Origin: an uncultured Acidobacteriota bacterium
Lineage (GTDB): Bacteria; Acidobacteriota; Thermoanaerobaculia; Multivoradales; UBA5704
Length of the DNA: 64,000 nt
Direction of reading: 5' to 3'
NCBI GenBank assembly: GCA_963761805.1
Contig: CAVXIV010000014.1
Coordinates: 362,692 to 426,691 of the forward strand
Within the stretch, counting starts at the first letter, position 1; every line of letters begins with the position of its first letter. Shown one piece after another: positions 1 through 64,000 of this stretch. The notes beneath the pieces were generated by a model. That model did not search any database. It had not been told where the DNA came from and was given only the letters and a program-made list of their open reading frames with translations. A program made the position numbers and the translations under genes.

Positions 1-3000
1 CTCGCTGAAGCGGACGACCACGACGGTGTTGAGGGGCAGGTCCACGCTGCCGGCCTCGGGACTGATCTCCACGACCTTCGGGTTGGTGTCGTCGAGCACG
101 ATCGTGCCCAGATCGAGCACCTGGCCGTTGGTGGCCAGGCTGCCGCGGACCTCCCGCATGCCGGGGCCGAAATTCTCTTGGAAGACCAGCAGGAAGCTGG
201 CCAGCGGCACCGACGGGAAGGTGAACGCCCCCGCCTCGTCCGTGAAGGTGGTGAGAGTGCGCCCGGCGATCTGCAAGGCCGCCAGCGCGTTGACCGCCGG
301 CGTCGTGCCGTCCGCCAGGACAGCCACGCCGGTGATCGTGCCGGAGCTCTGCAATTGCAGGTTGATCTGTACGATCTCGCCGTCGGTGCTGACCACGCCG
401 CTGGCCGAGCCCTTGAGCCCGGTGGCGGGATCGGTGGCGTAGGCCGACACACGGCCCTCGCCGATGTCCTGGAAGAGAGCGGAGTTGTCCGTGCCGGTGT
501 CGGCGAAAAGGCGTTTGAAGCCGTAGAAGCCTTCCGCGTTCAGCTCGAGCTGGGCCGCCGGGACCGGCGCGCCGAAGCTGTTGAAGACGTCCACCTTGAC
601 GGAGCCGATCGGCCGCATGCGGATGTCCATCCGCACCGGCCCTTCTTCCCTGAGGTAGCCGGTGATCTCGCCCCGGTGCGGTCCGCCCACCTCCTCCGTC
701 CGCATGCGGAACCACTCGTTGAGGATGATGCCGGGGAACTCGTAGTCGCTGCTCAGCGTCGCGCCGACGATCTGCCCGGTCTGATAGATCAGCGTGTTGG
801 CGTTGGGGAACGTGCCGTCGGGATCGCCGATCGGGTTGAGGACGCTGCCGACGATCGTCCCCTGGCGGTCCAGGAAGAGGTCGACGGTGACCGTCTGCCC
901 CTCAGTGACGATCTCCCCCTTGCCGGAAGCGCGGCGGCGGCCGCCCGGCTCGCGGGTCGTCAGGTCGAACTTGCCCTGCGGAATGCCGAGGAACGAGAAG
1001 GAACCGTCGGCGCCGGTGCTGCTGTAGGTCGTGAAGCCGCGGATGGAATGCGCGCCGAGCTGGATCGTGGCGCCCGGCACGCCCAGGGTAGTCCCCGGCT
1101 CGTAGAGATGGCCGTCGACCGTGCCGCGGGCCTCCAGTTGGACGTTCGCCGCCAGCTCCTGGTTGTTGACGCCCAGGTACTTGGAGCCGCTGCGGCCGAA
1201 GCGGCCCGTGCGCGGATCGAAGGCGATGACCTCGTACCAACCCAGAGGCAGGAGGTTGAGCTCGAACCGCCCCTCGGCGTCGGCGTTGATGGTGTCGAAA
1301 AGCCAGCCGTTGCGCAGCAGGCGCACCTCGGCCGAAGCCACGACCGAGCCTTCCGCGACGGGAGGCGCCGGCGGCAGCGTCACCTGGCCGACGAGCTTGC
1401 CGGTGGCCTCCAGGAAGATGGTGACGCCGGCCACCTCCTCGCCTTCGGCCTTGATCTCGACCGTCGTCTTGCCGCCTAGACCGCCCAGCGACGGCGCGCG
1501 GGCGGAGAGCGTGACCAGGCCCGCGAAGATGTTGTTGAGCTCGAAGGATCCCTCGGCGTCGGCGTTGACCACCAGCGCGCGGCGGGGATAGACGTTCTCC
1601 TGCAGCGTCACCACCGCGCCTGGGACCACCACGCCGTTGGCATCCGCTACCCGTCCGGAGATCGAGCCCTGCTTGGGCAGCACGATCTCCACGTCGAGGT
1701 CCTGCCCGCGCTGGTTGTAGCGCACCCAGATCTGGGACTTGCGGAAGACCGTTCCGTCCTCATAGACCACGTCGATCGGGAACGCGTTGATGATCGGCGG
1801 CACCAGCTCGAATTTGAACCTGCCCTCGGCGTCGGTGGTCAGGTCGTAGCCGCTGAAATTGGGATGGCGCAGCAGGACCTCGGCCCCCTGCACCGGGGTG
1901 ACGCCGTCGTGGTTCAGCACCACGCCGCTGATGTTGCCGGTGAGGTCGGCCTCGAAGACGAAGTCATGGGGCAGCACGTCGCCGTGGTTGACGATGTCGC
2001 CGCGCACCGTGCGGCTGCCGTAGAAGGAGTTGGTGACGGTGAGGACGTACGGCCCCGCCAGCGCCTCCGGGATCTCGAAGTTGCCGTTGGCGTCGGTGGT
2101 GATGTTGTGCGACTCGAGGTCGAGCCCCACCAGCTCCAGGCGCACCGCCGTGGTGCGGTAGGTGACGACAGCGGTGACCCCGATGACATTGCCAGGAGCC
2201 GTCTCCGCCTTCACCGTGCCGCGGATGGTCCCCTTCTTGAACCGGATGGTGACGAACGGGGTGTCGCCCACGAAGCGGATCGTCGCCACCGCCTTGCCGC
2301 CGGCCGTCCCCTTGAAGGCGTGCACCTCGTAGGCGCCGGTCCCGAGGTCGGGGATGGCGAAGCGGCCGGTGGAGTCGCTGTGAGCGGTGCGGTACCAGTG
2401 CTGGTCGCCCGCCGCCAGGTGGACGGTGGCGCCGAACACCGGGCTGCCGTCGAAGCCCAGCACCTCGCCGGCGATGCCGGAGACGGTGGAGCTGGCGTCC
2501 TGGAAGTAGAAGTTCTTCTCGACGATCTGGCCTTCGGCGCCGATCGTCACCGCCTGGGAGAGCTTGGCCTTCTTCTCCAGGTCCGCCACCGAGATGTTGC
2601 GCGTGCCGGCGAACACGCCTTCCAGCGTGTAGCGGCCCTGCGCGTCGGTGACCGTCTTGAACGGCGTTCCTTCGGCCCAGACGATGGCGCCGGACAGCGG
2701 CACGTTGGAGCCGTTGACCTTGCGGTAGACAAAGCCGGTGACCACGCCGCGCTCCTCGCGCATCACGAGGTCGACGACGTTGACGCGGTCCGGCAGCAGC
2801 TCGAAGAAGACCTGGACACCCGACTGGCCCGTCTCCCCCTCGAAGGTCTCGATCTCGGCGTGGCCCGCGGGCGCCTGGCCGAAGTCATAGGTGCCATCGG
2901 CGTTGCTGCGCCGCGTACCGATGAGGCTGCCGTTGACGTAGAGGGCCACGTACGCCCCGGCCACCGGGGTCGTGCCGTCAGGCCGCAGGATCTTGCCGCG

Positions 3001-6000
3001 GATCTCGCCATTGGTCGGCGGTGTCTCGGGCTGGCGCAGGATCACCAGGTTGTGCTCGGCCACCGCGCCGGCGGCCGGCACCTCGATGGTCTGCACCACG
3101 AAGCGCCCCTGGCCGTCGCTGGCCGACAGCGTGATGGTGCCCACCGGCACGTCGGCGATCGAGAAGTTGCCGTTGGCGTCGATGCTCGCCGCCCGGGCCT
3201 CGCGGAAGACCGGGCTCTCGGCGATCACCCGCGCCTCCTCCGGCACCGAGCCGTTCTCGTAGGTGACACGTCCGCGCACCGTGCCGCGGCCCAGCATCAG
3301 CACGTCCAGCCGCACCGTCTGGCCGACGAAACGGACGCGTCCCGTGGCCGTGCCGCTGTGGCCGTTGGAGGCGTCCGTGGCCTTGAGCTGGTAGATGTCG
3401 CTGCAATCCGTCTGCCGAACGTAGTCGAAGAGGAAGTTGCCGCCGGCGTCCGCGCGCACCACCGCCGTCTTGTGGGTGCGGCAGCTCTCCTCGCAGAAAA
3501 GGCACGTGTCGCTCTCACGCAGCTCGATCTCGGCGAACGGCACCGGCTTGCCGTCCGGCCCGAAGACCGTGCCCTCCACCACCGTGCCGGGCATGGCGTT
3601 GCCGGGAATCGCGACCTCGACCGTGGTCGCCGTCACCTGCTCGCCCAGCGGGTTCTTCACCCCCTTGACCGTCAGGTTCTGGGGCGTATACGGGCTCAGG
3701 GGATTGTTGAAGATCACCCGCACGATGCGCGTGTTGCGCAGTCCCTCGAACGGGTTCTCCACCGAGCGGCCCGCGCGGTTGATAGTGTCCTGCTCGCCCT
3801 GCACCAGGCCGCCGTTCGAGACCTTGCCCGGGATGGTGAACCGCGTCGGATCCTGCGGCGCCAGGGACGAGGGATCGACGTCCGTCGTGAACAGCACCTC
3901 CACCACGTGGCCGGTGGGATCGACCTCGGTGTTCTGCACCGCCGCGAGGGCCTGGAACGGCCGCCGCGTCAGCGTCTCGACGTCGCCGGGGATCTGGTCG
4001 TCCACCACGCCGTCCCCCTGGCTGTCCACCATGAGGACGAACGACGAGGCGGCGGCGCTGAATTCGGCCGTGGCCACGCCGCCCGCCGAAAGGGAGACGC
4101 CGGTCCAGCGCACCATGCGCAGCGCGCCGTCGGCGCCCGGCGCCAGCAGGTGCAGCGCGGCGGAGACGCTCTGCCCCGCCCGCACGGTCGCCCGGTACCC
4201 GCCCTCCTCCGGCACGGCCAGCAGCGCCATTTGCGCGCCGCCCAGCGAGTAGAGGTCGGCGAACGGCAGCTCGCGCACCCGGTCGGCGGCCAGCCCGCCG
4301 CCGGAGAGGCGCTGCCCGCCGGTGCGGCTGGAGACCTCCAGGGTCACCCCCTGCCCCACCGCCAGCGCGCCCTGCATCACCGGCAGGTAGCCGGTGGTCT
4401 TCGCGAAGCGGTCGAAGGCGGCCCTGGGCGAGGTCGCGGATGCCTCCGCCGCGAAGATCGATCCCAGCGAGGCGCCGACGCGCGCCCCCTTCTGGGTGGT
4501 CCGGCGCAGCAGGTCCCACTCCCACTCGGCGTCCCGCGCTCCCGTCCACTCGGCCGCGAGTTGGGCGGCGCTGTCGAACAGCTCCTCGCCGAGCTGCGTG
4601 TGCCGGCCCGCCTGGGCGATCTGGTAGACGCGCACGTCTACCGTCGACCGCGACACCCGGGGCAGGTCGGACCGCAGCAGCGAGGGGGGCGCGGTGGCGA
4701 GGGAGAAGCCGAGGCCCAGCAGGTTGAGCGAATCGCGGATCAGCCCCGGCGGCAGCGAGTCGGCCGCGCGGGGCAGGATGATGGCGTTGGGCGACAGCGG
4801 GATGCCGTTCTCCCCCACGCCCACCGTCAGCTCGAAGGCCGGGGTGATGGACGACGGCGCCCGCGCCGCCGTGGAAGTCACCCGGCCGGTGCGCTTGGGA
4901 TGCAGCCGGAAATCCACCACCTCGGCGTCGCCGGGCAGCACCGTCACCGTCTTCTCGTTCGGCCCCACCACCTCGACGCCCGACAATTTCTCCAGCGGCA
5001 GCCGGATCGTCATCAGGTTGGCCGGCGCGGTCCCCGTGTTGGTGACGGTGAGGAGCATGGAGTAGTCCTCGCCCTCCCTCACCACGTCGGGATGGGTGAT
5101 GGTGACGTTGAGCGTGGGATCGCGGACGATCACCGCGCCCTGGGCCTTGCCGGTGACCCGCCGCACCTGCCCGCCCGGGAGTCCCTGGAGAACACCCTCG
5201 AGGTCGAAGGAGACGATGTGCGTCCCCTCCTTCAGACCCTCCACCAGCACCTCGGCCTGGCCCGTGGCCTGCGCCACCAGGAAGGTCAGGTCGTCCCCCG
5301 TGCCCAGCTCACCGTCCGGCCCGGGCACGCGCACCGGCACCGGCACGCCCAGCGGCGTGGGCGGCTCGGTCCGCGCCTGGCGCAGGCCCGGCGGCAGCGT
5401 GACCTTGGCCGTCAGGTCGTGGATGCGCAGGGGATCGTTCGCCGGCGCGCCGTTCTGCGCCAACAGCACCACCGAGAAGAACTGGTGCAGCAGGCTGACG
5501 TCCGTCGGGAACAGGATCACGCCCGGAATGGGGATCACGTCGTCCCTGCTGCAATCCCCCTCCAGGGCCTCGCAGCCGCCGTAACTGTCGTCCCGGCTGG
5601 TCTCCTGGGAGTCGAGCTTGAGCTGGAACGGCGCCATGCGGGGCGGCGTGAAGCGCGACGAAGACGCGTGCCAACCCGGCAGGTCCCAGAACCCGATCAC
5701 CTGCTCCTTCGTGGGCCCGAAGTAGATGACGGGGACGTTGTAGTCGATGGTCTCGCCGGCCACGGCGAAGGCGAAGGTGAAGTTGAAGGCCTGGAAGCTG
5801 TCGTCGTCGACGACGATGCCGTAGCTACGGATCTCGTCCAGCGTCAGGGCGCGCGAGGTCACGCGGGTGATCAGCACCTGGGTGACCAGCACCGCCGCCG
5901 ACCGCGGCTCGGCGTAGGCCACCAGGTCCTCCCCCTCCACCAGCCGGATGTTGTCCAGCCGGTACTCGCCCTGGAGGCGCAGGCGGGGGATGCGGAAAGG

Positions 6001-6303
6001 CTGGTTCGGGACGGTCTCCAGCACCAGGATGCCGTCGATCTCGGGGCCGGTGAAGTCGGCGAGCACGCGCAGGTCCTTCGGCAGGACCCCGCGGCTGGCG
6101 TCATAGCCTTCCAGATGGGTTTCGACGATCGTGGGCGTGTCGTAGGGAACGGTCTGGCTCTCCGGCGACACCTTGAGCCGGCTGCCGGCGATCAGCAGTT
6201 GCGCGTTGGCGAGGTCGGCCGCGGCGGCCGGCCGGGGCGCGAGCGGCGCGACCAGCATTCCTACGAACAGCAGAACTCCCCACCGAGAGCGTTTCCCGAT
6301 CAT
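1..6303 (-). CDS. Giant secreted beta-sandwich repeat protein (>2,100 aa; 3' end lies beyond the window), Ig-like/carboxypeptidase-regulatory-like repeats
   Basis: ATG at 6303 is preceded by GGGAGAG. My translation gives the signal peptide MIGKRSRWGVLLFVGMLVAPLAPRPAAAADL. I translated about 2 kb by hand without stops. No ORF in this minus frame appears in the track, which fits one unterminated ORF reaching position 1. The + strand ORFs 178..1479 and 1864..6600 are antisense shadows. Confidence 0.8.
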   Translation of the reverse strand, partial: MIGKRSRWGVLLFVGMLVAPLAPRPAAAADLANAQLLIAGSRLKVSPESQTVPYDTPTIVETHLEGYDASRGVLPKDLRVLADFTGPEIDGILVLETVPNQPFRIPRLRLQGEYRLDNIRLVEGEDLVAYAEPRSAAVLVTQVLITRVTSRALTLDEIRSYGIVVDDDSFQAFNFTFAFAVAGETIDYNVPVIYFGPTKEQVIGFWDLPGWHASSSRFTPPRMAPFQLKLDSQETSRDDSYGGCEALEGDCSRDDVIPIPGVILFPTDVSLLHQFFSVVLLAQNGAPANDPLRIHDLTAKVTLPPGLRQARTEPPTPLGVPVPVRVPGPDGELGTGDDLTFLVAQATGQAEVLVEGLKEGTHIVSFDLEGVLQGLPGGQVRRVTGKAQGAVIVRDPTLNVTITHPDVVREGEDYSMLLTVTNTGTAPANLMTIRLPLEKLSGVEVVGPNEKTVTVLPGDAEVVDFRLHPKRTGRVTSTAARAPSSITPAFELTVGVGENGIPLSPNAIILPRAADSLPPGLIRDSLNLLGLGFSLATAPPSLLRSDLPRVSRSTVDVRVYQIAQAGRHTQLGEELFDSAAQLAAEWTGARDAEWEWDLLRRTTQKGARVGASLGSIFAAEASATSPRAAFDRFAKTTGYLPVMQGALAVGQGVTLEVSSRTGGQRLSGGGLAADRVRELPFADLYSLGGAQMALLAVPEEGGYRATVRAGQSVSAALHLLAPGADGALRMVRWTGVSLSAGGVATAEFSAAASSFVLMVDSQGDGVVDDQIPGDVETLTRRPFQALAAVQNTEVDPTGHVVEVLFTTDVDPSSLAPQDPTRFTIPGKVSNGGLVQGEQDTINRAGRSVENPFEGLRNTRIVRVIFNNPLSPYTPQNLTVKGVKNPLGEQVTATTVEVAIPGNAMPGTVVEGTVFGPDGKPVPFAEIELRESDTCLFCEESCRTHKTAVVRADAGGNFLFDYVRQTDCSDIYQLKATDASNGHSGTATGRVRFVGQTVRLDVLMLGRGTVRGRVTYENGSVPEEARVIAESPVFREARAASIDANGNFSIADVPVGTITLSASDGQGRFVVQTIEVPAAGAVAEHNLVILRQPETPPTNGEIRGKILRPDGTTPVAGAYVALYVNGSLIGTRRSNADGTYDFGQAPAGHAEIETFEGETGQSGVQVFFELLPDRVNVVDLVMREERGVVTGFVYRKVNGSNVPLSGAIVWAEGTPFKTVTDAQGRYTLEGVFAGTRNISVADLEKKAKLSQAVTIGAEGQIVEKNFYFQDASSTVSGIAGEVLGFDGSPVFGATVHLAAGDQHWYRTAHSDSTGRFAIPDLGTGAYEVHAFKGTAGGKAVATIRFVGDTPFVTIRFKKGTIRGTVKAETAPGNVIGVTAVVTYRTTAVRLELVGLDLESHNITTDANGNFEIPEALAGPYVLTVTNSFYGSRTVRGDIVNHGDVLPHDFVFEADLTGNISGVVLNHDGVTPVQGAEVLLRHPNFSGYDLTTDAEGRFKFELVPPIINAFPIDVVYEDGTVFRKSQIWVRYNQRGQDLDVEIVLPKQGSISGRVADANGVVVPGAVVTLQENVYPRRALVVNADAEGSFELNNIFAGLVTLSARAPSLGGLGGKTTVEIKAEGEEVAGVTIFLEATGKLVGQVTLPPAPPVAEGSVVASAEVRLLRNGWLFDTINADAEGRFELNLLPLGWYEVIAFDPRTGRFGRSGSKYLGVNNQELAANVQLEARGTVDGHLYEPGTTLGVPGATIQLGAHSIRGFTTYSSTGADGSFSFLGIPQGKFDLTTREPGGRRRASGKGEIVTEGQTVTVDLFLDRQGTIVGSVLNPIGDPDGTFPNANTLIYQTGQIVGATLSSDYEFPGIILNEWFRMRTEEVGGPHRGEITGYLREEGPVRMDIRMRPIGSVKVDVFNSFGAPVPAAQLELNAEGFYGFKRLFADTGTDNSALFQDIGEGRVSAYATDPATGLKGSASGVVSTDGEIVQINLQLQSSGTITGVAVLADGTTPAVNALAALQIAGRTLTTFTDEAGAFTFPSVPLASFLLVFQENFGPGMREVRGSLATNGQVLDLGTIVLDDTNPKVVEISPEAGSVDLPLNTVVVVRFSE

Positions 6304-6596
6304 GACTCTCCCATCGGAAAAGCATTCGCTACCTGTCTCGCGGACTCGCGAGCCAGGGGGCGGCCTTCCGGTCTCTACATCTATGCCGGGAGGTATATCA
6401 CGGGGTACGGAGGGATTTTTGAAGGATCTTGCCCTTCAGCGCTTCACTGGATGAGAGCTTTTCTGACTATAGGAATTGCTCCTTTTCAGCAGGAGATCGG
6501 CGCTTTATCGATCACGCAAGACACCCCACCTTTCCACGCTCCACAGCCATCCTTCGGGGTGGTTTGCGGCTCGGCTTTCAGCTCTACATTTCATGT

Positions 6597-8786
6597 ATGA
6601 CGACGCGAATCGACACCGGCCCCCAAACCATGCGTCTTGAAGTCTTCGATCCGCCTCTCTGCTGCCCGACCGGCGTCTGCGGCCCGAGCGTCGATCCGGA
6701 GTTGATCAGATTCAGCTCCGATCTCGCCTGGCTCTGCGAGCAGGGCGTCAGCGTCGAGCGGTTCAATCTGGCGCAGCAGCCGCAAGCCTTCGCGGCGAAT
6801 CCTCGCGTCGCGGGCCTCCTCGGCACGACCGGCGTCGCCGCGCTGCCCCTCGTGCTCTGCGCGGGCGACGTCGTCGCGAGCGGGACCTATCCCTCGCGCG
6901 AAGCGCTCGCCTCAGCCGCCGGTCTGCAAGCCGCCGCCCCCGCAGCCGGCACGCCCGCGGCTGCGCGTGATCCGGCGCAAGTGCGAGCCGGGCTCGGGGT
7001 GCTGCTGATGTCCACCCTGCCTTTTGAACCGACGCGCATCGTCTTCTTCACCGGCAAGGGCGGCGTCGGCAAGACCTCGCTCGCCTGCGCCATGGCCGTC
7101 GCGCTCGCCGACTCCGGCCGCCGCGTGCTCCTGGTCTCGACCGATCCCGCGTCCAACCTCGACGAGGTCCTGGGCGTTTCCCTGACCGGCACGCCCCAGC
7201 CGATCCCGGCCGCGCCCGGCCTCTTCGGCCTCAACATCAATCCCGAGGCCGCCGCACGCGAGTATCGGGAGCGGATCGTCGGCCCGCTGCGGGGTTCCAT
7301 GCCGGCCGCGGTCCTCTCCGCCATCGCAGAGCAGCTCTCCGGCGCCTGCACGACCGAGATCGCCGCCTTCGACGAGTTCACCCGGCTGCTCGGCGACCTC
7401 ACGGCCACCGCCTTCTTCGACCATGTGATCTTCGACACCGCGCCGACCGGGCACACGCTGCGCCTGCTCAAGCTGCCGGCCGCCTGGGAAGGGTTCCTCG
7501 CCACCAACACCTCGGGAACCTCGTGCCTGGGCCCGCTCTCCGGCCTCCAGGCGCAGCGCTCCACGTATCAGGCGAGCCTCTCGGCGCTCTCCGACGCCGC
7601 CGCCACCACCTTCGCCCTCGTCGCCCGTCCGGAGGCCGCGGCGCTGGCGGAAGCGGAGCGCACCCGGGCGGAGCTGGCCGCGATGGGCATCGCCAACCAG
7701 CGGCTGTTCGTCAACGGCGTGTTCACCGCGGCGAATCGCCGCGACGCCATCGCCCTGGCGCTCGAACGCCGCAGCGCCGAGGCCCTCGCGGAAATGCCGG
7801 ACGGCCTGGCCCGCCTGCCGCGGCACGAAGTCACGCTGCGAACCTGGGCGCCCCTCGGCGTCGAGCGTCTGCGGGCGCTGTTCGCCGCCACGGCTCCCGG
7901 CGATGCCGCCGCACCCGTGGACGCCGGCATCGTCCCTGCCGCTCCGCTGAGCACGCTCGTCGACGCCTGCGAGGCCGCCGGCCGCGGCGTCATCATGACC
8001 ATGGGGAAAGGCGGCGTCGGCAAGACGACGGTCGCGGCGGCCATCGCGGCCGAGCTCGGCCGCCGCGGGCATCCAGTGCACCTGACTACGACCGACCCGG
8101 CCGCGCACCTGCTCGCTACGATCGGACACTCGGTCCCGGGCCTGCGCGTGACCCGCATCGATCCGGCCGCCGAGACCGGCGCCTACGCCGCTGAAGTGAT
8201 GGCGACCTCCGGGGCCGGCCTCGACGAGCGCGGGCGCGAGCTGCTCGCGGAAGACCTGCGGTCCCCCTGTACCGAAGAGATCGCCGTGTTCCGGGCCTTC
8301 GCCCGCACCGTGGGCGAAGCGGCCCGCGGCTTCGTGGTCATCGACACCGCGCCGACGGGGCACACACTTCTCCTCCTCGACGCGGCCCAGGCCTACCACC
8401 GCGAAGTCGAGCGCACTCACGGCGACGCGCCGGACGACGTGCGCCAGTTGCTGCCTCGCCTCCGCGACCCTGGCTTCACCAGGATCCTCCTCGTCACCCT
8501 GCCGGAGGCCACCCCCGTCCACGAGGCGGCTGCCCTGCAGGACGACCTCCGGCGCGCGGGCATCGAGCCGTTCGCCTGGGTGGTGAATCAGAGCTTCGCC
8601 GCGACCGCAACCGCGGACCCGGTCCTCGCGGCCCGCGGCCGGCACGAGGGCCCCTACCTGGACGAGGTCCGCACCTCCTTGGCGCGTCAGACCGCCGTCG
8701 TCGCCTGGCAGGCGGAGCGGCCGGTCGGCGCAGCCGCGCTGCTGTCGCTCGCACAAGCCGGCGTCGCCGAGCCGGCGCTGAGATAA
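6597..8786 (+). CDS. arsA: ArsD metallochaperone domain fused in frame to ArsA arsenite-stimulated ATPase
   Basis: The N-terminus carries the ArsD signature MRLEVFDPPLCCPTGVCGPSVDPELIRF...ERFNLAQQP. An Ala/Pro-rich linker of about 40 aa follows. Then come two ArsA halves, each with GKGGVGKT and DTAPTGHTL(R/L)LL. There is no stop between the domains. An alternative start is ATG 6630. The listed ORF start at 6429 is upstream junk. Confidence 0.8.
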   Translation: MTTRIDTGPQTMRLEVFDPPLCCPTGVCGPSVDPELIRFSSDLAWLCEQGVSVERFNLAQQPQAFAANPRVAGLLGTTGVAALPLVLCAGDVVASGTYPSREALASAAGLQAAAPAAGTPAAARDPAQVRAGLGVLLMSTLPFEPTRIVFFTGKGGVGKTSLACAMAVALADSGRRVLLVSTDPASNLDEVLGVSLTGTPQPIPAAPGLFGLNINPEAAAREYRERIVGPLRGSMPAAVLSAIAEQLSGACTTEIAAFDEFTRLLGDLTATAFFDHVIFDTAPTGHTLRLLKLPAAWEGFLATNTSGTSCLGPLSGLQAQRSTYQASLSALSDAAATTFALVARPEAAALAEAERTRAELAAMGIANQRLFVNGVFTAANRRDAIALALERRSAEALAEMPDGLARLPRHEVTLRTWAPLGVERLRALFAATAPGDAAAPVDAGIVPAAPLSTLVDACEAAGRGVIMTMGKGGVGKTTVAAAIAAELGRRGHPVHLTTTDPAAHLLATIGHSVPGLRVTRIDPAAETGAYAAEVMATSGAGLDERGRELLAEDLRSPCTEEIAVFRAFARTVGEAARGFVVIDTAPTGHTLLLLDAAQAYHREVERTHGDAPDDVRQLLPRLRDPGFTRILLVTLPEATPVHEAAALQDDLRRAGIEPFAWVVNQSFAATATADPVLAARGRHEGPYLDEVRTSLARQTAVVAWQAERPVGAAALLSLAQAGVAEPALR

Positions 8787-8804
8787 CTTCTTTGGAAACG
8801 GGCC

Positions 8805-10166
8805 TCAGCAGGCGTTTGGCGTCACCTTGATCGCGAACGTCACGTCGAAGGCGCCGCGGTGGTCGCGCACCGTCCGGGACTGCGCCGTTCCTGGCACTAT
8901 GACGACGTGGACGACGCCCTGGGTGCGCGCCGGAACCAGCGTCGCGACGATCCTCTCGTCCGTGTTGCCGCAGATCCGCAGAGTCTTCGTGGCCTGGCGC
9001 CCGACGGTCGTGCGCGCGGAGCTGGTGAAGTCGCTGCGGAAGACCACGAAGGGCACGCTGGAGGGGGCTTCCGCTCCCGGTGTGGCCGAGATCTCCACCA
9101 GGTGCCGCCGGGCCGCGCCGCGTTGGCAGGGAGTGCCGGGGATGTGGGGCGTGTTCGTCCCGCTGTCCGTTCCGACCCACGTCCCCAGCAGGCGGCCGGA
9201 GGCCACGAGGGTTGGGTCCAGATCGCGGGAGAGATGCAGGAGCCGGCACCATTCATGCCGGGTCTGCAGCCGGGCGTGATGCCGGGCGTCGAACCAGTCG
9301 CCTCCCCCGTCGCCGTCGAGATTCATGCGTCCCGCGCCGTCGAAGTTCCGCGAGCTCGTATCCGAGCTGCGCGACTCACCGTGACGCAGGCAGACGTTCT
9401 CGGGAGTGGCGATGTCGCATTTGGCGCTGACCGGCGGACAGTGTTGGTCGCCTGGATGGCGAGGCGCCCCCGAGGTCATCAGGCCGCGAAACCGCCGTCC
9501 GTCGACAGCGACAGAGGGCGGGCGGGCCGCCTTGTCGCCAACTTGACCGCCGAAAATCCGCCGGTCCTGGACGATCGGCACCGCGGACGAGACGCGGCCG
9601 CTGGCGTCGGCGGGCAACCGGACGCTGACACCTTGCGGAGGATCGCCCTCGATGATGACGACGTCGTCGAACAGGACCGAATAGGCCGCCGGCTGCGGCC
9701 AGAACCCCAGCCCCGAGTCGAGGATACGGTTGCGGATCCCCAGCCCCTGAGGCGGCTTGGGGATCCAGTTCGAGTGCGAGTAGAAGTCCTGGAGGCCGTG
9801 CAGGATGTGGCCGAACAGGCGGGCGGCCCGGTTGGGATCGTTCGCCTGCGGCTCCCGCAGGGCGTCCACCACCTGCCTGTACCGCATGTTGATGTAGGCG
9901 GCGCTGTCGCGGAACCGGCAGTTATTCGCGTGACGCTCGGCCAGGTCGGCCTCGTCTCCCTCGTCCTCGTCGAGGTTGCCCGCGACGATCGTACCGAGGA
10001 CGCCGCCCGTCATGAAGGGAAACGCGTTGCGCGTGATCCGCTCATGGATATCACCGCCAAAGGCCGATGCCGGCCGGGTGTCCGCGACGATCGCCGCGAT
10101 GAGAGCCGCGCCGCCGAGAGCGGCAGCCAGCCAGAAGGTCCTGAACCTGCGCGGTTCGAGTTTCAT
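8805..10166 (-). CDS. Secreted HET-C-like domain protein
   Basis: Signal peptide (FWLAAALGGAALIAAIVADTRPASA). The motif GHILHGLQDFYSHSNW resembles the HET-C domain signature as I recall it. Confidence 0.55.
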   Translation of the reverse strand: MKLEPRRFRTFWLAAALGGAALIAAIVADTRPASAFGGDIHERITRNAFPFMTGGVLGTIVAGNLDEDEGDEADLAERHANNCRFRDSAAYINMRYRQVVDALREPQANDPNRAARLFGHILHGLQDFYSHSNWIPKPPQGLGIRNRILDSGLGFWPQPAAYSVLFDDVVIIEGDPPQGVSVRLPADASGRVSSAVPIVQDRRIFGGQVGDKAARPPSVAVDGRRFRGLMTSGAPRHPGDQHCPPVSAKCDIATPENVCLRHGESRSSDTSSRNFDGAGRMNLDGDGGGDWFDARHHARLQTRHEWCRLLHLSRDLDPTLVASGRLLGTWVGTDSGTNTPHIPGTPCQRGAARRHLVEISATPGAEAPSSVPFVVFRSDFTSSARTTVGRQATKTLRICGNTDERIVATLVPARTQGVVHVVIVPGTAQSRTVRDHRGAFDVTFAIKVTPNAC

Positions 10167-10260
10167 AGCCGCCTCCTGATAGACAGGCGAGCCAGGCGCG
10201 AAAGAGTTACAGCGGCGGGACCTTCACCCTCGGGAGCGATCCGCGTAGACTGAAGACCTC

Positions 10261-10698
10261 ATGTCTCCTCAACACAAGACGATCGCCTTGTTCGCGGCCG
10301 TGGCCTACGTCTTCGCCGTGCCCCTGTCCGCCGTGCTTTGGGGCTGGAGCGCGGGAGCATGGCTCTTGCTGATCGCGCTGGCGCCGAGCGTCATCGCGAT
10401 GGGCTGGACGAAAATCCTCTTTCTTCGGCCGCGTCTGCAGACCGTTCCTGCCTTCTTGAGAGGCGGCGGCGTGGGACTGCTCAGCTACCTTTCCTTCGGG
10501 GTCCTTGCCGCGGTCGGCTTGTCGCTTCCTTCGGATGCGGTTGCTTCCGCGTTGCGGGAGCAGTTGTGGTACTTCCTGATTGTCGGCACGGTAATGTTCG
10601 GTCTGCCGTTGGCGGTGGTGGGAGCTGTCACGGGGTTCGTTGCGGAGAAGCTCTTCGGCCGTGAAGGCACTGACACCAGGAGAAGGAGAGCTTACTAA
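10261..10698 (+). CDS. Small integral membrane protein, unknown function
   Basis: 145-aa ORF with about four hydrophobic segments and a basic C-terminal tail. No recognisable motif. Confidence 0.5.
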   Translation: MSPQHKTIALFAAVAYVFAVPLSAVLWGWSAGAWLLLIALAPSVIAMGWTKILFLRPRLQTVPAFLRGGGVGLLSYLSFGVLAAVGLSLPSDAVASALREQLWYFLIVGTVMFGLPLAVVGAVTGFVAEKLFGREGTDTRRRRAY

Positions 10699-10920
10699 AA
10701 AGCACGGTCTCCGGACAGATGGAACGAAGGGGACTTCCCGAATGACCAGACACTGCAGGATTCCGTCAACAGGACGGCATGTCCATGATTGGCTACTCGT
10801 CCATTACGTACGTGGATGAGTACGCCGCACTGCGTGGAAGAGAGACCTCGAGAACCACACCTATGCTACAGCAGCAGCCGTGGAGTTCTCGCTTCTGCCG
10901 TGCAGGCATCACCCACCCAG

Positions 10921-12198
10921 CTATCCGGTTCGCCTAAAGCGTGGACGCTCAAGGCGTACATATGGTCGTTGTGGAACACTCTGGTCGATTAGCTGATTTG
11001 CAAACCTGTACCAAGATCCGTCCTTCGGAAAGAAGTCTGTCGGCAGCGAGCGCAACTGAGTCATAACACAATCCACTATACTATTTTCTATCATCTTTGG
11101 GTCTACACCCCAAGCAGCACAGGCGTGGTCAACCAAGGGCGCAAGCAAATATTCTCCAAACTTGTGATCGAACATGAAGCTGTGCCTGATGGAGTAATTA
11201 GGATCTGACTCCTCAAAGCACTTATAAGGATAACTTAGCAGGTTTGTAAGATGCCCGGCACGCGACATCAATGGCAAGTCGCGATCAACCGACTCAAGGT
11301 CACGAAGCACCGTAGCCTGGCAGTGCCAGGAAGCATCAAAAGCGAACAGCACATTCTGCGCGTGCCACTCCCCTTGTAAGCCACCCTCGGCCAGCATGGC
11401 GAAGTACGAAAGGATTGTAGGGAGTAACAGCTCCTCTAGGAGAAATCGAATCCGGCCATCACCATGGACGTCGCCTAATTGCTGGAGGATGCTTTTCGCG
11501 TTTGGATCACGACTATCGTGAGAGAAAAGAGAGAAGGCAGGGATGAGGTAGCAAGCATCGCACGAGCAAACTCCATAGGGCTCAGCCGACCGCCAAATCA
11601 TTCCCCAAGAGCCAGCACCCTTCTGGGCATTCAGCTCAAACACACGTGCTCCCGCTTCGCGAAGAAAGGCAAAAGAGGCAGGTAATCGGCGCGCTAAAAC
11701 TAGGCGCAACAGGAGGTCATCAGTCTCAAGAGCGGCTAATGCATGCTTTAGAGAGATCCGTCGAAGTATGCGGCCCAAGTGTCCCTCATAGTGGAGCTTC
11801 AAATATCCGCTTAGATGTGGGGTTTTGACCTTGACTGTTCGAGCGCTAGAGGTGGGCATAACTTCGAACCACGACGGACGACTCTCTCCCTCGCGGAATG
11901 GTTCTAACGCTGAGTGCTCCTCCATGTCTGGGTGAATGAATATTGATCTATCAGGCCGAATTACCTTAGAACCGAAGAGAGCTATTGGTATGTTTCCGAG
12001 TTGATGGATCGTTACATCCCTTGCAGCCTCAATGACGGAGAGAGGAAAACTCACATTCGAGCCTTGGGGTCGAGTTTGTAGGGACGTGGTATTGACGAAG
12101 GTAAATCCGCTAGGAGATCCATCGTTGACGTAGCGCTCCATCAGAACGAGAGAGGCAGCAGGGTCCCCCTGAATGGACTCCAACCTCATGGTAGTCAA
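10921..12198 (-). CDS. Hypothetical protein with a weak IucA/IucC (NIS-synthetase)-like C-terminal motif
   Basis: Clean 425-aa ORF in a markedly lower-GC stretch. The motif GEWHAQNVLF...VLRDLESVDRD resembles the H-x-QN...RD motif of IucA/IucC ligases. This assignment is tentative. Confidence 0.35.
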   Translation of the reverse strand: MTTMRLESIQGDPAASLVLMERYVNDGSPSGFTFVNTTSLQTRPQGSNVSFPLSVIEAARDVTIHQLGNIPIALFGSKVIRPDRSIFIHPDMEEHSALEPFREGESRPSWFEVMPTSSARTVKVKTPHLSGYLKLHYEGHLGRILRRISLKHALAALETDDLLLRLVLARRLPASFAFLREAGARVFELNAQKGAGSWGMIWRSAEPYGVCSCDACYLIPAFSLFSHDSRDPNAKSILQQLGDVHGDGRIRFLLEELLLPTILSYFAMLAEGGLQGEWHAQNVLFAFDASWHCQATVLRDLESVDRDLPLMSRAGHLTNLLSYPYKCFEESDPNYSIRHSFMFDHKFGEYLLAPLVDHACAAWGVDPKMIENSIVDCVMTQLRSLPTDFFPKDGSWYRFANQLIDQSVPQRPYVRLERPRFRRTG

Positions 12199-12237
12199 GC
12201 GAGAATTGCGGCTATCATAAAGCTCCAGCGCTGCCGC

Positions 12238-13464
12238 CTACATGGCGAGTTTAGCAGCCTGCCGCTGAAGTTCTACTGCCTTTTCAGAATCCCCTAGGAG
12301 TGACGCAGTCGCTGAAGCCTCCAAGAGAAATGCCCTTGCTTCGCCAAAGCTCTGCTCTGCACGAGCAACTGCAGCTAAGCCAATCAGGCTAACTAGCTCG
12401 CAATCGCGTCTCGCAGAGAGCCGGGCCGTCGCTAGTCCACGACGGTAGCTATCTTTTGCCGCGGCCACGTCACCCATTTCGAGTTGGACTTGACCAATCG
12501 GCCCGTATACCTTTAATGCCCTGTCGCGGTCGGCTAGCCGGGCAAAGAGTTCCTGTGCTGAAACTAAAGCCGGAAGAGCGGCAGCAAAGTCGCCTCTACG
12601 TTGAAGCTCCCGTGCTCGCTGGTATGCAAGGCCAGCAGTCAGTTCGGCATGCTCCCTGGCATCAGTTACCTTGTCAAGAGCTCTTTCGGCCTCGGAGGCA
12701 CAAAGGGCAGATTGCTCGATATCTCCACGCTTGAGGTGTATGCCAGCCAAATGGCGAAAGGCCCGACTAACTAAACCATATGCGTTTACCTTTTGGGCAA
12801 CGCTCAAGCCATGCCGGATGTACTTAAGCGCGTCCTCGTATTGGCGAAGTGCGGCACTAGTCCAGCCCAGATCGTCTATAAGGGCAGACGCCTGTATGTC
12901 TGGCCTATCGCTAAATGCGGCAGCACCTTCGACCAGTTTCCCGATTTCTATCCTGAGCTGATATCGACCTGTCAGCCACAATGGCCGACTAAGCGGTCGT
13001 CCTAATGTGATCACTTCTTCCCAATTCCTCTTAGCATGCGCCTCTCGTAATACAGCGATTAGAGAGGTTGCCGCATCTTGACTTACGGACTCGGAAGCTC
13101 GCTGAACAACGGCAAGTTCCGCTCGTGACTCTTGAAGGGCCCGTGCTGTTCGTGCTAGTGCACGGGACAAGAAGATTAGCTCCCAGGCCATCCCCAAAAA
13201 GACTGCAAGAAGCAGAAAGGCGATTAGACCGCTTACACGATAGCCAGACAGGGGCTTTGTTGGGATAAAATAGCTGGCAATCTCAAGGAGAAGCCAAAGA
13301 GCCGCTAAACCACCGAAAATTCTCGAATGGGTCGAGACTAACCGCGCTGAAATAGACGTTTCTACTGGAATAGGTACAATTTCTAATTGATCCATTGTTA
13401 CGCTCTTAATTTGGCTAATTTCCTTCAGATTTAGTTCCTGAATACCCTCCTCCGGAACAGGCAC
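12238..13464 (-). CDS. Membrane-anchored TPR-repeat protein
   Basis: 408-aa ORF in the low-GC stretch. Two N-terminal TM segments are followed by repeated A-x-x-Y/L-x-x-A/G helical TPR-like units. Confidence 0.55.
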   Translation of the reverse strand: MPVPEEGIQELNLKEISQIKSVTMDQLEIVPIPVETSISARLVSTHSRIFGGLAALWLLLEIASYFIPTKPLSGYRVSGLIAFLLLAVFLGMAWELIFLSRALARTARALQESRAELAVVQRASESVSQDAATSLIAVLREAHAKRNWEEVITLGRPLSRPLWLTGRYQLRIEIGKLVEGAAAFSDRPDIQASALIDDLGWTSAALRQYEDALKYIRHGLSVAQKVNAYGLVSRAFRHLAGIHLKRGDIEQSALCASEAERALDKVTDAREHAELTAGLAYQRARELQRRGDFAAALPALVSAQELFARLADRDRALKVYGPIGQVQLEMGDVAAAKDSYRRGLATARLSARRDCELVSLIGLAAVARAEQSFGEARAFLLEASATASLLGDSEKAVELQRQAAKLAM

Positions 13465-13615
13465 TCCCCACGAAGTTCATCATGAACAGACTGTTTGATT
13501 CATTATACTTCGCTCTATCGTTCTCGTCAAACTCTGAGGTTAGCCACTCTGGCTCGTTAACTCTCTAGCGCAAAGTCTCCGGACTCTGAGCCGTCGTCAA
13601 CTTCTCCAGAGCAAG

Positions 13616-14080
13616 TCACAGATCAAGACCGAGAAACCGCGTCCCCATGATCGGGTTGTACCGGTAAGGAGGGATCTCTTGGAAGCCCAGGCGCTCGTAC
13701 AGCCGCTGCGCGCCGCCCATTGTAGGCAGCGTGTCGAGGTACATCCGCTGATAGCCGATGGACCTTGCCTCGGCGATGAGGCGCTCTGCGAGTTGCCGGC
13801 CTAAACCTGTTGCCCGGTATTCCGGTCGTACGTAGAGCCGCTTCATCTCGCACGTATCGCTCGTCAAAGGCCGCATCGCGACGCACCCGGCCGGCGCGCC
13901 GTCATCCAGCGCGAGCAGGAGCCGGCCGCGCGGAGGCGCATATTCGCCGGGCAGCGTCTGGAGCTCCGTCTCGAAATCCTGGAAGCTCAGATCGACGCCG
14001 AGAGCTTCCTGATATTCGCGAAACAGTCCGCGAGCGGTTTCCACAGCGGCCGTTTCGATGGCTTCGCTGATGTCGATCAT
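13616..14080 (-). CDS. GNAT family N-acetyltransferase
   Basis: 154 aa. Acetyl-CoA binding motif RLYVRPEYRATGLGRQLAERL and C-terminal RLYERLGF. Confidence 0.8.
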   Translation of the reverse strand: MIDISEAIETAAVETARGLFREYQEALGVDLSFQDFETELQTLPGEYAPPRGRLLLALDDGAPAGCVAMRPLTSDTCEMKRLYVRPEYRATGLGRQLAERLIAEARSIGYQRMYLDTLPTMGGAQRLYERLGFQEIPPYRYNPIMGTRFLGLDL

Positions 14081-14104
14081 TGGCTTGACGATGTTCTCGA
14101 GGAG

Positions 14105-14989
14105 TTACACCAGCTCCGGATGCCGCAGCACCGCCGCCAGCAGCCTCCGCAGCTTCTCCGCCGCCCCGCGCCCGGCCTCCAGCACCTCTTCGTGGGTCAC
14201 CGGCGCATCCGAGAGGCCCGCGCCGGGATTGCTCACCATCGAGATGCACAGGCAGCGCATCCCTATGTGGCGTGCGGCGGTGACTTCCAGCACGGTGGAC
14301 ATGCCGGCGACGTCGCCGCCGAGGATCTGGAGCATCTTCACCTCGGCCGGCGTCTCGTAGGCCGGGCCGGACAACCCGGCGTAGACGCCTTCTTCCAATG
14401 GAATGCCGAGCTCGTTCGCGATCCGGCGGGTCAGGTCGCGGAGACGGGGATCGTACGCGGCGGTCATGTCCGGGAAGCGCGGCCCCCACTCCGGCGGGAG
14501 CTGGCCTCGCAGCGGCGTCATGCCCGTGAGGTTCAGATGGTCGCGGATCAGGACGAGGTCGCCCGGCCGGTAATGGGTCCGCAGGCCGCCCGTGGCATTG
14601 GTCATCACCAGCACCTTGGCGCCCAGCAGGGCGGCCAGCCGCACAGGGAAGACGGTCTCGTTGGCGTCGTAGCCCTGGTAGGAGTGAAGGCGCCCCTTGT
14701 AGTAGAGGACGGGACGGCCCGGCGCCGGCTCGAAGATCTCCACCGAGTGCGGATGCCCTTCGATGGCGTGGGTGCCGAACGGGAGCAGGAACTCGAGCTG
14801 GAGGGGACCATGGGTGCGCTCCCCCACCTCCACGGCCAGTCCGGAGCCCGAGACCAGGGCCACCTCGGGCCGCGGCCAGCCCAGCATGTCGTACCGCTCC
14901 ACGGCGGACTTGTGGGATTCCGTCAGGGAATCCTCAGGCTGTTCCAAGGATTGGTGCACCAGTCCTTTGAGATCTTCGGTGTTGTCCAT
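14105..14989 (-). CDS. punA: Purine nucleoside phosphorylase (trimeric PNP/MTAP family)
   Basis: Motifs VLVMTNATGGL and GLSGPAYETPAEVKMLQILGGDVAGMSTVLEV. Start set at ATG 14989 (MDNTEDLK). The listed ORF extends to 15274 through an Arg/Gly-rich extension that overlaps the divergent peptide gene. Confidence 0.8.
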   Translation of the reverse strand: MDNTEDLKGLVHQSLEQPEDSLTESHKSAVERYDMLGWPRPEVALVSGSGLAVEVGERTHGPLQLEFLLPFGTHAIEGHPHSVEIFEPAPGRPVLYYKGRLHSYQGYDANETVFPVRLAALLGAKVLVMTNATGGLRTHYRPGDLVLIRDHLNLTGMTPLRGQLPPEWGPRFPDMTAAYDPRLRDLTRRIANELGIPLEEGVYAGLSGPAYETPAEVKMLQILGGDVAGMSTVLEVTAARHIGMRCLCISMVSNPGAGLSDAPVTHEEVLEAGRGAAEKLRRLLAAVLRHPELV

Positions 14990-15058
14990 GGGCGCGTATC
15001 GTATCCTGTCGCTCCGCTCTCCGGACGATCGGAGAGCGCCTACCATGGAGGTCGAATC

Positions 15059-15259
15059 ATGAAGAGGACGCTCATCAAGCTCGCCGTCGCCTGTTGCCTG
15101 CTGGCCCTGCCTTTCGTCGTGCCCGTGCCGGCCGCCGCCGAGAAGTGCGCGAGTTGCTCCGAGTTGGTGAAGGCCTGCAAATCCTTCTGCGGCAGCAACA
15201 ACGTGATCTTCGATTGCCAGAACAGCAATCCCTGCGCGGGGACTTGCAGCTGCGGGTAG
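15059..15259 (+). CDS. Small secreted 8-cysteine peptide (66-aa precursor, about 39-aa mature)
   Basis: ATG 15059 has GGAG 9 nt upstream. The Sec-type signal MKRTLIKLAVACCLLALPFVVPVPAAA is followed by EKCASCSELVKACKSFCGSNNVIFDCQNSNPCAGTCSCG, with Cys spacing C-x2-C-x6-C-x3-C-x8-C-x5-C-x3-C-x-C. It is visible only as the tail of shadow ORF 14120..15259. Confidence 0.55.
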   Translation: MKRTLIKLAVACCLLALPFVVPVPAAAEKCASCSELVKACKSFCGSNNVIFDCQNSNPCAGTCSCG

Positions 15260-15267
15260 GCCCCGAT

Positions 15268-15469
15268 CCCTCACCCCGACCCTCTCCCGGCCTCCCTCGC
15301 CGGAGAGAGGGGAAAGGACAGCAAGGACACCAAGGACCTCAAGGACAACAGGGACATGCTTTATCTGTCCTTGGTGTCTTTGGTGTCCCTGGTGTCCTTT
15401 CCTGCTGTTCTCCCTCCTCTTCCGGACGGCGGGGGGGAGGCCGGGAGAGGAGGGCCGGGGTGGTGAGGG
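15268..15469. repeat. Imperfect palindrome of about 200 bp (long hairpin) built from GGAC-containing short units
   Basis: The outer arm ccctcaccccgaccctctcccggcctccc matches the reverse complement of gggaggccgggagaggagggccggggtggtgaggg. The inner arm aaaggacagcaaggacaccaaggacctcaaggacaacagggac faces gtccttggtgtctttggtgtccctggtgtcctttcc. It lies between the Cys-peptide gene and lysS and probably terminates transcription. Confidence 0.7.
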
Positions 15470-15528
15470 CCTCAGAGTTGCGCTATCTTCCCTGATTCTG
15501 AAGAGGCATCAGGGGGAGAGGTGCGCCC

Positions 15529-17028
15529 ATGTCCGAGCTCGACAATCAGATCCAGAACCGCCGCGAGAAGCGCCAGCGCCTCGCCGAGGCCGGCATCCCG
15601 GTCTATCCGCACCGCTTCGAGTGGGACCTGGAGCCCACGGACGTCCATGCGCAGCACGGCGCGAAGACCGCCGAGGAACTGGAGGCCGCGGGCATCAAGC
15701 TCCGCGTGCCGGGACGGGTGCGCTCGTTCCGCTCCCAAGGCAAGATCGTGTTCCTCGACATCCACGACGGCAAGGAGAAGCTGCAGCTCTTCGTCCGCAA
15801 GGGCAGCCTGCCGGAGAAGGCGGTGCTGGTGCTGGACAATCTGGACCTGGGCGACGTCGTCGGCGCCGAGGGGATGCTGATGCGCACCCGCGCGGGCGAG
15901 CTGTCGCTCATGGCGGACGACCTCACACTGCTCTCCAAGGCCCTGCGCCCCCTGCCCGAGAAGTGGCACGGCCTCGCCGACGTCGAGACCCGCTACCGCC
16001 AGCGCTACCTCGACCTTGCCACCAACGAGGAGTCGCGGCGGGTGTTCGAGGTGCGGGCGGCGATCATCAAGGGCATCCGGGAGTTCCTGGACGCCCGCGG
16101 CTTCCTGGAGGTGGAGACGCCGATGATGCAGGTGATCCCGGGCGGGGCCACGGCGCGGCCGTTCAAGACCCACCACAACGCCCTGGACATGGACCTCTAC
16201 CTGCGCATCGCGCCCGAGCTCTTCCTCAAGCGCCTGCTGGTGGGCGGCATCCCGCGGGTCTACGAGATCAACCGCAACTTCCGAAACGAGGGGATCTCGA
16301 CGCGGCACAACCCCGAGTTCACGATGCTGGAGTTCTACTGGGCCTACGCCGACTACCGGGAGATGATGGACTTCACCGAGGAGATGCTGACCGGTCTGGC
16401 GGAGATCGCGATGCGCGTCCAGGGCAGGGAGCAACTCACCTGGGAGGGGCGGCCGATCGACCTCACCCGCCCCTGGAAGCGGCTGACCATGCGCGACGCC
16501 ATCACGCATTTCGGGAGCATCCCGGCGGAACGGCTGGAGACCGCGGAGTCCGTGCGCGCCGTGCTGGAGGAGAAGGGGCTCGACATCCCCCAGGGCGGCA
16601 CCTACGGCCATCTCCTGATGGGCCTGTTCGAGGACACGGTGGAAGAGCACCTCTTCGATCCGGTCTTTATCACGGACCACCCGACGGACGTGTCGCCGCT
16701 GGCCAAGCAGCGGCCGGACGATCCGCGCTTCACCGAGCGCTTCGAGCTGTACATCGCGGGCATGGAGATCTCGAACGCCTTCAGCGAGCTCAACGATCCG
16801 GACATCCAGGCCGAGCGCTTCCGCCAGCAGGTGGCGGCGCGCGAGCAGGGGGACGTGGAAGCCCACCTCTACGACGCCGACTACGTCCGCGCCCTGGAGC
16901 ACGCCATGCCCCCGGCGGCCGGCAACGGCACCGGCATCGACCGCCTGACCATGCTCCTCACGGACCGGCAGTCGATCCGCGACGTGATCCTGTTCCCGTT
17001 GATGCGGCCGGAGGCGGAGATCGAGTAG
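15529..17028 (+). CDS. lysS: Lysyl-tRNA synthetase, class II
   Basis: 499 aa with an OB-fold N-terminus and class II catalytic core (FLEVETPMMQ, YLRIAPELFLKRL, NEGIS..HNPEFTMLEFY, GxGIDRL). Confidence 0.95.
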   Translation: MSELDNQIQNRREKRQRLAEAGIPVYPHRFEWDLEPTDVHAQHGAKTAEELEAAGIKLRVPGRVRSFRSQGKIVFLDIHDGKEKLQLFVRKGSLPEKAVLVLDNLDLGDVVGAEGMLMRTRAGELSLMADDLTLLSKALRPLPEKWHGLADVETRYRQRYLDLATNEESRRVFEVRAAIIKGIREFLDARGFLEVETPMMQVIPGGATARPFKTHHNALDMDLYLRIAPELFLKRLLVGGIPRVYEINRNFRNEGISTRHNPEFTMLEFYWAYADYREMMDFTEEMLTGLAEIAMRVQGREQLTWEGRPIDLTRPWKRLTMRDAITHFGSIPAERLETAESVRAVLEEKGLDIPQGGTYGHLLMGLFEDTVEEHLFDPVFITDHPTDVSPLAKQRPDDPRFTERFELYIAGMEISNAFSELNDPDIQAERFRQQVAAREQGDVEAHLYDADYVRALEHAMPPAAGNGTGIDRLTMLLTDRQSIRDVILFPLMRPEAEIE

Positions 17029-17031
17029 CGG

Positions 17032-17535
17032 TTAGCGGAGAGCGGAGGCCTCGGACGCGAAGTGCTCCACCCACTCGCGTTGCTCGGTAGTGTCCGGCAC
17101 CGGCCTCCCCCGCGCGGTCTCGATCTGACGGAAGGCTTCTTCCGGATTTTTTCCCGCAGAAACGAGAACCGACGCAGCGACCAAAGAGGACCTGCCAATC
17201 CCCTGGCGGCAGTGGATGGCGACGTTCTTCCCCGACTCCAGCGCCTTCCCCAGCGTGCTGACGAGCCTTGCCAGATCTTTCCGCGACCTGGGCACGCTGT
17301 AGTCAGGGATCGGGAAGGAGTGGAACTCGAGACCTTGCTCTCGGGAGCGCGCCGATTCTTCCTGGAGATCCAGCTCAGTCATCTCGTCCGGAGTCAGCAG
17401 AGAGGTGACCACATCGAGACCTGCGGCTCGCCACGACCGGACCTCATCAACAAGCCAGTCGCCACCCCGGGGTCGAGGAACGATCCCGAGCCGGCCCGGC
17501 CAAGGGCCTGCTACCCAGTAGACTTCAGCCTTCAT
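17032..17535 (-). CDS. Dual-specificity/protein-tyrosine phosphatase-like protein
   Basis: 167 aa with the PTP-loop VAIHCRQGIGRSS (C-x5-R-S). Confidence 0.7.
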   Translation of the reverse strand: MKAEVYWVAGPWPGRLGIVPRPRGGDWLVDEVRSWRAAGLDVVTSLLTPDEMTELDLQEESARSREQGLEFHSFPIPDYSVPRSRKDLARLVSTLGKALESGKNVAIHCRQGIGRSSLVAASVLVSAGKNPEEAFRQIETARGRPVPDTTEQREWVEHFASEASALR

Positions 17536-17768
17536 GGCGACTCTCGTGGCAGCGCATCCACGTCCACACCACGCTCCCGAAGTACGTAAACGCGGTGGTG
17601 CCCATCCATTATAGTGCCGTCCGCTTTCACCTTCAGTGCACCCGGTCTGCCTGGCGCCAGCGACCCGACCAGATCCTCTGTCGAAAGCTTCCGGAAAGCG
17701 GACAACTTGGGCTTGCTCAACGATTCATCCGAGTGCAGCGGCTTTAGCGGGACCGTACTCCGCGACAC
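17532..17768 (-). CDS. Small ParB/sulfiredoxin-fold-like protein
   Basis: 78 aa with the motif DGTIMDGHHRVYVLRERG (the DGxHR of the ParB N-terminal domain). Its stop overlaps the phosphatase start by 4 nt. Confidence 0.4.
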   Translation of the reverse strand: MSRSTVPLKPLHSDESLSKPKLSAFRKLSTEDLVGSLAPGRPGALKVKADGTIMDGHHRVYVLRERGVDVDALPRESP

Positions 17769-17853
17769 ACCTCTCCCCTATTTGTAATCTCTGAACTGGA
17801 AACTGGCGGTTGTAGATTACCGGAACTGGTACGCGAATGCCAGTACCCGGAGC

Positions 17854-19026
17854 CTACTCCATCTCCTTCAAGAACGAACAAGCCTCTTCATGCCCGCCGT
17901 CACAGGCGCGCTGGTAGAGCTCGCGGGCCTTCGCCTTGTCCTCGGGCACGCCGTCCCCGGCGTGGTACAGGTCGGCGAGGTTGGCGCATCCCAGAGCGTT
18001 TCCTCTGTCACAGCTCCGGGTGAAGAGCTCGACGGCCGCGGCCTTGTCGCGGGCCACGCCATCGCCGTCGCGGTAGAGGACTCCGAGGTTGAAGCAGCCC
18101 AGGGGGTCTCCGATCTCACAGGGAGTCCCCTCGCAGGCGCGGCGGTAGGCGAGCACTGCCCGCATCACGTCGGCCCGGACTCCCGTCCCATGCTCGTGGA
18201 GGAACCCGGCGTTGGTGCAGCCGAGAGCGGTGCCGAGACGGCAGGCGCGTTCGTAGGCGGTCAGGGCATTGCTCGGGCTCGCCCGCGTCCCCCAGCCCTT
18301 TTCGTGGTGCAGACCCGCGTTGTAGCAGGCGTTGGCGTCGCCTCCATCGCAGGCTTTTTCATACAGGACCAGCGCCCGGGCGTCGTCCTCGGAGACTCCA
18401 CGTTCGCCTGTGGCATAGAGGTAGGCGAGATAGGAGCATCCCTCGGCGCTCCCGCCGTCGCAGGCCGTGGTGACAAGGTCGAGGATCTGAGCCTCGTCAG
18501 CCGACTCCTTGATCCCCTGGAGGAGGCGACCACCCAGCTTGGCACAGGCGACGGCGCTGCCGTCCAGGCAGGCCCGCTGGTAGAGCTCGTTGGCGCGGCC
18601 ATGTTCCAGTCCCTTGGCGTGGAGGTTCGCCAGCAGATAGCAACCGGAAGCCCGTCCGGCGTCGCACGCTTTTTCATACAGCTTCCGCGCCTCGACCAGC
18701 TCCAGCTCCTTCTCGAAGCTCTCCGGACCACGGCGCACGGCGAGCTTGACCTTCTCGCCAGGGTACCGGGCGAGGATCTCGCGTTCCAGAGCGCACACGC
18801 CGTCCACGGGCCGGCCGTCGATGGACAGGATCAGGTCGCCCGAACGGAGCCCGGCGCGAGCGGCGGGACCGGACTCCTCGACTTCCTGGAGAACGGCTCC
18901 GTCCTCCCGCAGGGTCTCCGCGTTGCGGAAGTCCGCCCCGACGGTCGCCTGGCCCAACCCGTCCTCTCCTTTCGCGCAACCCAGCGCCAGCACCGGCAAC
19001 AGCCAGAGACAGAGACTTGAACGCAT
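17854..19026 (-). CDS. Lipoprotein with a PDZ domain and Sel1-like (SLR) cysteine-rich repeats
   Basis: Start at ATG 19026 (MRSSLCLWLLPVLALGC, a lipobox). PDZ-like GLRSGDLILSIDGRPV. At least six repeats of the type A..LY.+ACD.G.A.GC..L...Y..G.GV..D. Confidence 0.75.
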   Translation of the reverse strand: MRSSLCLWLLPVLALGCAKGEDGLGQATVGADFRNAETLREDGAVLQEVEESGPAARAGLRSGDLILSIDGRPVDGVCALEREILARYPGEKVKLAVRRGPESFEKELELVEARKLYEKACDAGRASGCYLLANLHAKGLEHGRANELYQRACLDGSAVACAKLGGRLLQGIKESADEAQILDLVTTACDGGSAEGCSYLAYLYATGERGVSEDDARALVLYEKACDGGDANACYNAGLHHEKGWGTRASPSNALTAYERACRLGTALGCTNAGFLHEHGTGVRADVMRAVLAYRRACEGTPCEIGDPLGCFNLGVLYRDGDGVARDKAAAVELFTRSCDRGNALGCANLADLYHAGDGVPEDKAKARELYQRACDGGHEEACSFLKEME

Positions 19027-19122
19027 TGTGGTTCTCCCGGGGGGATCATATTCCGAACCACGCCCGCCCGGGCCGGGGTGGTGAGGGCCCCCCTCCACCT
19101 GCTAGATTCTCTCCATCCACCC

Positions 19123-20217
19123 ATGGCCGACCGCATCGAAGACCGCGCCCGGTTCGACCTTGTCCGCTACGCCAACGTGTGGGAGGACGCGGAGGTGCTG
19201 CGCTCGGCCCTCCAGCCGGCGCCGGGCAAGCGCGTCCTCTCCATCGCCTCGGCGGGGGACAACGCCTTCGCCCTCCTCGCCGCCGGGGCCGAGGTGGTGG
19301 CGGCCGACCTCTCCCCCGCCCAGATCGCCCTGGTCGAGCTCAAGCGCGCGGCCATCCGGCGGCTGGGGTTCGAGGATCTGCTCGCCTTCCTGGGACTCCG
19401 CAAAGGCCAGGACCGCCGCGCCGTCTACGAGCAACTCGAGCATGACCTTCCGTCACGCACGCGGGATTTCTGGCGCGAGCACCTGGACGAGATCGCGGAC
19501 GGGGTGGTCCATCACGGAAAGTTCGAGAGCTACTTCGAGCTCTTCCGCGAGCGCGTCCTCCCCCTGGTCCACCGGCGGAAGACCGTCCTCGCCCTCCTCG
19601 CGGAGAAGGACGAGGCCGCCCGCAAGGCGTTCTACGACCGCACCTGGAACAACCTGCGCTGGCGCCTCCTCTTCCGGATCTTCTTCAGCCGCTTCGCCAT
19701 GGGCAGGCTGGGGCGCGACCCGGAGTTCTTCCGCTACGTCGAGGGGTCGGTCGCCGAGCGCATCCTGAGCCGGACCGAGTACGCCTTGACCGCGCTGCCC
19801 ACTCACACCAATCCCTACGTGGAGTACATCCTCACAGGGAGCTTCAAACGCGCCCTCCCCCTCTACCTGCGGTCCGAGGTCTACCCGGACCTCCGGCGCA
19901 ACCTGGACCGCCTGACGCTCTTCGAAGGCCCGATCGACGAAGCCGCCCAGGCCCATCGGGGCGAAGGGTTCGACGGCTTCAACCTCTCGGACATCTTCGA
20001 GTACCTCGACGCCGATACCAGCGCCGCCGTCTACGGCCGTCTCCTGGAGACCGCCCGGCCGGGCGCCCGCTTCGCCTACTGGAACATGCTCGTGCCGCGC
20101 CACCTGGCCTCTGCCTTTCCCGGCCAGGTCCGCCCCTTGGACACCGAAGCCGGGAAGCTCTTCGACCAGGACCTGGCCTTCTTCTACAGCGCCTTCGTCC
20201 TGGAGGAGGTGATTTGA
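19123..20217 (+). CDS. BtaA-like protein (DUF3419; SAM:diacylglycerol 3-amino-3-carboxypropyl transferase family)
   Basis: The N-terminus YANVWEDAEVLRSAL..GKRVLSIASAGDNAFALL..VVAADLSPAQIALVELK matches my recollection of the BtaA/DUF3419 signature. Start chosen at ATG 19123. Confidence 0.6.
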   Translation: MADRIEDRARFDLVRYANVWEDAEVLRSALQPAPGKRVLSIASAGDNAFALLAAGAEVVAADLSPAQIALVELKRAAIRRLGFEDLLAFLGLRKGQDRRAVYEQLEHDLPSRTRDFWREHLDEIADGVVHHGKFESYFELFRERVLPLVHRRKTVLALLAEKDEAARKAFYDRTWNNLRWRLLFRIFFSRFAMGRLGRDPEFFRYVEGSVAERILSRTEYALTALPTHTNPYVEYILTGSFKRALPLYLRSEVYPDLRRNLDRLTLFEGPIDEAAQAHRGEGFDGFNLSDIFEYLDADTSAAVYGRLLETARPGARFAYWNMLVPRHLASAFPGQVRPLDTEAGKLFDQDLAFFYSAFVLEEVI

Positions 20218-21569
20218 TCTCCCCCGGCGATCTGCGCGGGGCGGCAATCCTGGCCGCGATCTTCCTCTCCCTGCTGGTGATCGCCGAGCTCTGGCGCCGG
20301 TTCGGGACGCCGAAGCCGGAGTACACGCGCAAGCTGGTCCACCTGGGAGGAGGCGTCGCCTGCCTGTTCTTCCCGTTCCTCGTCCGATCCCCTTGGGTGG
20401 TGCTGGCCCTGTCCCTGCCGCTGACGGGCCTGTTCGTGGCCGGCGGGAAATTCGGCTTCCTCCAGAGCCTGCACGGCGTGAAGCGAAAGAGCCGGGGCGC
20501 GGAGTACTACCCGCTCTCCGTCTTCCTGGTCTTCGTGATGACCCAGGGCCGGCCGTGGCTCTACCTCTCGGCTGTGCTCGTTCTCGCCGTGGGGGACGCC
20601 TTCGCCGCCCTCATCGGCAGCCGCTACGGGGTGATCCGCTACGAGGTGGAGGACGAGAAGAAGAGCCTGGAGGGCTCCCTGGTCTTCCTGGTCATCGCGT
20701 TCCTGGCGATCCACCTCCCCACCCTGCTGCTGACCGACCTCCCCCGCTCCGTCTGCGTGCTCGCCGCCCTGCTGGTGGCCGCGCTGGTGACCGGCTTCGA
20801 GGCGATCTCCCTGGAGGGAGCGGACAACCTCTTCGTCCCGCTCGCCGTGGTGGTGATCCTGGGCAAGATCACCACCAAGCCGCTCTCGGAGGTGATCTTC
20901 CAGAACCTCTCGCTGCTGGCCATCTGCGCTGGCGTGGGATTGGCCGTCTGGCGCTCGCGCTCGCTCAACGTGGGCGGCGCCATCACCTTCATCCTCTTCG
21001 CCTACGGCACCTGGTCGCTGGGATCGTGGATCTGGGCGCTGCCGGTCTTCGTGGGATTCCTGGGCTACCTCCTGGCCTGGAAGCGCTGGGCGCCGCCCGG
21101 GCACGCCTCGGGGATCAAGGTGCGGACTCTGGCGCGCGCCCTGCTGCCGCCGTTCGTCATGCTGATCCTGGCGAACAGCCTGGACGACTACCCCACCTGG
21201 TTCGCCCCCTACCTCGCCGCCATCGCCGCCGTCCTCGCCTTCAGCCTGGACACCGGCGTCTTCCGTCTGGAGCGGCGGCGGAGCTGGGCCTTGGGCGCGC
21301 TGGGGTTGGCGTTCCTCGGCACGGTCCTGGTGGTCGTCGGCCCCTGGATCGCCCTGCGCCGGGCGCCGCTGGAAACGGTGCTGGCGATCCTCGCCGCGAC
21401 CGCGGTGGTCTGCCTTATCAACTCCCTGCTGGAGCTGCGCGACCCCGAATTGCCCCGCAGCCGCGAGTGGACCGCCTGGCGCTTCCTCCTGAGCCTCGTG
21501 GCGGCCCTCGCGGTCTGGGGGTTGCAGGCGTTGGGGATGATCCCCGCGTGGGATCCGGGGTGGAGGTAG
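20214..21569 (+). CDS. Polytopic membrane protein, CTP-dependent CdsA/dolichol-kinase/phytol-kinase-like family
   Basis: 451 aa with more than 10 TM segments. Motif GDAFAALIGSRYG...KKSLEGSLVF. The TTG start overlaps the stop of the BtaA-like gene. Confidence 0.55.
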   Translation: MISPGDLRGAAILAAIFLSLLVIAELWRRFGTPKPEYTRKLVHLGGGVACLFFPFLVRSPWVVLALSLPLTGLFVAGGKFGFLQSLHGVKRKSRGAEYYPLSVFLVFVMTQGRPWLYLSAVLVLAVGDAFAALIGSRYGVIRYEVEDEKKSLEGSLVFLVIAFLAIHLPTLLLTDLPRSVCVLAALLVAALVTGFEAISLEGADNLFVPLAVVVILGKITTKPLSEVIFQNLSLLAICAGVGLAVWRSRSLNVGGAITFILFAYGTWSLGSWIWALPVFVGFLGYLLAWKRWAPPGHASGIKVRTLARALLPPFVMLILANSLDDYPTWFAPYLAAIAAVLAFSLDTGVFRLERRRSWALGALGLAFLGTVLVVVGPWIALRRAPLETVLAILAATAVVCLINSLLELRDPELPRSREWTAWRFLLSLVAALAVWGLQALGMIPAWDPGWR

Positions 21570-21575
21570 GCCGCT

Positions 21576-21609
21576 CCTCCCGCCCAGGCATGAATGCCTG
21601 GGCGGGAGG
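21576..21609 (+). terminator. Perfect 15-bp stem hairpin after the membrane-protein gene
   Basis: cctcccgcccaggca-tgaa-tgcctgggcgggagg, 7 nt after the stop at 21569. No T-tract follows. Confidence 0.45.
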
Positions 21610-21662
21610 TCGCACGGGCAACTCCGCTCGAATAAGATCCCGCCCTGGAAGGAGGAAACCTG

Positions 21663-22271
21663 ATGTCCGAAATCCAATGGCGGGACCGGCTCCAGCCGGC
21701 CCTGGAGGAGGCGCGGGAGGCGAAGAAGACCGTCCTGCTGTATTTCTGGACCACTGAGTGACTGGGCTGCCGCAAGATGGGTGCCGTGACGTACCCAAAC
21801 GCTGAAGTCGCCCAATTCGTCTCGGAGCGTTTCCTTGCGCTCAAGCTCAATCTCAAGGAGCCGCATCCGGACTTCAAGGAAGCGCTGGGGCGGGGCAAGT
21901 TCCTTTGGGCTCCCCTGCTCATCTTCCTGGACGGCCGGGGCAACGAGCTGCGGCGCTACGTGGGCTTCCTGCCGCCGGACGAGTTCCTGGCCGAGCTGAC
22001 CCTGGTCCTGGGCCTCCACGCCATGACCCACTCCCAGATGGAGGACGCCCTGCGGCTGTTCGACGAGTCGGCCGAGCGGTATCCGAAGGCGAGCGCCGCT
22101 CCCGAGGCCCTCTTCTGGGGCGCCGCGGCGGCCTACCGCATCGACGGCCTCGCCGCCGTCGTTCAACGCTGGGACGACCTCATTGCCCGCTATCCCGACT
22201 CCACCTGGGCGCGCCGGGCCGACGTGGTGCCGGACGAGGTCCGAGCCAAGCTGGCGGAAACCAGCGGATGA
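21663..22271 (+). CDS. Thioredoxin-fold protein with in-frame UGA at the redox motif (candidate selenoprotein, U-L-G-C)
   Basis: ATG 21663 sits 7 nt after AAGGAGG. The sequence MSEIQWRDRLQPALEEAREAKKTVLLYFWTTE-TGA(21759..21761)-LGCRKMGAVTYPNAEV... continues in the same frame as listed ORF 21777..22271. The TGA occupies the first Cys position of a W-x-x-x-C-x-x-C thioredoxin-like motif. Confidence 0.6.
21778..21797 (+). promoter_or_regulatory. Candidate bacterial SECIS-like hairpin
   Basis: ugggugc-CGUGAC-guaccca forms a 7-bp stem (one G-U pair) with a 6-nt loop containing GU. It starts 17 nt after the UGA. Confidence 0.35.
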
Positions 22272-23053
22272 CCATCAAGCCCGGCTTCCTCTTCGATCTC
22301 GACGGCACGGTCTACCAGGAAGGCCGTGCCATCCCCGGAGCCGCGGAGGCCCTGAAGGAACTGCGCCGCCACGGCTATCCCTTCCGCTTCACCACCAACA
22401 CCACCCGGCGTCCGCGAAGGGTCCTGGCGGAGTGGCTCCAGGGGATGGGCATCCAGGCGAGCCCCGAAGAGATCCTCTCCGCCCCTGCCGCCGCCGCCCG
22501 CTGGCTGCGGGACCGCGGAGTCCGCCGCGTCCAGCTCCTCCTGAACGAAGCCACCTTCGAAGACCTCACCGGCTTCGAGATCACGGATCGCAATCCCGAA
22601 GTGGTGGTCGTTGGGGATCTCGGAGAGTCCTGGACCTTCCCCCTCCTCAACCAGGCCTTCCGCAACCTGATGGACGGCGCCGAGTTGCTGGCCATCCAGA
22701 GAAACCGCTACTGGAAGACGGATGGCGGTCTGAGCCTTGACGCGGGGCCGTTCGTAGCGGCGTTGGAGTACGGCAGCGGCAAGACCGCGACGCTCGTGGG
22801 AAAGCCAAGCCCCGCTTTTTTTGAAGCGGCCGCCAAGGATCTTGGATTACCCGCGGATCGGATCGCCGTCGTCGGTGACGATCTGGAGTCCGACGTCGCT
22901 GGAGCCAGGGCTGCCGGGATGTGCGGAGTCGCGGTACGGACAGGCAAGTACCGGCCTCAGGATGAGGAGAGGGCGCGGGAGGCGGCGGATGTGGTGTTGG
23001 ATTCGATCGCGGGGGTGCCGGGGTGGATGGAATGTGAAAGTGAACAAGCCTAA
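22268..23053 (+). CDS. HAD-IIA family hydrolase (NagD-like)
   Basis: FLFDLDGTVY (DxDGT), TNTT, GKP and GDDLESDV motifs. ATGA overlap with the upstream gene. Confidence 0.75.
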   Translation: MTIKPGFLFDLDGTVYQEGRAIPGAAEALKELRRHGYPFRFTTNTTRRPRRVLAEWLQGMGIQASPEEILSAPAAAARWLRDRGVRRVQLLLNEATFEDLTGFEITDRNPEVVVVGDLGESWTFPLLNQAFRNLMDGAELLAIQRNRYWKTDGGLSLDAGPFVAALEYGSGKTATLVGKPSPAFFEAAAKDLGLPADRIAVVGDDLESDVAGARAAGMCGVAVRTGKYRPQDEERAREAADVVLDSIAGVPGWMECESEQA

Positions 23054-23062
23054 ACTCCCCGA

Positions 23063-23572
23063 ATGCGGACTCCCCTCCTCCTGGCATTCCTTTTAGCCTC
23101 TTGCATGACAGCCCCAACCACACCCCTGGAGTGCAGCCTCGAAGCCGTGCCGCCGCTCGCCGCGGGTGTACCGGTGAAGGTCCGCTTCACACTGCGCAAC
23201 ACCACCGACGCGCCTGTCCAGGTGCTGCGCTGGAACACGCCGCTTGAAGGATGGAAGGGAACGATCTTCCAGGTGAAGTTCCAGGGATTCGAGCGGCCTT
23301 ATCAGGGGCCGATGTTCAAGCGGGGGGAACCGGGACGCGAGGAATACGTGGAGATTCCCGCCGGACAGTCGGTCTCGGCGGTCGTGGACCTCTCACAGGT
23401 GTACGAAATGAAAGACCCCGGGCCCTATCAGGTAAAGGTAACCGGGAGGTTGCAGGACGTGGTCACCGGCGACGAGCCGGCGCCAAGCCTGCTGGAACGT
23501 CATCAGCCGGCGGCGTTGAGCTGTGGCGAGCTGCTGCTCAACGTCCCGCCGGCCGGGGGCGCTCCATCCTGA
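23063..23572 (+). CDS. Lipoprotein, unknown function
   Basis: Lipobox LLAFLLASC. Beta-rich, 169 aa. Confidence 0.5.
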   Translation: MRTPLLLAFLLASCMTAPTTPLECSLEAVPPLAAGVPVKVRFTLRNTTDAPVQVLRWNTPLEGWKGTIFQVKFQGFERPYQGPMFKRGEPGREEYVEIPAGQSVSAVVDLSQVYEMKDPGPYQVKVTGRLQDVVTGDEPAPSLLERHQPAALSCGELLLNVPPAGGAPS

Positions 23573-23573
23573 C

Positions 23574-24173
23574 CTAGAACCGCCAGACGATGCCGACGTT
23601 GGCGCCGATGCCGGACAGGTCGAGGTCGAAGTCGTCGTCAAAGTCGACGTCGTCGATGTCCTCGAAGTCCTCCGGATCGAAGTTCACCGAGCCTTCGATG
23701 TTCCGGTAGACCGCCTCCGCGAAGAAGCCGACGCCGCCGCCACTGCCGCCGGCCTTGAAGCCGCCGACCGCATAGAAGCCTACTTCGTCATCCACCTCGC
23801 CGATGTCGGTGTCGAGCAGGATATAGGTCGCACCGCCACCGATGTAGGGGCTGAAGTTCTCGTTGGGGGCGAAGTTGAAGACGATGCCCGCCTCCAGCGG
23901 GATGGCCGAGATCTCGAACTGATCCTGGAAGTCGCTGTCGCTGTCGAGCAGCTCCTCGAAGTCCTCGGCGATGTCCGGGAAGTAGCTGCCGCGCAGCTCG
24001 AACTGGATAGGGCCGCTACCGAAGGCGACCCGGGTGCCGCCGCCGAACGTGTCGTCGAAGTCGCCCGTCTGCCAGTACGAGCCGAAAAGATTGAAGTCTG
24101 TGGCCATCGCGGGGGCGACGCCCACGAGTAGGAAGGCCAGGGCTGAGGTTAGTACGATTCTCCGCATGTTCAC
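23574..24173 (-). CDS. Small outer-membrane beta-barrel protein
   Basis: Signal peptide ending AMA, alternating beta-strand pattern, acidic loops, and a C-terminal ...GIVWRF. Confidence 0.6.
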   Translation of the reverse strand: MNMRRIVLTSALAFLLVGVAPAMATDFNLFGSYWQTGDFDDTFGGGTRVAFGSGPIQFELRGSYFPDIAEDFEELLDSDSDFQDQFEISAIPLEAGIVFNFAPNENFSPYIGGGATYILLDTDIGEVDDEVGFYAVGGFKAGGSGGGVGFFAEAVYRNIEGSVNFDPEDFEDIDDVDFDDDFDLDLSGIGANVGIVWRF

Positions 24174-24304
24174 ACTCCCGTTGTGAGATATCTTTAAGAA
24201 ATACTCCTCTGACGCAAGAGCACGCGTTGGGAATCGTTGATTCCACGGGACGCCGACTCACACTTGCTGTTTTAGCAAGATTCGTGCCGCAGGATTCGGA
24301 GAAA

Positions 24305-27019
24305 CTACGAGTCTTCCGACACCAGCACCGTCCCCGTCGCGCCGTCCATCGTGACGACCTGCCCCGTCTTCAGCGTGCCCACCAGCCCGGCGATGCCCAC
24401 GATAGTGGGAATTCCCATCTCGCGGGCCACGATGGCGGAGTGGGAGAGGATGCTGCCGCGCTCGATCAGCAGGCCCGAAACTGAAGGGTAGAGCGGCACC
24501 CAGCCGGGATCGGTCCGCTCGGCGACCAGGATCTCGCCATCGAGGCGGGAGTCCTCGGTGGGGCTCCGCAGGACCTTGACCGGCCCGGTGACGATCCCCG
24601 GGCAGCAGCCGGTGCCACGCAGGACTCCCGGCTCCGTGGGCTCGGCCATACGGGGACGGCCCCGGTAAAGGTTGCGGTGGTAGGGCAGTCCGAAGGTCTC
24701 GAAGCGATCGGCGGGCGGGTCCATGCGGCGGTAACCGTCGAATTCTTCGCGGCGGAGGGCGGCGAGCCCGCGCAGGTTGGCGGTCACCGCGCGGCCCTTG
24801 ACGTAGTCCCAGACCTCGTCGAGAGTGAGATAGAAGATGTCGTCGGCGTGGCCGAGGAGCCCCGCCTCGGAGAAGTCCTCCCCCACCGCCCGCAGCATCT
24901 CGCGCAGCAGGCCGTAGATGCGCGTGCGGGCGAAACGGAGGTTCTCCCGGTTCTTCACGCCCAGGCGGGCGTTCTCCAGCACCCGGCGGAAGATCCATCT
25001 CCGGTGGGCGCCCCGGATGGCGGCAAAGGCTTTCTCTTCGGCGTCGCGGCGGATGCGCTGCTCGCGCTTCTCCATAGCCGCCGTATCCAGCGCCGACGGG
25101 TCTTCCATCGCCAGATAGTTGCGGAGGATCTGATAGAGGAAGGCCGGGCGATCTCTCAGAGAAAGCTCCTCCAGCTTCAGCTCGTTGGGGCAGCGGAAGC
25201 CGTAGAGGTCGAGATAGCGGGCGATGCCGGCGGCGAAGTCCGTGAAGCGCGGGTCCGCCGGGATCTCGCGGGCGAGATCTTCGGGCGGGCGCTCCATGAG
25301 CAGCCGCCTCAACTCCGGCTGTTGCCTCGCCTCGGCGGCCATCCGCATCAGAAGCTTGGCGGGCTCGGTGCTCTCGATGCCCCCCTCGCCGCAGATCAGA
25401 TCGTTCTGGAGCGAGCCGGACTCGTCGCCGCACCAGGAGGCGCAGAGCTTCTTGAGCGTGCCGTAGAAGACCATCACGAAGAAATCGTTGACGATCGGCG
25501 CCTTCCATTCCCAGAGGAGCTTCTCCTCCATCTCGCGGTAGAGGGACGCCAGCTCATGCGGCGGCATGGCGCGGAAGTCCAAGGCGGACCAGCGCTCGTA
25601 ATGGGTGCGGAAATGATTCTGGAAATCGCCGACGATGCGGCGAATGTGGAAGAAGTTGCGAGTCGAGCGCCCTACCAGCCGCAGCAGGGCCGGCAGCTCG
25701 ACGGTGTAGCGCTGAAGGCTGGAAGCCGGCGCCGCGGGTTTCTCCTCCGTTTGATCGGCGATACTCGCGGGCTCGCGCACGCCCATCATCGATTCCATGA
25801 AGCTCTTGTTGTAGTTGAAACCGGGGAAGAGTCGGACGAGGCGGTACCAGTTGAAAAGGTTGTAATAGACCTGACCGCGGAACAATCCGAGCATGTTCTC
25901 GAACACCTCGCGGTTGGCCTTCACCGTGCGCGCGTCGATCCCCATGACGTCGGCGAAAACGTGATAGACGATGGTGTACGCGCGGCGGATGAAGCTGAAC
26001 GTCATGGGCGAGGTCACGCCCGAATAGCTCTCGATGATGTTGGAGTTGTCCCAGACCCGCCGGTTGCCCACGGCGGGTCCCAGCTCCTCGACGGTGGTGA
26101 CGGGCCGGGCCTGGAGAAGAAAGGACCGGCCCTCGGCGTCCACGGCGAATTCGAGGTCCTGCGGACGGCGGTAATGCCGTTCGACCGCGAGCCCCAGACG
26201 CGCGAGGGTCTGAATCTCGTCGGCGGACAGGCTGCTCCGCTCCCGCAGATCTTCGGGCACGGCAAGGCGGATCAGCCCGCCCCCGGCCTCGCGATCGAGG
26301 ATGAGCTGCTCCGATTTGACGGCGACGGATTCCGAGACCTCCAGCGTCTCCTTGTCGACGATGTAGGTATCCGCGTCCAGGCCAGCGCTCACCAGCCCCT
26401 CCCCCGCCCCCCAGAGCGAGCTGATCACGACCTCGTGGACGCTGCCGTTGTTGGGATTGGCGGTGAAGATCACGCCGCTGGTCCGCGCTTCCACCATGCG
26501 CTGGACGACCACAGCCACGGCGATGCTCTCCAAGGGGATGCCCTTCGCTCGACGGTAGGCCAGGGCGCGCTCGTTGTAGGCCGAGGCCCAGACGCGGCGC
26601 ACCGCTTCCAGCAGGCTCTCCCGGCCGCGCACGAAGAGGAAGCTGTCGTGCAGCCCGGCGAAGGACTCCCCCGCCGCGTCCTCCCCCGCCGCCGAAGAGC
26701 GGACCGCCACGTACGCGTCCTCACCGATGCGGGCGGCATGCGCGGCGGCGATTTCCTCCTCAAGCCCGGGCGGCAGGGGGGCGGCGAGAATCCACTCCCG
26801 GATCTCGGACGCGGACCGCTCCTCCGCCAGACGGGCGGCGATGCGCCCGCGGAGGCTGCCAGTCGCCTGTTCGAAGGCGGCGGTGGTGACCGCGTACCAG
26901 GGCGGGACGGGCAGGCCGAGGGATTCGAGGATGGCAAGGTTGGCGGCCTTGCCACCGAGGCCCTCACGACGTGACCGCGAGGGATGCCAGACGAGCGGGA
27001 TGTCAGGGAGCATGGGCAC
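24305..27019 (-). CDS. PEP-utilizing phosphotransferase with rifampicin-phosphotransferase-like three-domain architecture
   Basis: N-terminal PPDK_N/ATP-grasp region (GGKAANLAILE, VAVRSSAAGED). Central helical domain (WDNSNIIESYSGVTSPMTFSF). C-terminal swivel His domain (ERGSILSHSAIVAREMGIPTIVG). There is no PEP/pyruvate TIM-barrel domain, so it is not a canonical PpsA. Confidence 0.7.
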   Translation of the reverse strand: MPMLPDIPLVWHPSRSRREGLGGKAANLAILESLGLPVPPWYAVTTAAFEQATGSLRGRIAARLAEERSASEIREWILAAPLPPGLEEEIAAAHAARIGEDAYVAVRSSAAGEDAAGESFAGLHDSFLFVRGRESLLEAVRRVWASAYNERALAYRRAKGIPLESIAVAVVVQRMVEARTSGVIFTANPNNGSVHEVVISSLWGAGEGLVSAGLDADTYIVDKETLEVSESVAVKSEQLILDREAGGGLIRLAVPEDLRERSSLSADEIQTLARLGLAVERHYRRPQDLEFAVDAEGRSFLLQARPVTTVEELGPAVGNRRVWDNSNIIESYSGVTSPMTFSFIRRAYTIVYHVFADVMGIDARTVKANREVFENMLGLFRGQVYYNLFNWYRLVRLFPGFNYNKSFMESMMGVREPASIADQTEEKPAAPASSLQRYTVELPALLRLVGRSTRNFFHIRRIVGDFQNHFRTHYERWSALDFRAMPPHELASLYREMEEKLLWEWKAPIVNDFFVMVFYGTLKKLCASWCGDESGSLQNDLICGEGGIESTEPAKLLMRMAAEARQQPELRRLLMERPPEDLAREIPADPRFTDFAAGIARYLDLYGFRCPNELKLEELSLRDRPAFLYQILRNYLAMEDPSALDTAAMEKREQRIRRDAEEKAFAAIRGAHRRWIFRRVLENARLGVKNRENLRFARTRIYGLLREMLRAVGEDFSEAGLLGHADDIFYLTLDEVWDYVKGRAVTANLRGLAALRREEFDGYRRMDPPADRFETFGLPYHRNLYRGRPRMAEPTEPGVLRGTGCCPGIVTGPVKVLRSPTEDSRLDGEILVAERTDPGWVPLYPSVSGLLIERGSILSHSAIVAREMGIPTIVGIAGLVGTLKTGQVVTMDGATGTVLVSEDS

Positions 27020-27101
27020 GGTAGGAGGAATCTATAGGAAGTCGCTATCCTTGGCGCGCGCCGAGCGCTTACGCTCCGCAGACGAGATCAGGAGATTCCG
27101 T

Positions 27102-27263
27102 ATGAAGAAATCGCCCAAGAAACTCACGTTGGCCAAGGAGACCCTGCTTCACCTGGAGAGCGAATCCCTCGATAAGGCATTCGGCGGCGCTTGGGTGAAG
27201 ACCGTGGACGCGACCGCTTGCGTGACGAATTGCGCGGGCTGCCCCAGCTATCGAATCTGCTGA
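27102..27263 (+). CDS. Candidate RiPP/bacteriocin precursor A1 (53 aa, double-glycine leader, Cys/Thr-rich core)
   Basis: GGAG lies 8 nt upstream. Sequence MKKSPKKLTLAKETLLHLESESLDKAFGG|AWVKTVDATACVTNCAGCPSYRIC. It is hidden at the end of shadow ORF 26727..27263. Confidence 0.6.
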   Translation: MKKSPKKLTLAKETLLHLESESLDKAFGGAWVKTVDATACVTNCAGCPSYRIC

Positions 27264-27277
27264 AACCAAGGAGATGC

Positions 27278-27454
27278 CATGAAGAGATCCCCCAAGAAGC
27301 TCAAGCTGGCCAAGGAGACCCTTCTCAATCTGGAGAGCGGGCCCCTGGAGAAGGTTTACGGTGGTGTCGCGACTGAAAGGTCGGTGTGCGTCACCATCTG
27401 CGCGACGAACTGCAACGTCACAGCCTGCGCGACTGCCTGCCCTGGCTGCGCCTA
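27278..27454 (+). CDS. Candidate RiPP/bacteriocin precursor A2 (58 aa), paralogue of A1
   Basis: AAGGAG lies 5 nt upstream. Sequence MKRSPKKLKLAKETLLNLESGPLEKVYGG|VATERSVCVTICATNCNVTACATACPGCA. It is not in the ORF track. The leader is 21/29 identical to A1 and the core diverges. Confidence 0.6.
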
Positions 27455-27469
27455 GCCTGATGCTCTCTC

Positions 27470-27497
27470 CGGTCCGTGAGCTCTAGCGCTCGCGGAC
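27470..27497. terminator. Hairpin between the convergent precursor and UbiA genes
   Basis: ggtccgtgagc-tctagc-gctcgcggacc forms an 11-bp stem (one G-U pair), 15 nt after the A2 stop and 3 nt before the UbiA stop. Confidence 0.45.
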
Positions 27498-27500
27498 CGC

Positions 27501-28454
27501 TCAAATCCGTACCCCATATCTCGCCAGGATCGCGACCGTCAAAATCACATCGAACGCGATGATGTACATCCCCGCGTAGGTCTCCATCCGCTTGGCGGTC
27601 TTGCGGTTGGTATCGAACCGGTACTGGAAGAAGCCGATCAGACAGAGCAGGAAGAGCGCCACCAGGGCGGCATAGAACCAGGTGGACAGCCCCAGGTGCC
27701 AACCCACCAGGGCTACCAGGGCGGTGTCGATCACCCGGATCAGCAGGACCAGGTACGCGGCCCCGTACGTCCCGAAGATGCGCGTGTACGTCTCCACGCC
27801 CTCGATCTCGTCTTCGGGGGCGCGGATCTTCCGCGAGACTTCCCAGTTGAAGGTCACGAAGAAGCCCACCCAGGCATACATCCAGAACCAGAACGGCGCC
27901 TCCCAGGGCCACTGCCCCGTGGTGAAGCTGAAGACCATCAGCGAGAGCAGGGGCATCACCAGCAGGTGGCTCACGGCGTAGACCAGGAAGTGCCGCTTGA
28001 GCCAGTCGCGGACGAAGAACTCCTTCAGCATCAGGAAGGAGAAGACGAACGCCGCCAGCCAGGCCACGAAGGACGCCCGGCCGCCCAGGACGGAGAGGAC
28101 GATCTCCGTGGCGATGGCGATCCCGCCGAGAATCTTGAGGTCGCGCAGAGTGATGACGCCGCTCTGGAGGACGCGCTGGGGATGGTGGCGCAGGTCTTCG
28201 GCGTAGTCCTTGTGCTCGTCGAAGACCCGCAGGTGGAAGAAGAAACAGAACAGGGTCACGGCTCCGAGGAGGGTCGAGAGGTCGTAATGCATCGGCTCCC
28301 CCGGCTGGGTCAGGGCGCGGGCGAGGAACTGATTCGAGGAGTAATAGGCCGCGATCAGCACCCCGTGGCCCAGCAGCGGGAAGCGCTCCGCCAGATAGGC
28401 GGAGAGACGCCGGGGGAACGGCGATTCGCGGGTAAGGGCGGGGGCCGTGCTCAT
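27501..28454 (-). CDS. UbiA-superfamily prenyltransferase (divergent)
   Basis: 317 aa with about 8-9 TM segments. Asp-rich motifs FDEHKDYAED and APEDEIEGVETY. ATGA overlap with the upstream ligase. Confidence 0.65.
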   Translation of the reverse strand: MSTAPALTRESPFPRRLSAYLAERFPLLGHGVLIAAYYSSNQFLARALTQPGEPMHYDLSTLLGAVTLFCFFFHLRVFDEHKDYAEDLRHHPQRVLQSGVITLRDLKILGGIAIATEIVLSVLGGRASFVAWLAAFVFSFLMLKEFFVRDWLKRHFLVYAVSHLLVMPLLSLMVFSFTTGQWPWEAPFWFWMYAWVGFFVTFNWEVSRKIRAPEDEIEGVETYTRIFGTYGAAYLVLLIRVIDTALVALVGWHLGLSTWFYAALVALFLLCLIGFFQYRFDTNRKTAKRMETYAGMYIIAFDVILTVAILARYGVRI

Positions 28455-30016
28455 CCCTTCAGCAGCCGTTCGCGCAGGCGCGGATAGTCGATCTTGCTGT
28501 TGTGACGGGGATCGACCGGCATCGGATCGGCGGTGAGGCGGATCTCGTCCACCTCCAGACCGGCGGTCCGCAGGCGTTCGGCCACTTCCCGCTCGATCCC
28601 CTCCTCGTCGGTCTCGAGGACGACGACGACGCGCTCCCCCAGCGCCGGGTCCGGAAGGCCCACGGCGGCGGCGCGGCGGATGCGCGGGTCCTCCGCGCAG
28701 GCGGCCTGCTCGACGAGCTGCGGATGGACCAGCCCGCCGGCGCGGCGGATCGTGGAGTGGACCCGTCCCGCCAGCCAGAAGCGCCCCTCGCGGTCGAAGG
28801 AGCCGGTGTCCCCCATGCGGTGCCAGACGGCCTCGCCGTCCGCGATCTTGTTCTCGCGCACGGCCCGGGGGTTGCGGTAGTAGTCCCGGCAGACATGCTC
28901 GCCCGTGACCACCAGCTCTCCGATCTCGCCGGCCGGAAGCTCCCAGTCCGCCCAGCCTCCGTCTCCCAGCCGGATGGAAGCGCCATGGATGCGCACGATC
29001 TTCGCCCGCACCCGCTCCACGGGCCGGCCGGCGCAGAAGCCGGGGGTCAGCGGCCGGTCCTGGTTGATGGCCTCCAGCCGCTCCTCGGCGGTGAGGTGAG
29101 CCACGGGCTCGGCTTCGGTGGAGCCATAGGCCACCAGGATCTCGGTCCCGGGAAAAGCGCGCCGCCAGTCGCGGAGCTGGGCGTCGGCGACGGGAGCGCC
29201 GCCGGTCAGGGCGCGGCGCAGACCGGGCACGTCCCCGTGATGGCGGCTCACCTCGCCGGCGAGGCGGTCGAAGAAGGGGGGCGAAGCCGTGCAGGTGGTG
29301 ACGCCATGGCGCCGCATCTGGGCGAGGACGCGGGCGCCGTCCACCTGGTCCACGCGGCGGAAGTCCATGTCCGGCACCACGGAGGGGACTCCCGTGGCCA
29401 GGTTGTTGAGGGCGAACACCGGGAACATGGGCATGTCGACGTCGCCGTCCTCGGCCGAAAACTCGGCGGCCAGGGCGCGATGCTGGGCGAGAAGGAAGCC
29501 GTGGGTGCGGTTGGCGCCCTTGGGCTCGCCGGAGGAGCCGCTGGTGAAGGTGATGAGCGCCGGATCGTCCGGTGCGGCCGGATGGACCTCCCCGTCGCCT
29601 TCCGACTGCTCCAACTCGTCCAGGGCGCAGCCCGCCGGCAGCGGCCCCAGACGCCAGCCCGTGGTGACGGAGAAAGGGATGGACCGCAGGGGCCGCGAGA
29701 GCAGCCGCAGCAGGTGGCTCTTGGGAATGCCGATCCAGGCCCGGGGCTCCGCGAAAGCGGCGAAGGCGGCGATCTGCCGGCGGCCGATCCAGGGGTCGAC
29801 GAAGACCGCCACCGCTCCCATGTGCAGCACGGCCAGCATGGCCACGTAGAGATCGATCGACATCGGGATCATGACCACGGCCCGGTCCCCCGGCGCGAGG
29901 CCCAGACCGCGAAGCCCGGCCGCGGCGCGAGAGACGCGGTCCCAGAGATCGCCGAAGGTGATGGAGCCGTCGTCCCCTGTGATCAGCGCCGGCCGCGCCG
30001 GATGGCGGGCAGCCAT
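28451..30016 (-). CDS. Adenylate-forming enzyme (acyl-CoA synthetase/fatty-acyl-AMP ligase-like)
   Basis: Motifs TFTSGSSGEPKG, YGSTE and GDTGSFDREGRFWLAGR. Start set at ATG 30016. The listed start at 30241 adds 75 Arg/Pro-rich residues that overlap the amidohydrolase. The true start may be non-canonical, slightly upstream of 30016. Confidence 0.75.
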   Translation of the reverse strand: MAARHPARPALITGDDGSITFGDLWDRVSRAAAGLRGLGLAPGDRAVVMIPMSIDLYVAMLAVLHMGAVAVFVDPWIGRRQIAAFAAFAEPRAWIGIPKSHLLRLLSRPLRSIPFSVTTGWRLGPLPAGCALDELEQSEGDGEVHPAAPDDPALITFTSGSSGEPKGANRTHGFLLAQHRALAAEFSAEDGDVDMPMFPVFALNNLATGVPSVVPDMDFRRVDQVDGARVLAQMRRHGVTTCTASPPFFDRLAGEVSRHHGDVPGLRRALTGGAPVADAQLRDWRRAFPGTEILVAYGSTEAEPVAHLTAEERLEAINQDRPLTPGFCAGRPVERVRAKIVRIHGASIRLGDGGWADWELPAGEIGELVVTGEHVCRDYYRNPRAVRENKIADGEAVWHRMGDTGSFDREGRFWLAGRVHSTIRRAGGLVHPQLVEQAACAEDPRIRRAAAVGLPDPALGERVVVVLETDEEGIEREVAERLRTAGLEVDEIRLTADPMPVDPRHNSKIDYPRLRERLLKG

Positions 30017-30045
30017 CTGGCGGAGGACCTCGAGGACGTTGGAGG

Positions 30046-31404
30046 TCAGAACGACACTCCCGACCGCCGGATCAGCGCCGCCAGGCAGCGGGCCGATTCG
30101 CGGTAGATCTCTCCGAGGTCGAGATGCGCGAGCCGGCCTTCCTCGACGAGGAGGCGGCCGTCGGCCACGACGTGGCGGACGGCGGCGCGGGAGGTCCCGA
30201 AGGCCACGAGGTCGTGCGGGTCCGCCTGAGGCGCGGCCCACAGCTCGGGGCGCGCGGTCGTGAGCACGACGAGGTCCGCGCGCCTGCCGGGCTCGATGGT
30301 GCCGATCTCATCCTGGAGACCGATGGCACGCGCCCCTTCGCTGGTGGCGAGGCGCAGGGCGTCGAGGCCGGAGAAGGCGTCGGGGCCGTGCTTGACCTTC
30401 TGGAGCAGGGCGGCCAGGCGCAGCTCCTCGAAGTTGTCGAGATGGTTGCTGCACGCCGCGCCGTCGCACCCGATGCCGACCGGCACGCCGGCGCGGCGGA
30501 GGGCGAGGAGGTCGGCCACGCCGGAGCCCAGCTTCAGGTTGGAGCTGGGGCAATGGACCACGCTGAGCTGGCCTTCGCGCGCCCGGCCCAGGTGCTCGGC
30601 GGTGATCCAGACGCCGTGGGCGAGGCGCAGGTCGGTCGCCAGGATGCCCTGGTCGGAGAAGTATTCGATCTCGTCGCGCCCACCCTTCAGCTCGCGCACG
30701 GCGAGCGTCTCGTCCCGCTGCTCCAGCGCATGGGTGTGGACCGGCCAGCCGCGGCGCAGCGAGAGGTCGCGGATCCCCTCCCAGAGCGGATCGGAGCAGG
30801 TGAGGATGAAACGGGGATTGAGCGCGTAGCGCAGACGTCCCCCGGCCGCGCCGTCGAAGCGCTGGCCCAGGGCCTCGGTCTCGGCGAGCGCCGTGTCGGT
30901 CGTCAGGCGCATGGCGGCCGGCAGCGCTTCGCCGCTGTCCATCAGACATTGGCCGGCGAAGGCGCGCAGACCGGAGTCCTCGATCGCCTGGAGCAGGCCG
31001 CGCGCGCCGGGTCCGATGCCGATGTCCTGGATCGTGGTGGTGCCGCCGAGGAGGCATTCGGCGGCGCCGAGCATGCCGCACCAGTAGGCGCTCTCGTCGT
31101 CGTGGGCGGCTTCGAGGGGCCAGATGCGCTCGCGCAGCCAGGCGAGCAGACGCCGCCCTTCGGCGAGGCCGCGGAAGAAGGTCTGCCCCAGATGGAGATG
31201 CCCCTGGATGAGCCCCGGCAGCACGAGGCAGTCAGTGACGTCGAGCACGCGGGTCCCCGGCGGCGGCTCGGGCACGCCGAGCGAAGCGATGCGGCCGTCG
31301 CGCACCAGGAGGTCCGCGCCGCGCAGCACGGTGGCGCCGGCGTCCAGGGTGAGGATCGTGCCTCCGCGCAGGAGCAGGGGGGGGTCGGCTTGGTGGAATT
31401 GCAC
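30046..31404 (-). CDS. Amidohydrolase of the TRZ/ATZ-MtaD-guanine deaminase branch
   Basis: 452 aa with PGLIQGHLHLGQ (HxH), VHTHALE and GCDGAACSN. It lies in the same transcription direction as the ligase and 29 nt upstream of it. Confidence 0.7.
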   Translation of the reverse strand: MQFHQADPPLLLRGGTILTLDAGATVLRGADLLVRDGRIASLGVPEPPPGTRVLDVTDCLVLPGLIQGHLHLGQTFFRGLAEGRRLLAWLRERIWPLEAAHDDESAYWCGMLGAAECLLGGTTTIQDIGIGPGARGLLQAIEDSGLRAFAGQCLMDSGEALPAAMRLTTDTALAETEALGQRFDGAAGGRLRYALNPRFILTCSDPLWEGIRDLSLRRGWPVHTHALEQRDETLAVRELKGGRDEIEYFSDQGILATDLRLAHGVWITAEHLGRAREGQLSVVHCPSSNLKLGSGVADLLALRRAGVPVGIGCDGAACSNHLDNFEELRLAALLQKVKHGPDAFSGLDALRLATSEGARAIGLQDEIGTIEPGRRADLVVLTTARPELWAAPQADPHDLVAFGTSRAAVRHVVADGRLLVEEGRLAHLDLGEIYRESARCLAALIRRSGVSF

Positions 31405-31412
31405 CGGATTCT

Positions 31413-31568
31413 CTATTGGTCGCCTTCCTGGCGAATCCTTTCCTCGCGCATGCGCTTCAACTCCTCCTGCGTCATGAACTCATCAAAGGTGCCGAACTTC
31501 TGAACTAGTCGTTCCAGACGTCGACAACGTTGAGCTTGGATGATCGCTGCTTTGTCCGTCATCTTCAT
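31413..31568 (-). CDS. Small charged helical protein (51 aa), unknown function
   Basis: MKMTDKAAIIQAQRCRRLERLVQKFGTFDEFMTQEELKRMREERIRQEGDQ, with GGAGAG upstream. Lower GC. It ends 8 nt before the amidohydrolase start. Confidence 0.4.
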   Translation of the reverse strand: MKMTDKAAIIQAQRCRRLERLVQKFGTFDEFMTQEELKRMREERIRQEGDQ

Positions 31569-31585
31569 GATTCCCGCTCTCCTAA

Positions 31586-31743
31586 CCGTCCCTTCAGGGA
31601 CATTCGTGGGTAGCCCCACGGTTTCAACCTGGGGCGGGAGAGGTGGCTACCGTTGCCGGGCTTTGAGGGCATCCCGGTGAAGGTCGGTCTTTGTGCCCCA
31701 GGTTGAAACCTGGGGCTACCCACGAATGTCCCTGAAGGGACGG
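31586..31743. repeat. 158-bp element with near-perfect inverted arms (50 and 49 nt) and nested hairpins (MITE-like or structured RNA)
   Basis: The left arm 31586..31635 (ccgtcccttcagggacattcgtgggtagccccacggtttcaacctggggc) equals the reverse complement of the right arm 31695..31743 except for one extra C. The spacer is 59 nt. Each arm contains the local palindromes gtccc-ttca-gggac and ccccaggtt..aacctgggg. Confidence 0.85.
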
Positions 31744-31829
31744 TCCAGACAGAACTCTCCATAGGCATCCTCTACAAGCTCTGCGAGAATCCAGCAAAAT
31801 TTGCTCACGGAAATCATACTCTCACTCTC

Positions 31830-33174
31830 ATGGCTCCATCGGACCTCACCCTCCGCAGCCAGCGGGTCGTAACCCCCGAGGGCGTACGCCCCGCCACCCT
31901 CCACATCCGGCAAGGCCAAATCGACCACGTCACGCAGGACGTCTCGAGCCCCGCGCTCGACTGCGGCGACCTGGTCGTCATGCCGGGCCTCGTTGACACG
32001 CACGTTCACGTCAACGAGCCAGGGCGGACGGAGTGGGAGGGGTTCGAAACGGCTTCCCGGGCGGCGGCGGCCGGGGGGATCACCACGCTGGTGGACATGC
32101 CGCTCAACAGCATCCCCGCCACGACCACGCGGGCGGCGCTGCGGGCCAAGATCGAGGCGGCTAATGGGAAGGCGTACGTCGATGTCGGCTTCTGGGGTGG
32201 CGTGGTGCCCGGCAACGCGGGCGAGTTGAAGGGTCTTGTGGAAGACGGCGTCCTCGGGTTCAAGGCCTTCCTGGTCCCCTCGGGGGTCGACGAGTTCGAG
32301 CACGTCGGGGAGGCGGATCTGCGCGAGGCGATGCCGGAGCTGGCGCGCCATGGCGCCGCGCTCCTTGTCCACGCCGAGCTGCCGGGACCGATCCAGGCGG
32401 CCGCCAACGTCTGGGAGGGCGGGGACCCGAACGAGTACGGACGGTATCTGCGGTCCCGGCCCGACGCGGCGGAGGTCGAGGCGGTGGAAATGCTGGTCCG
32501 GCTCTGCCGCGAGACCGGCTGCCGGGTCCACATCGTCCACGTCTCTTCGGCGGAGGTCCTGCCGCTGCTGAAACGGGCGCGCAGGGAGCAGTTGCCGATC
32601 ACCGCCGAGACCTGCCCGCACTACCTCACCTTCGCGGCCGAGGAGATCCCGGACGGCGCGCTGGCCTTCAAGTGCGCTCCTCCCATCCGCTCGCGGGAGA
32701 ACCGGGAGCGGCTGTGGGAGGCCCTGCGCGAGGGGCTGCTCGATCTGGTGGCCACGGACCACTCCCCTTCCCCGCCCGAGTTGAAGGCGGGCGACTTCCG
32801 CGGCGCCTGGGGCGGGATCGCCTCGCTGCAGCTCTCCCTTCCCGCCCTGTGGACCGGCGCGCAGGGAACGCGGCTTTACCGTCGAGGATCTGGCGGAGTG
32901 GATGTGCGCCGCTCCGGCCCGTCTGGCGGGGCTGGGAGACAGCAAAGGCAGGATCGCTCCGGGATACGATGCCGATCTGGTGATCTGGGATCCGGAGGCG
33001 AGCTTCACGGTGGACCCTGGAAAGCTGCACCACCGGCACAAGCTGACCCCCTACGCGGAGCGGACGCTCTTCGGCTTGGTCCGGCGCACCCTGCTGCGCG
33101 GGGAAACGGTCTACGATAACGGCCGGTTTCCCGAGCCTCCTTCCGGGAAGCTCCTGAAACAAGGAGACCGATGA
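31830..33174 (+). pseudogene. allB: Allantoinase (cyclic amidohydrolase), interrupted by a +1 frameshift as assembled
   Basis: Motifs PGLVDTHVHVNEPGRTEWEG, GFKAF and VATDHSP. The frame changes at 32865..32868 (ggaa where 3 nt are expected). The C-terminus RGFTVEDLAEWMCAAPARLAGL... continues in the frame of ORF 32902..33174. Confidence 0.75.
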
Positions 33175-34604
33175 CCGACTTCACCGAGCTGACAGACCTC
33201 GCCGCCGAGCGCCTGGGTGGCGCGGTGCTCGCGGCGAACGACGATTTCTTCGCGCCCAAGGAGAACCTCCTCAAGGCCGGCGAGGCCGTGTGGATCGAGG
33301 GGAAGTACACGGACATCGGCAAGTGGATGGACGGCTGGGAGACCCGCCGCCGGCGCGAGCCCGGCTACGACTGGTGCCTCGTGCGGCTCGGGCTGCCCGG
33401 TGTGATCCGGGGCGTGGTGGTGGACACCAGCTATTTCCGGGGCAACTACCCCGAGTCCTGCTCTCTCGAAGCCTGCGCCGTCGAAGGCCACCCCACGCCC
33501 GAGGAGCTGATGGGCGCAGGCTGGACCGAGATCCTGCCGCGCTCGCCGCTCGAAGGACACTCGAAGAACCGCTTCTCCATCGAGACGGATACTGGCCGGG
33601 TCACGCACCTGCGCCTCAACATCTTTCCGGACGGCGGCGTGGCGCGGCTGCGGGTCCATGGCGAGGCCGTTCCCGATTGGGCGCGGCTCCTGCGGCGCAA
33701 AGGCGAGATCGATCTCGCGGGGGTCGAGAACGGCGGGGCGGTCCTTTCCTGCAGCGACATGTTCTTCGGCAACCGGCACAACCTGATTCTCCCCGGGCCG
33801 TCGCTGGGCATGCACGACGGCTGGGAAACGAAACGGCGGCGGGGCCCGGGGCACGACTGGGCCATCGTGAAGCTGGGCACGCGCGCCACGATCCATCGGG
33901 CCGAGGTGGACACCTCCCACTTCAAGGGCAACGCGCCGGGGAGCTGCTCGATCGAGGCGTGCGACGGAGATCTCGAGGATTGGCGGGAGATCCTGCCGCT
34001 CACTCCCCTGCGCCCCCACACCCGGCACCATTTCGACGAGCTGGCGGCGGCCGGGCCCTTCACGCACGCGCGGCTCAACATCTTTCCGGACGGCGGCGTG
34101 GCCCGTCTGCGGCTCTTCGGGACCGTCACCGTGCTCGACCGGCTGAACGTTGTCTCCAGCGAGGAAGCCGAGGCCATGCTCCTCCCCTGCTGCGGCTCGC
34201 GGGAGTGGGCGCGGCGGATGGCGGAGAGCCGGCCCTTCCAGAACGCCGGAGCGATGGAGGAAACGTCGGACCGCCTCTGGCGGAGCCTCGGCCGCGAGGA
34301 CTGGCTGGAGGCGTTCGCGGCCCATCCGCGCATCGGGGAACGAGGGGACGCGCGATCCCAGCGGGAACAGGCCGGAGCCCTCGGCGCGGGGGCGGACGCG
34401 CTCACGGAGCTGGCGGAGGCGAACCGTGCCTACGAGTCCCGTTTCGGTCACATCTTCATCGTCTGCGCCGCCGGCAAAAGCGCGGCGGAGATGCTGGCGA
34501 TCCTGCGCGGGCGGCTCGGCAACGATCCCGAGACCGAGCTGCGCGTGGCCGCCGAGGAGCAGCGGAAGATCATGAACCTGAGACTGGAGAAACTCCTGTC
34601 ATGA
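33171..34604 (+). CDS. alc: Allantoicase fused to OHCU decarboxylase
   Basis: Two allantoicase repeats (GWETRRRR / GWETKRRRG, NIFPDGGVARLR twice). From about residue 335 the OHCU decarboxylase region begins (LLPCCGSREWARRMAESRPF, AHPRIGE, FGHIFIVCAAGKSAAEML). Confidence 0.8.
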   Translation: MTDFTELTDLAAERLGGAVLAANDDFFAPKENLLKAGEAVWIEGKYTDIGKWMDGWETRRRREPGYDWCLVRLGLPGVIRGVVVDTSYFRGNYPESCSLEACAVEGHPTPEELMGAGWTEILPRSPLEGHSKNRFSIETDTGRVTHLRLNIFPDGGVARLRVHGEAVPDWARLLRRKGEIDLAGVENGGAVLSCSDMFFGNRHNLILPGPSLGMHDGWETKRRRGPGHDWAIVKLGTRATIHRAEVDTSHFKGNAPGSCSIEACDGDLEDWREILPLTPLRPHTRHHFDELAAAGPFTHARLNIFPDGGVARLRLFGTVTVLDRLNVVSSEEAEAMLLPCCGSREWARRMAESRPFQNAGAMEETSDRLWRSLGREDWLEAFAAHPRIGERGDARSQREQAGALGAGADALTELAEANRAYESRFGHIFIVCAAGKSAAEMLAILRGRLGNDPETELRVAAEEQRKIMNLRLEKLLS

Positions 34605-34942
34605 GCGGCATCACCACGCATGTCCTCGACACCGCGCGCGGCCGGCCGGCGAGCGGCGTTCCCGTCCTGCTGGAGATCCAGGAAGGGAACGGCTGGCGGG
34701 AGATCGGCCGGTCCCTGACCGACGGCGACGGCCGCGCCCGGCAGCTCCTGCCCGTGGGCTCCACGCTGGCCACGGGGATCTACCGCCTCACCTTCGGAAT
34801 CGGAACCTGGTTCCGGACGCAGGGGATCGAAGGTTTCTATCCCGAGGCCGCCATCGTCTTCCACGTGCGGGACGCGAACCAGCACTATCACGTGCCGCTG
34901 CTGCTGAGCCCGTACGGATATTCGACCTACCGGGGGAGCTGA
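34601..34942 (+). CDS. uraH: 5-hydroxyisourate hydrolase (transthyretin-like)
   Basis: 113 aa with HVLDTARGRPA and the C-terminal YRGS tetrapeptide. ATGA overlap with the upstream gene. Confidence 0.85.
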   Translation: MSGITTHVLDTARGRPASGVPVLLEIQEGNGWREIGRSLTDGDGRARQLLPVGSTLATGIYRLTFGIGTWFRTQGIEGFYPEAAIVFHVRDANQHYHVPLLLSPYGYSTYRGS

Positions 34943-34943
34943 G

Positions 34944-35777
34944 ATGCCTGTCACGCTGGCCGAAAACAGTTATGGAAAGCAGGCCGTCCGCCTGGTGACG
35001 GTGCGCCGCGGGGCGGACCGCCACACCTTGAAGGACGTCACGGTGGCGGTCCGTTTCGAAGGGGATTTCGCGGCGGCCTATACGGACGGCGACAACGAGG
35101 GCGTCTTCCCCACCGACACGATGAAGAACACCGTCTACGCCCTGGCCGCCGGGCATCCGTTCGACGACATCGAGGATTTTGGCCTGGCGCTGACCGATCA
35201 TTTTTTGCAGGCGAGCTCGCGGGCCTTGTCGGTCCGCGTGGAGCTTACCGAGCAACCGTGGGAACCGATCTCCTCTCACGCTTTCCAGAGAGCGGGCGGC
35301 GAGCGGCGCACGGCGGTGGTGACGCGCGACCGCGAAGGGGCTCGGGTGCTCGCCGGCCTCGAAAACCTTGTCGTGATGAAGACGGCCAGGTCCGCCTTCG
35401 AGGGCTTCCCTCGCGACCGCTATACGACCCTTAAGGAGACCGGCGACCGCCTGCTCGCCACGGCGGTTCAGGCGACCTGGCGCTACTCGCGGCCCCACGT
35501 CCCCTTCGGCCACTTCTGGAGCGAGGTGCGGCGCGCGCTGCTCCAGGCCTTCGCGGAGCACGACAGCCGCTCAGTGCAGCACACCCTCTACGCCATGGGC
35601 GAGGCGGTGCTCGAAACGGTGGACGTTGAAGAAATTCACATCGCCATGCCCAACCTGCACCACCTGCCGGTGGACCTCACTCCCTTCGGCCTAGAGAACC
35701 GCAACGAGATCTTCGTGGCGACCGCGGAGCCGTACGGGCTGATCGAGGGGACGGTGCGGCGGACCGGCAAGTCGTAG
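34944..35777 (+). CDS. uox: Urate oxidase (cofactor-independent uricase)
   Basis: 277 aa. The N-terminus NSYGKQAVRLV and the T-fold pattern fit uricase. Context with uraH and OHCU decarboxylase supports the call. Confidence 0.8.
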   Translation: MPVTLAENSYGKQAVRLVTVRRGADRHTLKDVTVAVRFEGDFAAAYTDGDNEGVFPTDTMKNTVYALAAGHPFDDIEDFGLALTDHFLQASSRALSVRVELTEQPWEPISSHAFQRAGGERRTAVVTRDREGARVLAGLENLVVMKTARSAFEGFPRDRYTTLKETGDRLLATAVQATWRYSRPHVPFGHFWSEVRRALLQAFAEHDSRSVQHTLYAMGEAVLETVDVEEIHIAMPNLHHLPVDLTPFGLENRNEIFVATAEPYGLIEGTVRRTGKS

Positions 35778-35793
35778 CTCGAGATTCCGCTGC

Positions 35794-35823
35794 TTGCCGA
35801 TTCCTTATTCTACATTGTAGAAT
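35794..35823 (+). promoter_or_regulatory. Candidate promoter (TTGCCG-N18-TAGAAT) overlapping a 17-bp palindromic operator-like site
   Basis: attctaca-t-tgtagaat at 35807..35823 is a perfect palindrome and AT-rich in a GC-rich background. It lies 13 nt upstream of the permease ATG. A PadR regulator is encoded just downstream of the permease. Confidence 0.35.
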
Positions 35824-35835
35824 CCCGGCTCAGCC

Positions 35836-38496
35836 ATGCCGTCTGAGCCGCACCCGCACCCCCTGATCCGCTCCACACCCCTCACGGGGATCTCCGCGGC
35901 TCTGTTTCGGGCGCTGCTCCCGTACGCCGAGCGCGAAGAGGTGCTCGAAGACCTCGCGGCGGAGCACGCGGACCGCGCGGCGTCCCAGGGACGTCTCCTC
36001 GCCCGCCTCTGGCTCTGGCGTCAGCTCCTCGGCTCCCTGCCCTCGCTCGCGCGCCGTAGCTGGTGGCGCGGGTGGACGGGCTTCGAGCCGCGCGCCAATC
36101 GAATGCAACCCGGAGGAATCATCGTGGAAAGCTGGATCATTGATTTGAGGTATTCCGCGCGCCGGCTCGCCAGCCGTCCGACGTACGTGTTGCTCGCGGT
36201 CCTCACCCTGGCGCTCGGCGCCGGCGGCACGGCCGCCATCTTCAGCGTCGTCCGGGCGCTGTTGCTGGATCCGCTTCCCGTGGCCCGGGAGTCCGCGGTC
36301 GGAGTGCTGTGGAGCACGAGCAGTTGGACCGAAGAGGAGTTCCTGCACTTCCGACCCGACTGGCCCGGCTTCCGGAGCATGGCGGCCTACAGGTCGCTGG
36401 ATGCCACGCTCGAAACGCCCGGCGAGCCGCTGCGCCTGATCCGTGGCATCTCCTCCTCCGCCGAGCTTTTCGACGTGCTCGGCAAGGGAGCGATGCTCGG
36501 GCGGACCTTCCAGAAGGGCGACGACCTTCCCAACGCCGAGCCTGTGGCGGTGCTGAGCCACGATCTCTGGCAGGAGCTTGGCGGCAACGCCTCGATCATC
36601 GGCCGCCAGCTCAACCTGGGCGGCTCGACGCGGACCGTTATAGGCGTGATGCCGCGCGGCTTCTGGTTTCCCAGCCCGGCGGTCCGGATCTGGACCGCGA
36701 CGCCCCTGAGCCCGGAGAGACAGTCCGGGGTCTACACCCTGATCGGGCGAGTCGCCGAAAACGCGCGGATCGACCACATGGAGGGGCCGCTCGGCGCCTT
36801 CACGGCGGCGCTCGGACGGCGGTTCGAGTATCCGCCGCAGTGGGATAAGACCAAGTCCCCGTCGATCACTCCGCTGCGCGAGTTCCTGGTGGGAGATGTG
36901 CGGCCGAGCCTCCTCGCGACACTGGCCGCCATGGTCCTGATCCTGCTCATGGCGTGCGTCAACGTCGCCGCGCTGATGCTCGGCCAGGTAGGTGGCCGCA
37001 GCTCCGAGCTGGCCGTGCGCACCGCCCTGGGGGCCGGGCGCCAGCGGCTGCTCCAACAGATCGTCATCGAGTCGCTGCTGATCGGCGCGCTCGCGGGCGC
37101 CGTGGGCGCCCTGTTCGCGGCGGGGGGGTTCCGGCTACTGGTCCGGTCGCTGCCGCTCGGCGAGCTGGCCGAGAGCGCACGGCTCGACTGGACCCTGTTC
37201 TGGGCCGCCACCCTCGTCGCCCTGCTGGCCGCGGCGGCGGTCGCCGTCATCCCGGGTATCGCGCTCTGGCGGGGCAACCTGCGGGGCTCGATGGCCACCG
37301 TCCGGAGCGGTGGGATCTCGGGCCGCGGCGACCGGCTGGAAGGCGGGCTGGTGATCGCCCAGATCGCGCTCGCCGTGCTGCTCGCGGCCGGGGCGGGACT
37401 GCTGATCCGCAGCGTCGACCAGCTCCGCCGGATTGATCCCGGCCTGCGGCCGGACCAGGTGGCGGTCCTCGACGTCACCATGCCCTCGCTGCTCTCCGGC
37501 GACGACCGGCGACGGGCCGTGCTCGACCTCCTGCCGCGGCTCCAGGTCCTCCCCGGCGTCCGGGCCGCGGCGGCGGTGCAGCGGCTGCCGCTCCGGGGCG
37601 GCGGCGACAACTGGGGCATCGAAATCGAGGGCAAGCCGGCGCGCGAGACCAGCACCACGTTCTTCCGCGTCGTGACGCACGACTACTTCCAGGCCCTCGG
37701 CGTGCCCGTGCGCCGCGGACGCGGGTTCCTGCCCACCGACCGCGAAAACACGGAGCGCGTCGTAGTCATCAACGAGGCACTGGCCGCGAAATACTTCCCG
37801 GGCGAGGACCCGATCGGCCATGTCCTCAATACCGGCTTCGAAGGCGGCGAGCGCATCGTCGGCGTGGTAGGGAACGTGGCGGAAGGGAATCTGACCGACG
37901 AGGCCGCTCCCGCGCGGTACATGCTCTTCGATCAGGTGCCTATGTACTGGCAGCAGGTCGCGTACGTCCTGGCGGGGGCGCGCCCCGAGGACGTGCCGCG
38001 GCTGCTCCAGGACGGCCGCGAAGCCGTGCGGCGGGAGGGACGGAACCTCGCTCTGGAGGGGACGGCCGCCATGGCGTCGGTCTTCGACGAAGCGGTCGGC
38101 GCGCCGGGGCAACTGGCCACCCTGCTCTCGCTGCTCGCGGCCCTCGCCCTGCTGCTGGGCGCGGTGGGCGTCTACGGTATGATTTCGCACTTTGTCTCGC
38201 GCCGGACGCGGGATTACGTGATCCGCATGACCCTGGGCCTGACTCCCGGACGGGTGGTGTCACACGTGATGGGCCGGGGCCTTCTCCTGGTCGGTCTCGG
38301 CAGCGCCATCGGCATCGCGGCGGCGCTGATGCTGACGCGCCTGCTCTCGTCGCTGCTCTACGGCGTGACCGCTACCGATCCCCAGGCGTTGACGGGCGCG
38401 GTGCTCGCCCTGCTGGCGGTGGGAGCGCTGGCCGCCTACATCCCGGCCCAGCGGGCGAGCCGGACCGATCCCGCCCTGGTGCTGAGGCAGCAATAG
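35836..38496 (+). CDS. ADOP-type duplicated MacB/FtsX-like ABC transporter permease
   Basis: 886 aa. An N-terminal cytoplasmic extension is followed by [44 protein letters not shown]. Two MacB-like periplasmic plus FtsX halves. Confidence 0.8.
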
Positions 38497-38499
38497 CGT

Positions 38500-38847
38500 A
38501 TGAAGACCTCCAAAACCACGGACCTCGCGCCGGTCGGAAGCTTCGAAGAGCAGGTGATGCTTGCCGTCCTCCGCACCGGCCCGGAGGCGTACGGAATGCA
38601 GGTGAGGCGCGAGCTCGAGCAGGTGACCGGCCGCGACGTGACCATCGGGTCGGTCTACATCACCCTGGACCGCCTGGAGGCCAAGGGACTTGTCGCGTCG
38701 GAGCGCACCACCGTCGGCGTGGAGTCATCCTCGCGCCGCGTCTTCTCCGTCACCGCGACCGGCGCCCGAGCGCTGGCTGAAACCAGAGCGCTCCGTGAAC
38801 GGCTGTGGGCTGGCGTGGACCTGGAGGGGTTGCTGCGGAAAGCCTGA
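38500..38847 (+). CDS. PadR family transcriptional regulator
   Basis: 115 aa. Winged-helix region FEEQVMLAVLRTGPEAYGMQVRRELEQVTGRDVTIGSVYITLDRLEAKGLV. Confidence 0.8.
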   Translation: MKTSKTTDLAPVGSFEEQVMLAVLRTGPEAYGMQVRRELEQVTGRDVTIGSVYITLDRLEAKGLVASERTTVGVESSSRRVFSVTATGARALAETRALRERLWAGVDLEGLLRKA

Positions 38848-38866
38848 GCGGTGCGGCGGAAGTGAT

Positions 38867-39133
38867 CTACAGCGACCGGTAGACCTCACGTCGATGCCGA
38901 ATACGGTGCACGGTGACCGTCTCGATCTCCGTCTCCACCTCATAGATCACACGATAGTCACCTACGCGGACCCGGTAGAGCCGTTCGGCATTGGCCAGCT
39001 TGAGGGACTGCGAAGAGAAAGGATTCTCCCCCAGATCCTCTATGGCTTCTAGAATGCGGGCCAGAATCTTCAGGGGAATCCTACGAAAATCTTTTTGTAC
39101 GGCGGGCTTGAGCTGGACCTTAAAGGAGGCCAT
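38867..39133 (-). CDS. RelE/ParE family type II toxin
   Basis: 88 aa with LYRVRVGDYRVIYEVETEIETVTVHRIRHRREVY. Confidence 0.8.
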   Translation of the reverse strand: MASFKVQLKPAVQKDFRRIPLKILARILEAIEDLGENPFSSQSLKLANAERLYRVRVGDYRVIYEVETEIETVTVHRIRHRREVYRSL

Positions 39134-39341
39134 CGTCGTGCAGACGCCGTTTCATCTCTTCCAGGCTGATCGGCTCCTCGCTCCGGCGTTCCGCGACCAC
39201 GGCTAGATCATGAAGATCCTCCATGAGGCGCTTATACTCCGGCAAAGGGATGATGACCGCCTGCCGCTTACCGTCACGATCCACGACGAACTGTTGGTCG
39301 TGGGATTCTGATTGGGCAACTCTTCTCTTCGATGATGCCAT
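39120..39341 (-). CDS. Type II antitoxin (Phd/YefM-like)
   Basis: 73 aa with QAVIIPLPEYKRLMEDLHDLAVVAERR. It overlaps the toxin start by 14 nt. Confidence 0.7.
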   Translation of the reverse strand: MASSKRRVAQSESHDQQFVVDRDGKRQAVIIPLPEYKRLMEDLHDLAVVAERRSEEPISLEEMKRRLHDDGLL

Positions 39342-39375
39342 CTACCGGTCTCCTTAGCTCCAAGTCTACTACGGC

Positions 39376-40701
39376 TCACCCCCGCCGGTTCTTCAGGATC
39401 TTCACGAACGACCGTCCCCGCAGCTCCTCCAGCGTCAGCCCCGACCGCTCCAGCGCCTCCTCTTCCGTGATCGCCCCGCAGTTGACGGCGCGGAGGAAGT
39501 AGTTGAGGAGGCCCTGGCCGGTGGCGGCGTCGTCGAAGACCTCGCCGACGAGGGTCGCCTGGGCGGCCTTCTGCACGAAGTTGCGCAGCCGGTCCGAGGC
39601 GGCATCCAGCCCCTCCAGGAAGAAGGCGTAGAGGGCGGCGTAGCGGGTGACGAGCTGCGCGGGATGGAGGTCCCAGCCCTGGTAGAAGCCGCCGACGAGC
39701 GAGTGGCGGACGTGCTCGGCGTGGAGCTTCCAGGCGCGGTGGACCACCGAGCGGTTCTCGTTCGACTGCGCCGTGGTGATCGGGTTGCGGTGCGGCGGCA
39801 CCGGGAGGACGTTGGTCGCGCCGTCCGAGATCCAGATCCCGGTGCCCGCGTACGCCACCTGCATCATGTGCTTGGCGAAGTCGCAGACCGGATGGGTCAT
39901 GGACTGGTACTCCGCCGTGATGTTGCAGGAGGCGGTGTAGTCGTAGGTGCCGAAGTGGGCGGCCACGCAGCGGCCGCGCGCCGCCTCGGCCAGGGCATCG
40001 CCGCAGCATGCGAAGATCGACTGCGGCGTCTCGATCATGATCTCCAGCCGCAGCGAGCCGGCAGGCAGGCCCAGCGCCGGCTCCAGGAGATCGAACAGGT
40101 CGGCGAGCGCGGCGGACCTGCTCGGGGATCGTCACCTTGGGCAGGGTGACCACGAAGTTCTCGGGCAGGCGGCCTCCGGCTTCCCGGACGAGGGTGGTCA
40201 GGAAGAGGTCGAGCGTGCGCAGGGAGCGCTCCCGCAGCTCCTCGTTGAACGGCTTGATGCGGATGCCGATGAAGTCGGCGGCAGCGTGCCGGCGGCCATG
40301 CCCGTCGCCATCTCGCGGGCCACGGACTCGGCGTGGCCGTCCTCCTCGGCGTCCGGACGGTTGCCGTAGCCGTCCTCGAAGTCGGCCCGGAAGTCCTCGA
40401 CCGGCTCGCGGCGGAGCTTCTCGGCGACGCGGGCGTGGACCGTCGCGGCCAGGTCCTCCCGCAGGCCGGCGGCCGCGGCGAGGTCCGCGGGCGTCGGGGC
40501 GTACTCTTCCAGGGCGCGCAGGGCCAGGGCTCCCAGCCGCGACGCGATGTCGGCTTTGAAGAGGTGCGCGCCGCCGTAGACGGTGTGGACCGGCTGCCGG
40601 CGGTCGGACTCGCCGGGATGGCGCCGCATGAAGGCGAGGTTGGCGCCGCGCAGGCGCTCGAAGGCGTCGCGGACGGACTCCGCGGTCAACGATCCAGGCA
40701 T
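39376..40701 (-). pseudogene. HpcH/HpaI aldolase/citrate-lyase-beta-like (malate-synthase-fold) protein with two compensating frameshifts as assembled
   Basis: Segment 1 (MPGSLTAESVRDAF...MAAGTLPP) and segment 3 (LRLEIMIETPQSIF...KILKNRRG) share one frame. Segment 2 (FIGIRIKPFNEELRERSLRTLDLFLTTLVREAGGRLPENFVVTLPKVTIPEQV), of about 170 nt, is in another frame. Breaks lie near 40275 and 40110. The family call is tentative. Confidence 0.5.
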
Positions 40702-41529
40702 CCCAGCACCATCCGCCGCACCACCCGCTCCAGGGCGAAGCGGCGGTATTCCGCGGTCGAGCGGACGTCGTCGATCGGCCGCACCCCGTCCGCCGCCTCC
40801 CGGCCGGCCCGTTCCGCGGCCTCCGCGATCTGGCCAGGCCCTGGACCGAGCGTCTTCGGCGGCGCGCAGGCGGACCGGCGTCGGAGCGACGCTGCCGGCG
40901 GCGAGGCGCAATTCGGCGATCCTGCCGTCGGCGACGCGGGCCGCCATGGCGACGACCACCTTGCTGATCGCCTGCGCTTCGCGGGTCCCTACCTTGCGGA
41001 AGGCCTGGACCGAGCCCTCCGGCGGCAGCGGCAGGCGGACGCGGGCCACGATCTCGCCCGGCTGAAGAGCGGTCTTGCGGTAGCCGGTGTGGAAATCGGC
41101 GTAAGGAATCTCGCGCGGGCCGCCCGCGCCGGCGGCAATCACTACAGCGTCCAGGGCGAGGAGCACGGGGAGCGAATCGCCCGCCGGGCTGGCGTTGGCG
41201 ATGTTGCCGCCCAGCGTGGCGCGGTTCTGGATCTGCCAGCCGCCGACCTGGCCGGCGGCGTCGGCCAGGGCCGGAAAGGCGGCGCGGATCGCGGGCGAGC
41301 GGCCGATCTCGGTGAAGGTGGTCGTGGCGCCGATCTCGATGCCGCCGTCGATCTCGCGGATGCCGCGCAGCTCGGGGATCGCCAGGAGATCGATCACCTG
41401 GTCCATGCGGTGGAGGGCCTCGGGGCCGCGCACCATCAGGTCGGTGCAGCCGGCGGTGGGAACGAGGGCGGGGTCGTCCGCCAGGAAGCGGACCGCCTCG
41501 TCGAGCGAGCGCGGGCGCAGGGCGATCAA
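40686..41529 (-). pseudogene. Xanthine dehydrogenase family FAD-binding subunit, one frameshift as assembled
   Basis: Motifs AGCTDLMV, IQNRATLGGNIANASPAGD and KVGTREAQAISKV. The C-terminus IDDVRSTAEYRRFALERVVRRMV lies in a different frame, with the break near 40855. The TTG start overlaps the upstream stop. Confidence 0.7.
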
Positions 41530-41994
41530 CCGTCCGTCTCCCGGTGGTCGCTCTCCCGGCAGACGGCCCGCAGGATGCCCTCGTACCCCGTGCAGCGGCA
41601 GAGGTTGCCGGCCAGGGCCTCCCGCGCCTCCTCGCGGCTCGGCTCGGGGTTGCGCTGGAGGAGCGCCCAGGCGGTGACGACGATGCCCGGCGTGCAGGCG
41701 CCGCACTGGACGCCGCCGGTGGCCACGAAGCGGTCCAGGAACTCGCGGGCCGGGCCCTGCGGCGATCTCCTCGACCGTCTCGATCCGCCGGCCCTCGCAC
41801 TGGAAGAGCGGCACCAGGCAGGAGAGGACCGGCTCGCCGTCCATCAGCACCGTGCAGGCGCCGCACTCCCCTTCGCCGCAGCCCTCCTTGGTGCCGGTCA
41901 GCCCGAGCCGCTCGCGCACCACGTCGAGCAGGCGTTCCATGGGATGGCCGTCGATCTCGACCGCGCCGCCGTTGAGAGAGAAGGAAGTCTTCAT
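41526..41994 (-). pseudogene. Xanthine dehydrogenase family [2Fe-2S] small subunit, one frameshift as assembled
   Basis: N-terminal part CGEGECGACTVLMDG...SCL. The second cluster region QCGACTPGIVV...NLCRCTGY is in another frame (ORF 41526..41726). The break lies near 41755. Confidence 0.7.
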
Positions 41995-44178
41995 GAGGTC
42001 CGGCTCCGCATCAGCCGCTCCGGCGTGGCGGGGATCTCGGCGACCGGGATGCCGGTGGCGTTCTCGATCGCCTGCGCGGCCGCGGGAGCGCCGCCGTCCA
42101 TCGGCAGCTCGCCGACCCCCTTGGCGCCGAACGGTCCGCCTTCCCAGGCCCGCTCCAGCAGGTGGACGTCGATCTGCGGGGTGTCCCGGATGGTGGGGAT
42201 GATGTAGGTGGCGAGGCGGTCGTTGAGGTAGCGGCCGTCCTGCAGCTTGACCTCTTCCATCAGCGCCCAGCCGAGCGCCTGGAGGGTGCCGCCCTCGATC
42301 TGCCCCGCGCAGAGGGTCGGGATGGATGGCCTGCCCCACCTCGCAGACGGCGGTGATCCCCGTGGCGCGCACGGCCAGGGTGTCGGGATCGACCTCCACC
42401 TCGACCACGTCGGCGCCCCAGGCGTAGGTGGGATAGGCCGCGCCGTGGTAGGTGGATTCGTCGAAGGCCTGATCCTCCGGCGGCTCGTGGCGGAGGGTGA
42501 CCTCCAGCGGCCCGTTCTTCTCGTACGCAGGCGCCGCGCCGCCTCGCGGAAGCCGATCCGGCCTCCCTGCCGGCGAGCACCCGGTCGCGCAGCTCGGCGA
42601 CGACGCGGGCGATGGTGCCGCCCACGATCATGGTGGTGCGCGAGGCGACCGTGGGGCCGGAGTCGGGCACCTCGCCGGTGTCCGGCTCGGCGAAGACGAG
42701 GTCCTCGGGGCCGACCCCGGCCGCCGCCGCGGCGATCTGGGGGAAGACCGCCACGCAGCCCTGGCCCATGTCGGTCATGGCGGTGAGGACCTCGATGCGG
42801 CCGTCCGGCAGGAGGCGGGCGGTGACCGGCGACTTCATCTTGCGCTCGCCGTTGCCGGTGAAGCCGGCGCCGTGGAAGTAGAGCGAGAGGCCGATGCCGC
42901 GCATGGGCTCGCCGTCCTCGCCTCCGCCGCGCGTTCCTCCTCCAGCGCCTTCCAGCGCTCGCGGAAGCCGGTCCGCCGCTCCGCCTCTTCCAGGCAGAGG
43001 CGGGCCGAGGTGCTGGGGTCGAGGACCTGGCCGGTGGGCAGGCGGTCTCCCGGCTCGACGACGTTGCGGGCGCGGATCTCGAACGGATCGAGCCCCAGCT
43101 CGCGGCCGATGCGGTCCATCTGGCGCTCGATGGCGAACTCCACCTGCGGCGCGCCGAAGCCGCGGAAGGCGCTGTTGGGCGCGGTGTGCGTGCGCAGCAC
43201 CCGGCCGCGGATGCGCGCCGCCGGCCAGCGGTAGGGGCCGAAGGAGTGCAGCAGCGCCCGCGACAGGACCACGGGCGACAGCGTCGAATAGGCGCCGCCG
43301 TCCATCACGATCTCGGCGTCCAGGGCGAGCAGCCGGCCGTCGCGGTCCACGCCGGCGCGGTGGCGGACCACCGCGGGGTGGCGCTTGGTGGTGCCGACGA
43401 TGTCCTCGTGCCGGTCGTAGATCATCTTCACCGGCCGGCCGCAGGCGCGGGCGAGCAGGGCGGCGTGGATGGCGAGGGCGCTCGGGAAGTCCTCCTTGCC
43501 GCCGAAGCCGCCGCCCACCACCGAGGCGCGCACGCGCACCCGGTCGTCCGGCATCTTGAAGGCGTGCACCAGCGCCTTGTGGACGTAGTAGGGGCATTGC
43601 ATCGAGCCGAGGACGGAGAGCGCGCCGTCCTCCTCAAAGCAGGCGATCATGCCCTGGCACTCGATGTAGATGTGCTCCTGGTGGCCGGTGCGGTACTCCC
43701 CTTCGATCACCCGGTCGGCGGCGGCCAGGGCGGCCTCGACGTCGCCGTCCTCGAAGCGGAGCTCGTAGAGCGGCGGCAGGGCCTCGGCCTGCTCCAGCGT
43801 CAGGACGGGGTCGAGCGGCTCGTACTCGACCGTCACGGCCGCGAGCGCCTGCCGGGCCGCGAGGCGCGTGGGAGCCGCGACCAGGGCCACGGGCTCGCCG
43901 ACGTGGAACGTGAAGGCGTCGGCGAGGATCGGCCAGCCGTCGTCGAGGAGCTGGATGCCGTTCGGGCCGGGGAGGTCGGCGGCGGTGACGCAGACCGTCC
44001 CCTCGGGCGCCAGCCCGGGATCGAAGCGGATGGAGCGGATGCGCGCGTGCGGGTGGGGGCTGCGCACGGTGGCGCCGTGCCACATGCCCGGCAGGGAGAC
44101 GTCGTCGACGTAGCGCGCCGCCCCCGAGACCTTGGCGAAACCGTCCGGGCGGGGCGGGCTCTCTCCAATGCCGATCAT
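41991..44178 (-). pseudogene. Xanthine dehydrogenase family molybdopterin-binding large subunit, about four frameshifts as assembled
   Basis: Starts MIGIGESPPRPDGFAKVSGAARYVDD at 44178. Motifs GGGFGGKE and RGFGAPQ. The sequence continues across frames via GIGLSLYFHGAGF.., AYPTYAWGADVVEVEVDPDT.. and TLCAGQIEGGTLQALGWALMEE..GAKGVGE. Breaks lie near 42920, 42565, 42530 and 42310. Confidence 0.7.
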
Positions 44179-45132
44179 GCCTGCGGAGTATAGCGATAGA
44201 GATGGTAGGTCCGCAGAAGGCTCCCCGCGCCGCCGTCCAGATCGCCGGAAGGGTTTCCTTCCTTGAACAGGCAGTGATTGGCGATGCGGAATCCCTTCTC
44301 CACCGCACGGCGGTGCCCCTCGTAGAACAGCGCCGCCGCCACGCCGGACCTGCGGTGTTCGGGGAGGACACCCAGGGTCTTGAAGTCCACGGCGCCTCCC
44401 CGGTCCGGATAGGCGAAGAGGAAGCCGGCCGGTTCTCCGTCCGGCGCGTGGGCGAAAAGGACCAGCTCGGGATCGATCAGCCGCTCCGCGCCGTCGTAGA
44501 GACGGAGGAAATCGTCCTCGGAGATCTCGCTGTAGAGGAAGTTGCGGTCGAAGATCCGCCGCGACAGCTCGTAGATCGTCCGCAGCTCGTCCCGGAACCG
44601 TCCCCGCTCCAGGGAGCGCAGGCGGTACCAGCCGCGAGGCAGCCTTCCGCTTCTCTTCCAGGAAGGCCACCACCGCCGCGGGATCGACCCGCTTCGAGTG
44701 GTAGCGCTCCAGGACGCTCGAAGCCGTTGGCGGTCCACAGCGCCTCGTAATAGGGCGGGTTGTACGGCTCGCCCAGGAACGGCGGCTCGTCGAACGGCCC
44801 CACGTTGAGGCGGTAGCGGTGCCAGGTGTCGCCGTCCATGGGTCCGACCACCGTCTCCCGGTCCAGCCATCCGACGGCTTCCCGGAACAGCTTCGCCACC
44901 GCTTCCGGTGGCCGTCCAACGCCTCGAACAGGCCGAGGATGCCGAGCGAAGAGGCGCGCCACGCCGCGACGCGGGCGACCGGCTCGCTCCCCTCCGAATG
45001 CGCCAGGCCCGCGGGCGCGGCGGGGACCGCCAGGACGTCCTCGCGCCGGGTGGGGATGTAGAACGGGATCGCCTGGTAGACGCGCTCCGGCAGGCGGAGG
45101 AAGGCTTCGAGATCCTCGCGGATCTCGGTCAA
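44175..45132 (-). pseudogene. GNAT-like acyltransferase, three frameshifts as assembled
   Basis: The TTG start overlaps the upstream stop. The intact C-terminal GNAT core reads FKTLGVLPEHRRSGVAAALFYEGHRRAVEKGF. N-terminal pieces are spread over three frames, with breaks near 44905, 44720 and 44645. Confidence 0.55.
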
Positions 45133-46715
45133 GCGAAGGTCCCGACCGGATGGCGCTTGTAGAGCGGCTTGAAGGCCAGCAGCCAGAGGCCGGAGTAGTC
45201 GCGCATCAGGCGGATGCGCAGGAGCTGGACCTGCCGGCACTCGGCCATGTCGCCCGCCATCAGCAGCTCGTTGAGCACGTGCTGGAACCGCCAGACAAAG
45301 GCGTCGGCGGCCCGGCAGGTCAGGCGGGCGCGGGCGAAGACCACCGCGTCGCCGGTGACCGAGGTCTCGTCGAGCAGGCCGGCGATCTCATGGACCTCCT
45401 CGTTGATCCGCACCCGCAGCGCCGCGGCGTCGAGGAGGAACTGCTCCAGCTCGCGGTCCCCCGACTCCTTGCCGAAGACGCGGCGGTAGGCCTCCACCTC
45501 CCGCGGCTCGACGCGCAGGGCGAAGACCTCCGGCCGCAGCACCACCCGTTCGGGGGCGAGATCGGGCGGGTTCACCTCGCGCAGCGTCTCCACCAGACGG
45601 CGGTAGTGCTCCCCCAGCAGCTCCTCGTGGGCCTGGTGGGACGACGCGGCCGCCACCGCCGCCTGATCGAGGCGGAACTCGCCCGTGTCCTTGGCCATGC
45701 GGGTGACGCTGGGACGGTCGAGGGTGGGGGTCCGCACGGCGTTGAGGCGCGGCAGCAGCTCGCGCACCTTCTGGCGGATCTGGGCGATGTCCCCGAGGCG
45801 GAACTCCTCCTTCTGGAGCTGCTTCTCGAAGCGCTCGATCTCCTCGCGGAAGGCGGCCAGCTCCTGGTCGAGCTGGGTGTCGAACGGCACCTCGCGCTCC
45901 AGCTCGAAGACGCGCTGGTACTCGGCGATGATCCTCTGCTCCTCCTGCCGGTAGAGCTTCTGGATGCGCCCCTTGAAGACCAGGTTGGTCTCCTGGATGT
46001 CCCGCAGCAGCTCGGGATGGAAGTACAGGTTGCCCATCCCGTGCTTGAGCTCGCGGTAGTGGCGGATCAGGTTCGCCTCGTTCAGGCTGTCCAGACTGCC
46101 GACCTCGCTCATCTGGAGGCGCACGGCCGCGATCTGGCTCTGGCGCTCCTCGACGGACTGGTCGGACGGCGGGGCCTCGCCGAGCTGCGCCCAGATCCCC
46201 TGGAAGATCTCGGAAAGCCGCTGGTGGTCGCGCAGCACCAGCTCGCCCGTGCGCTCGTCCACCTCCTCGCTCAGGCGGGCGAGCAGGAAGTCCACCTTGT
46301 CCAGCCGGTCCGTGGGCCAGGGGCCGCCGGGATGGGCATAGAGGTAGAACCGCACGAGCTGGCTGAGGATCTTGTCGTCGTAGTTCTTGACCCGGCGGAA
46401 GAACTGGCGGAGCAAGTCGGGAGTGACTTTGGTATCCTCTTCGTCGAGCGCGAGGATGAGCTCCGTCAGCCGGCGGTCGATGGCTTCCAGCCGGTGGCGG
46501 ATCTTCTCGCTTTCCGAAGCGTTCAGGTTCTGCGAGATCTCCTTCAGCCCGTTGTAGAGGTTCTGGAACTCCGTGGAGTGCGGGTCCTCCACGCGCTGAA
46601 GAAGCGTCTTCGCGAGGCTCTGGATGAACTGGTGGAAGGTCCACGCCGCCCGGAAACGGTGGGAGATGTCGGCGTAGCGGCGGTGGAGGACGCTCAGTTC
46701 CTGGACGGTCGTCAT
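45129..46715 (-). CDS. Conserved-looking hypothetical protein (528 aa, helical/coiled-coil), first gene of the XDH-family operon
   Basis: Start chosen at ATG 46715 (MTTVQELSVLHRRYADISHRF). The listed start at 47087 would run antisense through hpt. No motif recognised. Confidence 0.55.
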   Translation of the reverse strand: MTTVQELSVLHRRYADISHRFRAAWTFHQFIQSLAKTLLQRVEDPHSTEFQNLYNGLKEISQNLNASESEKIRHRLEAIDRRLTELILALDEEDTKVTPDLLRQFFRRVKNYDDKILSQLVRFYLYAHPGGPWPTDRLDKVDFLLARLSEEVDERTGELVLRDHQRLSEIFQGIWAQLGEAPPSDQSVEERQSQIAAVRLQMSEVGSLDSLNEANLIRHYRELKHGMGNLYFHPELLRDIQETNLVFKGRIQKLYRQEEQRIIAEYQRVFELEREVPFDTQLDQELAAFREEIERFEKQLQKEEFRLGDIAQIRQKVRELLPRLNAVRTPTLDRPSVTRMAKDTGEFRLDQAAVAAASSHQAHEELLGEHYRRLVETLREVNPPDLAPERVVLRPEVFALRVEPREVEAYRRVFGKESGDRELEQFLLDAAALRVRINEEVHEIAGLLDETSVTGDAVVFARARLTCRAADAFVWRFQHVLNELLMAGDMAECRQVQLLRIRLMRDYSGLWLLAFKPLYKRHPVGTFA

Positions 46716-46787
46716 AGGATCTCGTTCCGTCGGGCCGGATAGATTTCTATCGATATTACGCCAAGCGGTGGGAAAGGGAAACCACGA

Positions 46788-47324
46788 GTGCGCGTCTTGA
46801 TCTCCCAGGAGGACCTGGAACGCAGGGTGGCGGAGATGGCGGCGGAGATCGACCGCGACTACGCCGACAGCGACCGGCTGGTCTGCATCGGCCTGCTCAA
46901 GGGCTCGGTCTTCTTCATGGTGGACCTGCTGAAGCGGCTCACCGTGCCGGTGGCCATCGACTTCTTCCAGACCTCCAGCTACGGCTCGAGCACCACGCCG
47001 GGCGAGGTGCGCATCCGCAAGGACATCGACATGTCGATCCGCGGCAAGGACGTGCTGCTGATCGAGGACATCGTGGACACCGGCCACACGCTGCGCACGG
47101 TCCTGGGGCTGCTGCGCTTCCGCGGCGCCCGCAGCGTCAAGCTCTGCGCCCTGCTGGACAAGGTGGAGGCGCGGGAGGTCGAGATCCCGATCGACTACAA
47201 GGGCTTCGAGATCGAGAAGCTCTTCGTGGTCGGCTACGGGCTCGACTTCGACGAGCGCTACCGCAACCTCCCCTACATCGCCGTGCTCGACGAAACGGAG
47301 AACGAGGTTCCTTCCCCGTCCTGA
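46788..47324 (+). CDS. hpt: Hypoxanthine phosphoribosyltransferase
   Basis: 178 aa, GTG start. PRPP motif VLLIEDIVDTGHTL and VVGYGLDFDERYRNLPYI. Confidence 0.9.
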   Translation: MRVLISQEDLERRVAEMAAEIDRDYADSDRLVCIGLLKGSVFFMVDLLKRLTVPVAIDFFQTSSYGSSTTPGEVRIRKDIDMSIRGKDVLLIEDIVDTGHTLRTVLGLLRFRGARSVKLCALLDKVEAREVEIPIDYKGFEIEKLFVVGYGLDFDERYRNLPYIAVLDETENEVPSPS

Positions 47325-47344
47325 TTTTGCGAGAATCCGCGAAC

Positions 47345-47725
47345 ATGAAATACCACCACACGGAACAGGCGCCCGAGGCGCTCGGCCCCTACTCGCAGGC
47401 CGTCGAGATCGACGGCTGGCTCTACACCTCCGCCCAGTCCGGCCTCGATCCCGCCACCGGCGAGCTGGCGGCGGGCGGCTTCGAGGCGCAGGCGCGGCAG
47501 GTGCTGAAGAACCTCCGGGCGGTCCTGGGCACGGCCGGCTGCTCGTTCCAGGACGTGGTCCGCACCACCATCTATCTCACCGACTTCGGGAACTTCCCGG
47601 CGGTCAACAAGCTCTACGCCGAGGTGATGGAGGACCACCGGCCGGCGCGGACGACGTTGCAGGTCTCGGCGATCCCGAAAGGCGGGCTGGTGGGGATGGA
47701 CATGATCGCGCGCGTGCCGCGATAG
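47345..47725 (+). CDS. ridA: RidA/YjgF family reactive-intermediate deaminase
   Basis: 126 aa with APEALGPYSQAV...SGLDP.TGEL and VRTTIYLTD..F..VN. Confidence 0.85.
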   Translation: MKYHHTEQAPEALGPYSQAVEIDGWLYTSAQSGLDPATGELAAGGFEAQARQVLKNLRAVLGTAGCSFQDVVRTTIYLTDFGNFPAVNKLYAEVMEDHRPARTTLQVSAIPKGGLVGMDMIARVPR

Positions 47726-47727
47726 CC

Positions 47728-47771
47728 GCGGAAGCTCCGGGATCGGCGCGAAGCTTCCGCCGCCGTTTTTT
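47728..47771 (+). terminator. Candidate intrinsic terminator of ridA
   Basis: 9-bp stem gcggaagct / agcttccgc with a 15-nt loop, followed after 5 nt by TTTTTT. Confidence 0.4.
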
Positions 47772-48017
47772 AGCTTAAAAAATCGTTTTTCCAGCTCCGA
47801 CGGGGTTTATAACGGTCCGGCGGGGTTTATAACGCTCCGGCGGGGTTTATAACGCTCCGGCGGGGTTTATAACGCTCCGGCGCCGTTTTTTAAGCTCCGG
47901 CGCGGTTTTTAACGGTCCGGCGGGGTTTTTTAAGCTCCGCGGCCGTTTTTAAGGCTCCGGCGGAGTTTTTAACGGTCCGGCGGGGTTTTTAACGCTCCGG
48001 CGCCGTTTTTCGGCTCC
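47735..48017. repeat. Tandem array of about 14 copies of a 20-bp unit (consensus CTCCGGCGGGGTTTTTAACG)
   Basis: Units run in exact 20-bp register from 47795 to 48013, with three identical copies of ctccggcggggtttataacg. Degenerate copies lie upstream. The array fills the convergent ridA/ltaE intergenic gap and contains no ORF. Confidence 0.9.
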
Positions 48018-49043
48018 TCAGACCGTCGCCGACAGCCCCCGGATCTTCTCGATCGCCTGAACGACCTGTTCCCGGCTGACGTCCCGATGGGTGACGAAGC
48101 GGACCTTGTCCTGGCTCACCGGCACGGCCAGGACGCCCACCTCCCGCAATTTTTCCAGGAAAGCCATCGCGCCGCCCGAGGTCAGGCGAAAGATCACGAT
48201 GTTCGTCCGCACGGTCGCGGGGTCGAGGTCGATCCCCGGCAGCTCGGCCAGGGCCTGGGCGAGGCGGGCGGCGTTCTCGTGATCCTCGGCCAGGCGGGCC
48301 GGTCCCTGGCGCAGGGCGATCAGGCCGGCGGCGGCGAGGATGCCCACCTGGCGCATGCCGCCGCCGAACATCTTCCGCACCCGCCGCGCCTCGTGGACGA
48401 AGGCCTGGCCGCCGCAGATCAGCGAGCCGACGGGCGCGCCCAATCCCTTCGAGAGCGAGAACATCAGCGTGTCGAAGCCGGCGGCGAGGGTGGCCACCGT
48501 CGTCTCCAGCGCCACGGCGGCGTTGAAGACCCGGGCGCCGTCGAAGTGGACCGGCAGGCGGTGGCGGCGGGCCACGTCCAGGATGGCTTCCAGGCGCGGC
48601 CGGTCGTAGAGCGTGCCGCCGGCCATGTTGTGGGTGTTCTCCACCTCGATCAGCACCGTGCGGGCGCGGTAGGAGACGTCCGGCGCGATGGCCGCCTCCA
48701 CGGCGGCGGGATCGAGGAGCCCCTGGGGGGATTGCAGCGCGCGGGGCAGCAGCCCGGAGAGGGCTGCCATGGCGCCGATCTCGTAGTTCAGGATGTGGCA
48801 GGCGGCGTCGCAGATCACCTCGCCGCCGGGGCGCCCGTGCAGGTGGAGGGCGATCTGGTTGCCCATGGTGCCGGAAGGGACGAAGAGCGCCGCCTCCATC
48901 CCTGCCGCCGCCGCGCCTTCACTTTCGAGCCGGCGGACGGTGGGGTCCTCGCCGAAGACGTCGTCCCCCACTTCCGCCGCGGCCATGGCGCGGCGCATCT
49001 CCTCGTCGGGGCGGGTGACGGTGTCCGACCGCAGATCGATCAT
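48018..49043 (-). CDS. ltaE: Low-specificity L-threonine aldolase
   Basis: 341 aa. N-terminus IDLRSDTVTRP...GDDVFGEDPTV, plus GTMGNQ and FSLSKGLGAP (PLP lysine). Confidence 0.85.
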   Translation of the reverse strand: MIDLRSDTVTRPDEEMRRAMAAAEVGDDVFGEDPTVRRLESEGAAAAGMEAALFVPSGTMGNQIALHLHGRPGGEVICDAACHILNYEIGAMAALSGLLPRALQSPQGLLDPAAVEAAIAPDVSYRARTVLIEVENTHNMAGGTLYDRPRLEAILDVARRHRLPVHFDGARVFNAAVALETTVATLAAGFDTLMFSLSKGLGAPVGSLICGGQAFVHEARRVRKMFGGGMRQVGILAAAGLIALRQGPARLAEDHENAARLAQALAELPGIDLDPATVRTNIVIFRLTSGGAMAFLEKLREVGVLAVPVSQDKVRFVTHRDVSREQVVQAIEKIRGLSATV

Positions 49044-49057
49044 CGGGCTTCCTCCTC

Positions 49058-49795
49058 CTAGAATCCGAATCCTATCCGCAAGGCTCCCTGGAGCACCTCG
49101 CCCTTCTCCAGCTCGACCGTGATCTTGGGAAGCAGGAGGTTCAACGTCACGCCGGCGTAGAGCACGCCTTCGGTCTCTTCCTCTTCCAGGTCCCCCAGGA
49201 GATCCCCCCTGTCCAGCGTCCCCTTGCTGTAGACGACGCCGCCGCCGATGTAGGGGGTCAGAACCGTGAACCCTTTGCTCAGCAGCACCTCGGCCCCGTA
49301 CTGGTCGAGCTCGTAGGCCTCGGCGTCCAGGGTGCGCGTGCCGGTGACGCGGACGGACAGGGCCGGCTTGATCAGGCCCCCCTTGAGGATGGCGTACTGG
49401 AGATCGGCCGAGAGCAGCTTGACGTCCCCCTCCAGGGCCCGGCCGTAGGCGAGCCCGATGTCGAAGCCGCCGGGCAGCCCCTTGCGGGCGCCGATCCGGG
49501 CGATGGAAAGGAAGCCGCCGGTGAAATCGCCGTCGATCGCCGTGCCGACGAAATCCTCGTCGTCGAATTCCTCGTCGTAGGTGGCGTCGGCGTAGACCTC
49601 GAAGCCGATCAGCCCCAGGGGCGCGGCGCCGTGGCGGGGATAATGGTAGGCGTCGAAGCTGAAATGGCGGTGGAAGGCGCTGAAGTCCTCGGCCGTGGCG
49701 TTCCGGCTCACCTCCCAGGCCTGAGCGGGGGCGAGCGCCACGAGGGCGAGCAGCGTGAGGATCAGCAGGATCTCAGGACGCGGGCGTCGGGGCAT
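49058..49795 (-). CDS. Outer-membrane beta-barrel protein, unknown function
   Basis: Signal peptide ...LAPAQA, beta-strand periodicity, and a C-terminal ...LRIGFGF. Confidence 0.55.
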   Translation of the reverse strand: MPRRPRPEILLILTLLALVALAPAQAWEVSRNATAEDFSAFHRHFSFDAYHYPRHGAAPLGLIGFEVYADATYDEEFDDEDFVGTAIDGDFTGGFLSIARIGARKGLPGGFDIGLAYGRALEGDVKLLSADLQYAILKGGLIKPALSVRVTGTRTLDAEAYELDQYGAEVLLSKGFTVLTPYIGGGVVYSKGTLDRGDLLGDLEEEETEGVLYAGVTLNLLLPKITVELEKGEVLQGALRIGFGF

Positions 49796-50768
49796 CAGGG
49801 TCTCTCCAGGTGTCGTCGTCCACGTATTCGGCGAGAAGGGAGGCGAGACGCTCGGACTCCCCCGTCTCCGCCACCTCGGCGGCGATCTCGCGGCTCAGGG
49901 GATCGAAGGGCAGGACGCCCAGGTTTCCCTCCCGGGCCAGGGCCTCCAGATCATAGGACGTGCGGTCGGTCCAGCGGGCGTCGCGCCAGAGCGCCTGCCC
50001 CGTCTCCACGGGACGGCCGAGGCGCGACCAGACCTCCGCGGCCAGGGCCAGCACGCCGCCGATGCGGCGGTTGCCGGCGCCCAGCAGCGGCGGGCGCGGC
50101 AGGGGCCGGGGCAGGAAGGGTGCGAGGCCGTGGCGGTGGGCCACCCGGGCGAAGTCGCGCTCGCTCGGCGGCTCGCGATGGAACAGGGCTTCGAAGGCGT
50201 CCTCTTCCTGGTCCTTGCCCCATCGCTCCGCCAGCCGGCGGCGGTCGGCGGGCTGCAAGGCCGGGGAGAGGGCCTGGACGCAGCGGACACCTGCCGCGGC
50301 GAGGTCCCGGCAGCCGAGCTCCCATAGGGCGGGATCGTCGGTCAGCGCCGGCAGCAGCGGCCAGACCGCGGTCGAGCCGGCGGGAAGGCGGCGCAGGCGG
50401 CCGAGGTCGCGGTCCAGCAGGGCGGGCAGGAGATCGACCACGAACGCCGCCCCGGACACGGGCGGGACGGTGGTCTCCTCGCCCGTCAGGAGCTGGACCA
50501 GCACGGGCGTGCCCGCCACCAGCCGGGCCTTGGCCAGCTCGTCGCGGGCCGCGGCGCGGCGCGCGGGCACGGGCGGGAAGTAGAGGACGTCGTCGAGCGA
50601 GGCCTCCGCCGCCTTATTGATCGCGGGCGTGCGGCCCTTGGGAGCGCGCGCCCATTCGCCGAGGACGCCGGCGGCCAGGTTCACCCAGGGGCGGTCCGGC
50701 GGCTCCCAGGCGCGGGGGACGTAGCGGATCCAGAACCGGCCCGGCTCGGGGAACTGGGACGAGGTCAC
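49773..50768 (-). CDS. Hypothetical protein
   Basis: 331-aa ORF in the coding-like frame, overlapping the neighbouring genes at both ends. No motif recognised. Confidence 0.45.
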   Translation of the reverse strand: MTSSQFPEPGRFWIRYVPRAWEPPDRPWVNLAAGVLGEWARAPKGRTPAINKAAEASLDDVLYFPPVPARRAAARDELAKARLVAGTPVLVQLLTGEETTVPPVSGAAFVVDLLPALLDRDLGRLRRLPAGSTAVWPLLPALTDDPALWELGCRDLAAAGVRCVQALSPALQPADRRRLAERWGKDQEEDAFEALFHREPPSERDFARVAHRHGLAPFLPRPLPRPPLLGAGNRRIGGVLALAAEVWSRLGRPVETGQALWRDARWTDRTSYDLEALAREGNLGVLPFDPLSREIAAEVAETGESERLASLLAEYVDDDTWRDPDAPTPAS

Positions 50769-51385
50769 GGAAGCGGGGCCACCAGGCCGCGGGCGGCGAG
50801 GATGCGGTAGACGTACTTGCCCAGCACGTCCACTTCCACGTTGACCCGGTCGCCCGGCACGCGGCGGGCGAGGGTGGTGATCTCCAGGGTGTGAGGGATC
50901 AGCGCCACCTCGAAGCGGTCCGGGAGGAGCGCCGAGACGGTGAGGCTGACGCCGTCGACCGTGACCGAGCCCTTCTCCACCAGATACGGCGCCAGCTCCT
51001 CCGGGATCGAGAACGCGAGGACCCGGTGCTCCGTCAGGTCGCGCCGGTCCACGACCGTCGCCGTGCCGTCCACGTGCCCCTGGACCATGTGGCCGCCGAG
51101 GGCATCGCCCGCGCGCAGGGCCGGCTCCAGGTTGACCTCGTCGCCGGCGCGAAGACCATCCAGGTTGGTCCTGGAGATCGTCTCGGGGGACAGCTCGACC
51201 GTCACCCGATCGCTCCCCTTCTCCGTGACCGTCAGGCAGACGCCGGACATCGCGACGCTATCCCCGATGCCGAGGCGCCCGCAGAGCCCCGGGCTCATCG
51301 CCACGACGAGGCGCACCCCGCCCTGGCCCGAGGGGATCGGGTCTTCGATCAGACGCCCACGCTCGACAACAAGGCCGGTAAACAT
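50765..51385 (-). CDS. ribE: Riboflavin synthase
   Basis: MFTGLV..RG, with GDSVAMSGVCLTV and GSVTVDGVSLTV as the duplicated lumazine-binding repeats. Confidence 0.9.
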   Translation of the reverse strand: MFTGLVVERGRLIEDPIPSGQGGVRLVVAMSPGLCGRLGIGDSVAMSGVCLTVTEKGSDRVTVELSPETISRTNLDGLRAGDEVNLEPALRAGDALGGHMVQGHVDGTATVVDRRDLTEHRVLAFSIPEELAPYLVEKGSVTVDGVSLTVSALLPDRFEVALIPHTLEITTLARRVPGDRVNVEVDVLGKYVYRILAARGLVAPLP

Positions 51386-52356
51386 CCGTGTCTATACGCC
51401 GTCAGGATCAGATCGCCGCCGCGCCGGCGGGCCTCGAAGCTCTCCAGCCGCGCCGCCGCGTCCAGGGCCTGGAAGCCTTCGCCGCCCAGCGGTCCCGGCG
51501 CGCCCTGGCCGCCGATGAGGAGCGGCGCGCAGTCGACCATGACCCGGTCGTAGCAGCCGCTCGAAACGAAGCTGGAGAGCACCTCGGCCCCGCCCTCCAC
51601 CAGCACGCTCCGGATACCGCGAGCGTAGAGGTCCGCGAGCACCGACGCGGGCTCCACCGAGGGGAGGACAACCACCTCCGCGCGCCTGGGGCTGGCCGCC
51701 TGAGTGTATATCAGCACCGGTCCCTCGACCGTGAAGAGCCGGGCCTCGGGAGGGACGCGCAGCCGGCGGTCCATCACGACCCGCACATTGGGTCCGGCGG
51801 CGAGCCCCAGGCGGCGGTCCAATCGAGGATCGTCCGCCAGCACGGTGCCGCTGCCGACCAGGATGGCGTCGTGCTCTTCCCGCAGGGCCAGGGCCCAGCG
51901 CCTCCCCTGTTCCGAGGAGATCCACTGGCTCTGCCCGGTGGCGGTGGCGATGCGGCCGTCCAGGCTCATGGCCCACTTGAGGGTCACGGCCGGCCGTTGC
52001 AGGGTGGCGGCGATCAGGAAACGGAGATTGAGGCGGACGGCCTCCTCGGCCAGCGTTCCCGTCTCGACCGCCACGCCCGCTTCCCGCAGCTTCTGGAAGC
52101 CGCGGCCGGAGACGCGGGGGTCGGGATCGCCGTGGCACGCCACCACGCGGGAGATCCCGGCGGCGAGCACGGCGTCCGCGCAGGGAGGCGTGCGGCCGAA
52201 GTGGGAGCAGGGCTCCAGGGTGACGTAGAGGGTGGCGCCGCGGGCCCGCTCCCCGGCCTCGCGCAGGGCCTCGGCCTCGGCGTGGGGACCGCCCACCCGG
52301 CGGTGCCAGCCGCTCCCCACGACCTCGCCGTCCTTGACCAGGACGGCGCCGACCAT
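51349..52356 (-). CDS. ribD: Bifunctional riboflavin biosynthesis deaminase/reductase RibD (start uncertain)
   Basis: Motifs HAEAEAL and TLEPCSHFGRTPPC, with a reductase half. The conserved N-terminal residues [24 protein letters not shown] lie in frame upstream of the first ATG (to about 52440) without an ATG, GTG or TTG. Confidence 0.85.
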   Translation of the reverse strand: MVGAVLVKDGEVVGSGWHRRVGGPHAEAEALREAGERARGATLYVTLEPCSHFGRTPPCADAVLAAGISRVVACHGDPDPRVSGRGFQKLREAGVAVETGTLAEEAVRLNLRFLIAATLQRPAVTLKWAMSLDGRIATATGQSQWISSEQGRRWALALREEHDAILVGSGTVLADDPRLDRRLGLAAGPNVRVVMDRRLRVPPEARLFTVEGPVLIYTQAASPRRAEVVVLPSVEPASVLADLYARGIRSVLVEGGAEVLSSFVSSGCYDRVMVDCAPLLIGGQGAPGPLGGEGFQALDAAARLESFEARRRGGDLILTAYRHGCLPALLSSVGV

Positions 52357-52426
52357 GGGGTTGGGCGACGTGCGGTAGCGTCCGCGAGCGGCGAGGCGGA
52401 GGGCCTGCCGCAGACGCCGGAGGTCC

Positions 52427-53410
52427 TCAGCCGAGGAGGGCAGTGGCGAACTCCCGAGGCCGGAAATCCACCAGGTCCTCGGCCTTCTCCCCGACGCCCA
52501 GGTAGAGCACGGGGAGCCGCAGCTCGCGGGCGATGGCCACCACCATGCCGCCCTTGGCCGTGCCGTCGATCTTGGCCAGCAGCACGCCGTCGATGGGCAC
52601 CACCTGGCTGAAGGTCTTGGCCTGGGCCAGGGCGTTCTGCCCGGTGGTGGCGTCGAGCACCAGGATGGTCCGCTTCTGCCAGTCGGCGGCCTCGCGGTCG
52701 ATGACGCGGCGGACCTTGCCCAGCTCGGCCATCAGGTGGTCTTTGGTGTGGAGGCGGCCGGCGGTGTCGACGATGAGCTGGTCGATCCTGCGCGCCTTGG
52801 CCGCGTGGATGGCGTCGTAGATCACGGCGCCGGGGTCCGCCCCCTGGCTCTGGCGGATGACCTCGACGCCCAGCCGCTCGCCCCAGAGCGCGAGCTGCTC
52901 GATGGCGGCGGCGCGGAAGGTGTCGCCGGCGGCCAGCATCACCCGCTCCCCCCGCTGCTGGTGTCGCCGGGCGAGCTTGGCGATGGAGGTGGTCTTGCCG
53001 ACGCCGTTGACGCCCACCACCAGGGTCAGCATCGGCCCGCGGCCGAAGGTACGCGGGCGCGGCATCTCGGCCAACACATCCGCGATCTCGTCCGAGAGGA
53101 GCTTGCGGAGGCGGGAGGGGCTGGTGACCTGCTCCTTGAGAGCGTTCTTCTTGACGCGCTCCACCAGCTCCAGCGAGGTCTCCACCCCCATGTCGGCGCC
53201 GATGAGGACCTCCTCGAGGTACTCGATCGTGCGGTCGTCGAGGACCACGTTGTCGCTCACCGCGGCGGAGACCTTCTCGATGATCTCCGTATGGGTCATG
53301 AAGAGCCCGCGCTTCAACTTTCCCCAGAAATTCGCCTTCTCCTCTTCTTCGGGAAGACGCGTCTCGGGCGCGAGCTCCAGGATGTCGTTCTTCTTGGGTT
53401 CGTCCGCCAT
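52427..53410 (-). CDS. ftsY: Signal recognition particle receptor FtsY
   Basis: MADEPKKN...; NG domain motifs [14 protein letters not shown] and [10 protein letters not shown]-like ([10 protein letters not shown]). Confidence 0.9.
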
Positions 53411-53446
53411 AACGCCGCCCATGATATCGCGGGGGCCCGCAGAGAG

Positions 53447-53545
53447 GGGACACGGACGAACACGGACGAACAAAGACCGACAAGGACAACAGAGGACGCC
53501 GTGTTCGTCCTTGTCGGTCCGTGTTCGTCCGTGTTGTCCTTTTCC
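53447..53545. repeat. Imperfect long hairpin of about 100 bp made of GGAC(G/A)AAC-type units
   Basis: acggacgaac (twice), gaccgacaa and ggacaac face gttcgtccgt, ttgtcggtc and gttgtcc. It ends in tccttttcc, as the 15268..15469 element ends in tcctttcc. It lies between the roadblock gene and ftsY. Confidence 0.6.
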
Positions 53546-53916
53546 TACGTCGGAAACAGCTCGCGCGTGAGCTGCTCGACCGCGTCGTTCAGGGTGGCGC
53601 GGGCGCGGCCGACCAGGGCGGGATGGCGCTGGACCAGGGCCAGGTGGTAGCCGTCCGGCAGGGGCACGACGTAGATGTGCAGGTCCCGCTTCTCGATGTG
53701 GATCATCCGCGGCTCGCCGAGGTCGTTGGTGGCGAGGAGCTTCTCCATCTGGCGGAGATAGATCCCCAGGTAGGCGCCGATGACCCGCATCTCGTAAGGG
53801 GTGAAGCCCTCGCCGCAGGCGAGATCGACCGTCTCGCCGGTGTTGTCGAGGAACAGGGCGCCCAGGGCGTGATCGTTGTTGGCCAGCAGGTTGGCGAGGA
53901 CGTACTCGAAAGCCAT
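53545..53916 (-). CDS. Roadblock/LC7 (MglB-like) domain protein
   Basis: 123 aa with GAGGAG upstream. The alpha-beta-alpha pattern ([12 protein letters not shown]...[16 protein letters not shown]) fits the Robl_LC7 fold. Confidence 0.5.
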
Positions 53917-53930
53917 GCGGGGAACTGCGA

Positions 53931-55702
53931 CTCCTCAGCGCTAGCGTTGGCCGCCCACGGCCCGCGCTTCGACTTCCGGGGATTCGGGCGCGGGCCGGAC
54001 GCGCCGGGGCCACGCGGATCTCGCCGGCCTCGAAGGCGCGGAGGAACGCGGTGACGATCTTGGCGTCGAACCGGCTGCCGGTCAGGCGCGTGATCGTCTC
54101 GACCGCGAACTGCAGGCTGTAGGCCTGCTGGTAGGGGCGGTTGGTGGTGATGGCGTCGAAGGTGTCGGCCACCCCGACGATGCGGGCGAAGAGCGGGATC
54201 TGCTCGCCCTTGAGCCCGTCCGGGTAGCCGCGGCCGTTCCAGGCCTCGTGGTGCGAGCGGATGGCCGGGATCATCTCCTTGAGCTGCTCGATGGGGACCA
54301 TGATGTCGGCGCCGATCACGGTGTGCAGCTTCATCTGCTCGTACTCGTCGGGCGTCAGCACGCCCTCCTTGCGGAGGATGCGGTCCTCGACGCCGATCTT
54401 GCCGACGTCGTGGAGCAGCGCGCCGATCCAGATCTTGTGCTGCACCTCTTCCGGGAGCTGCAGGTAGCGGGCGATGGTGCGGCTGTAGGCGGCCACGCGC
54501 TCGGAGTGGCCGCGGGTGTAGGGGTCCTTGGCGTCGACGGCGGCCACGAAGGCGCGCAGGGAGCCGATGAACAGCTCGCGGTTGGCCTGGGCCGCCTGCC
54601 GGAGCTGCTGGACGTAGGTGGCGACGTGGCCGCTCATGCGGTTGAAATCCTCGGCCAGGTCGGCCAGCTCGAAGGTCAGCCCCTGCATCTCCAGGCGTCC
54701 GCCGAAGTTGCCGTCGGCGATCTGGTGCGTGGTGTCAGCCAGACGCTGGATGGGCTGGCTCACCCACCGCGCCGCCAGATAGGAGAAGAAGAGCGACAGG
54801 GCGACGAGCAGGGCCGTCGAGAGCACGGCGTTGAAGATCATCTTGTTGACGGCGCCGAACGCCTCCGAGACCGGCTTCTGCACGACCAGTCCCCAGCCGC
54901 TCTCCTGAAGGTCGCTCACCTGGGCGAACACTTCGCGGGGACCCTTGGGAGTCTTGATCTCGTTTTCCCAGGTCATCGTCAGGGGACGGCTCACGAAAGC
55001 CTGGAGGAGGGCCGGATCGAGAGGGACTCTCTCAGTTCCCTGGCCGCGGCTTTCCCACAGGACTTTCCCCTCGCGGGTGATCAGGAAGACGCCGACGCCC
55101 TGGGCCTCCATCTTCTCCGCGATCCCCTCCAGAGGAACGAAACGGAGCTGGGCTTCCACGATGAGCCTGGGGGCTCCCTGAACGAGGACAGGCACCGCCA
55201 GGATGATCTGCGGAGCCCGATCGGTCCCCGCGGCGACCACCCGGTAGGCGGGAGTCTTGCGCGTCCGCGCCTCCTCGAACGCGGCGTTCATGACGGTCTC
55301 GACCTCGCGGCTGAGCCGGGGTCCCAGACCCTCCCCCAGCACGGGATCGAGCACGCGCAACGCCACCATGTCCGGATTCGACCGCAGGCTCTTCAGGTGC
55401 TCTCCGACCCAGGGCTCGCGCAGCCGCGCCGACGGGTCCTCGGGGCCGGGCATCGCCAGGATGCCGCCGCCGATCTGCGCGACCTGCTGGCGGACTCCCA
55501 CCAGATAGGAGTTCATCTCGCGGGAAAAAGCCTCGGCGTCGACGGTCAGCTTGTCGCGCTCGCTCTTCCGCAGCACGTCCTCGCTCTGGCGGATCAGCAC
55601 GAAGCTGCTGATCCCGAGAGGGATGATGCCGACCAGAAGCAGTGCTACGACCAGAACGGTCCGCAGCTTGAGGCGGCGAAGGAGGCTTCGGCGGTTCGTC
55701 AT
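53931..55702 (-). CDS. Membrane sensor with HAMP and HD-GYP (c-di-GMP phosphodiesterase-type) domains; C-terminal tail probably frameshifted
   Basis: An N-terminal TM segment, a periplasmic domain and a second TM, then HAMP (QPIQRLADTTHQIADGNF). HD-GYP motifs HSERV, HDVGKIG and HHEAWNGRGYP. As assembled, the frame reads on through the next two genes. A TAG at 53931..53933 in another frame, just before the roadblock RBS, is the likely true stop. Confidence 0.7.
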
Positions 55703-55729
55703 GACCGGGATTCGGAATCTCGACCGCTG

Positions 55730-55758
55730 ATTATAGCCCGGCCGGCAGGAGTAAAGAA
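55730..55758 (-). promoter_or_regulatory. Candidate sigma70-type promoter for the HD-GYP operon
   Basis: On the minus strand TTCTTT-N17-TATAAT. A perfect -10 hexamer stands out in GC-rich DNA. It lies about 28 nt upstream of ATG 55702. Confidence 0.35.
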
Positions 55759-55789
55759 GGAGGGGATGAAGAGATATTGAAAATTGCCG

Positions 55790-56903
55790 CTACGGGGCTC
55801 CCAGCGGATCGGTCAGGAACCGCCTCAGCTCGTCCACGACCTCGCTCTGGGGAACCTCGTCGGTCATCCATCCCTCCCCCAGGTCTTTCGCCAGGACCCA
55901 GACCAGCCCGGACTCGCGCGCCTTCTTGTCGCGCGCCATCAGGTCCATCAGCCTCTCCGGATTCAGCTCGGGCAGCGGCGGCAGCTCCAGGCGGCGGATC
56001 AGGCGTCCGGACGCGCTCCGCGACCTGCCGGAGGAAGCCCGCGCCGCACGGCCAGCCGCAGGGCGAAGAGGATGCCGTAGCCCACGGCCTCGCCGTGGCG
56101 GAGGCCCGCGTAGCCGCAGGCGGACTCGATGGCGTGGCCCAGGGTGTGGCCGAAGTTGAGGAGGCGGCGATCCCCCTGCTCCGTGGGATCGCGCTCCACC
56201 ACCGCGATCTTGGCGGCGGCGGCGGCGGCCACCACCGGGCCGAGGGCGGCCGGATCGCCGTCGAGGAGGATCTCCAGCTCCTTCTCCAGGAGCCCGAAGA
56301 GGTCCGGATCGAGGAGCGCGGCCATCTTGATCACCTCGACGAGGCCGGAGCGCAGCTCTTCCCGCGGCAGGCTCGGCAGGACCGAGGTGTCGCAGACCAC
56401 CGACCGGGGGTGATGGAAGAGGCCGACGGTGTTCTTGCCGCCGGGGAGGTCGACGCCCGTCTTGCCGCCGATCGAGGCGTCCACCTGGGCGAGGAGGGTG
56501 GTGGGGATCTGGACGAACTCGATGCCGCGCAGGAAGCAGCCGGCGGTGAAGCCAGCGAGGTCGCCCACGCTGCCGCCGCCGAAGGCGATCAGCCGGCTGT
56601 CGCGCTTGCCGCCGGCGGCGAGCATCTCGTTCCACAGCCGCTCGGCCGTCGCCACCGTCTTGGCCGGCTCCCCCTCCTCCACCTCCAGCATCACCCACCG
56701 CGCCGCCGCCCGCGCCAGCGGCTCCAGGCGGTCCCCATGGAGGGCGTGGACCCGGGGCGTGGTGACCACGAACACCGTCCGCCCGCGGCCCCACTCCGCC
56801 AATTCCGGGGAAGCGAAGGCCAGGGCGTCCGCCCCCACGATGACAGGGGTCACGCCGTCGGGATGATGCAGGCGGAGGGTGCTGGCGGTCTGGTCGGGTC
56901 CAT
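55790..56903 (-). pseudogene. aroB: 3-dehydroquinate synthase, at least one frameshift as assembled
   Basis: Motifs GGGSVGDLAGF, PTTLLAQVDASIGGKTGV and FGHTLGHAIE. The C-terminus LIRRLELPPLPELNPERLMDLMARDKKA... is in another frame, with break(s) near 56000-56040. The N-terminal start is also unclear (GTG 56853, or ATG 56903 with a shift). Confidence 0.75.
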
Positions 56904-56937
56904 GGTGACGGGGGATCGTACACCATGGACGACGAGG

Positions 56938-57390
56938 TCAGGGGGAACCGAAGTAGAACAGATTCGTCCTGGGGTCGACAGCGAAACGGATTCTCTGGAG
57001 CAAGCCCTCGTAGCCAATGAAACTGCCTCCGGGCCAGTCTGGGCTCAAGAACACAGTGGCTTCGAAATCGAGGGGCTCTCCTGCTACGACCGGCAGTCTG
57101 ACGGGTACACGGTATAGCTGACCCCTGAACGTTCCCAAACGCGTGCTCAACAAGAGAGTTCCAGAGACGGGATGATAGCCCTCCTGGATATGCGCTGCGG
57201 TCGAAGAATCAAAGATGCACCACGGAGCGCCAGTATCCACGATGGCCAGAACCGGCCCCTCAAGCGTTCCGGGGATGATCTCTACATAGATACCGGGACC
57301 CTCACTCCTCCCCTTTCCATGATCGCTATAACGCGACGCGCCGGTCGCGAACTGACCATGCTCCCATCCTGGCAGGACCGGATCGATCAA
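56938..57390 (-). CDS. Retropepsin-like (clan AA) aspartic protease
   Basis: Active-site-like motif LAIVDTGAPWCIF. The TTG start overlaps the upstream stop (TTGA). Lower-GC region. Confidence 0.5.
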   Translation of the reverse strand: MIDPVLPGWEHGQFATGASRYSDHGKGRSEGPGIYVEIIPGTLEGPVLAIVDTGAPWCIFDSSTAAHIQEGYHPVSGTLLLSTRLGTFRGQLYRVPVRLPVVAGEPLDFEATVFLSPDWPGGSFIGYEGLLQRIRFAVDPRTNLFYFGSP

Positions 57391-57785
57391 GGAAGGAAAT
57401 GATGAAGAAGAGGTAGCTCTGGGAGGTTTCTGGATCGGACCGCTTCCCGGACTTTCTCCAGATCCGGAGAAGCCGCAATGAGATCCGTACCGAGCACTGC
57501 GACCCACTGGCCACGATACTTCTCGGCATTCTGCTGGAGCCACTCGAAAGTGTCTCTACGATCCGGGATCCTGCCGCCTGTGCCGACCTTGACTTCGACC
57601 GGCCTCAACACATGATGCAGCCGCCGAAGCTCCGCATGGTCCGGGAACAGGGCAAGCCCGCGTTCAGCCACTTCCCGGGCGCCGCGCAGGGTTCCCGACT
57701 CGAAGATCCGCTGGATCTCCTCCAGGAACGTCTCCGGAGTCGGCTCCTGCGGTTCAGGATCGGGGATGCGGACAGCGGCTCTCAT
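57387..57785 (-). CDS. Small protein with a DUF5678-like C-terminus
   Basis: 132 aa. C-terminus KYRGQWVAVLGTDLIAASPDLEKVREAV. Confidence 0.4.
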   Translation of the reverse strand: MRAAVRIPDPEPQEPTPETFLEEIQRIFESGTLRGAREVAERGLALFPDHAELRRLHHVLRPVEVKVGTGGRIPDRRDTFEWLQQNAEKYRGQWVAVLGTDLIAASPDLEKVREAVRSRNLPELPLLHHFLP

Positions 57786-57804
57786 ACCGCCATTATACCA
57801 GAGA

Positions 57805-59572
57805 TCAGGACTCTTTCGCGTCTGCCCGCGCCACTCCGATCCCCAATTCCCGCAACTGCTTCTCGTCGACCTCGGAAGGCGCGTCGGTCATCAGGTCGGT
57901 GGCCGAGGCGGTCTTCGGGAAGGCGATGACGTCGCGGATCGAGGGGGCTCCGGCCATCAGCATCACGATGCGGTCGAGGCCGAGGGCGATGCCGCCGTGG
58001 GGCGGCGCGCCGTAGCGCAGGGCTTCCAGGAAGAAGCCGAAACGCGACTCGGCCTCCTCGGGACCGATGCCCAGGAGACGGAACATGCGGCTCTGCACCG
58101 AGGTGTCGTGGATGCGGATCGAGCCACCGCCCAGCTCGATGCCGTCCATCACCACGTCGTAGGCGCGGGCGCGGACCGAGCCGGGATCGCTCTCCAGCCT
58201 GTCCAGGTCCCGCGGGTCGGGGCTGGTGAAGGGGTGGTGCGTGGCGAAGCAGCGGCCGGACTCCTCGTCCCACTCCAGGAGGGGGAACTCGGTCACCCAG
58301 AGGAAGGCGTGCTTTCCTTCCGGGATCAGCTTGTACGCCTTCGCCAGCTCGAGCCGCAGGGTGCCGAGGGCGTTGGCCGCCACCTTCTCCGGCGCGGCCA
58401 CGATCAGGGCGAGACCGCCCTCCTCCAATCCGAGGGCCTCCGCGGCGCCTTGCAGCTCGGCGTCGGTCAGGGCGTTCTTCACCTGGAAGACCGTCTCGCC
58501 TCCCTTGCGGCGGAGCGTCAGCACGCCGGCCGCGCCCTGGCGGCGGGCCAGCTCGGCCCAGCCGTCCACCTCCTTGCGGCTGGCTTCGGCGGCGCCGGGC
58601 ACGGCGAAGCCGCGAACGACGCCGCCGCCGGCGACCGTCTCCTTGAAGCCGCGGAAGCCGCTCTCCGCCAGACGCTCGGAGAGGTCCACGATCTCCAGGC
58701 CGAAACGCAGGTCGGGCCGGTCGCTGCCGTAGCGCGCCATGGCCTCGGCGTAGGTCAGGCGCGGCAGCGGCGAGGGCAGCTCGATGCCGGCCAGCGGGAA
58801 GATTCGGGCGAACAGCCCCTCGATCAGCTCGTAGACGTCCTCCTCCGTGGGGAAGGACATCTCCAGGTCGATCTGCGTGAACTCGGGCTGGCGGTCGGCC
58901 CGCAGGTCCTCGTCGCGGAAACAGCGGGCGATCTGGATGTAGCGCTCGAAGCCCGCGACCATGAGGATCTGCTTGAAGAGCTGCGGCGACTGCGGCAGCG
59001 CGTAGAAGCTCCCCCGGTGCACCCGCGACGGCACCAGGTAGTCCCGCGCCCCCTCCGGCGTCGACTTGGTGAGGATCGGCGTCTCGACGTCGAGGAAGCC
59101 GTGCTCGTGGAAGTAGTTGCGGACCTCGTGGGTCACCCGGTCGCGGAGCACGAAGTTCTTCTGCAGCTCGGGGCGCCGCAGGTCGAGGTAGCGGTAGCGC
59201 AGGCGGGTCTCCTCGGCGACGTCGCTTGCCGTCGATGGGAAACGGCGGCGGCTCGGAGCGGGAGAGCACGGCGGCCCGGTCGGCCGCCACCTCGATCTCG
59301 CCGGTGGACAACTCGCGGTTGACCTGCCCCTCCTCCCGGCGCACCACCTCCCCCTCGATCTCGACCACCCACTCGGCGCGCACGGCCTCCAGGGCCTGGG
59401 CGGTCTCGGGCCGGCGCTCGGGACTGACCACCACCTGGACGACGCCGCTGCGGTCTCGCAGGTCCAGGAAGAGCAGCCCGCCGAGGTCCCGGCGGCGTTG
59501 CACCCAGGCCTGGAGCTTCACCCGGCTCCCCACGTCCTCTTTCGTGATCGTCCCCGCTCCCCGACGCTTCAT
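57805..59572 (-). pseudogene. aspS: Aspartyl-tRNA synthetase, one frameshift as assembled (probably an artefact, since the gene is essential)
   Basis: ATG 59572 is preceded by AAGGAG. The N-terminal OB domain ([29 protein letters not shown]) is in one frame. The catalytic core (listed ORF 57805..59151: [28 protein letters not shown]) is in another. The break lies near 59225. Confidence 0.85.
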
Positions 59573-60114
59573 GCTGTCTCCTTTCGCCCTGTGCCCGAGC
59601 CCAGGACCTCGCGGTAATGCTCTTTCAACTCGGCGTAGCGCTCGGCGGTCTCCGCGATGCGCCGCGACTCCTCCTCGGTCAGGGGCCGCGCCACCCGGGC
59701 CGGAATCCCCAGGGCCAGATGCCCGGCGGGGATCCGATGCCCCGGAGCGACCACCGCCCCGGCGCCGATCTGCGCGCCCCGCTCCACCACCGCGCCGTCG
59801 AGAACGCGGGCGCCGATGCCGATCAGCGCGCCGTCCTCGATCGTGCAGCCGTGGACCACGGCCTGATGCCCCACCACCACGCCCTCCCCGATCACCAGCG
59901 GATGCCGCACGTGGCTGACGTGCAGCACCGTGCCGTCCTGGATATTCGTCCGCGCGCCGATACGGATGAAGTTGACGTCCCCCCGGGCCACGGTGTGGAA
60001 CCAGAAGGAGACGTCGTCCTCCAGAGTCACATCCCCGGTGACATGGGCGTCCGGCGCCAGATAGACCCGGGCGCCCAGGGTGGGCCACCGCCCCTGGTAC
60101 GGGTAGACGGGCAT
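59569..60114 (-). CDS. Gamma-carbonic-anhydrase-like hexapeptide-repeat protein
   Basis: 181 aa with left-handed beta-helix repeats and His residues typical of the YrdA/PaaY family. ATGA overlap with aspS. Confidence 0.8.
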   Translation of the reverse strand: MPVYPYQGRWPTLGARVYLAPDAHVTGDVTLEDDVSFWFHTVARGDVNFIRIGARTNIQDGTVLHVSHVRHPLVIGEGVVVGHQAVVHGCTIEDGALIGIGARVLDGAVVERGAQIGAGAVVAPGHRIPAGHLALGIPARVARPLTEEESRRIAETAERYAELKEHYREVLGSGTGRKETA

Positions 60115-60124
60115 GGCGGAGATC

Positions 60125-60697
60125 CTATTTCGCGGCGTCCGCGGCGGGCCGCACCGAGAGGAGGATGCGCTCGTACGTCGGCAGCATCTTCTCGAACTCG
60201 GCGCGGTCGGCGGAGGCCATGAAATCCACGGCGACGGTCTGGAAGGGCACCTTGAGCGCCAGGGTGCTGCGGGCCTTGTCGCCCTCGCCGGTGTCCATGC
60301 GCACGAGGACGGTGCGCACGCCCCCGAGCTCCTTGACCTCGACCCGCGGCGCGGTCCAGGCGGCCTCCTTGGCGTCGTTCTCGCGGATGTTCTTCGCCAC
60401 CGCGTCCGGATCGCTGAGCGCGGTGTTGCTCCCCCGCACCCAGATCAGCCGCGGGTCCTGCGGCGGCTTGGCGTCGGCGGGGCCGATCCACAGCCCCGGG
60501 GTGTTTTCCACCTGCCGCACCTGCCAGTCCCCCGGGATCTCGATGGTGTACGGGAGCGCCTTGCCCTGCGCGGGCTTCAGCTCGACACGATGCCAGGCGG
60601 CGGCCTTTGATTGGGCGAACGCCAGCGCCGGCAGAAAGGCGGCGGCGAGAAAGAGCGGAATCAGTCGGTGAAATCTCATAGGTGAATCCTTATTCAT
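60125..60697 (-). CDS. Secreted protein, unknown function
   Basis: Signal peptide RLIPLFLAAAFLPALAFA. An alternative start is ATG 60679. Confidence 0.5.
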   Translation of the reverse strand: MNKDSPMRFHRLIPLFLAAAFLPALAFAQSKAAAWHRVELKPAQGKALPYTIEIPGDWQVRQVENTPGLWIGPADAKPPQDPRLIWVRGSNTALSDPDAVAKNIRENDAKEAAWTAPRVEVKELGGVRTVLVRMDTGEGDKARSTLALKVPFQTVAVDFMASADRAEFEKMLPTYERILLSVRPAADAAK

Positions 60698-60755
60698 TAT
60701 TCATTGGATCGCCGGCCTTCCAAGCCGGTGCGAGAGCATGGCATAAAATCCGCCG

Positions 60756-61448
60756 GTGTCCAAAACCGTCGACGTGGTGATTCCCGCGCTGAATGAAGAG
60801 GCTTCCCTGCCTCTCGTCCTGAAGGACATCCCCCATCCGCCGGTGCGCCGCGTCGTGGTGGCCGACAACGGCTCGACGGACGGCACCGCCCGGGTGGCCC
60901 GGGAAGGGGGCGCGGAGGTGGTGGCGGCGGCGCGGCGGGGCTACGGCAGCGCCTGCCTGGCCGCCCTCGACCACCTCCGCCGCACCGGCCCGCCGGACGT
61001 GGTGGCGTTCGTGGACGCCGACTACTCCGACCACCCCGACGAGCTGCCGCGCCTTCTCGCCCCCATCCTGGCCGGCGACGCCGACCTGGTGATCGGCTCG
61101 CGGGTGCTGGGGAACCGCGAGCCCGGCGCCCTGCTGCCCCAGGCCCGCGCCGGCAACCTCGTGGCCTGTCTGCTGATCCGCCTGTTCTACGGCCACCGCT
61201 TCACCGACCTGGGTCCCTTCCGCGCCGCCCGCTGGGACGCCCTGGAGAGCCTGGAGATGTCGGACCCCAATTTCGGCTGGACGGCGGAGATGCAGGTCAA
61301 GGCCGTGCGGCGGGGACTGCGGTGCGCCGAGGTCCCCGTGTCCTACCGCCGCCGGGTGGGGATCTCCAAGATCACCGGCACGGTCTCCGGCACGATCCGC
61401 GCGGGCTATAAGATCCTCTGGACCGTGGCCCGCCACATTGGAAAATGA
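60756..61448 (+). CDS. Family 2 glycosyltransferase
   Basis: VDVVIPALNEE...ADNGSTDGT...DADYSD (DxD). 230 aa, GTG start. Confidence 0.8.
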   Translation: MSKTVDVVIPALNEEASLPLVLKDIPHPPVRRVVVADNGSTDGTARVAREGGAEVVAAARRGYGSACLAALDHLRRTGPPDVVAFVDADYSDHPDELPRLLAPILAGDADLVIGSRVLGNREPGALLPQARAGNLVACLLIRLFYGHRFTDLGPFRAARWDALESLEMSDPNFGWTAEMQVKAVRRGLRCAEVPVSYRRRVGISKITGTVSGTIRAGYKILWTVARHIGK

Positions 61449-61481
61449 CCGGGAGATGACCGGGAGTCCGAAGAGACCGCC

Positions 61482-61898
61482 ATGACCGAGCCCATCCGTA
61501 CCGCGATCGACATCGAGGTCCGCTACGCCGAGACCGACCAGATGGGCGTGGTCCACCACGCCAACTACATCGTCTGGTTCGAGCTGGCCCGCACGCGGCT
61601 CTGCGCCACTTCCGGCTTCCACTACGCGGACATCGAGCGGCTTGGCTATCTCCTGATGGTCACCGGTGTAGAGTCCCGCTACCACCGGCCGGCCCGCTAC
61701 GGCGACGTGGTGCAGGTCCACTGCTGGTGCGAGCGGCTGGGAAGCCGCGGCCTGCGTTTCGCCTACGAGGTCCGCAAGGGAGACGAGAAGCTCGTGACCG
61801 GCGCGACCGAGCACATCTGGATTGAAAGGGAGACCGGCCGCCCCTGCAGGACACCGGAGCCTCTGCGGGAGCCTTTCATGCGGCTGGCAGGTTTATAA
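61482..61898 (+). CDS. Acyl-CoA thioesterase, 4HBT/YbgC-like hotdog fold
   Basis: VRYAETDQMGVVHHANY, with the catalytic Asp near the N-terminus. 138 aa. Confidence 0.8.
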   Translation: MTEPIRTAIDIEVRYAETDQMGVVHHANYIVWFELARTRLCATSGFHYADIERLGYLLMVTGVESRYHRPARYGDVVQVHCWCERLGSRGLRFAYEVRKGDEKLVTGATEHIWIERETGRPCRTPEPLREPFMRLAGL

Positions 61899-61904
61899 TT
61901 ACTT

Positions 61905-63374
61905 ATGGATTCAGAACGCCACCGTCAATATCTTGAAGCCCTGGCGCGCCGCGCCATGGAAGAAAAGGGATTACAGTCCGAATTCTCGACGGCGGCCCTG
62001 AAGGAGGCGGAGGGCCTCTCTCCCGCCGGCCCCGACGGTCATGGAGTCCGCGACCTGCGCGGCCTTCCCTGGTGCTCCATCGACAACGACGACACCCGCG
62101 ACCTCGACCAGCTCACCGTGGCCGAGCCGCTGGGCGGCGGCGCCACCCGGGTGAGGGTCGCCGTCGCCGACGTGGACGTCCTGGTGGACCAGGGCTCGGC
62201 CATCGACGAGCACGCCCGGACCAACACCACCTCGGTCTACACCGTCGCCCGGGTCTTCCACATGCTCCCCGAGCGTCTGTCCACGGGTCTGACCTCCCTC
62301 AACGAGGGCGAGGACCGCCGCGCTCTCGTGGTGGAGTTCGTGGTCCAGGAGGACGGTGCGACGGCGGACGAGGACGTCTACCCCGCCGTGGTCCACAACC
62401 GCGCCAAGCTGACCTACACCGCCCTGGCGGCCTGGCTGGATGGCGCCGGCCCCCTGCCGGAAGGCATGGCCGGCGTCCCGGATCTCACGGAGCAGATCCG
62501 CCTCCAGGACGCCGCCGCCCAGCGCCTGCGGCGGCTCCGCCACGAGCGGGGCGCCCTCGACCTGAGGCGCAACGACGTCCACCCGGTCCTGCGCGGCAAC
62601 CGGGTGGAAACCCTCCAGAACGACGACAGCGACCGGGCCAAGGAGCTGATCCAGGACTTCATGATCACGGCCAACTCCACCATGGCCCGTTTCCTGGAGT
62701 CGCGGCGGCTGCCGTCGCTGCGCCGCATCGTCCGCCAGCCGCGCCGCTGGGACCGCATCGTGGACCTCGCCCGCCAGACCGGAGACCGGCTGCCTTCGGA
62801 GGCGGACTCCCAGGCCCTGTCGGAGTTCCTGGCGCGGCGGCGGGAGGCCGCGCCCGACGCCTATCCCGAGCTCTCTCTGGCGGTGGTCAAGCTCATCGGC
62901 TCCGGCGAGTACGTGGCCGACCTGCCGGAGGACCCCGCGCCCGGCCATTTCGGGCTGGCCGTGGAGGACTACACCCACGCCACCGCCCCCAACCGGCGCT
63001 ATCCCGACCTCGTCACCCACCGCATCCTCAAGGCGGCCCTGGCCGGGCGCCCCACGCCCTACGGCTCCGACGAGCTCCGGGAGCTGGCCCGTCACTGCAC
63101 CGGGCAGGAAAACAACGCCCAGAAGGTGGAGCGCCAGGTCCGCAAGTCCGCGGCGGCCCTGCTGCTGGAGGACCGCCTCGGCGACACCTTCCGCGCCGTG
63201 GTGACCGGCGCGTCCGAGAAAGGCACCTGGGTGCGCATCTTCCACCCCCCCGTCGAGGGCAGGCTGGAGCGCGGCTTCCAGGGGCTCGACGTCGGCGACT
63301 GCCTGACCGTCCGCCTCATCGACCTCGACGTCGAGCGCGGATTCATCGATTTCGCCCGGGAGAGACATGGCTAA
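61905..63374 (+). CDS. RNB-domain exoribonuclease (RNase II/R family) with a C-terminal S1-like domain
   Basis: CSIDNDDTRDLDQL, HFGLA...YTHATAPNRRYPDLVTHR, and a C-terminal beta-rich segment. Confidence 0.8.
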   Translation: MDSERHRQYLEALARRAMEEKGLQSEFSTAALKEAEGLSPAGPDGHGVRDLRGLPWCSIDNDDTRDLDQLTVAEPLGGGATRVRVAVADVDVLVDQGSAIDEHARTNTTSVYTVARVFHMLPERLSTGLTSLNEGEDRRALVVEFVVQEDGATADEDVYPAVVHNRAKLTYTALAAWLDGAGPLPEGMAGVPDLTEQIRLQDAAAQRLRRLRHERGALDLRRNDVHPVLRGNRVETLQNDDSDRAKELIQDFMITANSTMARFLESRRLPSLRRIVRQPRRWDRIVDLARQTGDRLPSEADSQALSEFLARRREAAPDAYPELSLAVVKLIGSGEYVADLPEDPAPGHFGLAVEDYTHATAPNRRYPDLVTHRILKAALAGRPTPYGSDELRELARHCTGQENNAQKVERQVRKSAAALLLEDRLGDTFRAVVTGASEKGTWVRIFHPPVEGRLERGFQGLDVGDCLTVRLIDLDVERGFIDFARERHG

Positions 63375-64000
63375 GAAGAGTCCGGAACGCCCCTACGCTC
63401 CAGCGGAGTTCTTCGCTTTCCGCACCCCCCTGCTGCCCTACGAAGAGCTGGAAGCCTGGAGCGCGGGACTGGAAGCGCCGGCGGCCGCCGGCGATCCGGA
63501 ACGCCTGGAAGAGGCGGTGGCCGCCGACCGCCAGCGGCTCCGCGCCCGGCTGGCCGCCCTGGCCGAGCGGCCGGAGATCCGCGAGGCGGTCTTCCTCGCC
63601 TCCCCGTCCCTCCATGAAAGCCTGGCGGCCTGGCAGAAGGACCCTGGAAGCAAGAAGGGCCTGCGGGCCGAGAGGGCGCTGGTGCGCTACTTCTACCGCA
63701 TGGCCGCCCGCGCCACCCCCTTCGGCCTCTTCTCGGGCTGCTCGGTGGGCCGGGTCGACCTCCAGCCCGGCTCCTCCACCCGCATCGCCGTGGCCCCCCG
63801 CTCCGCCTACGAGCGGCACACCCGGCTCGACATGGACTACCTCTTCGCCCTCTGCGAGGACCTGGTCCGCGACCCCGCCGTCCGCGAGACGCTGGTCTGG
63901 CGCCCCAACTCCAGCCTCTACCGCGCCGCCGGCCGGCTGCGCTACGCCGAGGCGCGGCTGGAGGGCAAGGCGCGCTCCCACCACCTGGTGGCCGTGGATT
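63367..64000 (+). CDS. Lanthipeptide/thiopeptide-type dehydratase, LanB N-terminal domain (partial; continues beyond the window)
   Basis: MAKKSPERPYAPAEFFAFRTPLLPYEEL...YFYRMAARATPFGLFSGCSVGRV... The F-x-x-RTPLLP and ATPFGLFSG motifs are characteristic of Lant_dehydr_N. The start overlaps the RNB gene stop by 8 nt. It is not in the ORF track because it has no stop within the window. Confidence 0.7.
   Translation, partial: MAKKSPERPYAPAEFFAFRTPLLPYEELEAWSAGLEAPAAAGDPERLEEAVAADRQRLRARLAALAERPEIREAVFLASPSLHESLAAWQKDPGSKKGLRAERALVRYFYRMAARATPFGLFSGCSVGRVDLQPGSSTRIAVAPRSAYERHTRLDMDYLFALCEDLVRDPAVRETLVWRPNSSLYRAAGRLRYAEARLEGKARSHHLVAVD

Follow-up and report, generated by a model that had tools for sequence, protein, structure and literature searches.

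Among the high-confidence predicted selenoproteins of prokaryotes is a family annotated as 'Thiol:disulfide interchange protein', represented by WP_011366075.1, which belongs to PF13098 and carries a UxxC motif (PMC13188914, PMC9312934). The family has been reported in Geobacter metallireducens, G. uraniumreducens and Syntrophus aciditrophicus (PMC1794560). The hairpin expected downstream of a bacterial selenocysteine (Sec) codon is described by the bSECIS model as having a loop of 3-9 nt, a stem of 4-16 bp, a distance of 16-37 nt from the UGA to the loop and an MFE of -7.5 kcal/mol or lower (PMC13188914). The model also calls for a G within the first two loop positions, and the base after this G is usually a G or U (PMC13188914).

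The locus described here lies at 21663-22271 (+) of a 64-kb stretch of DNA (the window) from an uncultured member of the Thermoanaerobaculia (Acidobacteriota). Judged from its sequence, the gene most probably encodes a functional cytoplasmic selenoprotein of the 'Thiol:disulfide interchange protein' family, a reading to which a probability of about 0.9 is given. On the same footing, it is a misannotated Thermoanaerobaculia member of a selenoprotein family that has been known since 2004, and not a new kind of selenoprotein. The solved structures closest to the predicted protein are the C-terminal (gamma) domain of DsbD and the DsbH-like thioredoxins.

Reading frame, family and homologues

A Shine-Dalgarno sequence, AAGGAGG, was read directly from the DNA at 21649-21655 (+) and is followed after 7 nt by ATG 21663; an equivalent GGAG or GGAGG was found in nearly all of the 55 reconstructed orthologues. 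Translation from this ATG gave a frame of 202 codons (21663-22271, +) that is open as far as its stop, TGA at 22269-22271, apart from a single in-frame TGA at 21759-21761, which is codon 33. This ribosome-binding site, start and interrupting TGA were as given in the original prediction, every coordinate of which was confirmed. The complete product could be aligned over its full length with the homologues P0049 and P0050 and with WP_011366075.1. The peptide around the TGA is ...KKTVLLYFWTTE-U-LGCRKMGAVTYP..., the longer N-terminal reading up to the TGA is MSEIQWRDRLQPALEEAREAKKTVLLYFWTTE-U-LGCRKMGAVTYP..., and the motif at the Sec site is Y-F-W-T-T-E-U-L-G-C. In the mechanical ORF list the gene is given 164 aa from ATG 21777 onwards (21777-22271, +), and the public record, P0001, is also of 164 aa and 100% identical to that ORF. 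The true product is almost certainly a protein of 202 residues with Sec33, as against the recorded 164-residue 'hypothetical protein', and the shortened ORF of the databases would be an artefact of stopping at the UGA.

The 32 unannotated codons upstream of the TGA (21663-21758, +) had been taken for the beta1-alpha1 lead-in of a thioredoxin fold. Once they were restored, and with Cys written at the TGA, PF13098 (Thioredoxin_2) matched residues 17-112 with 38.8 bits (cut-off 27), and the Pfam models Thioredoxin_2, Thioredoxin_7 (PF13899) and Thioredox_DsbH (PF03190) matched across residues 3-113, in agreement with that assignment. Because the restored N terminus gives these thioredoxin matches, the TGA comes to lie on the first Cys of the CxxC motif, which is where it had been proposed to fall, and the full-length Cys homologues have their Cys exactly there. 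The UGA at 21759-21761 (+) is predicted, from the conservation of TGA or Cys in this column, to encode selenocysteine U33 as the first residue of a U-L-G-C redox motif. The TGC codon at 21768-21770 (+) encodes Cys36, the putative resolving Cys of the UxxC and an invariant column of the family alignment.

The relationship to the described family was apparent over the whole protein. BLASTP aligned residues 1-187 to WP_011366075.1 at 34% identity (E 9e-37), placing the U on the TGA, and hhalign of the reconstructed family profile against the same protein gave a probability of 100% over 189 aligned columns. WP_011366075.1, as given in the deep-Sep supplement, begins MAQIEWITS and reads FFNPGUIGCKQMDAVAYPD across its Sec. 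It is this full-length match, with Sec on Sec, that marks the window gene as a family member. The original prediction was right to treat thioredoxin-like UxxC selenoproteins as an established class, and the gene can be assigned to one specific established family.

A protein search covering 5.8 billion sequences returned 164 relatives, nearly all of which are 147-170 residues long and start at the same Met, that of M-G/D-A-V-T-Y-P. Such uniform starts at one internal Met are the mark of an in-frame stop that brings gene callers to a halt. The full-length exceptions are few (P0049, P0050, P0060, P0065 and P0083) and have a C-x-x-C motif whose first Cys occupies the TGA column exactly; P0190 is another Cys form of the family. 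With a profile search, 1782 database proteins matched the family at E 1e-10 or better. Of 396 family proteins that were retrieved, 209 begin at the internal Met, and at the Sec column 123 have Cys, 19 have 'W' and five have Ser. The five Ser proteins are full-length members (P0166, P0181, P0211, P0265 and P0335), with P0211 reading FYNPESMGC. The Trp-translated Sec-UGA is found in some Logan, ENA and JGI gene calls and yields full-length proteins containing FFNPGWIGC (P0161, P0162, P0188 and 16 others; L070 361-363). One 'W' form, P0161, was checked in DNA, where a TGA had been mistranslated as Trp and the same hairpin was present.

A scan of DNA, using one genome per GTDB species, identified 63 loci. 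The N-terminal segment ran on upstream through a stop in 56 of the 63, and in all 56 that stop was TGA. Together with the window, TGA was therefore present at the Sec codon in 57 of 57 Sec-type loci, and six distant loci carried TGC or TGT at this codon. The Sec-type loci span at least four phyla: Acidobacteriota (Thermoanaerobaculia and other MAGs), Thermodesulfobacteriota, which contribute many of the loci (Desulfobaccales, Syntrophorhabdales, Syntrophaceae, Desulfomonile and Desulfobulbus), and the lineages Chloroflexia and Zixibacteria, with one MAG each. An ATG is located 31-37 codons upstream of the TGA in nearly all of these loci, behind GGAG or GGAGG. A shorter subfamily was also observed among Desulfomonile-like loci (L043-L056), with proteins of ~153-158 residues that have U-[PG]-[AS]-C as their motif and in which the helical tail is cut short. 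In two MAG loci (L014 and L041) the N-terminal segment upstream of the TGA looks frameshifted, with the ATG...EIQ reading displaced, probably through assembly error.

Coding constraint was estimated as pN/pS from Nei-Gojobori counts in three clades, with the codons upstream of the UGA compared with 120 codons downstream. The upstream values were 0.30, 0.30 and 0.20 and the respective downstream values 0.26, 0.25 and 0.33; in the Thermoanaerobaculia, pN/pS was 0.30 upstream versus 0.26 downstream. The similarity of the values on both sides of the UGA indicates that the upstream segment is translated in this frame. Homologues that begin at the equivalent of ATG 21777 and lack the N-terminal segment would have counted against the original prediction, but the segment is present in 56 other loci, with an ATG ~32-33 codons upstream, and is under purifying selection.

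The window copy itself has some unusual features. Outside a C-terminal indel (codons 199-202), it differs from its 97%-identical relative L001 by 17 synonymous and four non-synonymous changes, and three of the four replacements sit in the first 32 codons. Residue 31 (21753-21755), two before the Sec, is Thr in the window and Pro in 52 of 56 Sec-type orthologues. Residue 23 (21729-21731) is likewise Thr in the window, and is Pro in 13 of 13 other Thermoanaerobaculia copies and in most of the wider family; all 13 of these copies have Pro at both positions. The replacements in the first 32 codons are compatible with a slightly relaxed constraint on the window copy.

It is very unlikely, however, that the gene is a pseudogene or a case of recent loss, in which either a Cys codon had changed to TGA or the lineage had lost Sec decoding, and which would yield nothing useful or a 164-residue fragment from 21777. 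The two Pro-to-Thr replacements could be read in this way, as could the lack of Sec machinery found within the window and the frameshifted appearance of neighbouring window genes, which points to defects in the assembly or the genome. Such a history is at odds with a TGA that is ancestral across several phyla and not a new mutation, with the excess of synonymous over non-synonymous differences from L001, with pN/pS values that are equal on either side of the UGA and with an intact ribosome-binding site and hairpin. In practice, the conservation of TGA in all Sec-type loci, across at least four phyla, excludes the pseudogene alternative.

Even less credible is that the annotated 164-residue ORF is the true product and that the upstream 32 codons are a leader peptide or an untranslated leader. 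All public annotations agree on this product and there is an ATG at 21777, but this ATG is not preceded by a Shine-Dalgarno sequence comparable to the perfect one before ATG 21663. A protein starting here would also be without beta1, alpha1 and the CxxC, which Pfam and the AF2 model described below place in residues 3-45, whereas the Cys homologues are single proteins of 186-221 residues that are colinear across the junction.

The hairpin downstream of the UGA

The selenocysteine reading is associated with a SECIS-type hairpin at 21778-21797 (+), which lies over the codons M-G-A-V-T-Y-P. In the computed fold, 21778-21784 pairs with 21791-21797 to give a stem of 7 bp, including one G-U, that is closed by the loop CGUGAC (21785-21790). 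The stem begins at the 17th nt past the UGA, and there are 23 nt between the UGA and the loop. A 7-bp hairpin with a GU-containing 6-nt loop, starting 17 nt past the UGA and in the range of SECIS elements, was part of the original prediction, and this description held: the loop of 6 nt, stem of 7 bp, distance of 23 nt and MFE of -10.4 kcal/mol are within all of the published bSECIS constraints. An MFE of -7.5 kcal/mol or lower was calculated for 52 of the 57 Sec-type loci. Note, however, that the fold of the 62-nt segment taken alone was unexceptional, with a z-score of -1.41 and 21 of 200 shuffled sequences folding as well, and that the significance of the hairpin comes from comparative evidence and not from stability alone.

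Covariation was examined in a set of 51 distinct sequences, in which columns 21-26 pair with columns 33-38, counted from the T of the TGA. The six core pairs showed standard pairing in 96.7% of cells, compared with 21-61% when the partners were slid by 1-3 columns, and the observed covariation score was reached by none of 500 shuffles. Pair 23-36 was G-C in 29 sequences, A-U in 19 and G-U in two, and it couples a Gly (GGU)/Asp (GAU) replacement with a synonymous choice between the Tyr codons UAC and UAU. The locus is in this respect a clean example of a predicted SECIS hairpin inside a conserved peptide, in which an amino acid change is compensated by the choice of TAC or TAT for Tyr. At L036, two pairs had changed together (GGAAAC/GUUUCC). 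The third codon positions within the stem were close to fixed, with T in 49 of 51 sequences at column 24 and G in 49 of 51 at column 33, and those in the loop (column 27) and past the stem (column 39) were free. About 87% of third positions in this genome are G or C, and the fixation within the stem holds regardless.

The hairpin was lost in Cys-type genes even where these retained the peptide MDAVTYP. Four closer Cys forms had 2, 4, 3 and 5 of the six pairs left, with ACC/GAC in place of the ACG/GAU used by the Sec forms, and at the six distant Cys loci the hairpin MFE was only -0.9 to -3.6. The hairpin overlaps the peptide M-G/D-A-V-T-Y-P and, because this peptide is partly retained in the Cys forms, part of the conservation of the hairpin sequence is at the protein level. 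Taken across the family, the hairpin is conserved with covariation in the UGA orthologues and decays in the Cys forms. Two TGA-carrying homologues, L054 and L060, were without the conserved hairpin (MFE 0.0 and -1.7), and these may use a different SECIS or be decaying copies.

Least probable of all is decoding of the UGA as one of the standard amino acids, whether Trp, as in genetic codes 4 and 25, or Cys through near-cognate reading: the 19 'W' orthologues from some gene callers would fit, but TGA also serves as the stop codon of this very gene and of other ORFs in the window, which has 68% G+C, the homologues have Cys and never Trp from TGG at the Sec column, and the conserved, covarying SECIS-type hairpin is without a role in code-4 decoding.

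Sec decoding and genomic surroundings

Under the preferred reading, that of a selenocysteine codon, translation would initiate at ATG 21663 behind the strong Shine-Dalgarno sequence, and the hairpin at 21778-21797 would recode the ribosome at UGA 21759-21761 by recruiting SelB-GTP-Sec-tRNA(Sec), with selenocysteine being inserted as residue 33. Sec33 and Cys36 would form a U-x-x-C redox centre at the N terminus of helix alpha1 in a DsbD-gamma-like fold. This centre would be expected to cycle between the selenol/thiol and selenenylsulfide states, reducing or exchanging disulfides, and the helical, TPR-like domain at the C terminus is probably a docking site for a partner or substrate.

The genes for Sec decoding were sought in the 64-kb window and in the flanks of the 63 loci, and neither selA, selB nor selD (tblastn with the E. 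coli proteins) nor tRNA-Sec was found in either. Rfam at gathering thresholds, applied to the whole window, returned no tRNA-Sec and no other family. The one tRNA call from ARAGORN, a 'tRNA-???' with a 4-nt anticodon, cacg, at 36770-36845 (+), is probably spurious and lies inside a MacB/FtsX permease ORF (35821-38496). As the sel genes are absent from the 64 kb searched, we infer Sec decoding, and with it Sec insertion in this organism, from the gene itself. Sec-using Acidobacteria are on record in the literature, and a literature search combining Thermoanaerobaculia or Acidobacteria with selenoproteins found no report. The window was also scanned for other in-frame TGA codons with a coding signal on both sides, and this returned only an ordinary gene junction at 61446.

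The gene is flanked by a membrane protein gene upstream and by a gene for a HAD phosphatase (LHPP-like) downstream, the start of which overlaps the selenoprotein stop in the window (ATGA, 22268-22271). Synteny of these neighbours is confined to the Thermoanaerobaculia, and no operon partner is common to the different phyla. Between the stop of the upstream gene and the selenoprotein ribosome-binding site there is a perfect 16-nt inverted repeat (21576-21609; CCTCCCGCCCAGGCAT / ATGCCTGGGCGGGAGG) with a 2-nt gap. Further complementarity exists between the left arm and 21642-21656, which includes the Shine-Dalgarno sequence (73%), and between the right arm and 21638-21648 (91%). The repeat is absent from the 97%-identical L001 and has no second copy within the window; it could be a lineage-specific insertion, a terminator or a translational-control hairpin.

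Elsewhere in the window, a purine/urate degradation cluster was observed at 28451-45240, containing amidohydrolases, xanthine-dehydrogenase-like subunits, DUF6986, an allantoicase fused to an OHCU decarboxylase (33120-34604) and a uricase (34908-35777). Purine-catabolism genes at 39376-45240 (-) appear to be split across frames: inside the DUF6986 gene a run of ~50 codons is out of frame and contains two stops, and the xanthine-dehydrogenase-like Fer2, FAD, MoCoBD_1 and MoCoBD_2 domains sit in different overlapping ORFs. These split genes are either assembly indel errors or pseudogenes. At 6423-8786 (+), ArsD (residues 71-172) and ArsA ATPase domains were found in a single stop-to-stop ORF, which represents a fusion or else two genes that share a frame. 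A giant protein of >2145 residues with CarboxypepD_reg repeats (1-6435, -) runs off the left end of the window, and a lantibiotic dehydratase N-terminal domain (63307-63999, +) runs off the right end.

The practical value of the assignment is a correction of annotation. No NCBIfam model covers the family, the best matches being seleno_TsoB with 48 bits (cut-off 805) and DsbD with 40 bits (cut-off 330), and for this reason members are still shortened in annotation; the same shortening hits most members of this large family. The known range of the family is extended from Geobacter and Syntrophus to the Thermoanaerobaculia, Chloroflexia and Zixibacteria, and Sec decoding by these Thermoanaerobaculia is implied. 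The locus opens no new question in selenium biology.

Protein architecture and comparison with known systems

An AF2 model of the Cys homologue P0050, the nearest full-length relative at 45% identity, was used to stand in for the window protein. The model (pLDDT 95.4) showed a thioredoxin fold with the CxxC at the N terminus of helix 34-43, and six helices from residue 105 to the C terminus. Foldseek with this model identified DsbD-gamma (E 1e-8; TM 0.70-0.76 on the target), and a PDB sequence search identified the DsbD C-terminal domain (E ~1e-13). The thioredoxin-fold, DsbD-gamma-like domain of the window protein comprises residues 3-113 (21669-22001, +). It is followed by a C-terminal helical, TPR-like domain at residues ~114-190 (22002-22232, +), for which there were sub-threshold NCBIfam matches to tol_pal_ybgF and BamD, together with PDB matches to CpoB (6g5s) and YbgF (2xev). 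The window protein showed no signal peptide, hydrophobic N terminus or membrane segment, and its fold starts at residue 3. The protein would accordingly be a putative selenol/thiol-disulfide oxidoreductase of the cytoplasm, whose helical domain may dock a partner. A more speculative and very unlikely proposal, suggested by the thioredoxin-TPR architecture, is that the family is a Sec-dependent, CnoX-like 'seleno-chaperedoxin' that would hold and reduce specific clients, in the Thermoanaerobaculia maybe together with the downstream HAD-type phosphatase.

For residues 3-113, the best match in both structure and sequence is DsbD-gamma (PDB 1uc7, 2fwe and 1vrs), in which the CxxC is in the same position. 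However, in DsbD the gamma domain forms the periplasmic terminus of a membrane protein with three domains, the others being a transmembrane beta and a periplasmic alpha domain, whereas the window protein is a free-standing chain of 202 residues in which Sec replaces the first Cys and a TPR-like tail follows the fold. An identification of the gene as DsbD was rejected, as only the gamma-like fold is present in its 202 residues and there is no hydrophobic N terminus.

CnoX/YbbN (PDB 3qou and 3qdn; Foldseek ranks 15 and 18) has the same order of an N-terminal thioredoxin fold and TPR-like helices, and is cytoplasmic. The superposition was poor, however (TMq 0.40-0.42, rmsd 11-12 Å, 11-13% identity), and the likeness is one of architecture only. 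In CnoX the motif is SxxC, and the protein functions as a holdase.

In common with the E. coli fdhF-type SECIS and the bSECISearch consensus, the window hairpin is a stem-loop located just downstream of the UGA inside the coding region, with G-U at loop positions 2-3. Its sequence is unrelated to that of the fdhF element, and its role as a SECIS is predicted.

The closest likeness in sequence over the full length is that to the WP_011366075.1 family. The two are colinear throughout and share PF13098, the U-x-G-C motif, the Sec column, the hairpin peptide M-[GD]-A-V-[TA]-Y-P and a helical C-terminal tail with APEA...YP.S.W. They differ in that the published hosts are deltaproteobacterial whereas the host of the window is a member of the Thermoanaerobaculia (Acidobacteriota), and in that the window protein has Y-F-W-T-T-E-U-L-G-C in place of the commoner D-F-F-N-P-x-U-I-G-C.

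What the first reader, a model, noticed from the sequence alone, without database searches (positions are those of the whole stretch)
27102..27454. Two tandem unlisted small ORFs with a conserved double-glycine leader and hypervariable Cys/Thr-rich cores (RiPP or bacteriocin precursor pair)
Seen directly: two adjacent + strand ORFs of 53 and 58 aa, each with its own Shine-Dalgarno (GGAG, AAGGAG). The first 29 residues are 21/29 identical (MK+SPKKL.LAKETLL.LES..L.K..GG) and end in GG. The residues after GG are unrelated in sequence but share composition. In both cores the number of Ser+Thr equals the number of Cys (A1 4/4, A2 6/6). Cys is repeatedly preceded by Thr in T-x-C spacing (TAC, TNC, TIC, TNC, TAC, TAC). 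A conserved leader with divergent cores and balanced Ser/Thr:Cys counts is the classic signature of lanthipeptide-type or other thioether RiPP precursors. A KKL.L.KETL...GG leader also resembles peptides exported by C39-peptidase ABC transporters. One ORF is buried in a shadow ORF and the other is below the track's size cutoff, so automated annotation would miss both.
Basis: partly seen in the sequence, partly recalled or inferred. Interest (0 to 1): 0.8.

Follow-up and report, generated by a model that had tools for sequence, protein, structure and literature searches.

The report
Orphan class I lanthipeptide precursor pair
Two small neighbouring genes encode precursors of lanthipeptide-type (thioether-bridged) secreted peptides; they belong to a known kind, but sit 36 kb from the only modification gene seen on this DNA, antisense inside an unrelated operon.

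Summary
Two + strand ORFs, A1 (27102-27263, 53 aa) and A2 (27279-27455, 58 aa), each have an AGGAG-type ribosome-binding site. Their 29-residue leaders are 21/29 identical and end in GG, and their cores are Cys/Thr-rich. Both are real genes: dN/dS is 0.1-0.3 against orthologues, with more than 40 homologues in Thermoanaerobaculia.

The leader fits the published class I lanthipeptide motif LxLxKx5L...GG. It matches NCBIfam NF038153 just under cutoff. An HMM built only from leaders next to LanC or LanB finds exactly these two ORFs among the window's 900 open segments of 30 aa or more (E 1e-7).

In other loci the same leader lies inside complete HlyD / C39-ABC / precursor / LanC / LanB clusters. 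The first 211 codons of a LanB dehydratase lie at 63367-63999, about 36 kb downstream and cut by the window end.

Three points need correcting. The A2 core is conserved among orthologues, not hypervariable, with a (C-x-T-x)n pattern. Public gene callers already call both ORFs. The adjacent AMP-ligase, UbiA and PEP-synthase-like genes form an older operon that exists without peptides in outgroups, and the peptides were inserted antisense into it.

Verdict: new members of a known kind, encoded far from their enzymes. Thioether modification remains unproven.

The parts
27102..27263 (+). A1 precursor gene, 53 aa. Leader is residues 1-29 (27102-27188) and core is AWVKTVDATACVTNCAGCPSYRIC (27189-27260).
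   Evidence: NF038153 gives 21.1 bits, E 2.5e-4. Custom leader HMM gives E 1.8e-7. dN/dS is 0.12 against L008. Its 90% cluster has 11 members.
27279..27455 (+). A2 precursor gene, 58 aa. Leader is residues 1-29 (27279-27365) and core is VATERSVCVTICATNCNVTACATACPGCA (27366-27452).
   Evidence: NF038153 gives 19.4 bits, E 9e-4. Custom leader HMM gives E 8.6e-8. dN/dS is 0.11-0.23. 43 homologues were found.
27090..27094 (+). Shine-Dalgarno AGGAG of A1, 7 nt before the ATG.
   Evidence: Read from the sequence.
27268..27273 (+). Shine-Dalgarno AAGGAG of A2, 5 nt before the ATG. The A1-A2 spacer is only 15 nt, so the two genes are probably co-transcribed.
   Evidence: Read from the sequence.
27058..27101 (+). 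5' element upstream of A1 (..CGCTTACGCTCCGCAGACGAGATCAGGAGATTCCGT). It is related to GATTCCGCxCCGCA..ACAAGGGAGACC, which lies upstream of every subfamily copy, including L009 in a different genomic context.
   Evidence: inspection only; no statistics.
27470..27499 (+). 12-bp G+C-rich hairpin after the A2 stop, between the convergent A2 and UbiA genes. Probably a terminator; it has no U tract.
   Evidence: -25.1 kcal/mol, z -3.66.
63367..63999 (+). N-terminal 211 codons of a LanB-type lanthipeptide dehydratase, cut by the window end. Candidate trans-acting dehydratase for A1 and A2.
   Evidence: tblastn shows 56-59% identity to Pfam-verified LanB, E 1e-56. The ORF start is at 63367. PF04738 gives E 2.3e-34, 119 bits.
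24305..27019 (-). Context, not part of the system: PEP-synthase/rifampicin-phosphotransferase-like gene, last gene of the host operon, divergent from A1.
27501..30241 (-). Context, not part of the system: UbiA prenyltransferase (27501-28454) and AMP-dependent ligase (28451-30241), the upstream genes of the same operon, convergent with A2.

Best explanation
A1 and A2 are two co-transcribed genes for class I-type lanthipeptide precursors (LanA) in a Thermoanaerobaculia (Acidobacteriota) genome. The 29-residue leader carries the LxLxKx5L recognition motif and a double-glycine cleavage site, with hydrophobic residues at -4, -7, -12 and -15. The inferred pathway is as follows. A LanB dehydratase encoded elsewhere on the chromosome (one starts at 63367, 36 kb away) dehydrates Ser/Thr of the core. 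A LanC cyclase adds the Cys thiols to form (methyl)lanthionine rings. A C39-peptidase ABC transporter cuts after GG and exports the peptide. What is shown: the genes are real and under purifying selection, the leader is homologous to leaders that sit in LanC/LanB/PCAT clusters, and a LanB gene is on the same DNA. What is inferred: that this LanB, together with an unseen LanC and transporter, acts on A1 and A2, and that thioethers are formed. The pair is an orphan. It was inserted antisense into the gap between UbiA and the PEP-synthase-like gene of a pre-existing operon, and has been inherited there in a subclade with 1-3 copies.
For: Gene reality: dN/dS is 0.1-0.3 in leader and core, there are 43 homologues, and both exact sequences are called in public data.

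Leader identity: NF038153 'class I lanthipeptide' is the only NCBIfam hit, at 21.1 and 19.4 bits against a cutoff of 22. That lies within the 18.1-38.4 bit range of peptides physically linked to LanB/LanC. An HMM built from 17 LanB/C-linked leaders picks only A2 (8.6e-8) and A1 (1.8e-7) out of 900 open segments, and the next best hit has E=2. The motif LxLxKx5L followed by GG matches Walker et al. 2020 (PMC7268733).

Physical linkage of the leader family: LanC with 1-2 such peptides 40-60 nt downstream occurs in L026, L038, L039 and L041. Of 70 LanC loci with enough downstream sequence, 17 have one within 700 nt downstream, and about 15 more have one just upstream. Full clusters exist, for example L088 with HlyD, C39-ABC, precursor, LanC and LanB.

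Same-DNA dehydratase: window 63367-63999 matches PF04738, E 2.3e-34.

Core composition: S/T count is at least the Cys count in 44/44 subfamily members.

Dispersed organisation is normal in this lineage. Of 27 genome loci found with the leader, only 2 have LanC within 10 kb. Of 26 LanC loci of 12 kb or more, 14 lack LanB and PCAT.
Against: No LanC, LanM or C39-ABC gene is present in the 64 kb. LanB is 36 kb away, separated by about 30 housekeeping genes, and only its N-terminus is visible. NF038153 scores are just below the curated cutoff. The periodic C-x-T-x core would imply unusual i,i+2 or interleaved rings, for which I know of no precedent (own knowledge). I did not find that exact periodicity in LanB/C-linked cores, although L116 comes close. 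No expression or mass-spectrometry data exist. A GG leader alone is also compatible with unmodified peptides.
Confidence: 0.62

Rival explanations
1. A1 and A2 are unmodified, or merely disulfide-bonded, double-glycine-leader peptides. They would be class II bacteriocin-like toxins or signals, cut and exported by a C39-ABC transporter with no dehydration or thioether formation.
For: GG at -2/-1 and hydrophobic residues at -4, -7, -12 and -15 are all a PCAT needs (sequence; own knowledge of PCAT recognition). No cyclase or transporter is in the window. Both cores have an even number of Cys (4 and 6). Most leader-family genes lie far from any Lan enzyme.
Against: The N-terminal LxLxKx5L block is kept under purifying selection (leader dN/dS 0.13-0.28). 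By analogy with the FNLD box (inference), that block is a dehydratase-recognition element rather than a transporter one. Thr two residues before Cys is conserved. LanB is on the same contig. The only family-model hit is a lanthipeptide leader.
Confidence: 0.22
2. The peptides are substrates of the flanking enzymes and so define a new RiPP class. The PEP-synthase/Rph-like protein would phosphorylate Ser/Thr for elimination, UbiA would prenylate, and the AMP-ligase would acylate.
For: The subfamily is always found in the UbiA | PEP-synthase-like gap in the contigs I could inspect. In L010 it stays next to the PEP-synthase-like gene even where UbiA was not found within the locus. Phosphorylation followed by elimination is how class III-V lanthipeptides are dehydrated (own knowledge).
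Against: Outgroups at 71-74% identity (L035, L036, L037, L042) have the same co-directional operon: an unknown ~530 aa gene, an unknown ~360 aa gene, AMP-ligase, UbiA and the PEP-synthase-like gene. There UbiA and the PEP-synthase-like gene overlap or abut, and no peptide is present. The peptides are antisense to the operon. The enzyme is 70-90% conserved whether or not peptides are present. An A1-type peptide also occurs in a different context (L009). All relatives are close, so synteny is weak evidence.
Confidence: 0.04
3. The cores are modified by a different chemistry encoded elsewhere. Candidates are radical-SAM thioethers (ranthipeptide or sactipeptide-like, TIGR04149-type) or thiazole formation, using the same GG leader only for export.
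For: Related peptides give weak TIGR04149 hits at 15-22 bits. One LanB/C-linked peptide also hits a Cys-repeat radical-SAM target model weakly. Thermoanaerobaculia are known to make thiazoles on Cys-rich lanthipeptide precursors (PMC13083261).
Against: A1 and A2 themselves give no TIGR04149 hit at E<=1. No radical-SAM gene is in the window. The neighbour search of 27 leader loci flagged one radical-SAM protein, about 6 kb from its peptide. The ThaA/TheA leaders are of the mersacidin type and unrelated.
Confidence: 0.08
4. The ORFs are non-functional: chance ORFs or decaying gene copies in an intergenic spacer.
For: No consensus sigma-70 promoter was found. No expression data exist.
Against: Purifying selection with saturated synonymous change (dS up to 1.5, dN/dS 0.1-0.3). 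The ORFs are intact in many genomes. Ribosome-binding sites are intact and a terminator hairpin follows.
Confidence: 0.02

Closest known systems
Class I lanthipeptide precursors with the LxLxKx5L...GG leader (Bacteroidetes type; pinensin family; NCBIfam NF038153 lant_leader_L1a; Walker et al. 2020, PMC7268733)
   Same: The leader has the same architecture: a basic N-terminus, LxLxKx5L and a terminal GG. The core is rich in Ser, Thr and Cys. Lineage relatives with the same leader sit with LanB, LanC and a C39-ABC transporter.
   Different: The host phylum is Acidobacteriota (Thermoanaerobaculia). The pair is not in a cluster; LanB is 36 kb away and no LanC or transporter is visible. NF038153 scores are 0.9 and 2.6 bits under the cutoff. 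The core has a (C-x-T-x)n periodicity.
Prochlorosins and cyanotins (class II, ProcM; many precursors dispersed in the genome)
   Same: They work alike: many precursor genes share one conserved GG leader but have diverse cores, they are scattered far from the synthetase, and they are presumably matured in trans.
   Different: The prochlorosin leader is of the Nif11 type and the enzyme is LanM, in cyanobacteria. Here the leader is LxLxKx5L and the enzymes are separate LanB and LanC. The window peptides are not members of that family.
Double-glycine leader peptides of PCAT (C39-ABC) exporters, i.e. class II bacteriocins and quorum signals (LahT study, PMC6363468)
   Same: GG at the cleavage site, hydrophobic residues at -4, -7, -12 and -15, and a short leader of about 29 residues.
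   Different: Those peptides are usually unmodified and encoded next to their transporter. Here an additional N-terminal LxLxK block is shared with LanB substrates.
ThaA/TheA of Thermoanaerobaculia (LanM plus GMC oxidase, thiazole-lanthipeptides; PMC13083261)
   Same: The same bacterial class, with Cys-rich cores.
   Different: The leader is unrelated (mersacidin type, MKKQQVIRAWKDEEY...). The synthetase is class II, and the genes are clustered.

Membership tests
Class I lanthipeptide precursor, LxLxKx5L-GG leader type (NF038153) | Leader matches the NF038153 model at or above the curated cutoff of 22 bits | tested here: inconclusive
   A1 scores 21.1 bits (E 2.5e-4) and A2 19.4 bits (E 9e-4), both over the full model 1-32. 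The orthologue P0019 scores 23.4 and is named by NCBI. Peptides linked to LanB/C score 18.1-38.4.
Class I lanthipeptide precursor, LxLxKx5L-GG leader type (NF038153) | LxLxKx5L motif and a leader ending in Gly-Gly | tested here: met
   A1 reads L8-T-L10-A-K12-ETLLH-L18...G28G29 and A2 reads L8-K-L10-A-K12-ETLLN-L18...G28G29. The motif is quoted from PMC7268733.
Class I lanthipeptide precursor, LxLxKx5L-GG leader type (NF038153) | Leader is homologous to leaders encoded beside LanB/LanC | tested here: met
   An HMM built from 17 LanB/C-linked leaders finds only A2 (8.6e-8) and A1 (1.8e-7) in the window.
Class I lanthipeptide precursor, LxLxKx5L-GG leader type (NF038153) | Core contains Cys, with at least as many Ser/Thr | tested here: met
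   The counts are 4/4 for A1 and 6/6 for A2. S/T is at least equal to Cys in 44/44 subfamily members.
Class I lanthipeptide precursor, LxLxKx5L-GG leader type (NF038153) | LanB dehydratase encoded in the same genome | tested here: met
   Window 63367-63999 matches PF04738 at E 2.3e-34 and is 56-59% identical to LanB of L088 and L099. Only the first 211 residues are visible, so intactness is unknown.
Class I lanthipeptide precursor, LxLxKx5L-GG leader type (NF038153) | LanB and LanC adjacent to the precursor (a gene cluster) | tested here: not met
   The nearest Lan gene is 36 kb away. There is no LanC in the 64 kb.
Class I lanthipeptide precursor, LxLxKx5L-GG leader type (NF038153) | LanC cyclase encoded in the same genome | not testable with these tools
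   Only 64 kb of the genome is held. LanC is abundant in the lineage (1773 hits), but none could be assigned to this assembly.
Class I lanthipeptide precursor, LxLxKx5L-GG leader type (NF038153) | Mature peptide carries dehydro residues and (methyl)lanthionine | not testable with these tools
   This needs mass spectrometry.
Double-glycine leader substrates of C39-ABC (PCAT) exporters | GG/GA at -2/-1 with hydrophobic residues at -4, -7, -12 and -15 | tested here: met
   A1 has A26, L23, L18 and L15; A2 has V26, L23, L18 and L15. Homologues end in GG or GA.
Double-glycine leader substrates of C39-ABC (PCAT) exporters | C39-peptidase ABC transporter encoded nearby | tested here: not met
   None is present in the window. 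One is present in related clusters L088 and L099 (PF03412).
TIGR04149 radical-SAM-modified GG peptides | Match to TIGR04149 and a radical-SAM maturase nearby | tested here: not met
   A1 and A2 give no hit at E<=1. No radical-SAM gene is in the window.

The most novel reading that the evidence does not exclude
Thermoanaerobaculia may run a dispersed, prochlorosin-like class I lanthipeptide system. One or a few LanB and stand-alone LanC enzymes, encoded at separate loci, would mature a library of orphan precursors that share the LxLxKx5L-GG leader and are scattered through the chromosome, each travelling with its own short upstream element. The window's subfamily, with its (C-x-T-x)n core, would then give an unprecedented ladder of very small or interleaved methyllanthionine rings.
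Probability: 0.3. Interest if true: 0.65.

Novelty: new member of a known kind. Interest (0 to 1): 0.42.

Why it matters
Cluster-based genome mining looks for precursors within a few genes of a LanC-domain protein; RODEO, as used by Walker et al. 2020, searches seven genes on either side. Precursors such as A1 and A2, 36 kb from LanB with no cyclase in sight, escape that search. In this lineage most genes with this leader appear to be of that kind, so the lanthipeptide repertoire of soil Acidobacteriota is probably under-counted. If one dehydratase and cyclase set does mature many dispersed precursors, it would be a class I counterpart of the promiscuous ProcM system, which is useful for peptide engineering. 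The repetitive C-x-T-x core would also be a new ring topology worth solving. None of this changes what is known about how lanthipeptides are made.

Tried and rejected
1. Neighbouring enzymes as maturases (PEP-synthase-like, UbiA, AMP-ligase). Rejected because the operon exists intact, without peptides, in L035, L036, L037 and L042. The peptides are antisense insertions into it.

2. Recurrent neighbours of the 27 genome loci that carry the leader. The large neighbouring genes tested in 9 of these loci turned out to be unrelated proteins: M13 and S9 peptidases, SNF2 helicases, CHAT/STAND proteins, a beta-lactamase, Hsp70 and a TonB receptor. tblastn found LanC within 10 kb only in L026 and L032, and no LanB or C39-domain match in any of them.

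3. ThaA/TheA of Thermoanaerobaculia as relatives. Their leaders are unrelated.

4. Rfam scan of the window. No matches.

5. Sigma-70 promoter scan. Nothing found, and the scan is uninformative for this phylum.

6. Retrieving the source contig through P0044 or the exact A1 sequence, to see what lies beyond the window end. This failed: no record in one case and no DNA in the other.

7. Looking for LanC on the same contigs through the 'longest_contig' values. No match to the peptide-bearing contigs I tracked among the 120 hits listed out of 1773, so this was inconclusive.

8. My first Pfam survey missed LanB because the ORF listing omits ORFs that run off the window end. A later tblastn control found it.

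Full report
**1. The observation**

The two ORFs are present as described.
- A1 spans 27102-27263 and encodes MKKSPKKLTLAKETLLHLESESLDKAFGG | AWVKTVDATACVTNCAGCPSYRIC.
- A2 spans 27279-27455 and encodes MKRSPKKLKLAKETLLNLESGPLEKVYGG | VATERSVCVTICATNCNVTACATACPGCA.
- AGGAG (27090-27094) and AAGGAG (27268-27273) precede the two ATG codons at 7 and 5 nt.
- The leaders are 21/29 identical. The Ser+Thr and Cys counts are 4/4 and 6/6.
- Only 15 nt separate the genes. A 12-bp G+C-rich hairpin (27470-27499; -25 kcal/mol, z -3.7) follows A2.
- GC3 is 0.78 and 0.81.
- The 178-aa ORF that contains A1 (26727-27263) is A1's own reading frame running open upstream across the PEP-synthase-like gene on the other strand, not a separate gene.

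**2. They are real genes**

- A search of 5.8 billion proteins found 43 homologues of 55-89 aa. All came from metagenomes or from MAGs (metagenome-assembled genomes) of Thermoanaerobaculia.
- The alignment shows a conserved leader, MKKxPKKLKLAKETLLNLExESLENVLG[AG]. It also shows a conserved core, (A)TERSVCVTICATNC..TxC.TxC..C.
- Pairwise dN/dS against orthologues is 0.11-0.34 with synonymous sites near saturation. For the A2 core against L002 there are 12 synonymous and 1 non-synonymous changes.
- So the A2 core is not hypervariable. A1 has its own orthologues in L008 and L009, and only the paralogues differ from each other.
- Both exact sequences are already called as unnamed proteins on a 736,183-bp public contig. 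One orthologue, P0019, is named 'class I lanthipeptide' by NCBI. The claim that annotation would miss both ORFs therefore fails.

**3. The neighbourhood is misleading**

In every long contig that carries this subfamily, the peptides lie between two genes. One is a ~905-aa gene with PPDK_N, Rph_4th and PEP-utilizers domains (window 24305-27019, -). The other is a UbiA prenyltransferase (27501-28454, -), which is followed by an AMP-dependent ligase (28451-30241, -).

All three enzyme genes are on the minus strand, so they form one operon and the peptide genes are antisense within it. In outgroups whose PEP-synthase-like protein is 71-74% identical (L035 from Holophagales, L036, L037, L042), the operon has this order:
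- an unknown gene of ~530 aa,
- an unknown gene of ~360 aa,
- the AMP-ligase,
- UbiA,
- the PEP-synthase-like gene.

In these outgroups UbiA and the last gene overlap or abut, and there is no peptide gene. The enzyme is 70-90% identical across more than 100 relatives, whether or not peptides are present. The operon therefore predates the peptides and does not depend on them. The peptides are a later insertion that was inherited in a subclade, with 1-3 copies.

**4. What the leader says**

- NCBIfam gives a single hit for each peptide: NF038153 lant_leader_L1a ('class I lanthipeptide'). The scores are 21.1 and 19.4 bits against a cutoff of 22.
- Walker et al. 2020 (PMC7268733) describe class I LanAs of Bacteroidetes that carry LxLxKx5L in place of FxLD. 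Their leaders end in GG, and a C39 protease is encoded in the cluster.
- A1 and A2 fit this motif exactly: L8-x-L10-x-K12-x5-L18...G28G29.
- Hydrophobic residues at -4, -7, -12 and -15 fit the double-glycine export signal. That positional rule is from my own knowledge of PCAT leaders.

**5. Linking the leader to enzymes**

A scan of 185,579 species genomes with the leader found 27 loci, all in Acidobacteriota. Several genomes have two or three separate sites.

I tested the large neighbouring genes in 9 of these loci and all were unrelated proteins. tblastn found LanC within 10 kb only in L026 and L032, and no LanB or C39-domain match in any locus.

The L026 case provided the lead. A LanC-like gene (PF05147, E 3e-33) lies immediately upstream of a leader-family peptide there. 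Starting from that LanC, I found the following.
- It has 1773 homologues, mostly from Thermoanaerobaculia. The zinc ligands are retained in 36-37 of 42 sequences sampled.
- Three further LanC loci each have one or two peptides with the same leader 40-60 nt downstream.
- Among 80 metagenomic LanC loci, a strict pattern finds a leader-family peptide within 700 nt downstream in 17 of the 70 loci with enough sequence. About 15 more have one just upstream.
- Clustering the neighbours and running Pfam identified LanB (PF04738 plus PF14028), C39-ABC transporters (PF03412) and HlyD.
- L088 is a complete cluster: HlyD, PCAT, ABC, precursor, LanC and LanB.
- Of 26 LanC loci of 12 kb or more, 12 carry LanB and 14 carry LanC alone.
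- NF038153 scores of these enzyme-linked peptides are 18.1-38.4 bits, which brackets the window's values.
- An HMM built from 17 enzyme-linked leaders, none containing 'AKETL', was run against all 900 open segments of 30 aa or more in the window. It hits only A2 (E 8.6e-8) and A1 (E 1.8e-7); the next best hit has E=2.

**6. A dehydratase on the same DNA**

My Pfam survey of the window found no Lan gene. However, the ORF listing omits ORFs that run off the window end.

- A tblastn control with Pfam-verified LanB proteins hit 63367-63999 (+) at 56-59% identity, E 1e-56.
- The ORF starts at ATG 63367, overlaps the stop codon of the RNase II gene, and runs off the window end.
- Pfam confirms Lant_dehydr_N at E 2.3e-34 and 119 bits.
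- The genome therefore encodes a class I dehydratase about 36 kb from A1 and A2. About 30 housekeeping genes lie between them, covering purine catabolism, riboflavin synthesis, FtsY, AroB and AspRS.
- The leader HMM finds no other precursor in the window.
- LanC and a transporter were not seen and may lie beyond position 64000 or elsewhere in the genome.

**7. Mechanism**

The best-supported reading is that A1 and A2 are orphan class I LanA genes matured in trans. The steps are LanB dehydration, LanC cyclisation, then cleavage after GG and export by a C39-ABC transporter.
- Shown: the genes are real, the leader is homologous to enzyme-linked leaders, the leader family is physically linked to LanB, LanC and PCAT genes elsewhere, and LanB is on the same DNA.
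- Inferred: that these enzymes accept A1 and A2, and that rings form.

The subfamily core has a period-4 pattern, C-x-T-x. S/T occupies position -2 of Cys in 80% of cases and position +2 in 73%. This pattern is absent from the wider family, and it would imply unusually small or interleaved rings.

Rival explanations and my confidence in each:
- Unmodified or disulfide-only GG-leader peptides: 0.22.
- Another chemistry, such as radical-SAM thioethers or thiazoles: 0.08.
- Substrates of the flanking operon: 0.04.
- Non-functional ORFs: 0.02.

**8. Novelty**

The kind is known: class I lanthipeptides with an LxLxKx5L-GG leader, covered by an existing NCBIfam model. What is new here is the following.
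- The host lineage.
- The dispersed organisation: orphan precursors, LanB without an adjacent precursor, and stand-alone LanC-plus-precursor modules.
- The repetitive core.
- The antisense insertion into an operon.

I rate it a new member of a known kind, with moderate interest.

Noticed in passing
L026 8613-10159; L038 10001-11521; L039 10001-11716; L041 10001-11563; also L043, L044, L048, L049, L051, L054, L056: These loci hold stand-alone LanC genes followed at 40-60 nt by one or two precursors with the LxLx[KR]ETL-GG leader. No LanB or C39-ABC gene lies within about 10 kb. This applies to 14 of the 26 LanC loci of 12 kb or more. How dehydration is supplied there is unexplained.
   Followed up: partly
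window 19078-21569 and 24305-30241; L035 2674-10730; L037; L042: This is a conserved Acidobacteriota operon of unknown function. It runs: unknown ~530 aa gene, GNAT-like ~360 aa gene, AMP-ligase, UbiA prenyltransferase, and a PEP-synthase/rifampicin-phosphotransferase-like gene. In the window's clade a DUF3419 gene plus an unknown 451-aa gene lie nearby. The last enzyme is 70-90% conserved across the class.
   Followed up: partly
L017 4516-7497 and 9992; L030 7230-9791 and 10001: A leader-family peptide with a Trp- and Cys-rich core (..CTDWQTCWGTCQSCDTCPPWC..) lies about 2.5 kb (L017) and about 0.2 kb (L030) downstream of a ~990-aa protein with a tryptophan halogenase domain (PF04820, E 2e-111) in two independent loci. 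This may be a halogenated lanthipeptide.
   Followed up: no
70 nt upstream of the peptide genes in L013, L015, L020 and L033; in L018, L022, L025 and L029; and in window 27058-27101, L008, L009 and L010: Orphan precursor genes in unrelated genomic contexts share short upstream elements. One is GCTAGAATGCCCGGGCC.. followed by a hairpin, another is GCCAATCAAGG, and the third is GATTCCGCxCCGCA..ACAAGGGAGACC. This suggests that each gene moves or duplicates together with its promoter and 5' UTR. It was seen by eye only.
   Followed up: no
window 61905-63374 and 63367-63999: The LanB start codon overlaps the last codons of an RNase II (RNB domain) gene on the same strand. The dehydratase therefore appears to be co-transcribed with a housekeeping gene rather than with a precursor or LanC upstream.
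   Followed up: partly
window 52427-55702 (-): A single 1091-aa ORF combines HAMP and HD_5 (HD-GYP-like) domains with C-terminal SRP54_N and SRP54 GTPase (FtsY-type) domains. This is an unusual fusion, unless the true start codon is internal.
   Followed up: no
window 10001-14000: This stretch has low G+C (0.55-0.56 against about 0.69 elsewhere). It holds two minus-strand ORFs (10921-12198, 12238-13464) with only weak IucA/IucC and TPR hits. It may be a horizontally acquired segment.
   Followed up: no
window 1864-6600 (+): A 1578-aa ORF with GC1 of 0.92, GC3 of 0.68 and no Pfam hit. It has the composition of an antisense shadow ORF, yet no long ORF was listed on the opposite strand. What is encoded here is unresolved.
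   Followed up: no
window 6429-8786 (+); 35836-38847 (+): One ORF is an ArsD-ArsA fusion. Further along, a duplicated MacB_PCD/FtsX permease is followed by a PadR regulator; from memory, this pairing is typical of Acidobacteria.
   Followed up: no

Follow-up and report, generated by a model that had tools for sequence, protein, structure and literature searches.

A full-length class I lanthipeptide dehydratase (LanB), whose gene begins at the end of the analysed DNA (the window, 64,000 nucleotides of contig C14 of an uncultured Acidobacteriota bacterium of the class Thermoanaerobaculia), is encoded alone in a housekeeping operon (RNB-LanB-aroC) and, on comparative sequence evidence, probably acts in trans as the hub dehydratase for about 48 scattered precursor peptides, which would make it the class I equivalent of the prochlorosin system. 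To our knowledge, one enzyme with scattered precursors is a layout that has until now been reported solely from another enzyme class (that of the prochlorosins).

Dehydratase gene and protein

The LanB ORF starts with ATG at 63367 on the forward strand, 8 nt before the end of the RNB ORF (TAA 63372-63374; the junction reads ...GAGAGACATGGCTAAGAAG), and is open to 63999 within the window (211 amino acids). An earlier note on this DNA had read it as the start of a LanB gene from the motifs FFAFRTPLLP and ATPFGLFSG and had pointed out its overlap with the RNB stop; all of these are present, the motifs at residues 15-24 and 116-124, and the 211 residues align with positions 1-142 of the 649 in Pfam PF04738 (Lant_dehydr_N; E = 2.3e-34, 119 bits; cut-off, 28 bits). 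Extended into contig C14, the gene runs to the window equivalent of 66693 (G000:C14:426058-429384; L008:2059-5385) and encodes 1108 amino acids. Residues 67-731 cover PF04738 profile positions 1-646 of 649 (E = 3.9e-169), and residues 824-1094 of the same polypeptide match the elimination domain PF14028 (E = 1.1e-70). The earlier reading as LanB is thus borne out, and the choice it had left between a full-length, a split and a small LanB falls to the first: the ORF does not terminate early and, since its 1108 residues hold both domains, is neither a split LanB nor a small LanB/PEARL.

In the alignment with NisB, LanB has the same residue at each of the nine catalytic positions. NisB R83, R87, T89, and D121 correspond to LanB R111, R115, T117, and D155, all inside the window, and NisB D299 and R464 to LanB D342 and R524; we take these six to be the glutamylation residues (mutagenesis). 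NisB R786, R826, and H961, with confirmed roles in elimination (PMC4979651), correspond to LanB R875, R918, and H1070. The best matches among solved structures are MibB, 9G04, and NisB. Full-length matches at 62-95% identity were found in more than 120 90%-identity clusters; an exact-sequence lookup returned no record of this LanB. Its dN/dS of 0.23-0.38 lies between the values for aroC and RNB, and the gene is under purifying selection: LanB is an intact enzyme gene. PF04738 and PF14028 each occur once in the genome (8.06 Mb), which makes this the sole LanB of an assembly that is 88.5% complete, so that a second LanB, or the site-specific LanC discussed below, could sit in unassembled DNA.

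Table 1 Features of the window. In the two precursor sequences a divider (/) separates the parts.
Feature	Position	Strand	Evidence or sequence
Class I leader-type lanthipeptide precursor, 53 aa	27102..27263	+	MKKSPKKLTLAKETLLHLESESLDKAFGG / AWVKTVDATACVTNCAGCPSYRIC
Second leader-type precursor, 58 aa	27279..27455	+	MKRSPKKLKLAKETLLNLESGPLEKVYGG / VATERSVCVTICATNCNVTACATACPGCA
GT2 glycosyltransferase	60756-61448	+	ORF; conserved synteny block
4HBT thioesterase	61482-61898	+	ORF; conserved synteny block; 83% identical in L021
RNB-family (RNase II/R-like) exoribonuclease, 489 aa	61905..63374	+	RNB, E = 2.3e-83; S1 (RNase_II_C_S1), 3.7e-19
LanB dehydratase gene, 5' part, 211 codons	63367..64000	+	ORF; PF04738; alignment of NisB residues

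Gene neighbourhood and its conservation

Chorismate synthase (aroC) follows 14 nt 3' of LanB, and then beta-helix, methyltransferase, and polysaccharide-type genes; contig C14 carries neither a LanC nor an exporter. The RNB protein upstream scores far under the RNase R/II equivalog cut-offs. The GT2 and 4HBT genes are context, not biosynthetic partners: the block aspS, hexapeptide, GT2, 4HBT, RNB, LanB, aroC keeps the same gene order in L021, L052, and L053. The order RNB-LanB-aroC recurs in nine of nine close relatives sampled (64-78% identity), and the 8-nt RNB-LanB overlap is kept in the close clade (L020, L021, L050, L051, and the same-genus genome, L036); L022 differs in having SelA, and not RNB, upstream of LanB. 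The LanB gene appears to have been fixed between the RNB gene and aroC in this soil Thermoanaerobaculia lineage and to have been inherited vertically.

What lies between LanB and aroC varies across the relatives: it may be a LanC, a precursor, or a leader-only stump, or the slot may be empty, as in this genome; an intact LanA lies there in L050 and L022, and the stump in L053. LanC and LanA are both gone from the site in this genome and in L020, and the relatives' cyclase and precursor genes would have been deleted here. The site-specific LanC of relatives is absent from the assembled genome; relocation of this gene elsewhere was considered and rejected, as the best LanCs of the genome reach 44-50% identity with the site LanC of the same-genus genome, versus 71-78% for LanB. 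More distant LanB orthologues sit in conventional LanA-LanC-LanB clusters that include neither RNB nor aroC, and the orthologues of 12 relatives (45-60% identity) have peptides matching the leader HMM within a few kb, usually in the order LanA-LanC-LanB. LanB stands alone in G041 too, between gcvP and an ABC importer. The loci can be set out as a series from compact to dispersed, which begins with LanA-LanC-LanB, passes through an aroC site where LanB is accompanied by LanC or LanA and one where a leader stump is left, and ends with LanB alone.

Precursor peptides

The genome holds about 48 distinct small leader-type genes on 16 contigs, the window pair included, with a common leader (MKK..KKLxLxRETLRxL....GG) and hypervariable cores of Cys, Ser, and Thr. 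The leader family matches NCBIfam NF038153 'class I lanthipeptide' (L1a type) with up to 41.6 bits. Pairs of leaders have a mean identity of 0.54 and pairs of cores one of 0.33; Ser+Thr equals or exceeds Cys in 47 of the 48 cores, with the two counts correlated (rho = 0.67, p = 2e-7). In the window, the first precursor matches the leader HMM with E = 6.8e-12, the alignment A1 with E = 8.2e-13, and NF038153 with 21.1 bits, just under the cut-off of 22, and has an AGGAG Shine-Dalgarno sequence; for the second precursor the values are 1.2e-12, 6.9e-12, and 19.4 bits, with AAGGAG. The pair ends 35,912 nt before the LanB start.

The earlier note had expected a lanthipeptide, thiopeptide, or PEARL-type locus to continue past the window, perhaps with precursors of its own downstream. 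Neither expectation held: aroC comes next, the LanCs are all on other contigs, the C39 exporter is on contig C16, and on C14 one has to go about 151 kb downstream to reach the next leader-type peptide. The two precursor-like ORFs noted at 27.1 kb, some 36 kb upstream of LanB, proved real, and the suggested action of LanB on them in trans now has good comparative support from the same leader beside LanB orthologues; the proposal has to be widened in that the candidate substrates number about 48, not just two. Since orthologue-adjacent precursors carry this same leader type, the FNLD-type or otherwise unrelated cognate leaders that would have spoken against such a role were not found.

Co-occurrence of leader and dehydratase

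Among 201 genomes of the class, the leader is present in 20, all of which belong to the 28 that are LanB-positive (Fisher p = 1.7e-21; p = 1.1e-6 at genus level; the genomes are phylogenetically non-independent and the positives fall in 7 genera). None of the 173 LanB-negative genomes gave a leader match, with a model built from this clade and at most 41 candidates scored per genome, so that divergent leaders in LanB-negative genomes could be missed. Four other genomes, of three genera, each combine one LanB orthologue with 21 to at least 41 leaders. The leader family goes with LanB and not with LanM. That LanB might be a core gene of the whole class was rejected, as only 28 of the 201 genomes have a match.

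Proposed maturation route

About five stand-alone LanCs (C2, C5, C12, C16, and C17) occur in the genome, each adjoining its own LanA and none linked to LanB, and only 5 of the 48 precursors adjoin a LanC, those at C5:201240 and C12:213745 among them. The one C39 domain of the genome belongs to an ABC exporter on contig C16. We infer that the dispersed peptides are dehydrated by LanB, with LanCs acting in trans, and that the product is exported. LanB would glutamylate Ser and Thr using Glu-tRNA(Glu) and then eliminate glutamate, and this single enzyme would dehydrate in trans some 48 precursors on 16 contigs, including the window pair 36 kb upstream; rings would be closed by the unlinked stand-alone LanCs or spontaneously, and the lone C39-peptidase ABC transporter would remove the leader and export the peptide. 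Whether some soil Thermoanaerobaculia hold a prochlorosin-like combinatorial library of this kind, based on class I chemistry, is in our view an evenly balanced matter; its dozens of hypervariable precursors (21 to about 48 per genome), dispersed as single genes that are transcribed independently, would be matured by a promiscuous LanB, inherited vertically in its housekeeping operon, together with a lone C39 exporter and a few LanCs.

Alternative explanations

The cluster may have broken up and be decaying, with LanB serving at most the LanC-linked precursors and most of the 48 orphans unprocessed, silent, or decaying. The loss of LanC and LanA at the site here and in L020, the leader-only stump in L053, and the few peptides next to a LanC would fit, as would the 24 metagenome runs (soil, root, and rhizosphere; listed as probable DNA) that hold part of the locus and include no RNA run; this reading is nevertheless unlikely, because the orphan ORFs are intact with strong Shine-Dalgarno sequences (AAGGAG upstream of nearly all precursors), their cores keep the Ser+Thr to Cys balance in all but one case, LanB is under purifying selection, and the pattern of one LanB with many LanAs recurs in the four further genomes. 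We hold it somewhat less likely still that the peptides are mainly substrates of class II enzymes, LanB serving a minority of them or a different substrate. The genome does encode two intact LanMs, and ProcM and SyncM are precedents for many remote substrates (PMC7268733; PMC9872173). Because the LanM on C10 has a leader-like peptide 765 nt upstream, class II enzymes may process some peptides, but this one ranks with the weaker matches to the leader (E = 5.9e-6), and in relatives the leader-type peptides adjoin LanB or LanC, not LanM. LanM and leader are weakly associated across the class (odds ratio 4.7, p = 0.002); LanM is missing from ten leader-positive genomes, G041 (35 leaders) and G153 (21) among them, and the leader from 32 LanM-positive genomes, which rules out LanM as the general partner of the leader family.

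Recruitment of LanB to a non-RiPP housekeeping role coupled to RNB, such as Ser/Thr dehydration of cellular proteins or a tRNA-linked function, is very improbable. It would account for the overlap with RNB and the aroC neighbour being conserved in the close clade, and for a conservation unusually high for a RiPP enzyme, and a link is conceivable between LanB, which depends on Glu-tRNA, and RNB enzymes, with RNA as their substrate; against it stand SelA in place of RNB in L022, the distant orthologues in LanA-LanC-LanB clusters away from RNB and aroC, the repeated presence of LanC or LanA in the slot before aroC, and the tracking of leader peptides by LanB. Least credible of all is a thiopeptide or PEARL (small LanB) locus, to the point that it can be set aside here. 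The C-terminal domain does match TIGR03891 (236 bits), named 'thiopeptide-type bacteriocin biosynthesis' in NCBIfam, but LanB is encoded full length in a single fused ORF, elimination domain included, the single PF14028 domain of the genome leaves no separate pyridine synthase, and the pyridine-synthase model NF045556 gives 13.7 bits where its cut-off is 325. Domain content rules such a locus out, and the ten downstream ORFs scanned include no azoline-forming or NRPS genes.

Comparison with known systems

NisB and MibB (PDB 4WD9, 5EHK) and the 9G04 LanB likewise consist of Lant_dehydr_N and Lant_dehydr_C, with the nine NisB residues conserved. These enzymes belong to compact clusters with LanA, LanC, and LanT/LanP and recognise FNLD-type leaders, whereas the present LanB stands alone between RNB and aroC in a clade with LxLxKx5L...GG leaders. 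Closer in leader type are the Gram-negative class I systems with double-glycine leaders, namely pinensin (Chitinophaga), Ped15.1/15.2 (Pedobacter lusitanus), the thalassomonasins, and the viridisins (VdsCB/VdsA1-3), which share the LxLxKx5L...GG leader (PMC7268733; NF038153), separate LanB and LanC, and a C39-type protease/exporter. Several precursors with one common leader are known from such systems (PMC9680876; for Pedobacter also PMC12328550), but there 2 or 3 precursors lie in a LanBC operon, in contrast to the 48 on 16 contigs, with LanB, LanCs, and LanT unlinked, in this member of the Acidobacteriota (Thermoanaerobaculia).

In the class II prochlorosin (ProcM) and SyncM systems of marine picocyanobacteria, 29 precursors are known for ProcM and up to 79 for SyncM (PMC7268733; PMC12328550; PMC9872173). 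The likeness lies in one synthetase, tens of precursors, a conserved leader, hypervariable cores, and many genes far from the enzyme, and one enzyme with many remote leader-sharing precursors is what was found here (1 LanB, 48 LanA, 16 contigs). A ProcM-type LanM with Nif11/NHLP leaders was not: the tracking enzyme is LanB and the leader is of the NF038153 L1a type. ProcM and SyncM are bifunctional LanMs (phosphorylation chemistry and a fused cyclase) with Nif11-type leaders; here a Glu-tRNA-dependent LanB would dehydrate and separate LanCs would cyclise peptides with an L1a leader.

If the hub role of LanB is true, no natural LanB with many substrates would have been known before it, and the strategy of one enzyme for many peptides would have originated independently a second time. 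ProcM and SyncM have shaped ideas on the evolution of relaxed specificity, to which a class I counterpart would add Glu-tRNA chemistry with separate cyclases. Cluster-based genome mining of the few genes around a LanC or LanB would see an orphan LanB and miss nearly all of the 48 precursors, and a LanB that is promiscuous by nature and takes its direction from a short, well-defined leader would be of value for engineering.

Upstream regions

A promoter and terminator scan of RNB-LanB-aroC gave nothing above chance, which would allow for a single transcript without demonstrating one. Upstream of the precursors that start with ATG (45), enrichment was confined to the Shine-Dalgarno sequence, with no regulon signal comparable with the LanB operon. 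By eye, -10-like TAnAAT boxes are visible upstream of precursors and do not form one motif; one precursor subfamily has its whole 5' UTR in common.

LanB gene at the window edge

An unterminated LanB-type ORF lying over the stop of an RNB gene, as the earlier note had described, was confirmed. The positions of the RNB stop and the LanB start give an 8-nt overlap of both genes, the motifs FFAFRTPLLP and ATPFGLFSG occupy residues 15–24 and 116–124 of the translation, and the window fragment alone matches Lant_dehydr_N (Pfam, E = 2.3e-34). Extension of the contig into L008, the DNA downstream of the window, which that note had proposed for settling the LanB type, yielded an ORF of 1108 aa with Lant_dehydr_N (3.9e-169, entire profile) and Lant_dehydr_C (1.1e-70), and thus a full-length LanB.

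The closest solved structures are MibB 5EHK (8e-50), 9G04, and NisB 4WD9. In the alignment, 9/9 catalytic positions of NisB are identical: R111, R115, T117, D155, D342, and R524 (NisB R83, R87, T89, D121, D299, and R464), which we take to be glutamylation residues; and R875, R918, and H1070 (NisB R786, R826, and H961). Elimination is abolished by NisB R786A, R826A, and H961A (PMC4979651). The protein is an ordinary LanB-family member. In the RNB protein, similarity to RNase R/II is confined to the catalytic and S1 parts and scores far under the equivalog cut-offs; N-terminal cold-shock domains seem to be missing.

A lanthipeptide/thiopeptide/PEARL-type locus continuing beyond the window was not found. 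A chorismate synthase gene (aroC, 1.4e-103) begins 14 nt past LanB, followed by two beta-helix protein genes, one methyltransferase gene, and genes of polysaccharide type; all 11 LanC-like matches of the source genome G000, sought downstream at the same suggestion, lie off contig C14, and its sole C39 peptidase domain belongs to an ABC exporter on C16. With aroC next and LanC and C39 on other contigs, no cluster runs on past the window. The N and C domains of LanB occur exactly once each in G000 (assembly 88.5% complete); this domain content, in a full-length LanB, rules out the thiopeptide and PEARL readings. Further along C14, glycosyltransferase, sulfotransferase, and aminotransferase genes neighbour an ORF of 1716 aa.

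Features of G000 and of relatives' loci. Positions without contig are those of the window (G000:C14:362692-426691; assembly of 8.06 Mb in 26 contigs).
Feature	Location	Strand	Remarks
RNB ORF	61905-63374	+	489 aa; TAA stop at 63372-63374
LanB 5' part	63367 to window end	+	ATG start, 211 codons, ORF open
ORF without Pfam match	L008:12374-17524 (C14:436373-441523)	-	1716 aa, ~7 kb beyond LanB
C39 ABC exporter	C16:397497-399782		761 aa
Precursor, shared 5' UTR	C14:580552	+	
Precursor, shared 5' UTR	C14:580921	-	
Precursor, shared 5' UTR	C16:333907	+	
Precursor, shared 5' UTR	C18:239177	+	
Precursor, shared 5' UTR	C23:714172	-	
Precursor, near-identical pair	C2:8036-8221		~8 kb from C2 start
Precursor, near-identical pair	C6:194766-194951		at C6 end
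DUF4135 ORF	C23:116182-117201	-	628 aa, LanM dehydratase domain without LanC domain
LanC-like protein	C23:1334654-1336027	+	457 aa
LanB-aroC slot: LanC	L021, G097, L050, L051, L052		tail-to-tail; G097 of same genus
LanB-aroC slot: LanA	L022, L050		intact, leader-type
LanB-aroC slot: stump	L053		leader only, MNEEKTKKLTLTKETLRQLDL...
34-aa ORF in that slot	L053:8358-8462	-	MNEEKTKKLTLTKETLRQLDLTDPKKPAAAPPLS
LanB-aroC slot: empty	G000, L020		
Tandem leader-type peptides	G133 C7:27577-28991		at least six, adjoining one LanB

Conserved RNB-LanB-aroC site

LanB relatives form more than 120 clusters at 90% identity (62–95% identity over full length), mostly from Thermoanaerobaculia MAGs. Among the close-clade members sampled (64–78% identity), aroC adjoins LanB in 9/9 and RNB lies upstream in 8/9, often with the 8-nt overlap retained; an aspS/hexapeptide/GT2/4HBT block is also common to this clade. 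The 34-aa ORF of L053, from a 64%-identical relative, has kept the leader and lost the Cys/Ser/Thr core, apparently a decayed precursor; the corresponding slot of G000 is empty. The LanCs of G000 are only 44–50% identical to the site LanC of the same-genus relative vs 71–78% for LanB; the site LanC was therefore lost from G000, and its relocation within the genome is rejected. LanB dN/dS is 0.23–0.38, intermediate between aroC and RNB. With LanB matched in 28/201 class genomes, a class-wide core gene is likewise rejected.

Precursor family

Searching with a regex, and then with an HMM trained on the regex matches, gave 48 distinct leader-type small ORFs on 16 contigs of G000, both window peptides among them. 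The leader consensus (MKKxxKKLxLxRETLRxLxxxxLxxVAGG) is of the LxLxKx5L...GG type reported from class I precursors in Bacteroidetes that occur with C39 proteases [Walker et al., PMC7268733]; NCBIfam NF038153 'lant_leader_L1a, class I lanthipeptide' is matched at up to 41.6 bits, the window peptides scoring 21.1 and 19.4 against a cut-off of 22. Cores of the 48 contain 15.6% Cys and 21.6% Ser+Thr; Ser+Thr equals or exceeds Cys in 47, the counts co-varying (rho = 0.67, p = 2e-7), and Cys lies within the last two residues in 35. Leaders share a mean pairwise identity of 0.54, cores one of 0.33. Nearly all have an AAGGAG Shine-Dalgarno 5–9 nt ahead of ATG, and five directly adjoin stand-alone LanCs (C2, C5, C12, C16, C17).

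Five precursors share an almost identical 5' UTR (...CTTCTTCAAAGGAGACCTGAATG), and the C14:580921 and C16:333907 peptides are near-identical, which points to spread of the family via recent duplication of whole promoter-UTR-gene units. The C2 and C6 precursor genes are near-identical, upstream DNA included; a repeat present in two copies may account for the pair and for the assembly break at these sites.

Leader and LanB in relatives

The 20-kb flanks of LanB orthologues of 45–60% identity hold LanC and same-leader peptides (leader HMM 1e-10 to 1e-13), most commonly ordered LanA-LanC-LanB; at locus L047 both LanA and LanC are present twice, and L042 combines three LanC with several LanA whose matches are weaker (E = 5e-4 to 0.1). 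The leader alignment matches 20 of the 201 class genomes, all within the 28 LanB-positive ones, and 0/173 LanB-negative ones (Fisher p = 1.7e-21, for genomes related to one another); at genus level the leader occurs in 7/14 LanB-positive genera vs 0/66 (p = 1.1e-6). Leader counts, which may be lower bounds given a model biased to the clade of G000, are 1–2 in most genomes; at least 41, the scoring cap, in G000 and in G020; 35 in G041, 29 in G097, and 21 in G153. These five have one LanB orthologue apiece. Stand-alone LanCs number three in G041 and two in G153; the G041 LanB also stands alone, flanked by gcvP and an ABC importer.

Interpretation

The enzyme is an intact, single-copy LanB at a syntenic site, with a shared leader and co-occurrence of leader and LanB. 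It is probably a trans-acting hub for a dispersed hypervariable precursor family, together with unlinked LanCs and one LanT (exporter): LanB would act in catalysis on the orphan peptides, the LanCs would cyclise in trans, and the products would be exported. Class II processing by LanM may apply to some of the peptides, as G000 encodes two LanMs; one of them has a precursor 765 nt upstream. LanM (DUF4135) is found in 42 of the 201 genomes, is missing from 10 leader-positive ones (G041 and G153 included), and occurs in 32 without the leader, which excludes it as general partner of the leader peptides. On C23, the 628-aa DUF4135 ORF is possibly a stand-alone or split class II dehydratase. The 457-aa LanC-like protein of C23, with a twin-arginine-type signal (MSAPLTRRDLLRLGMTAGIALPLG...) and no leader-type peptide nearby, is probably exported and probably no lanthipeptide cyclase.

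The proposed hub LanB resembles the Gram-negative class I group (pinensin, Ped15, thalassomonasin, viridisin) in leader type and in separate LanB, LanC, and C39-LanT; those systems, however, carry 2–3 precursors inside the enzyme operon (PMC9680876), whereas precursors in G000 are dispersed. Many remote precursors are also the layout of two class II systems, prochlorosins (ProcM) and SyncM, whereas the LanB of G000 is class I. In the literature searched, neither a class I case with many remote precursors nor a Thermoanaerobaculia LanB was found described. Two LanB paralogues each, 51–61% identical to G000 LanB, are present in the class members G103 (C27, C159), G131 (C2, C6), and G133 (C11, C7); the tandem peptides on C7 of G133 are a clustered, not dispersed, route to many precursors.
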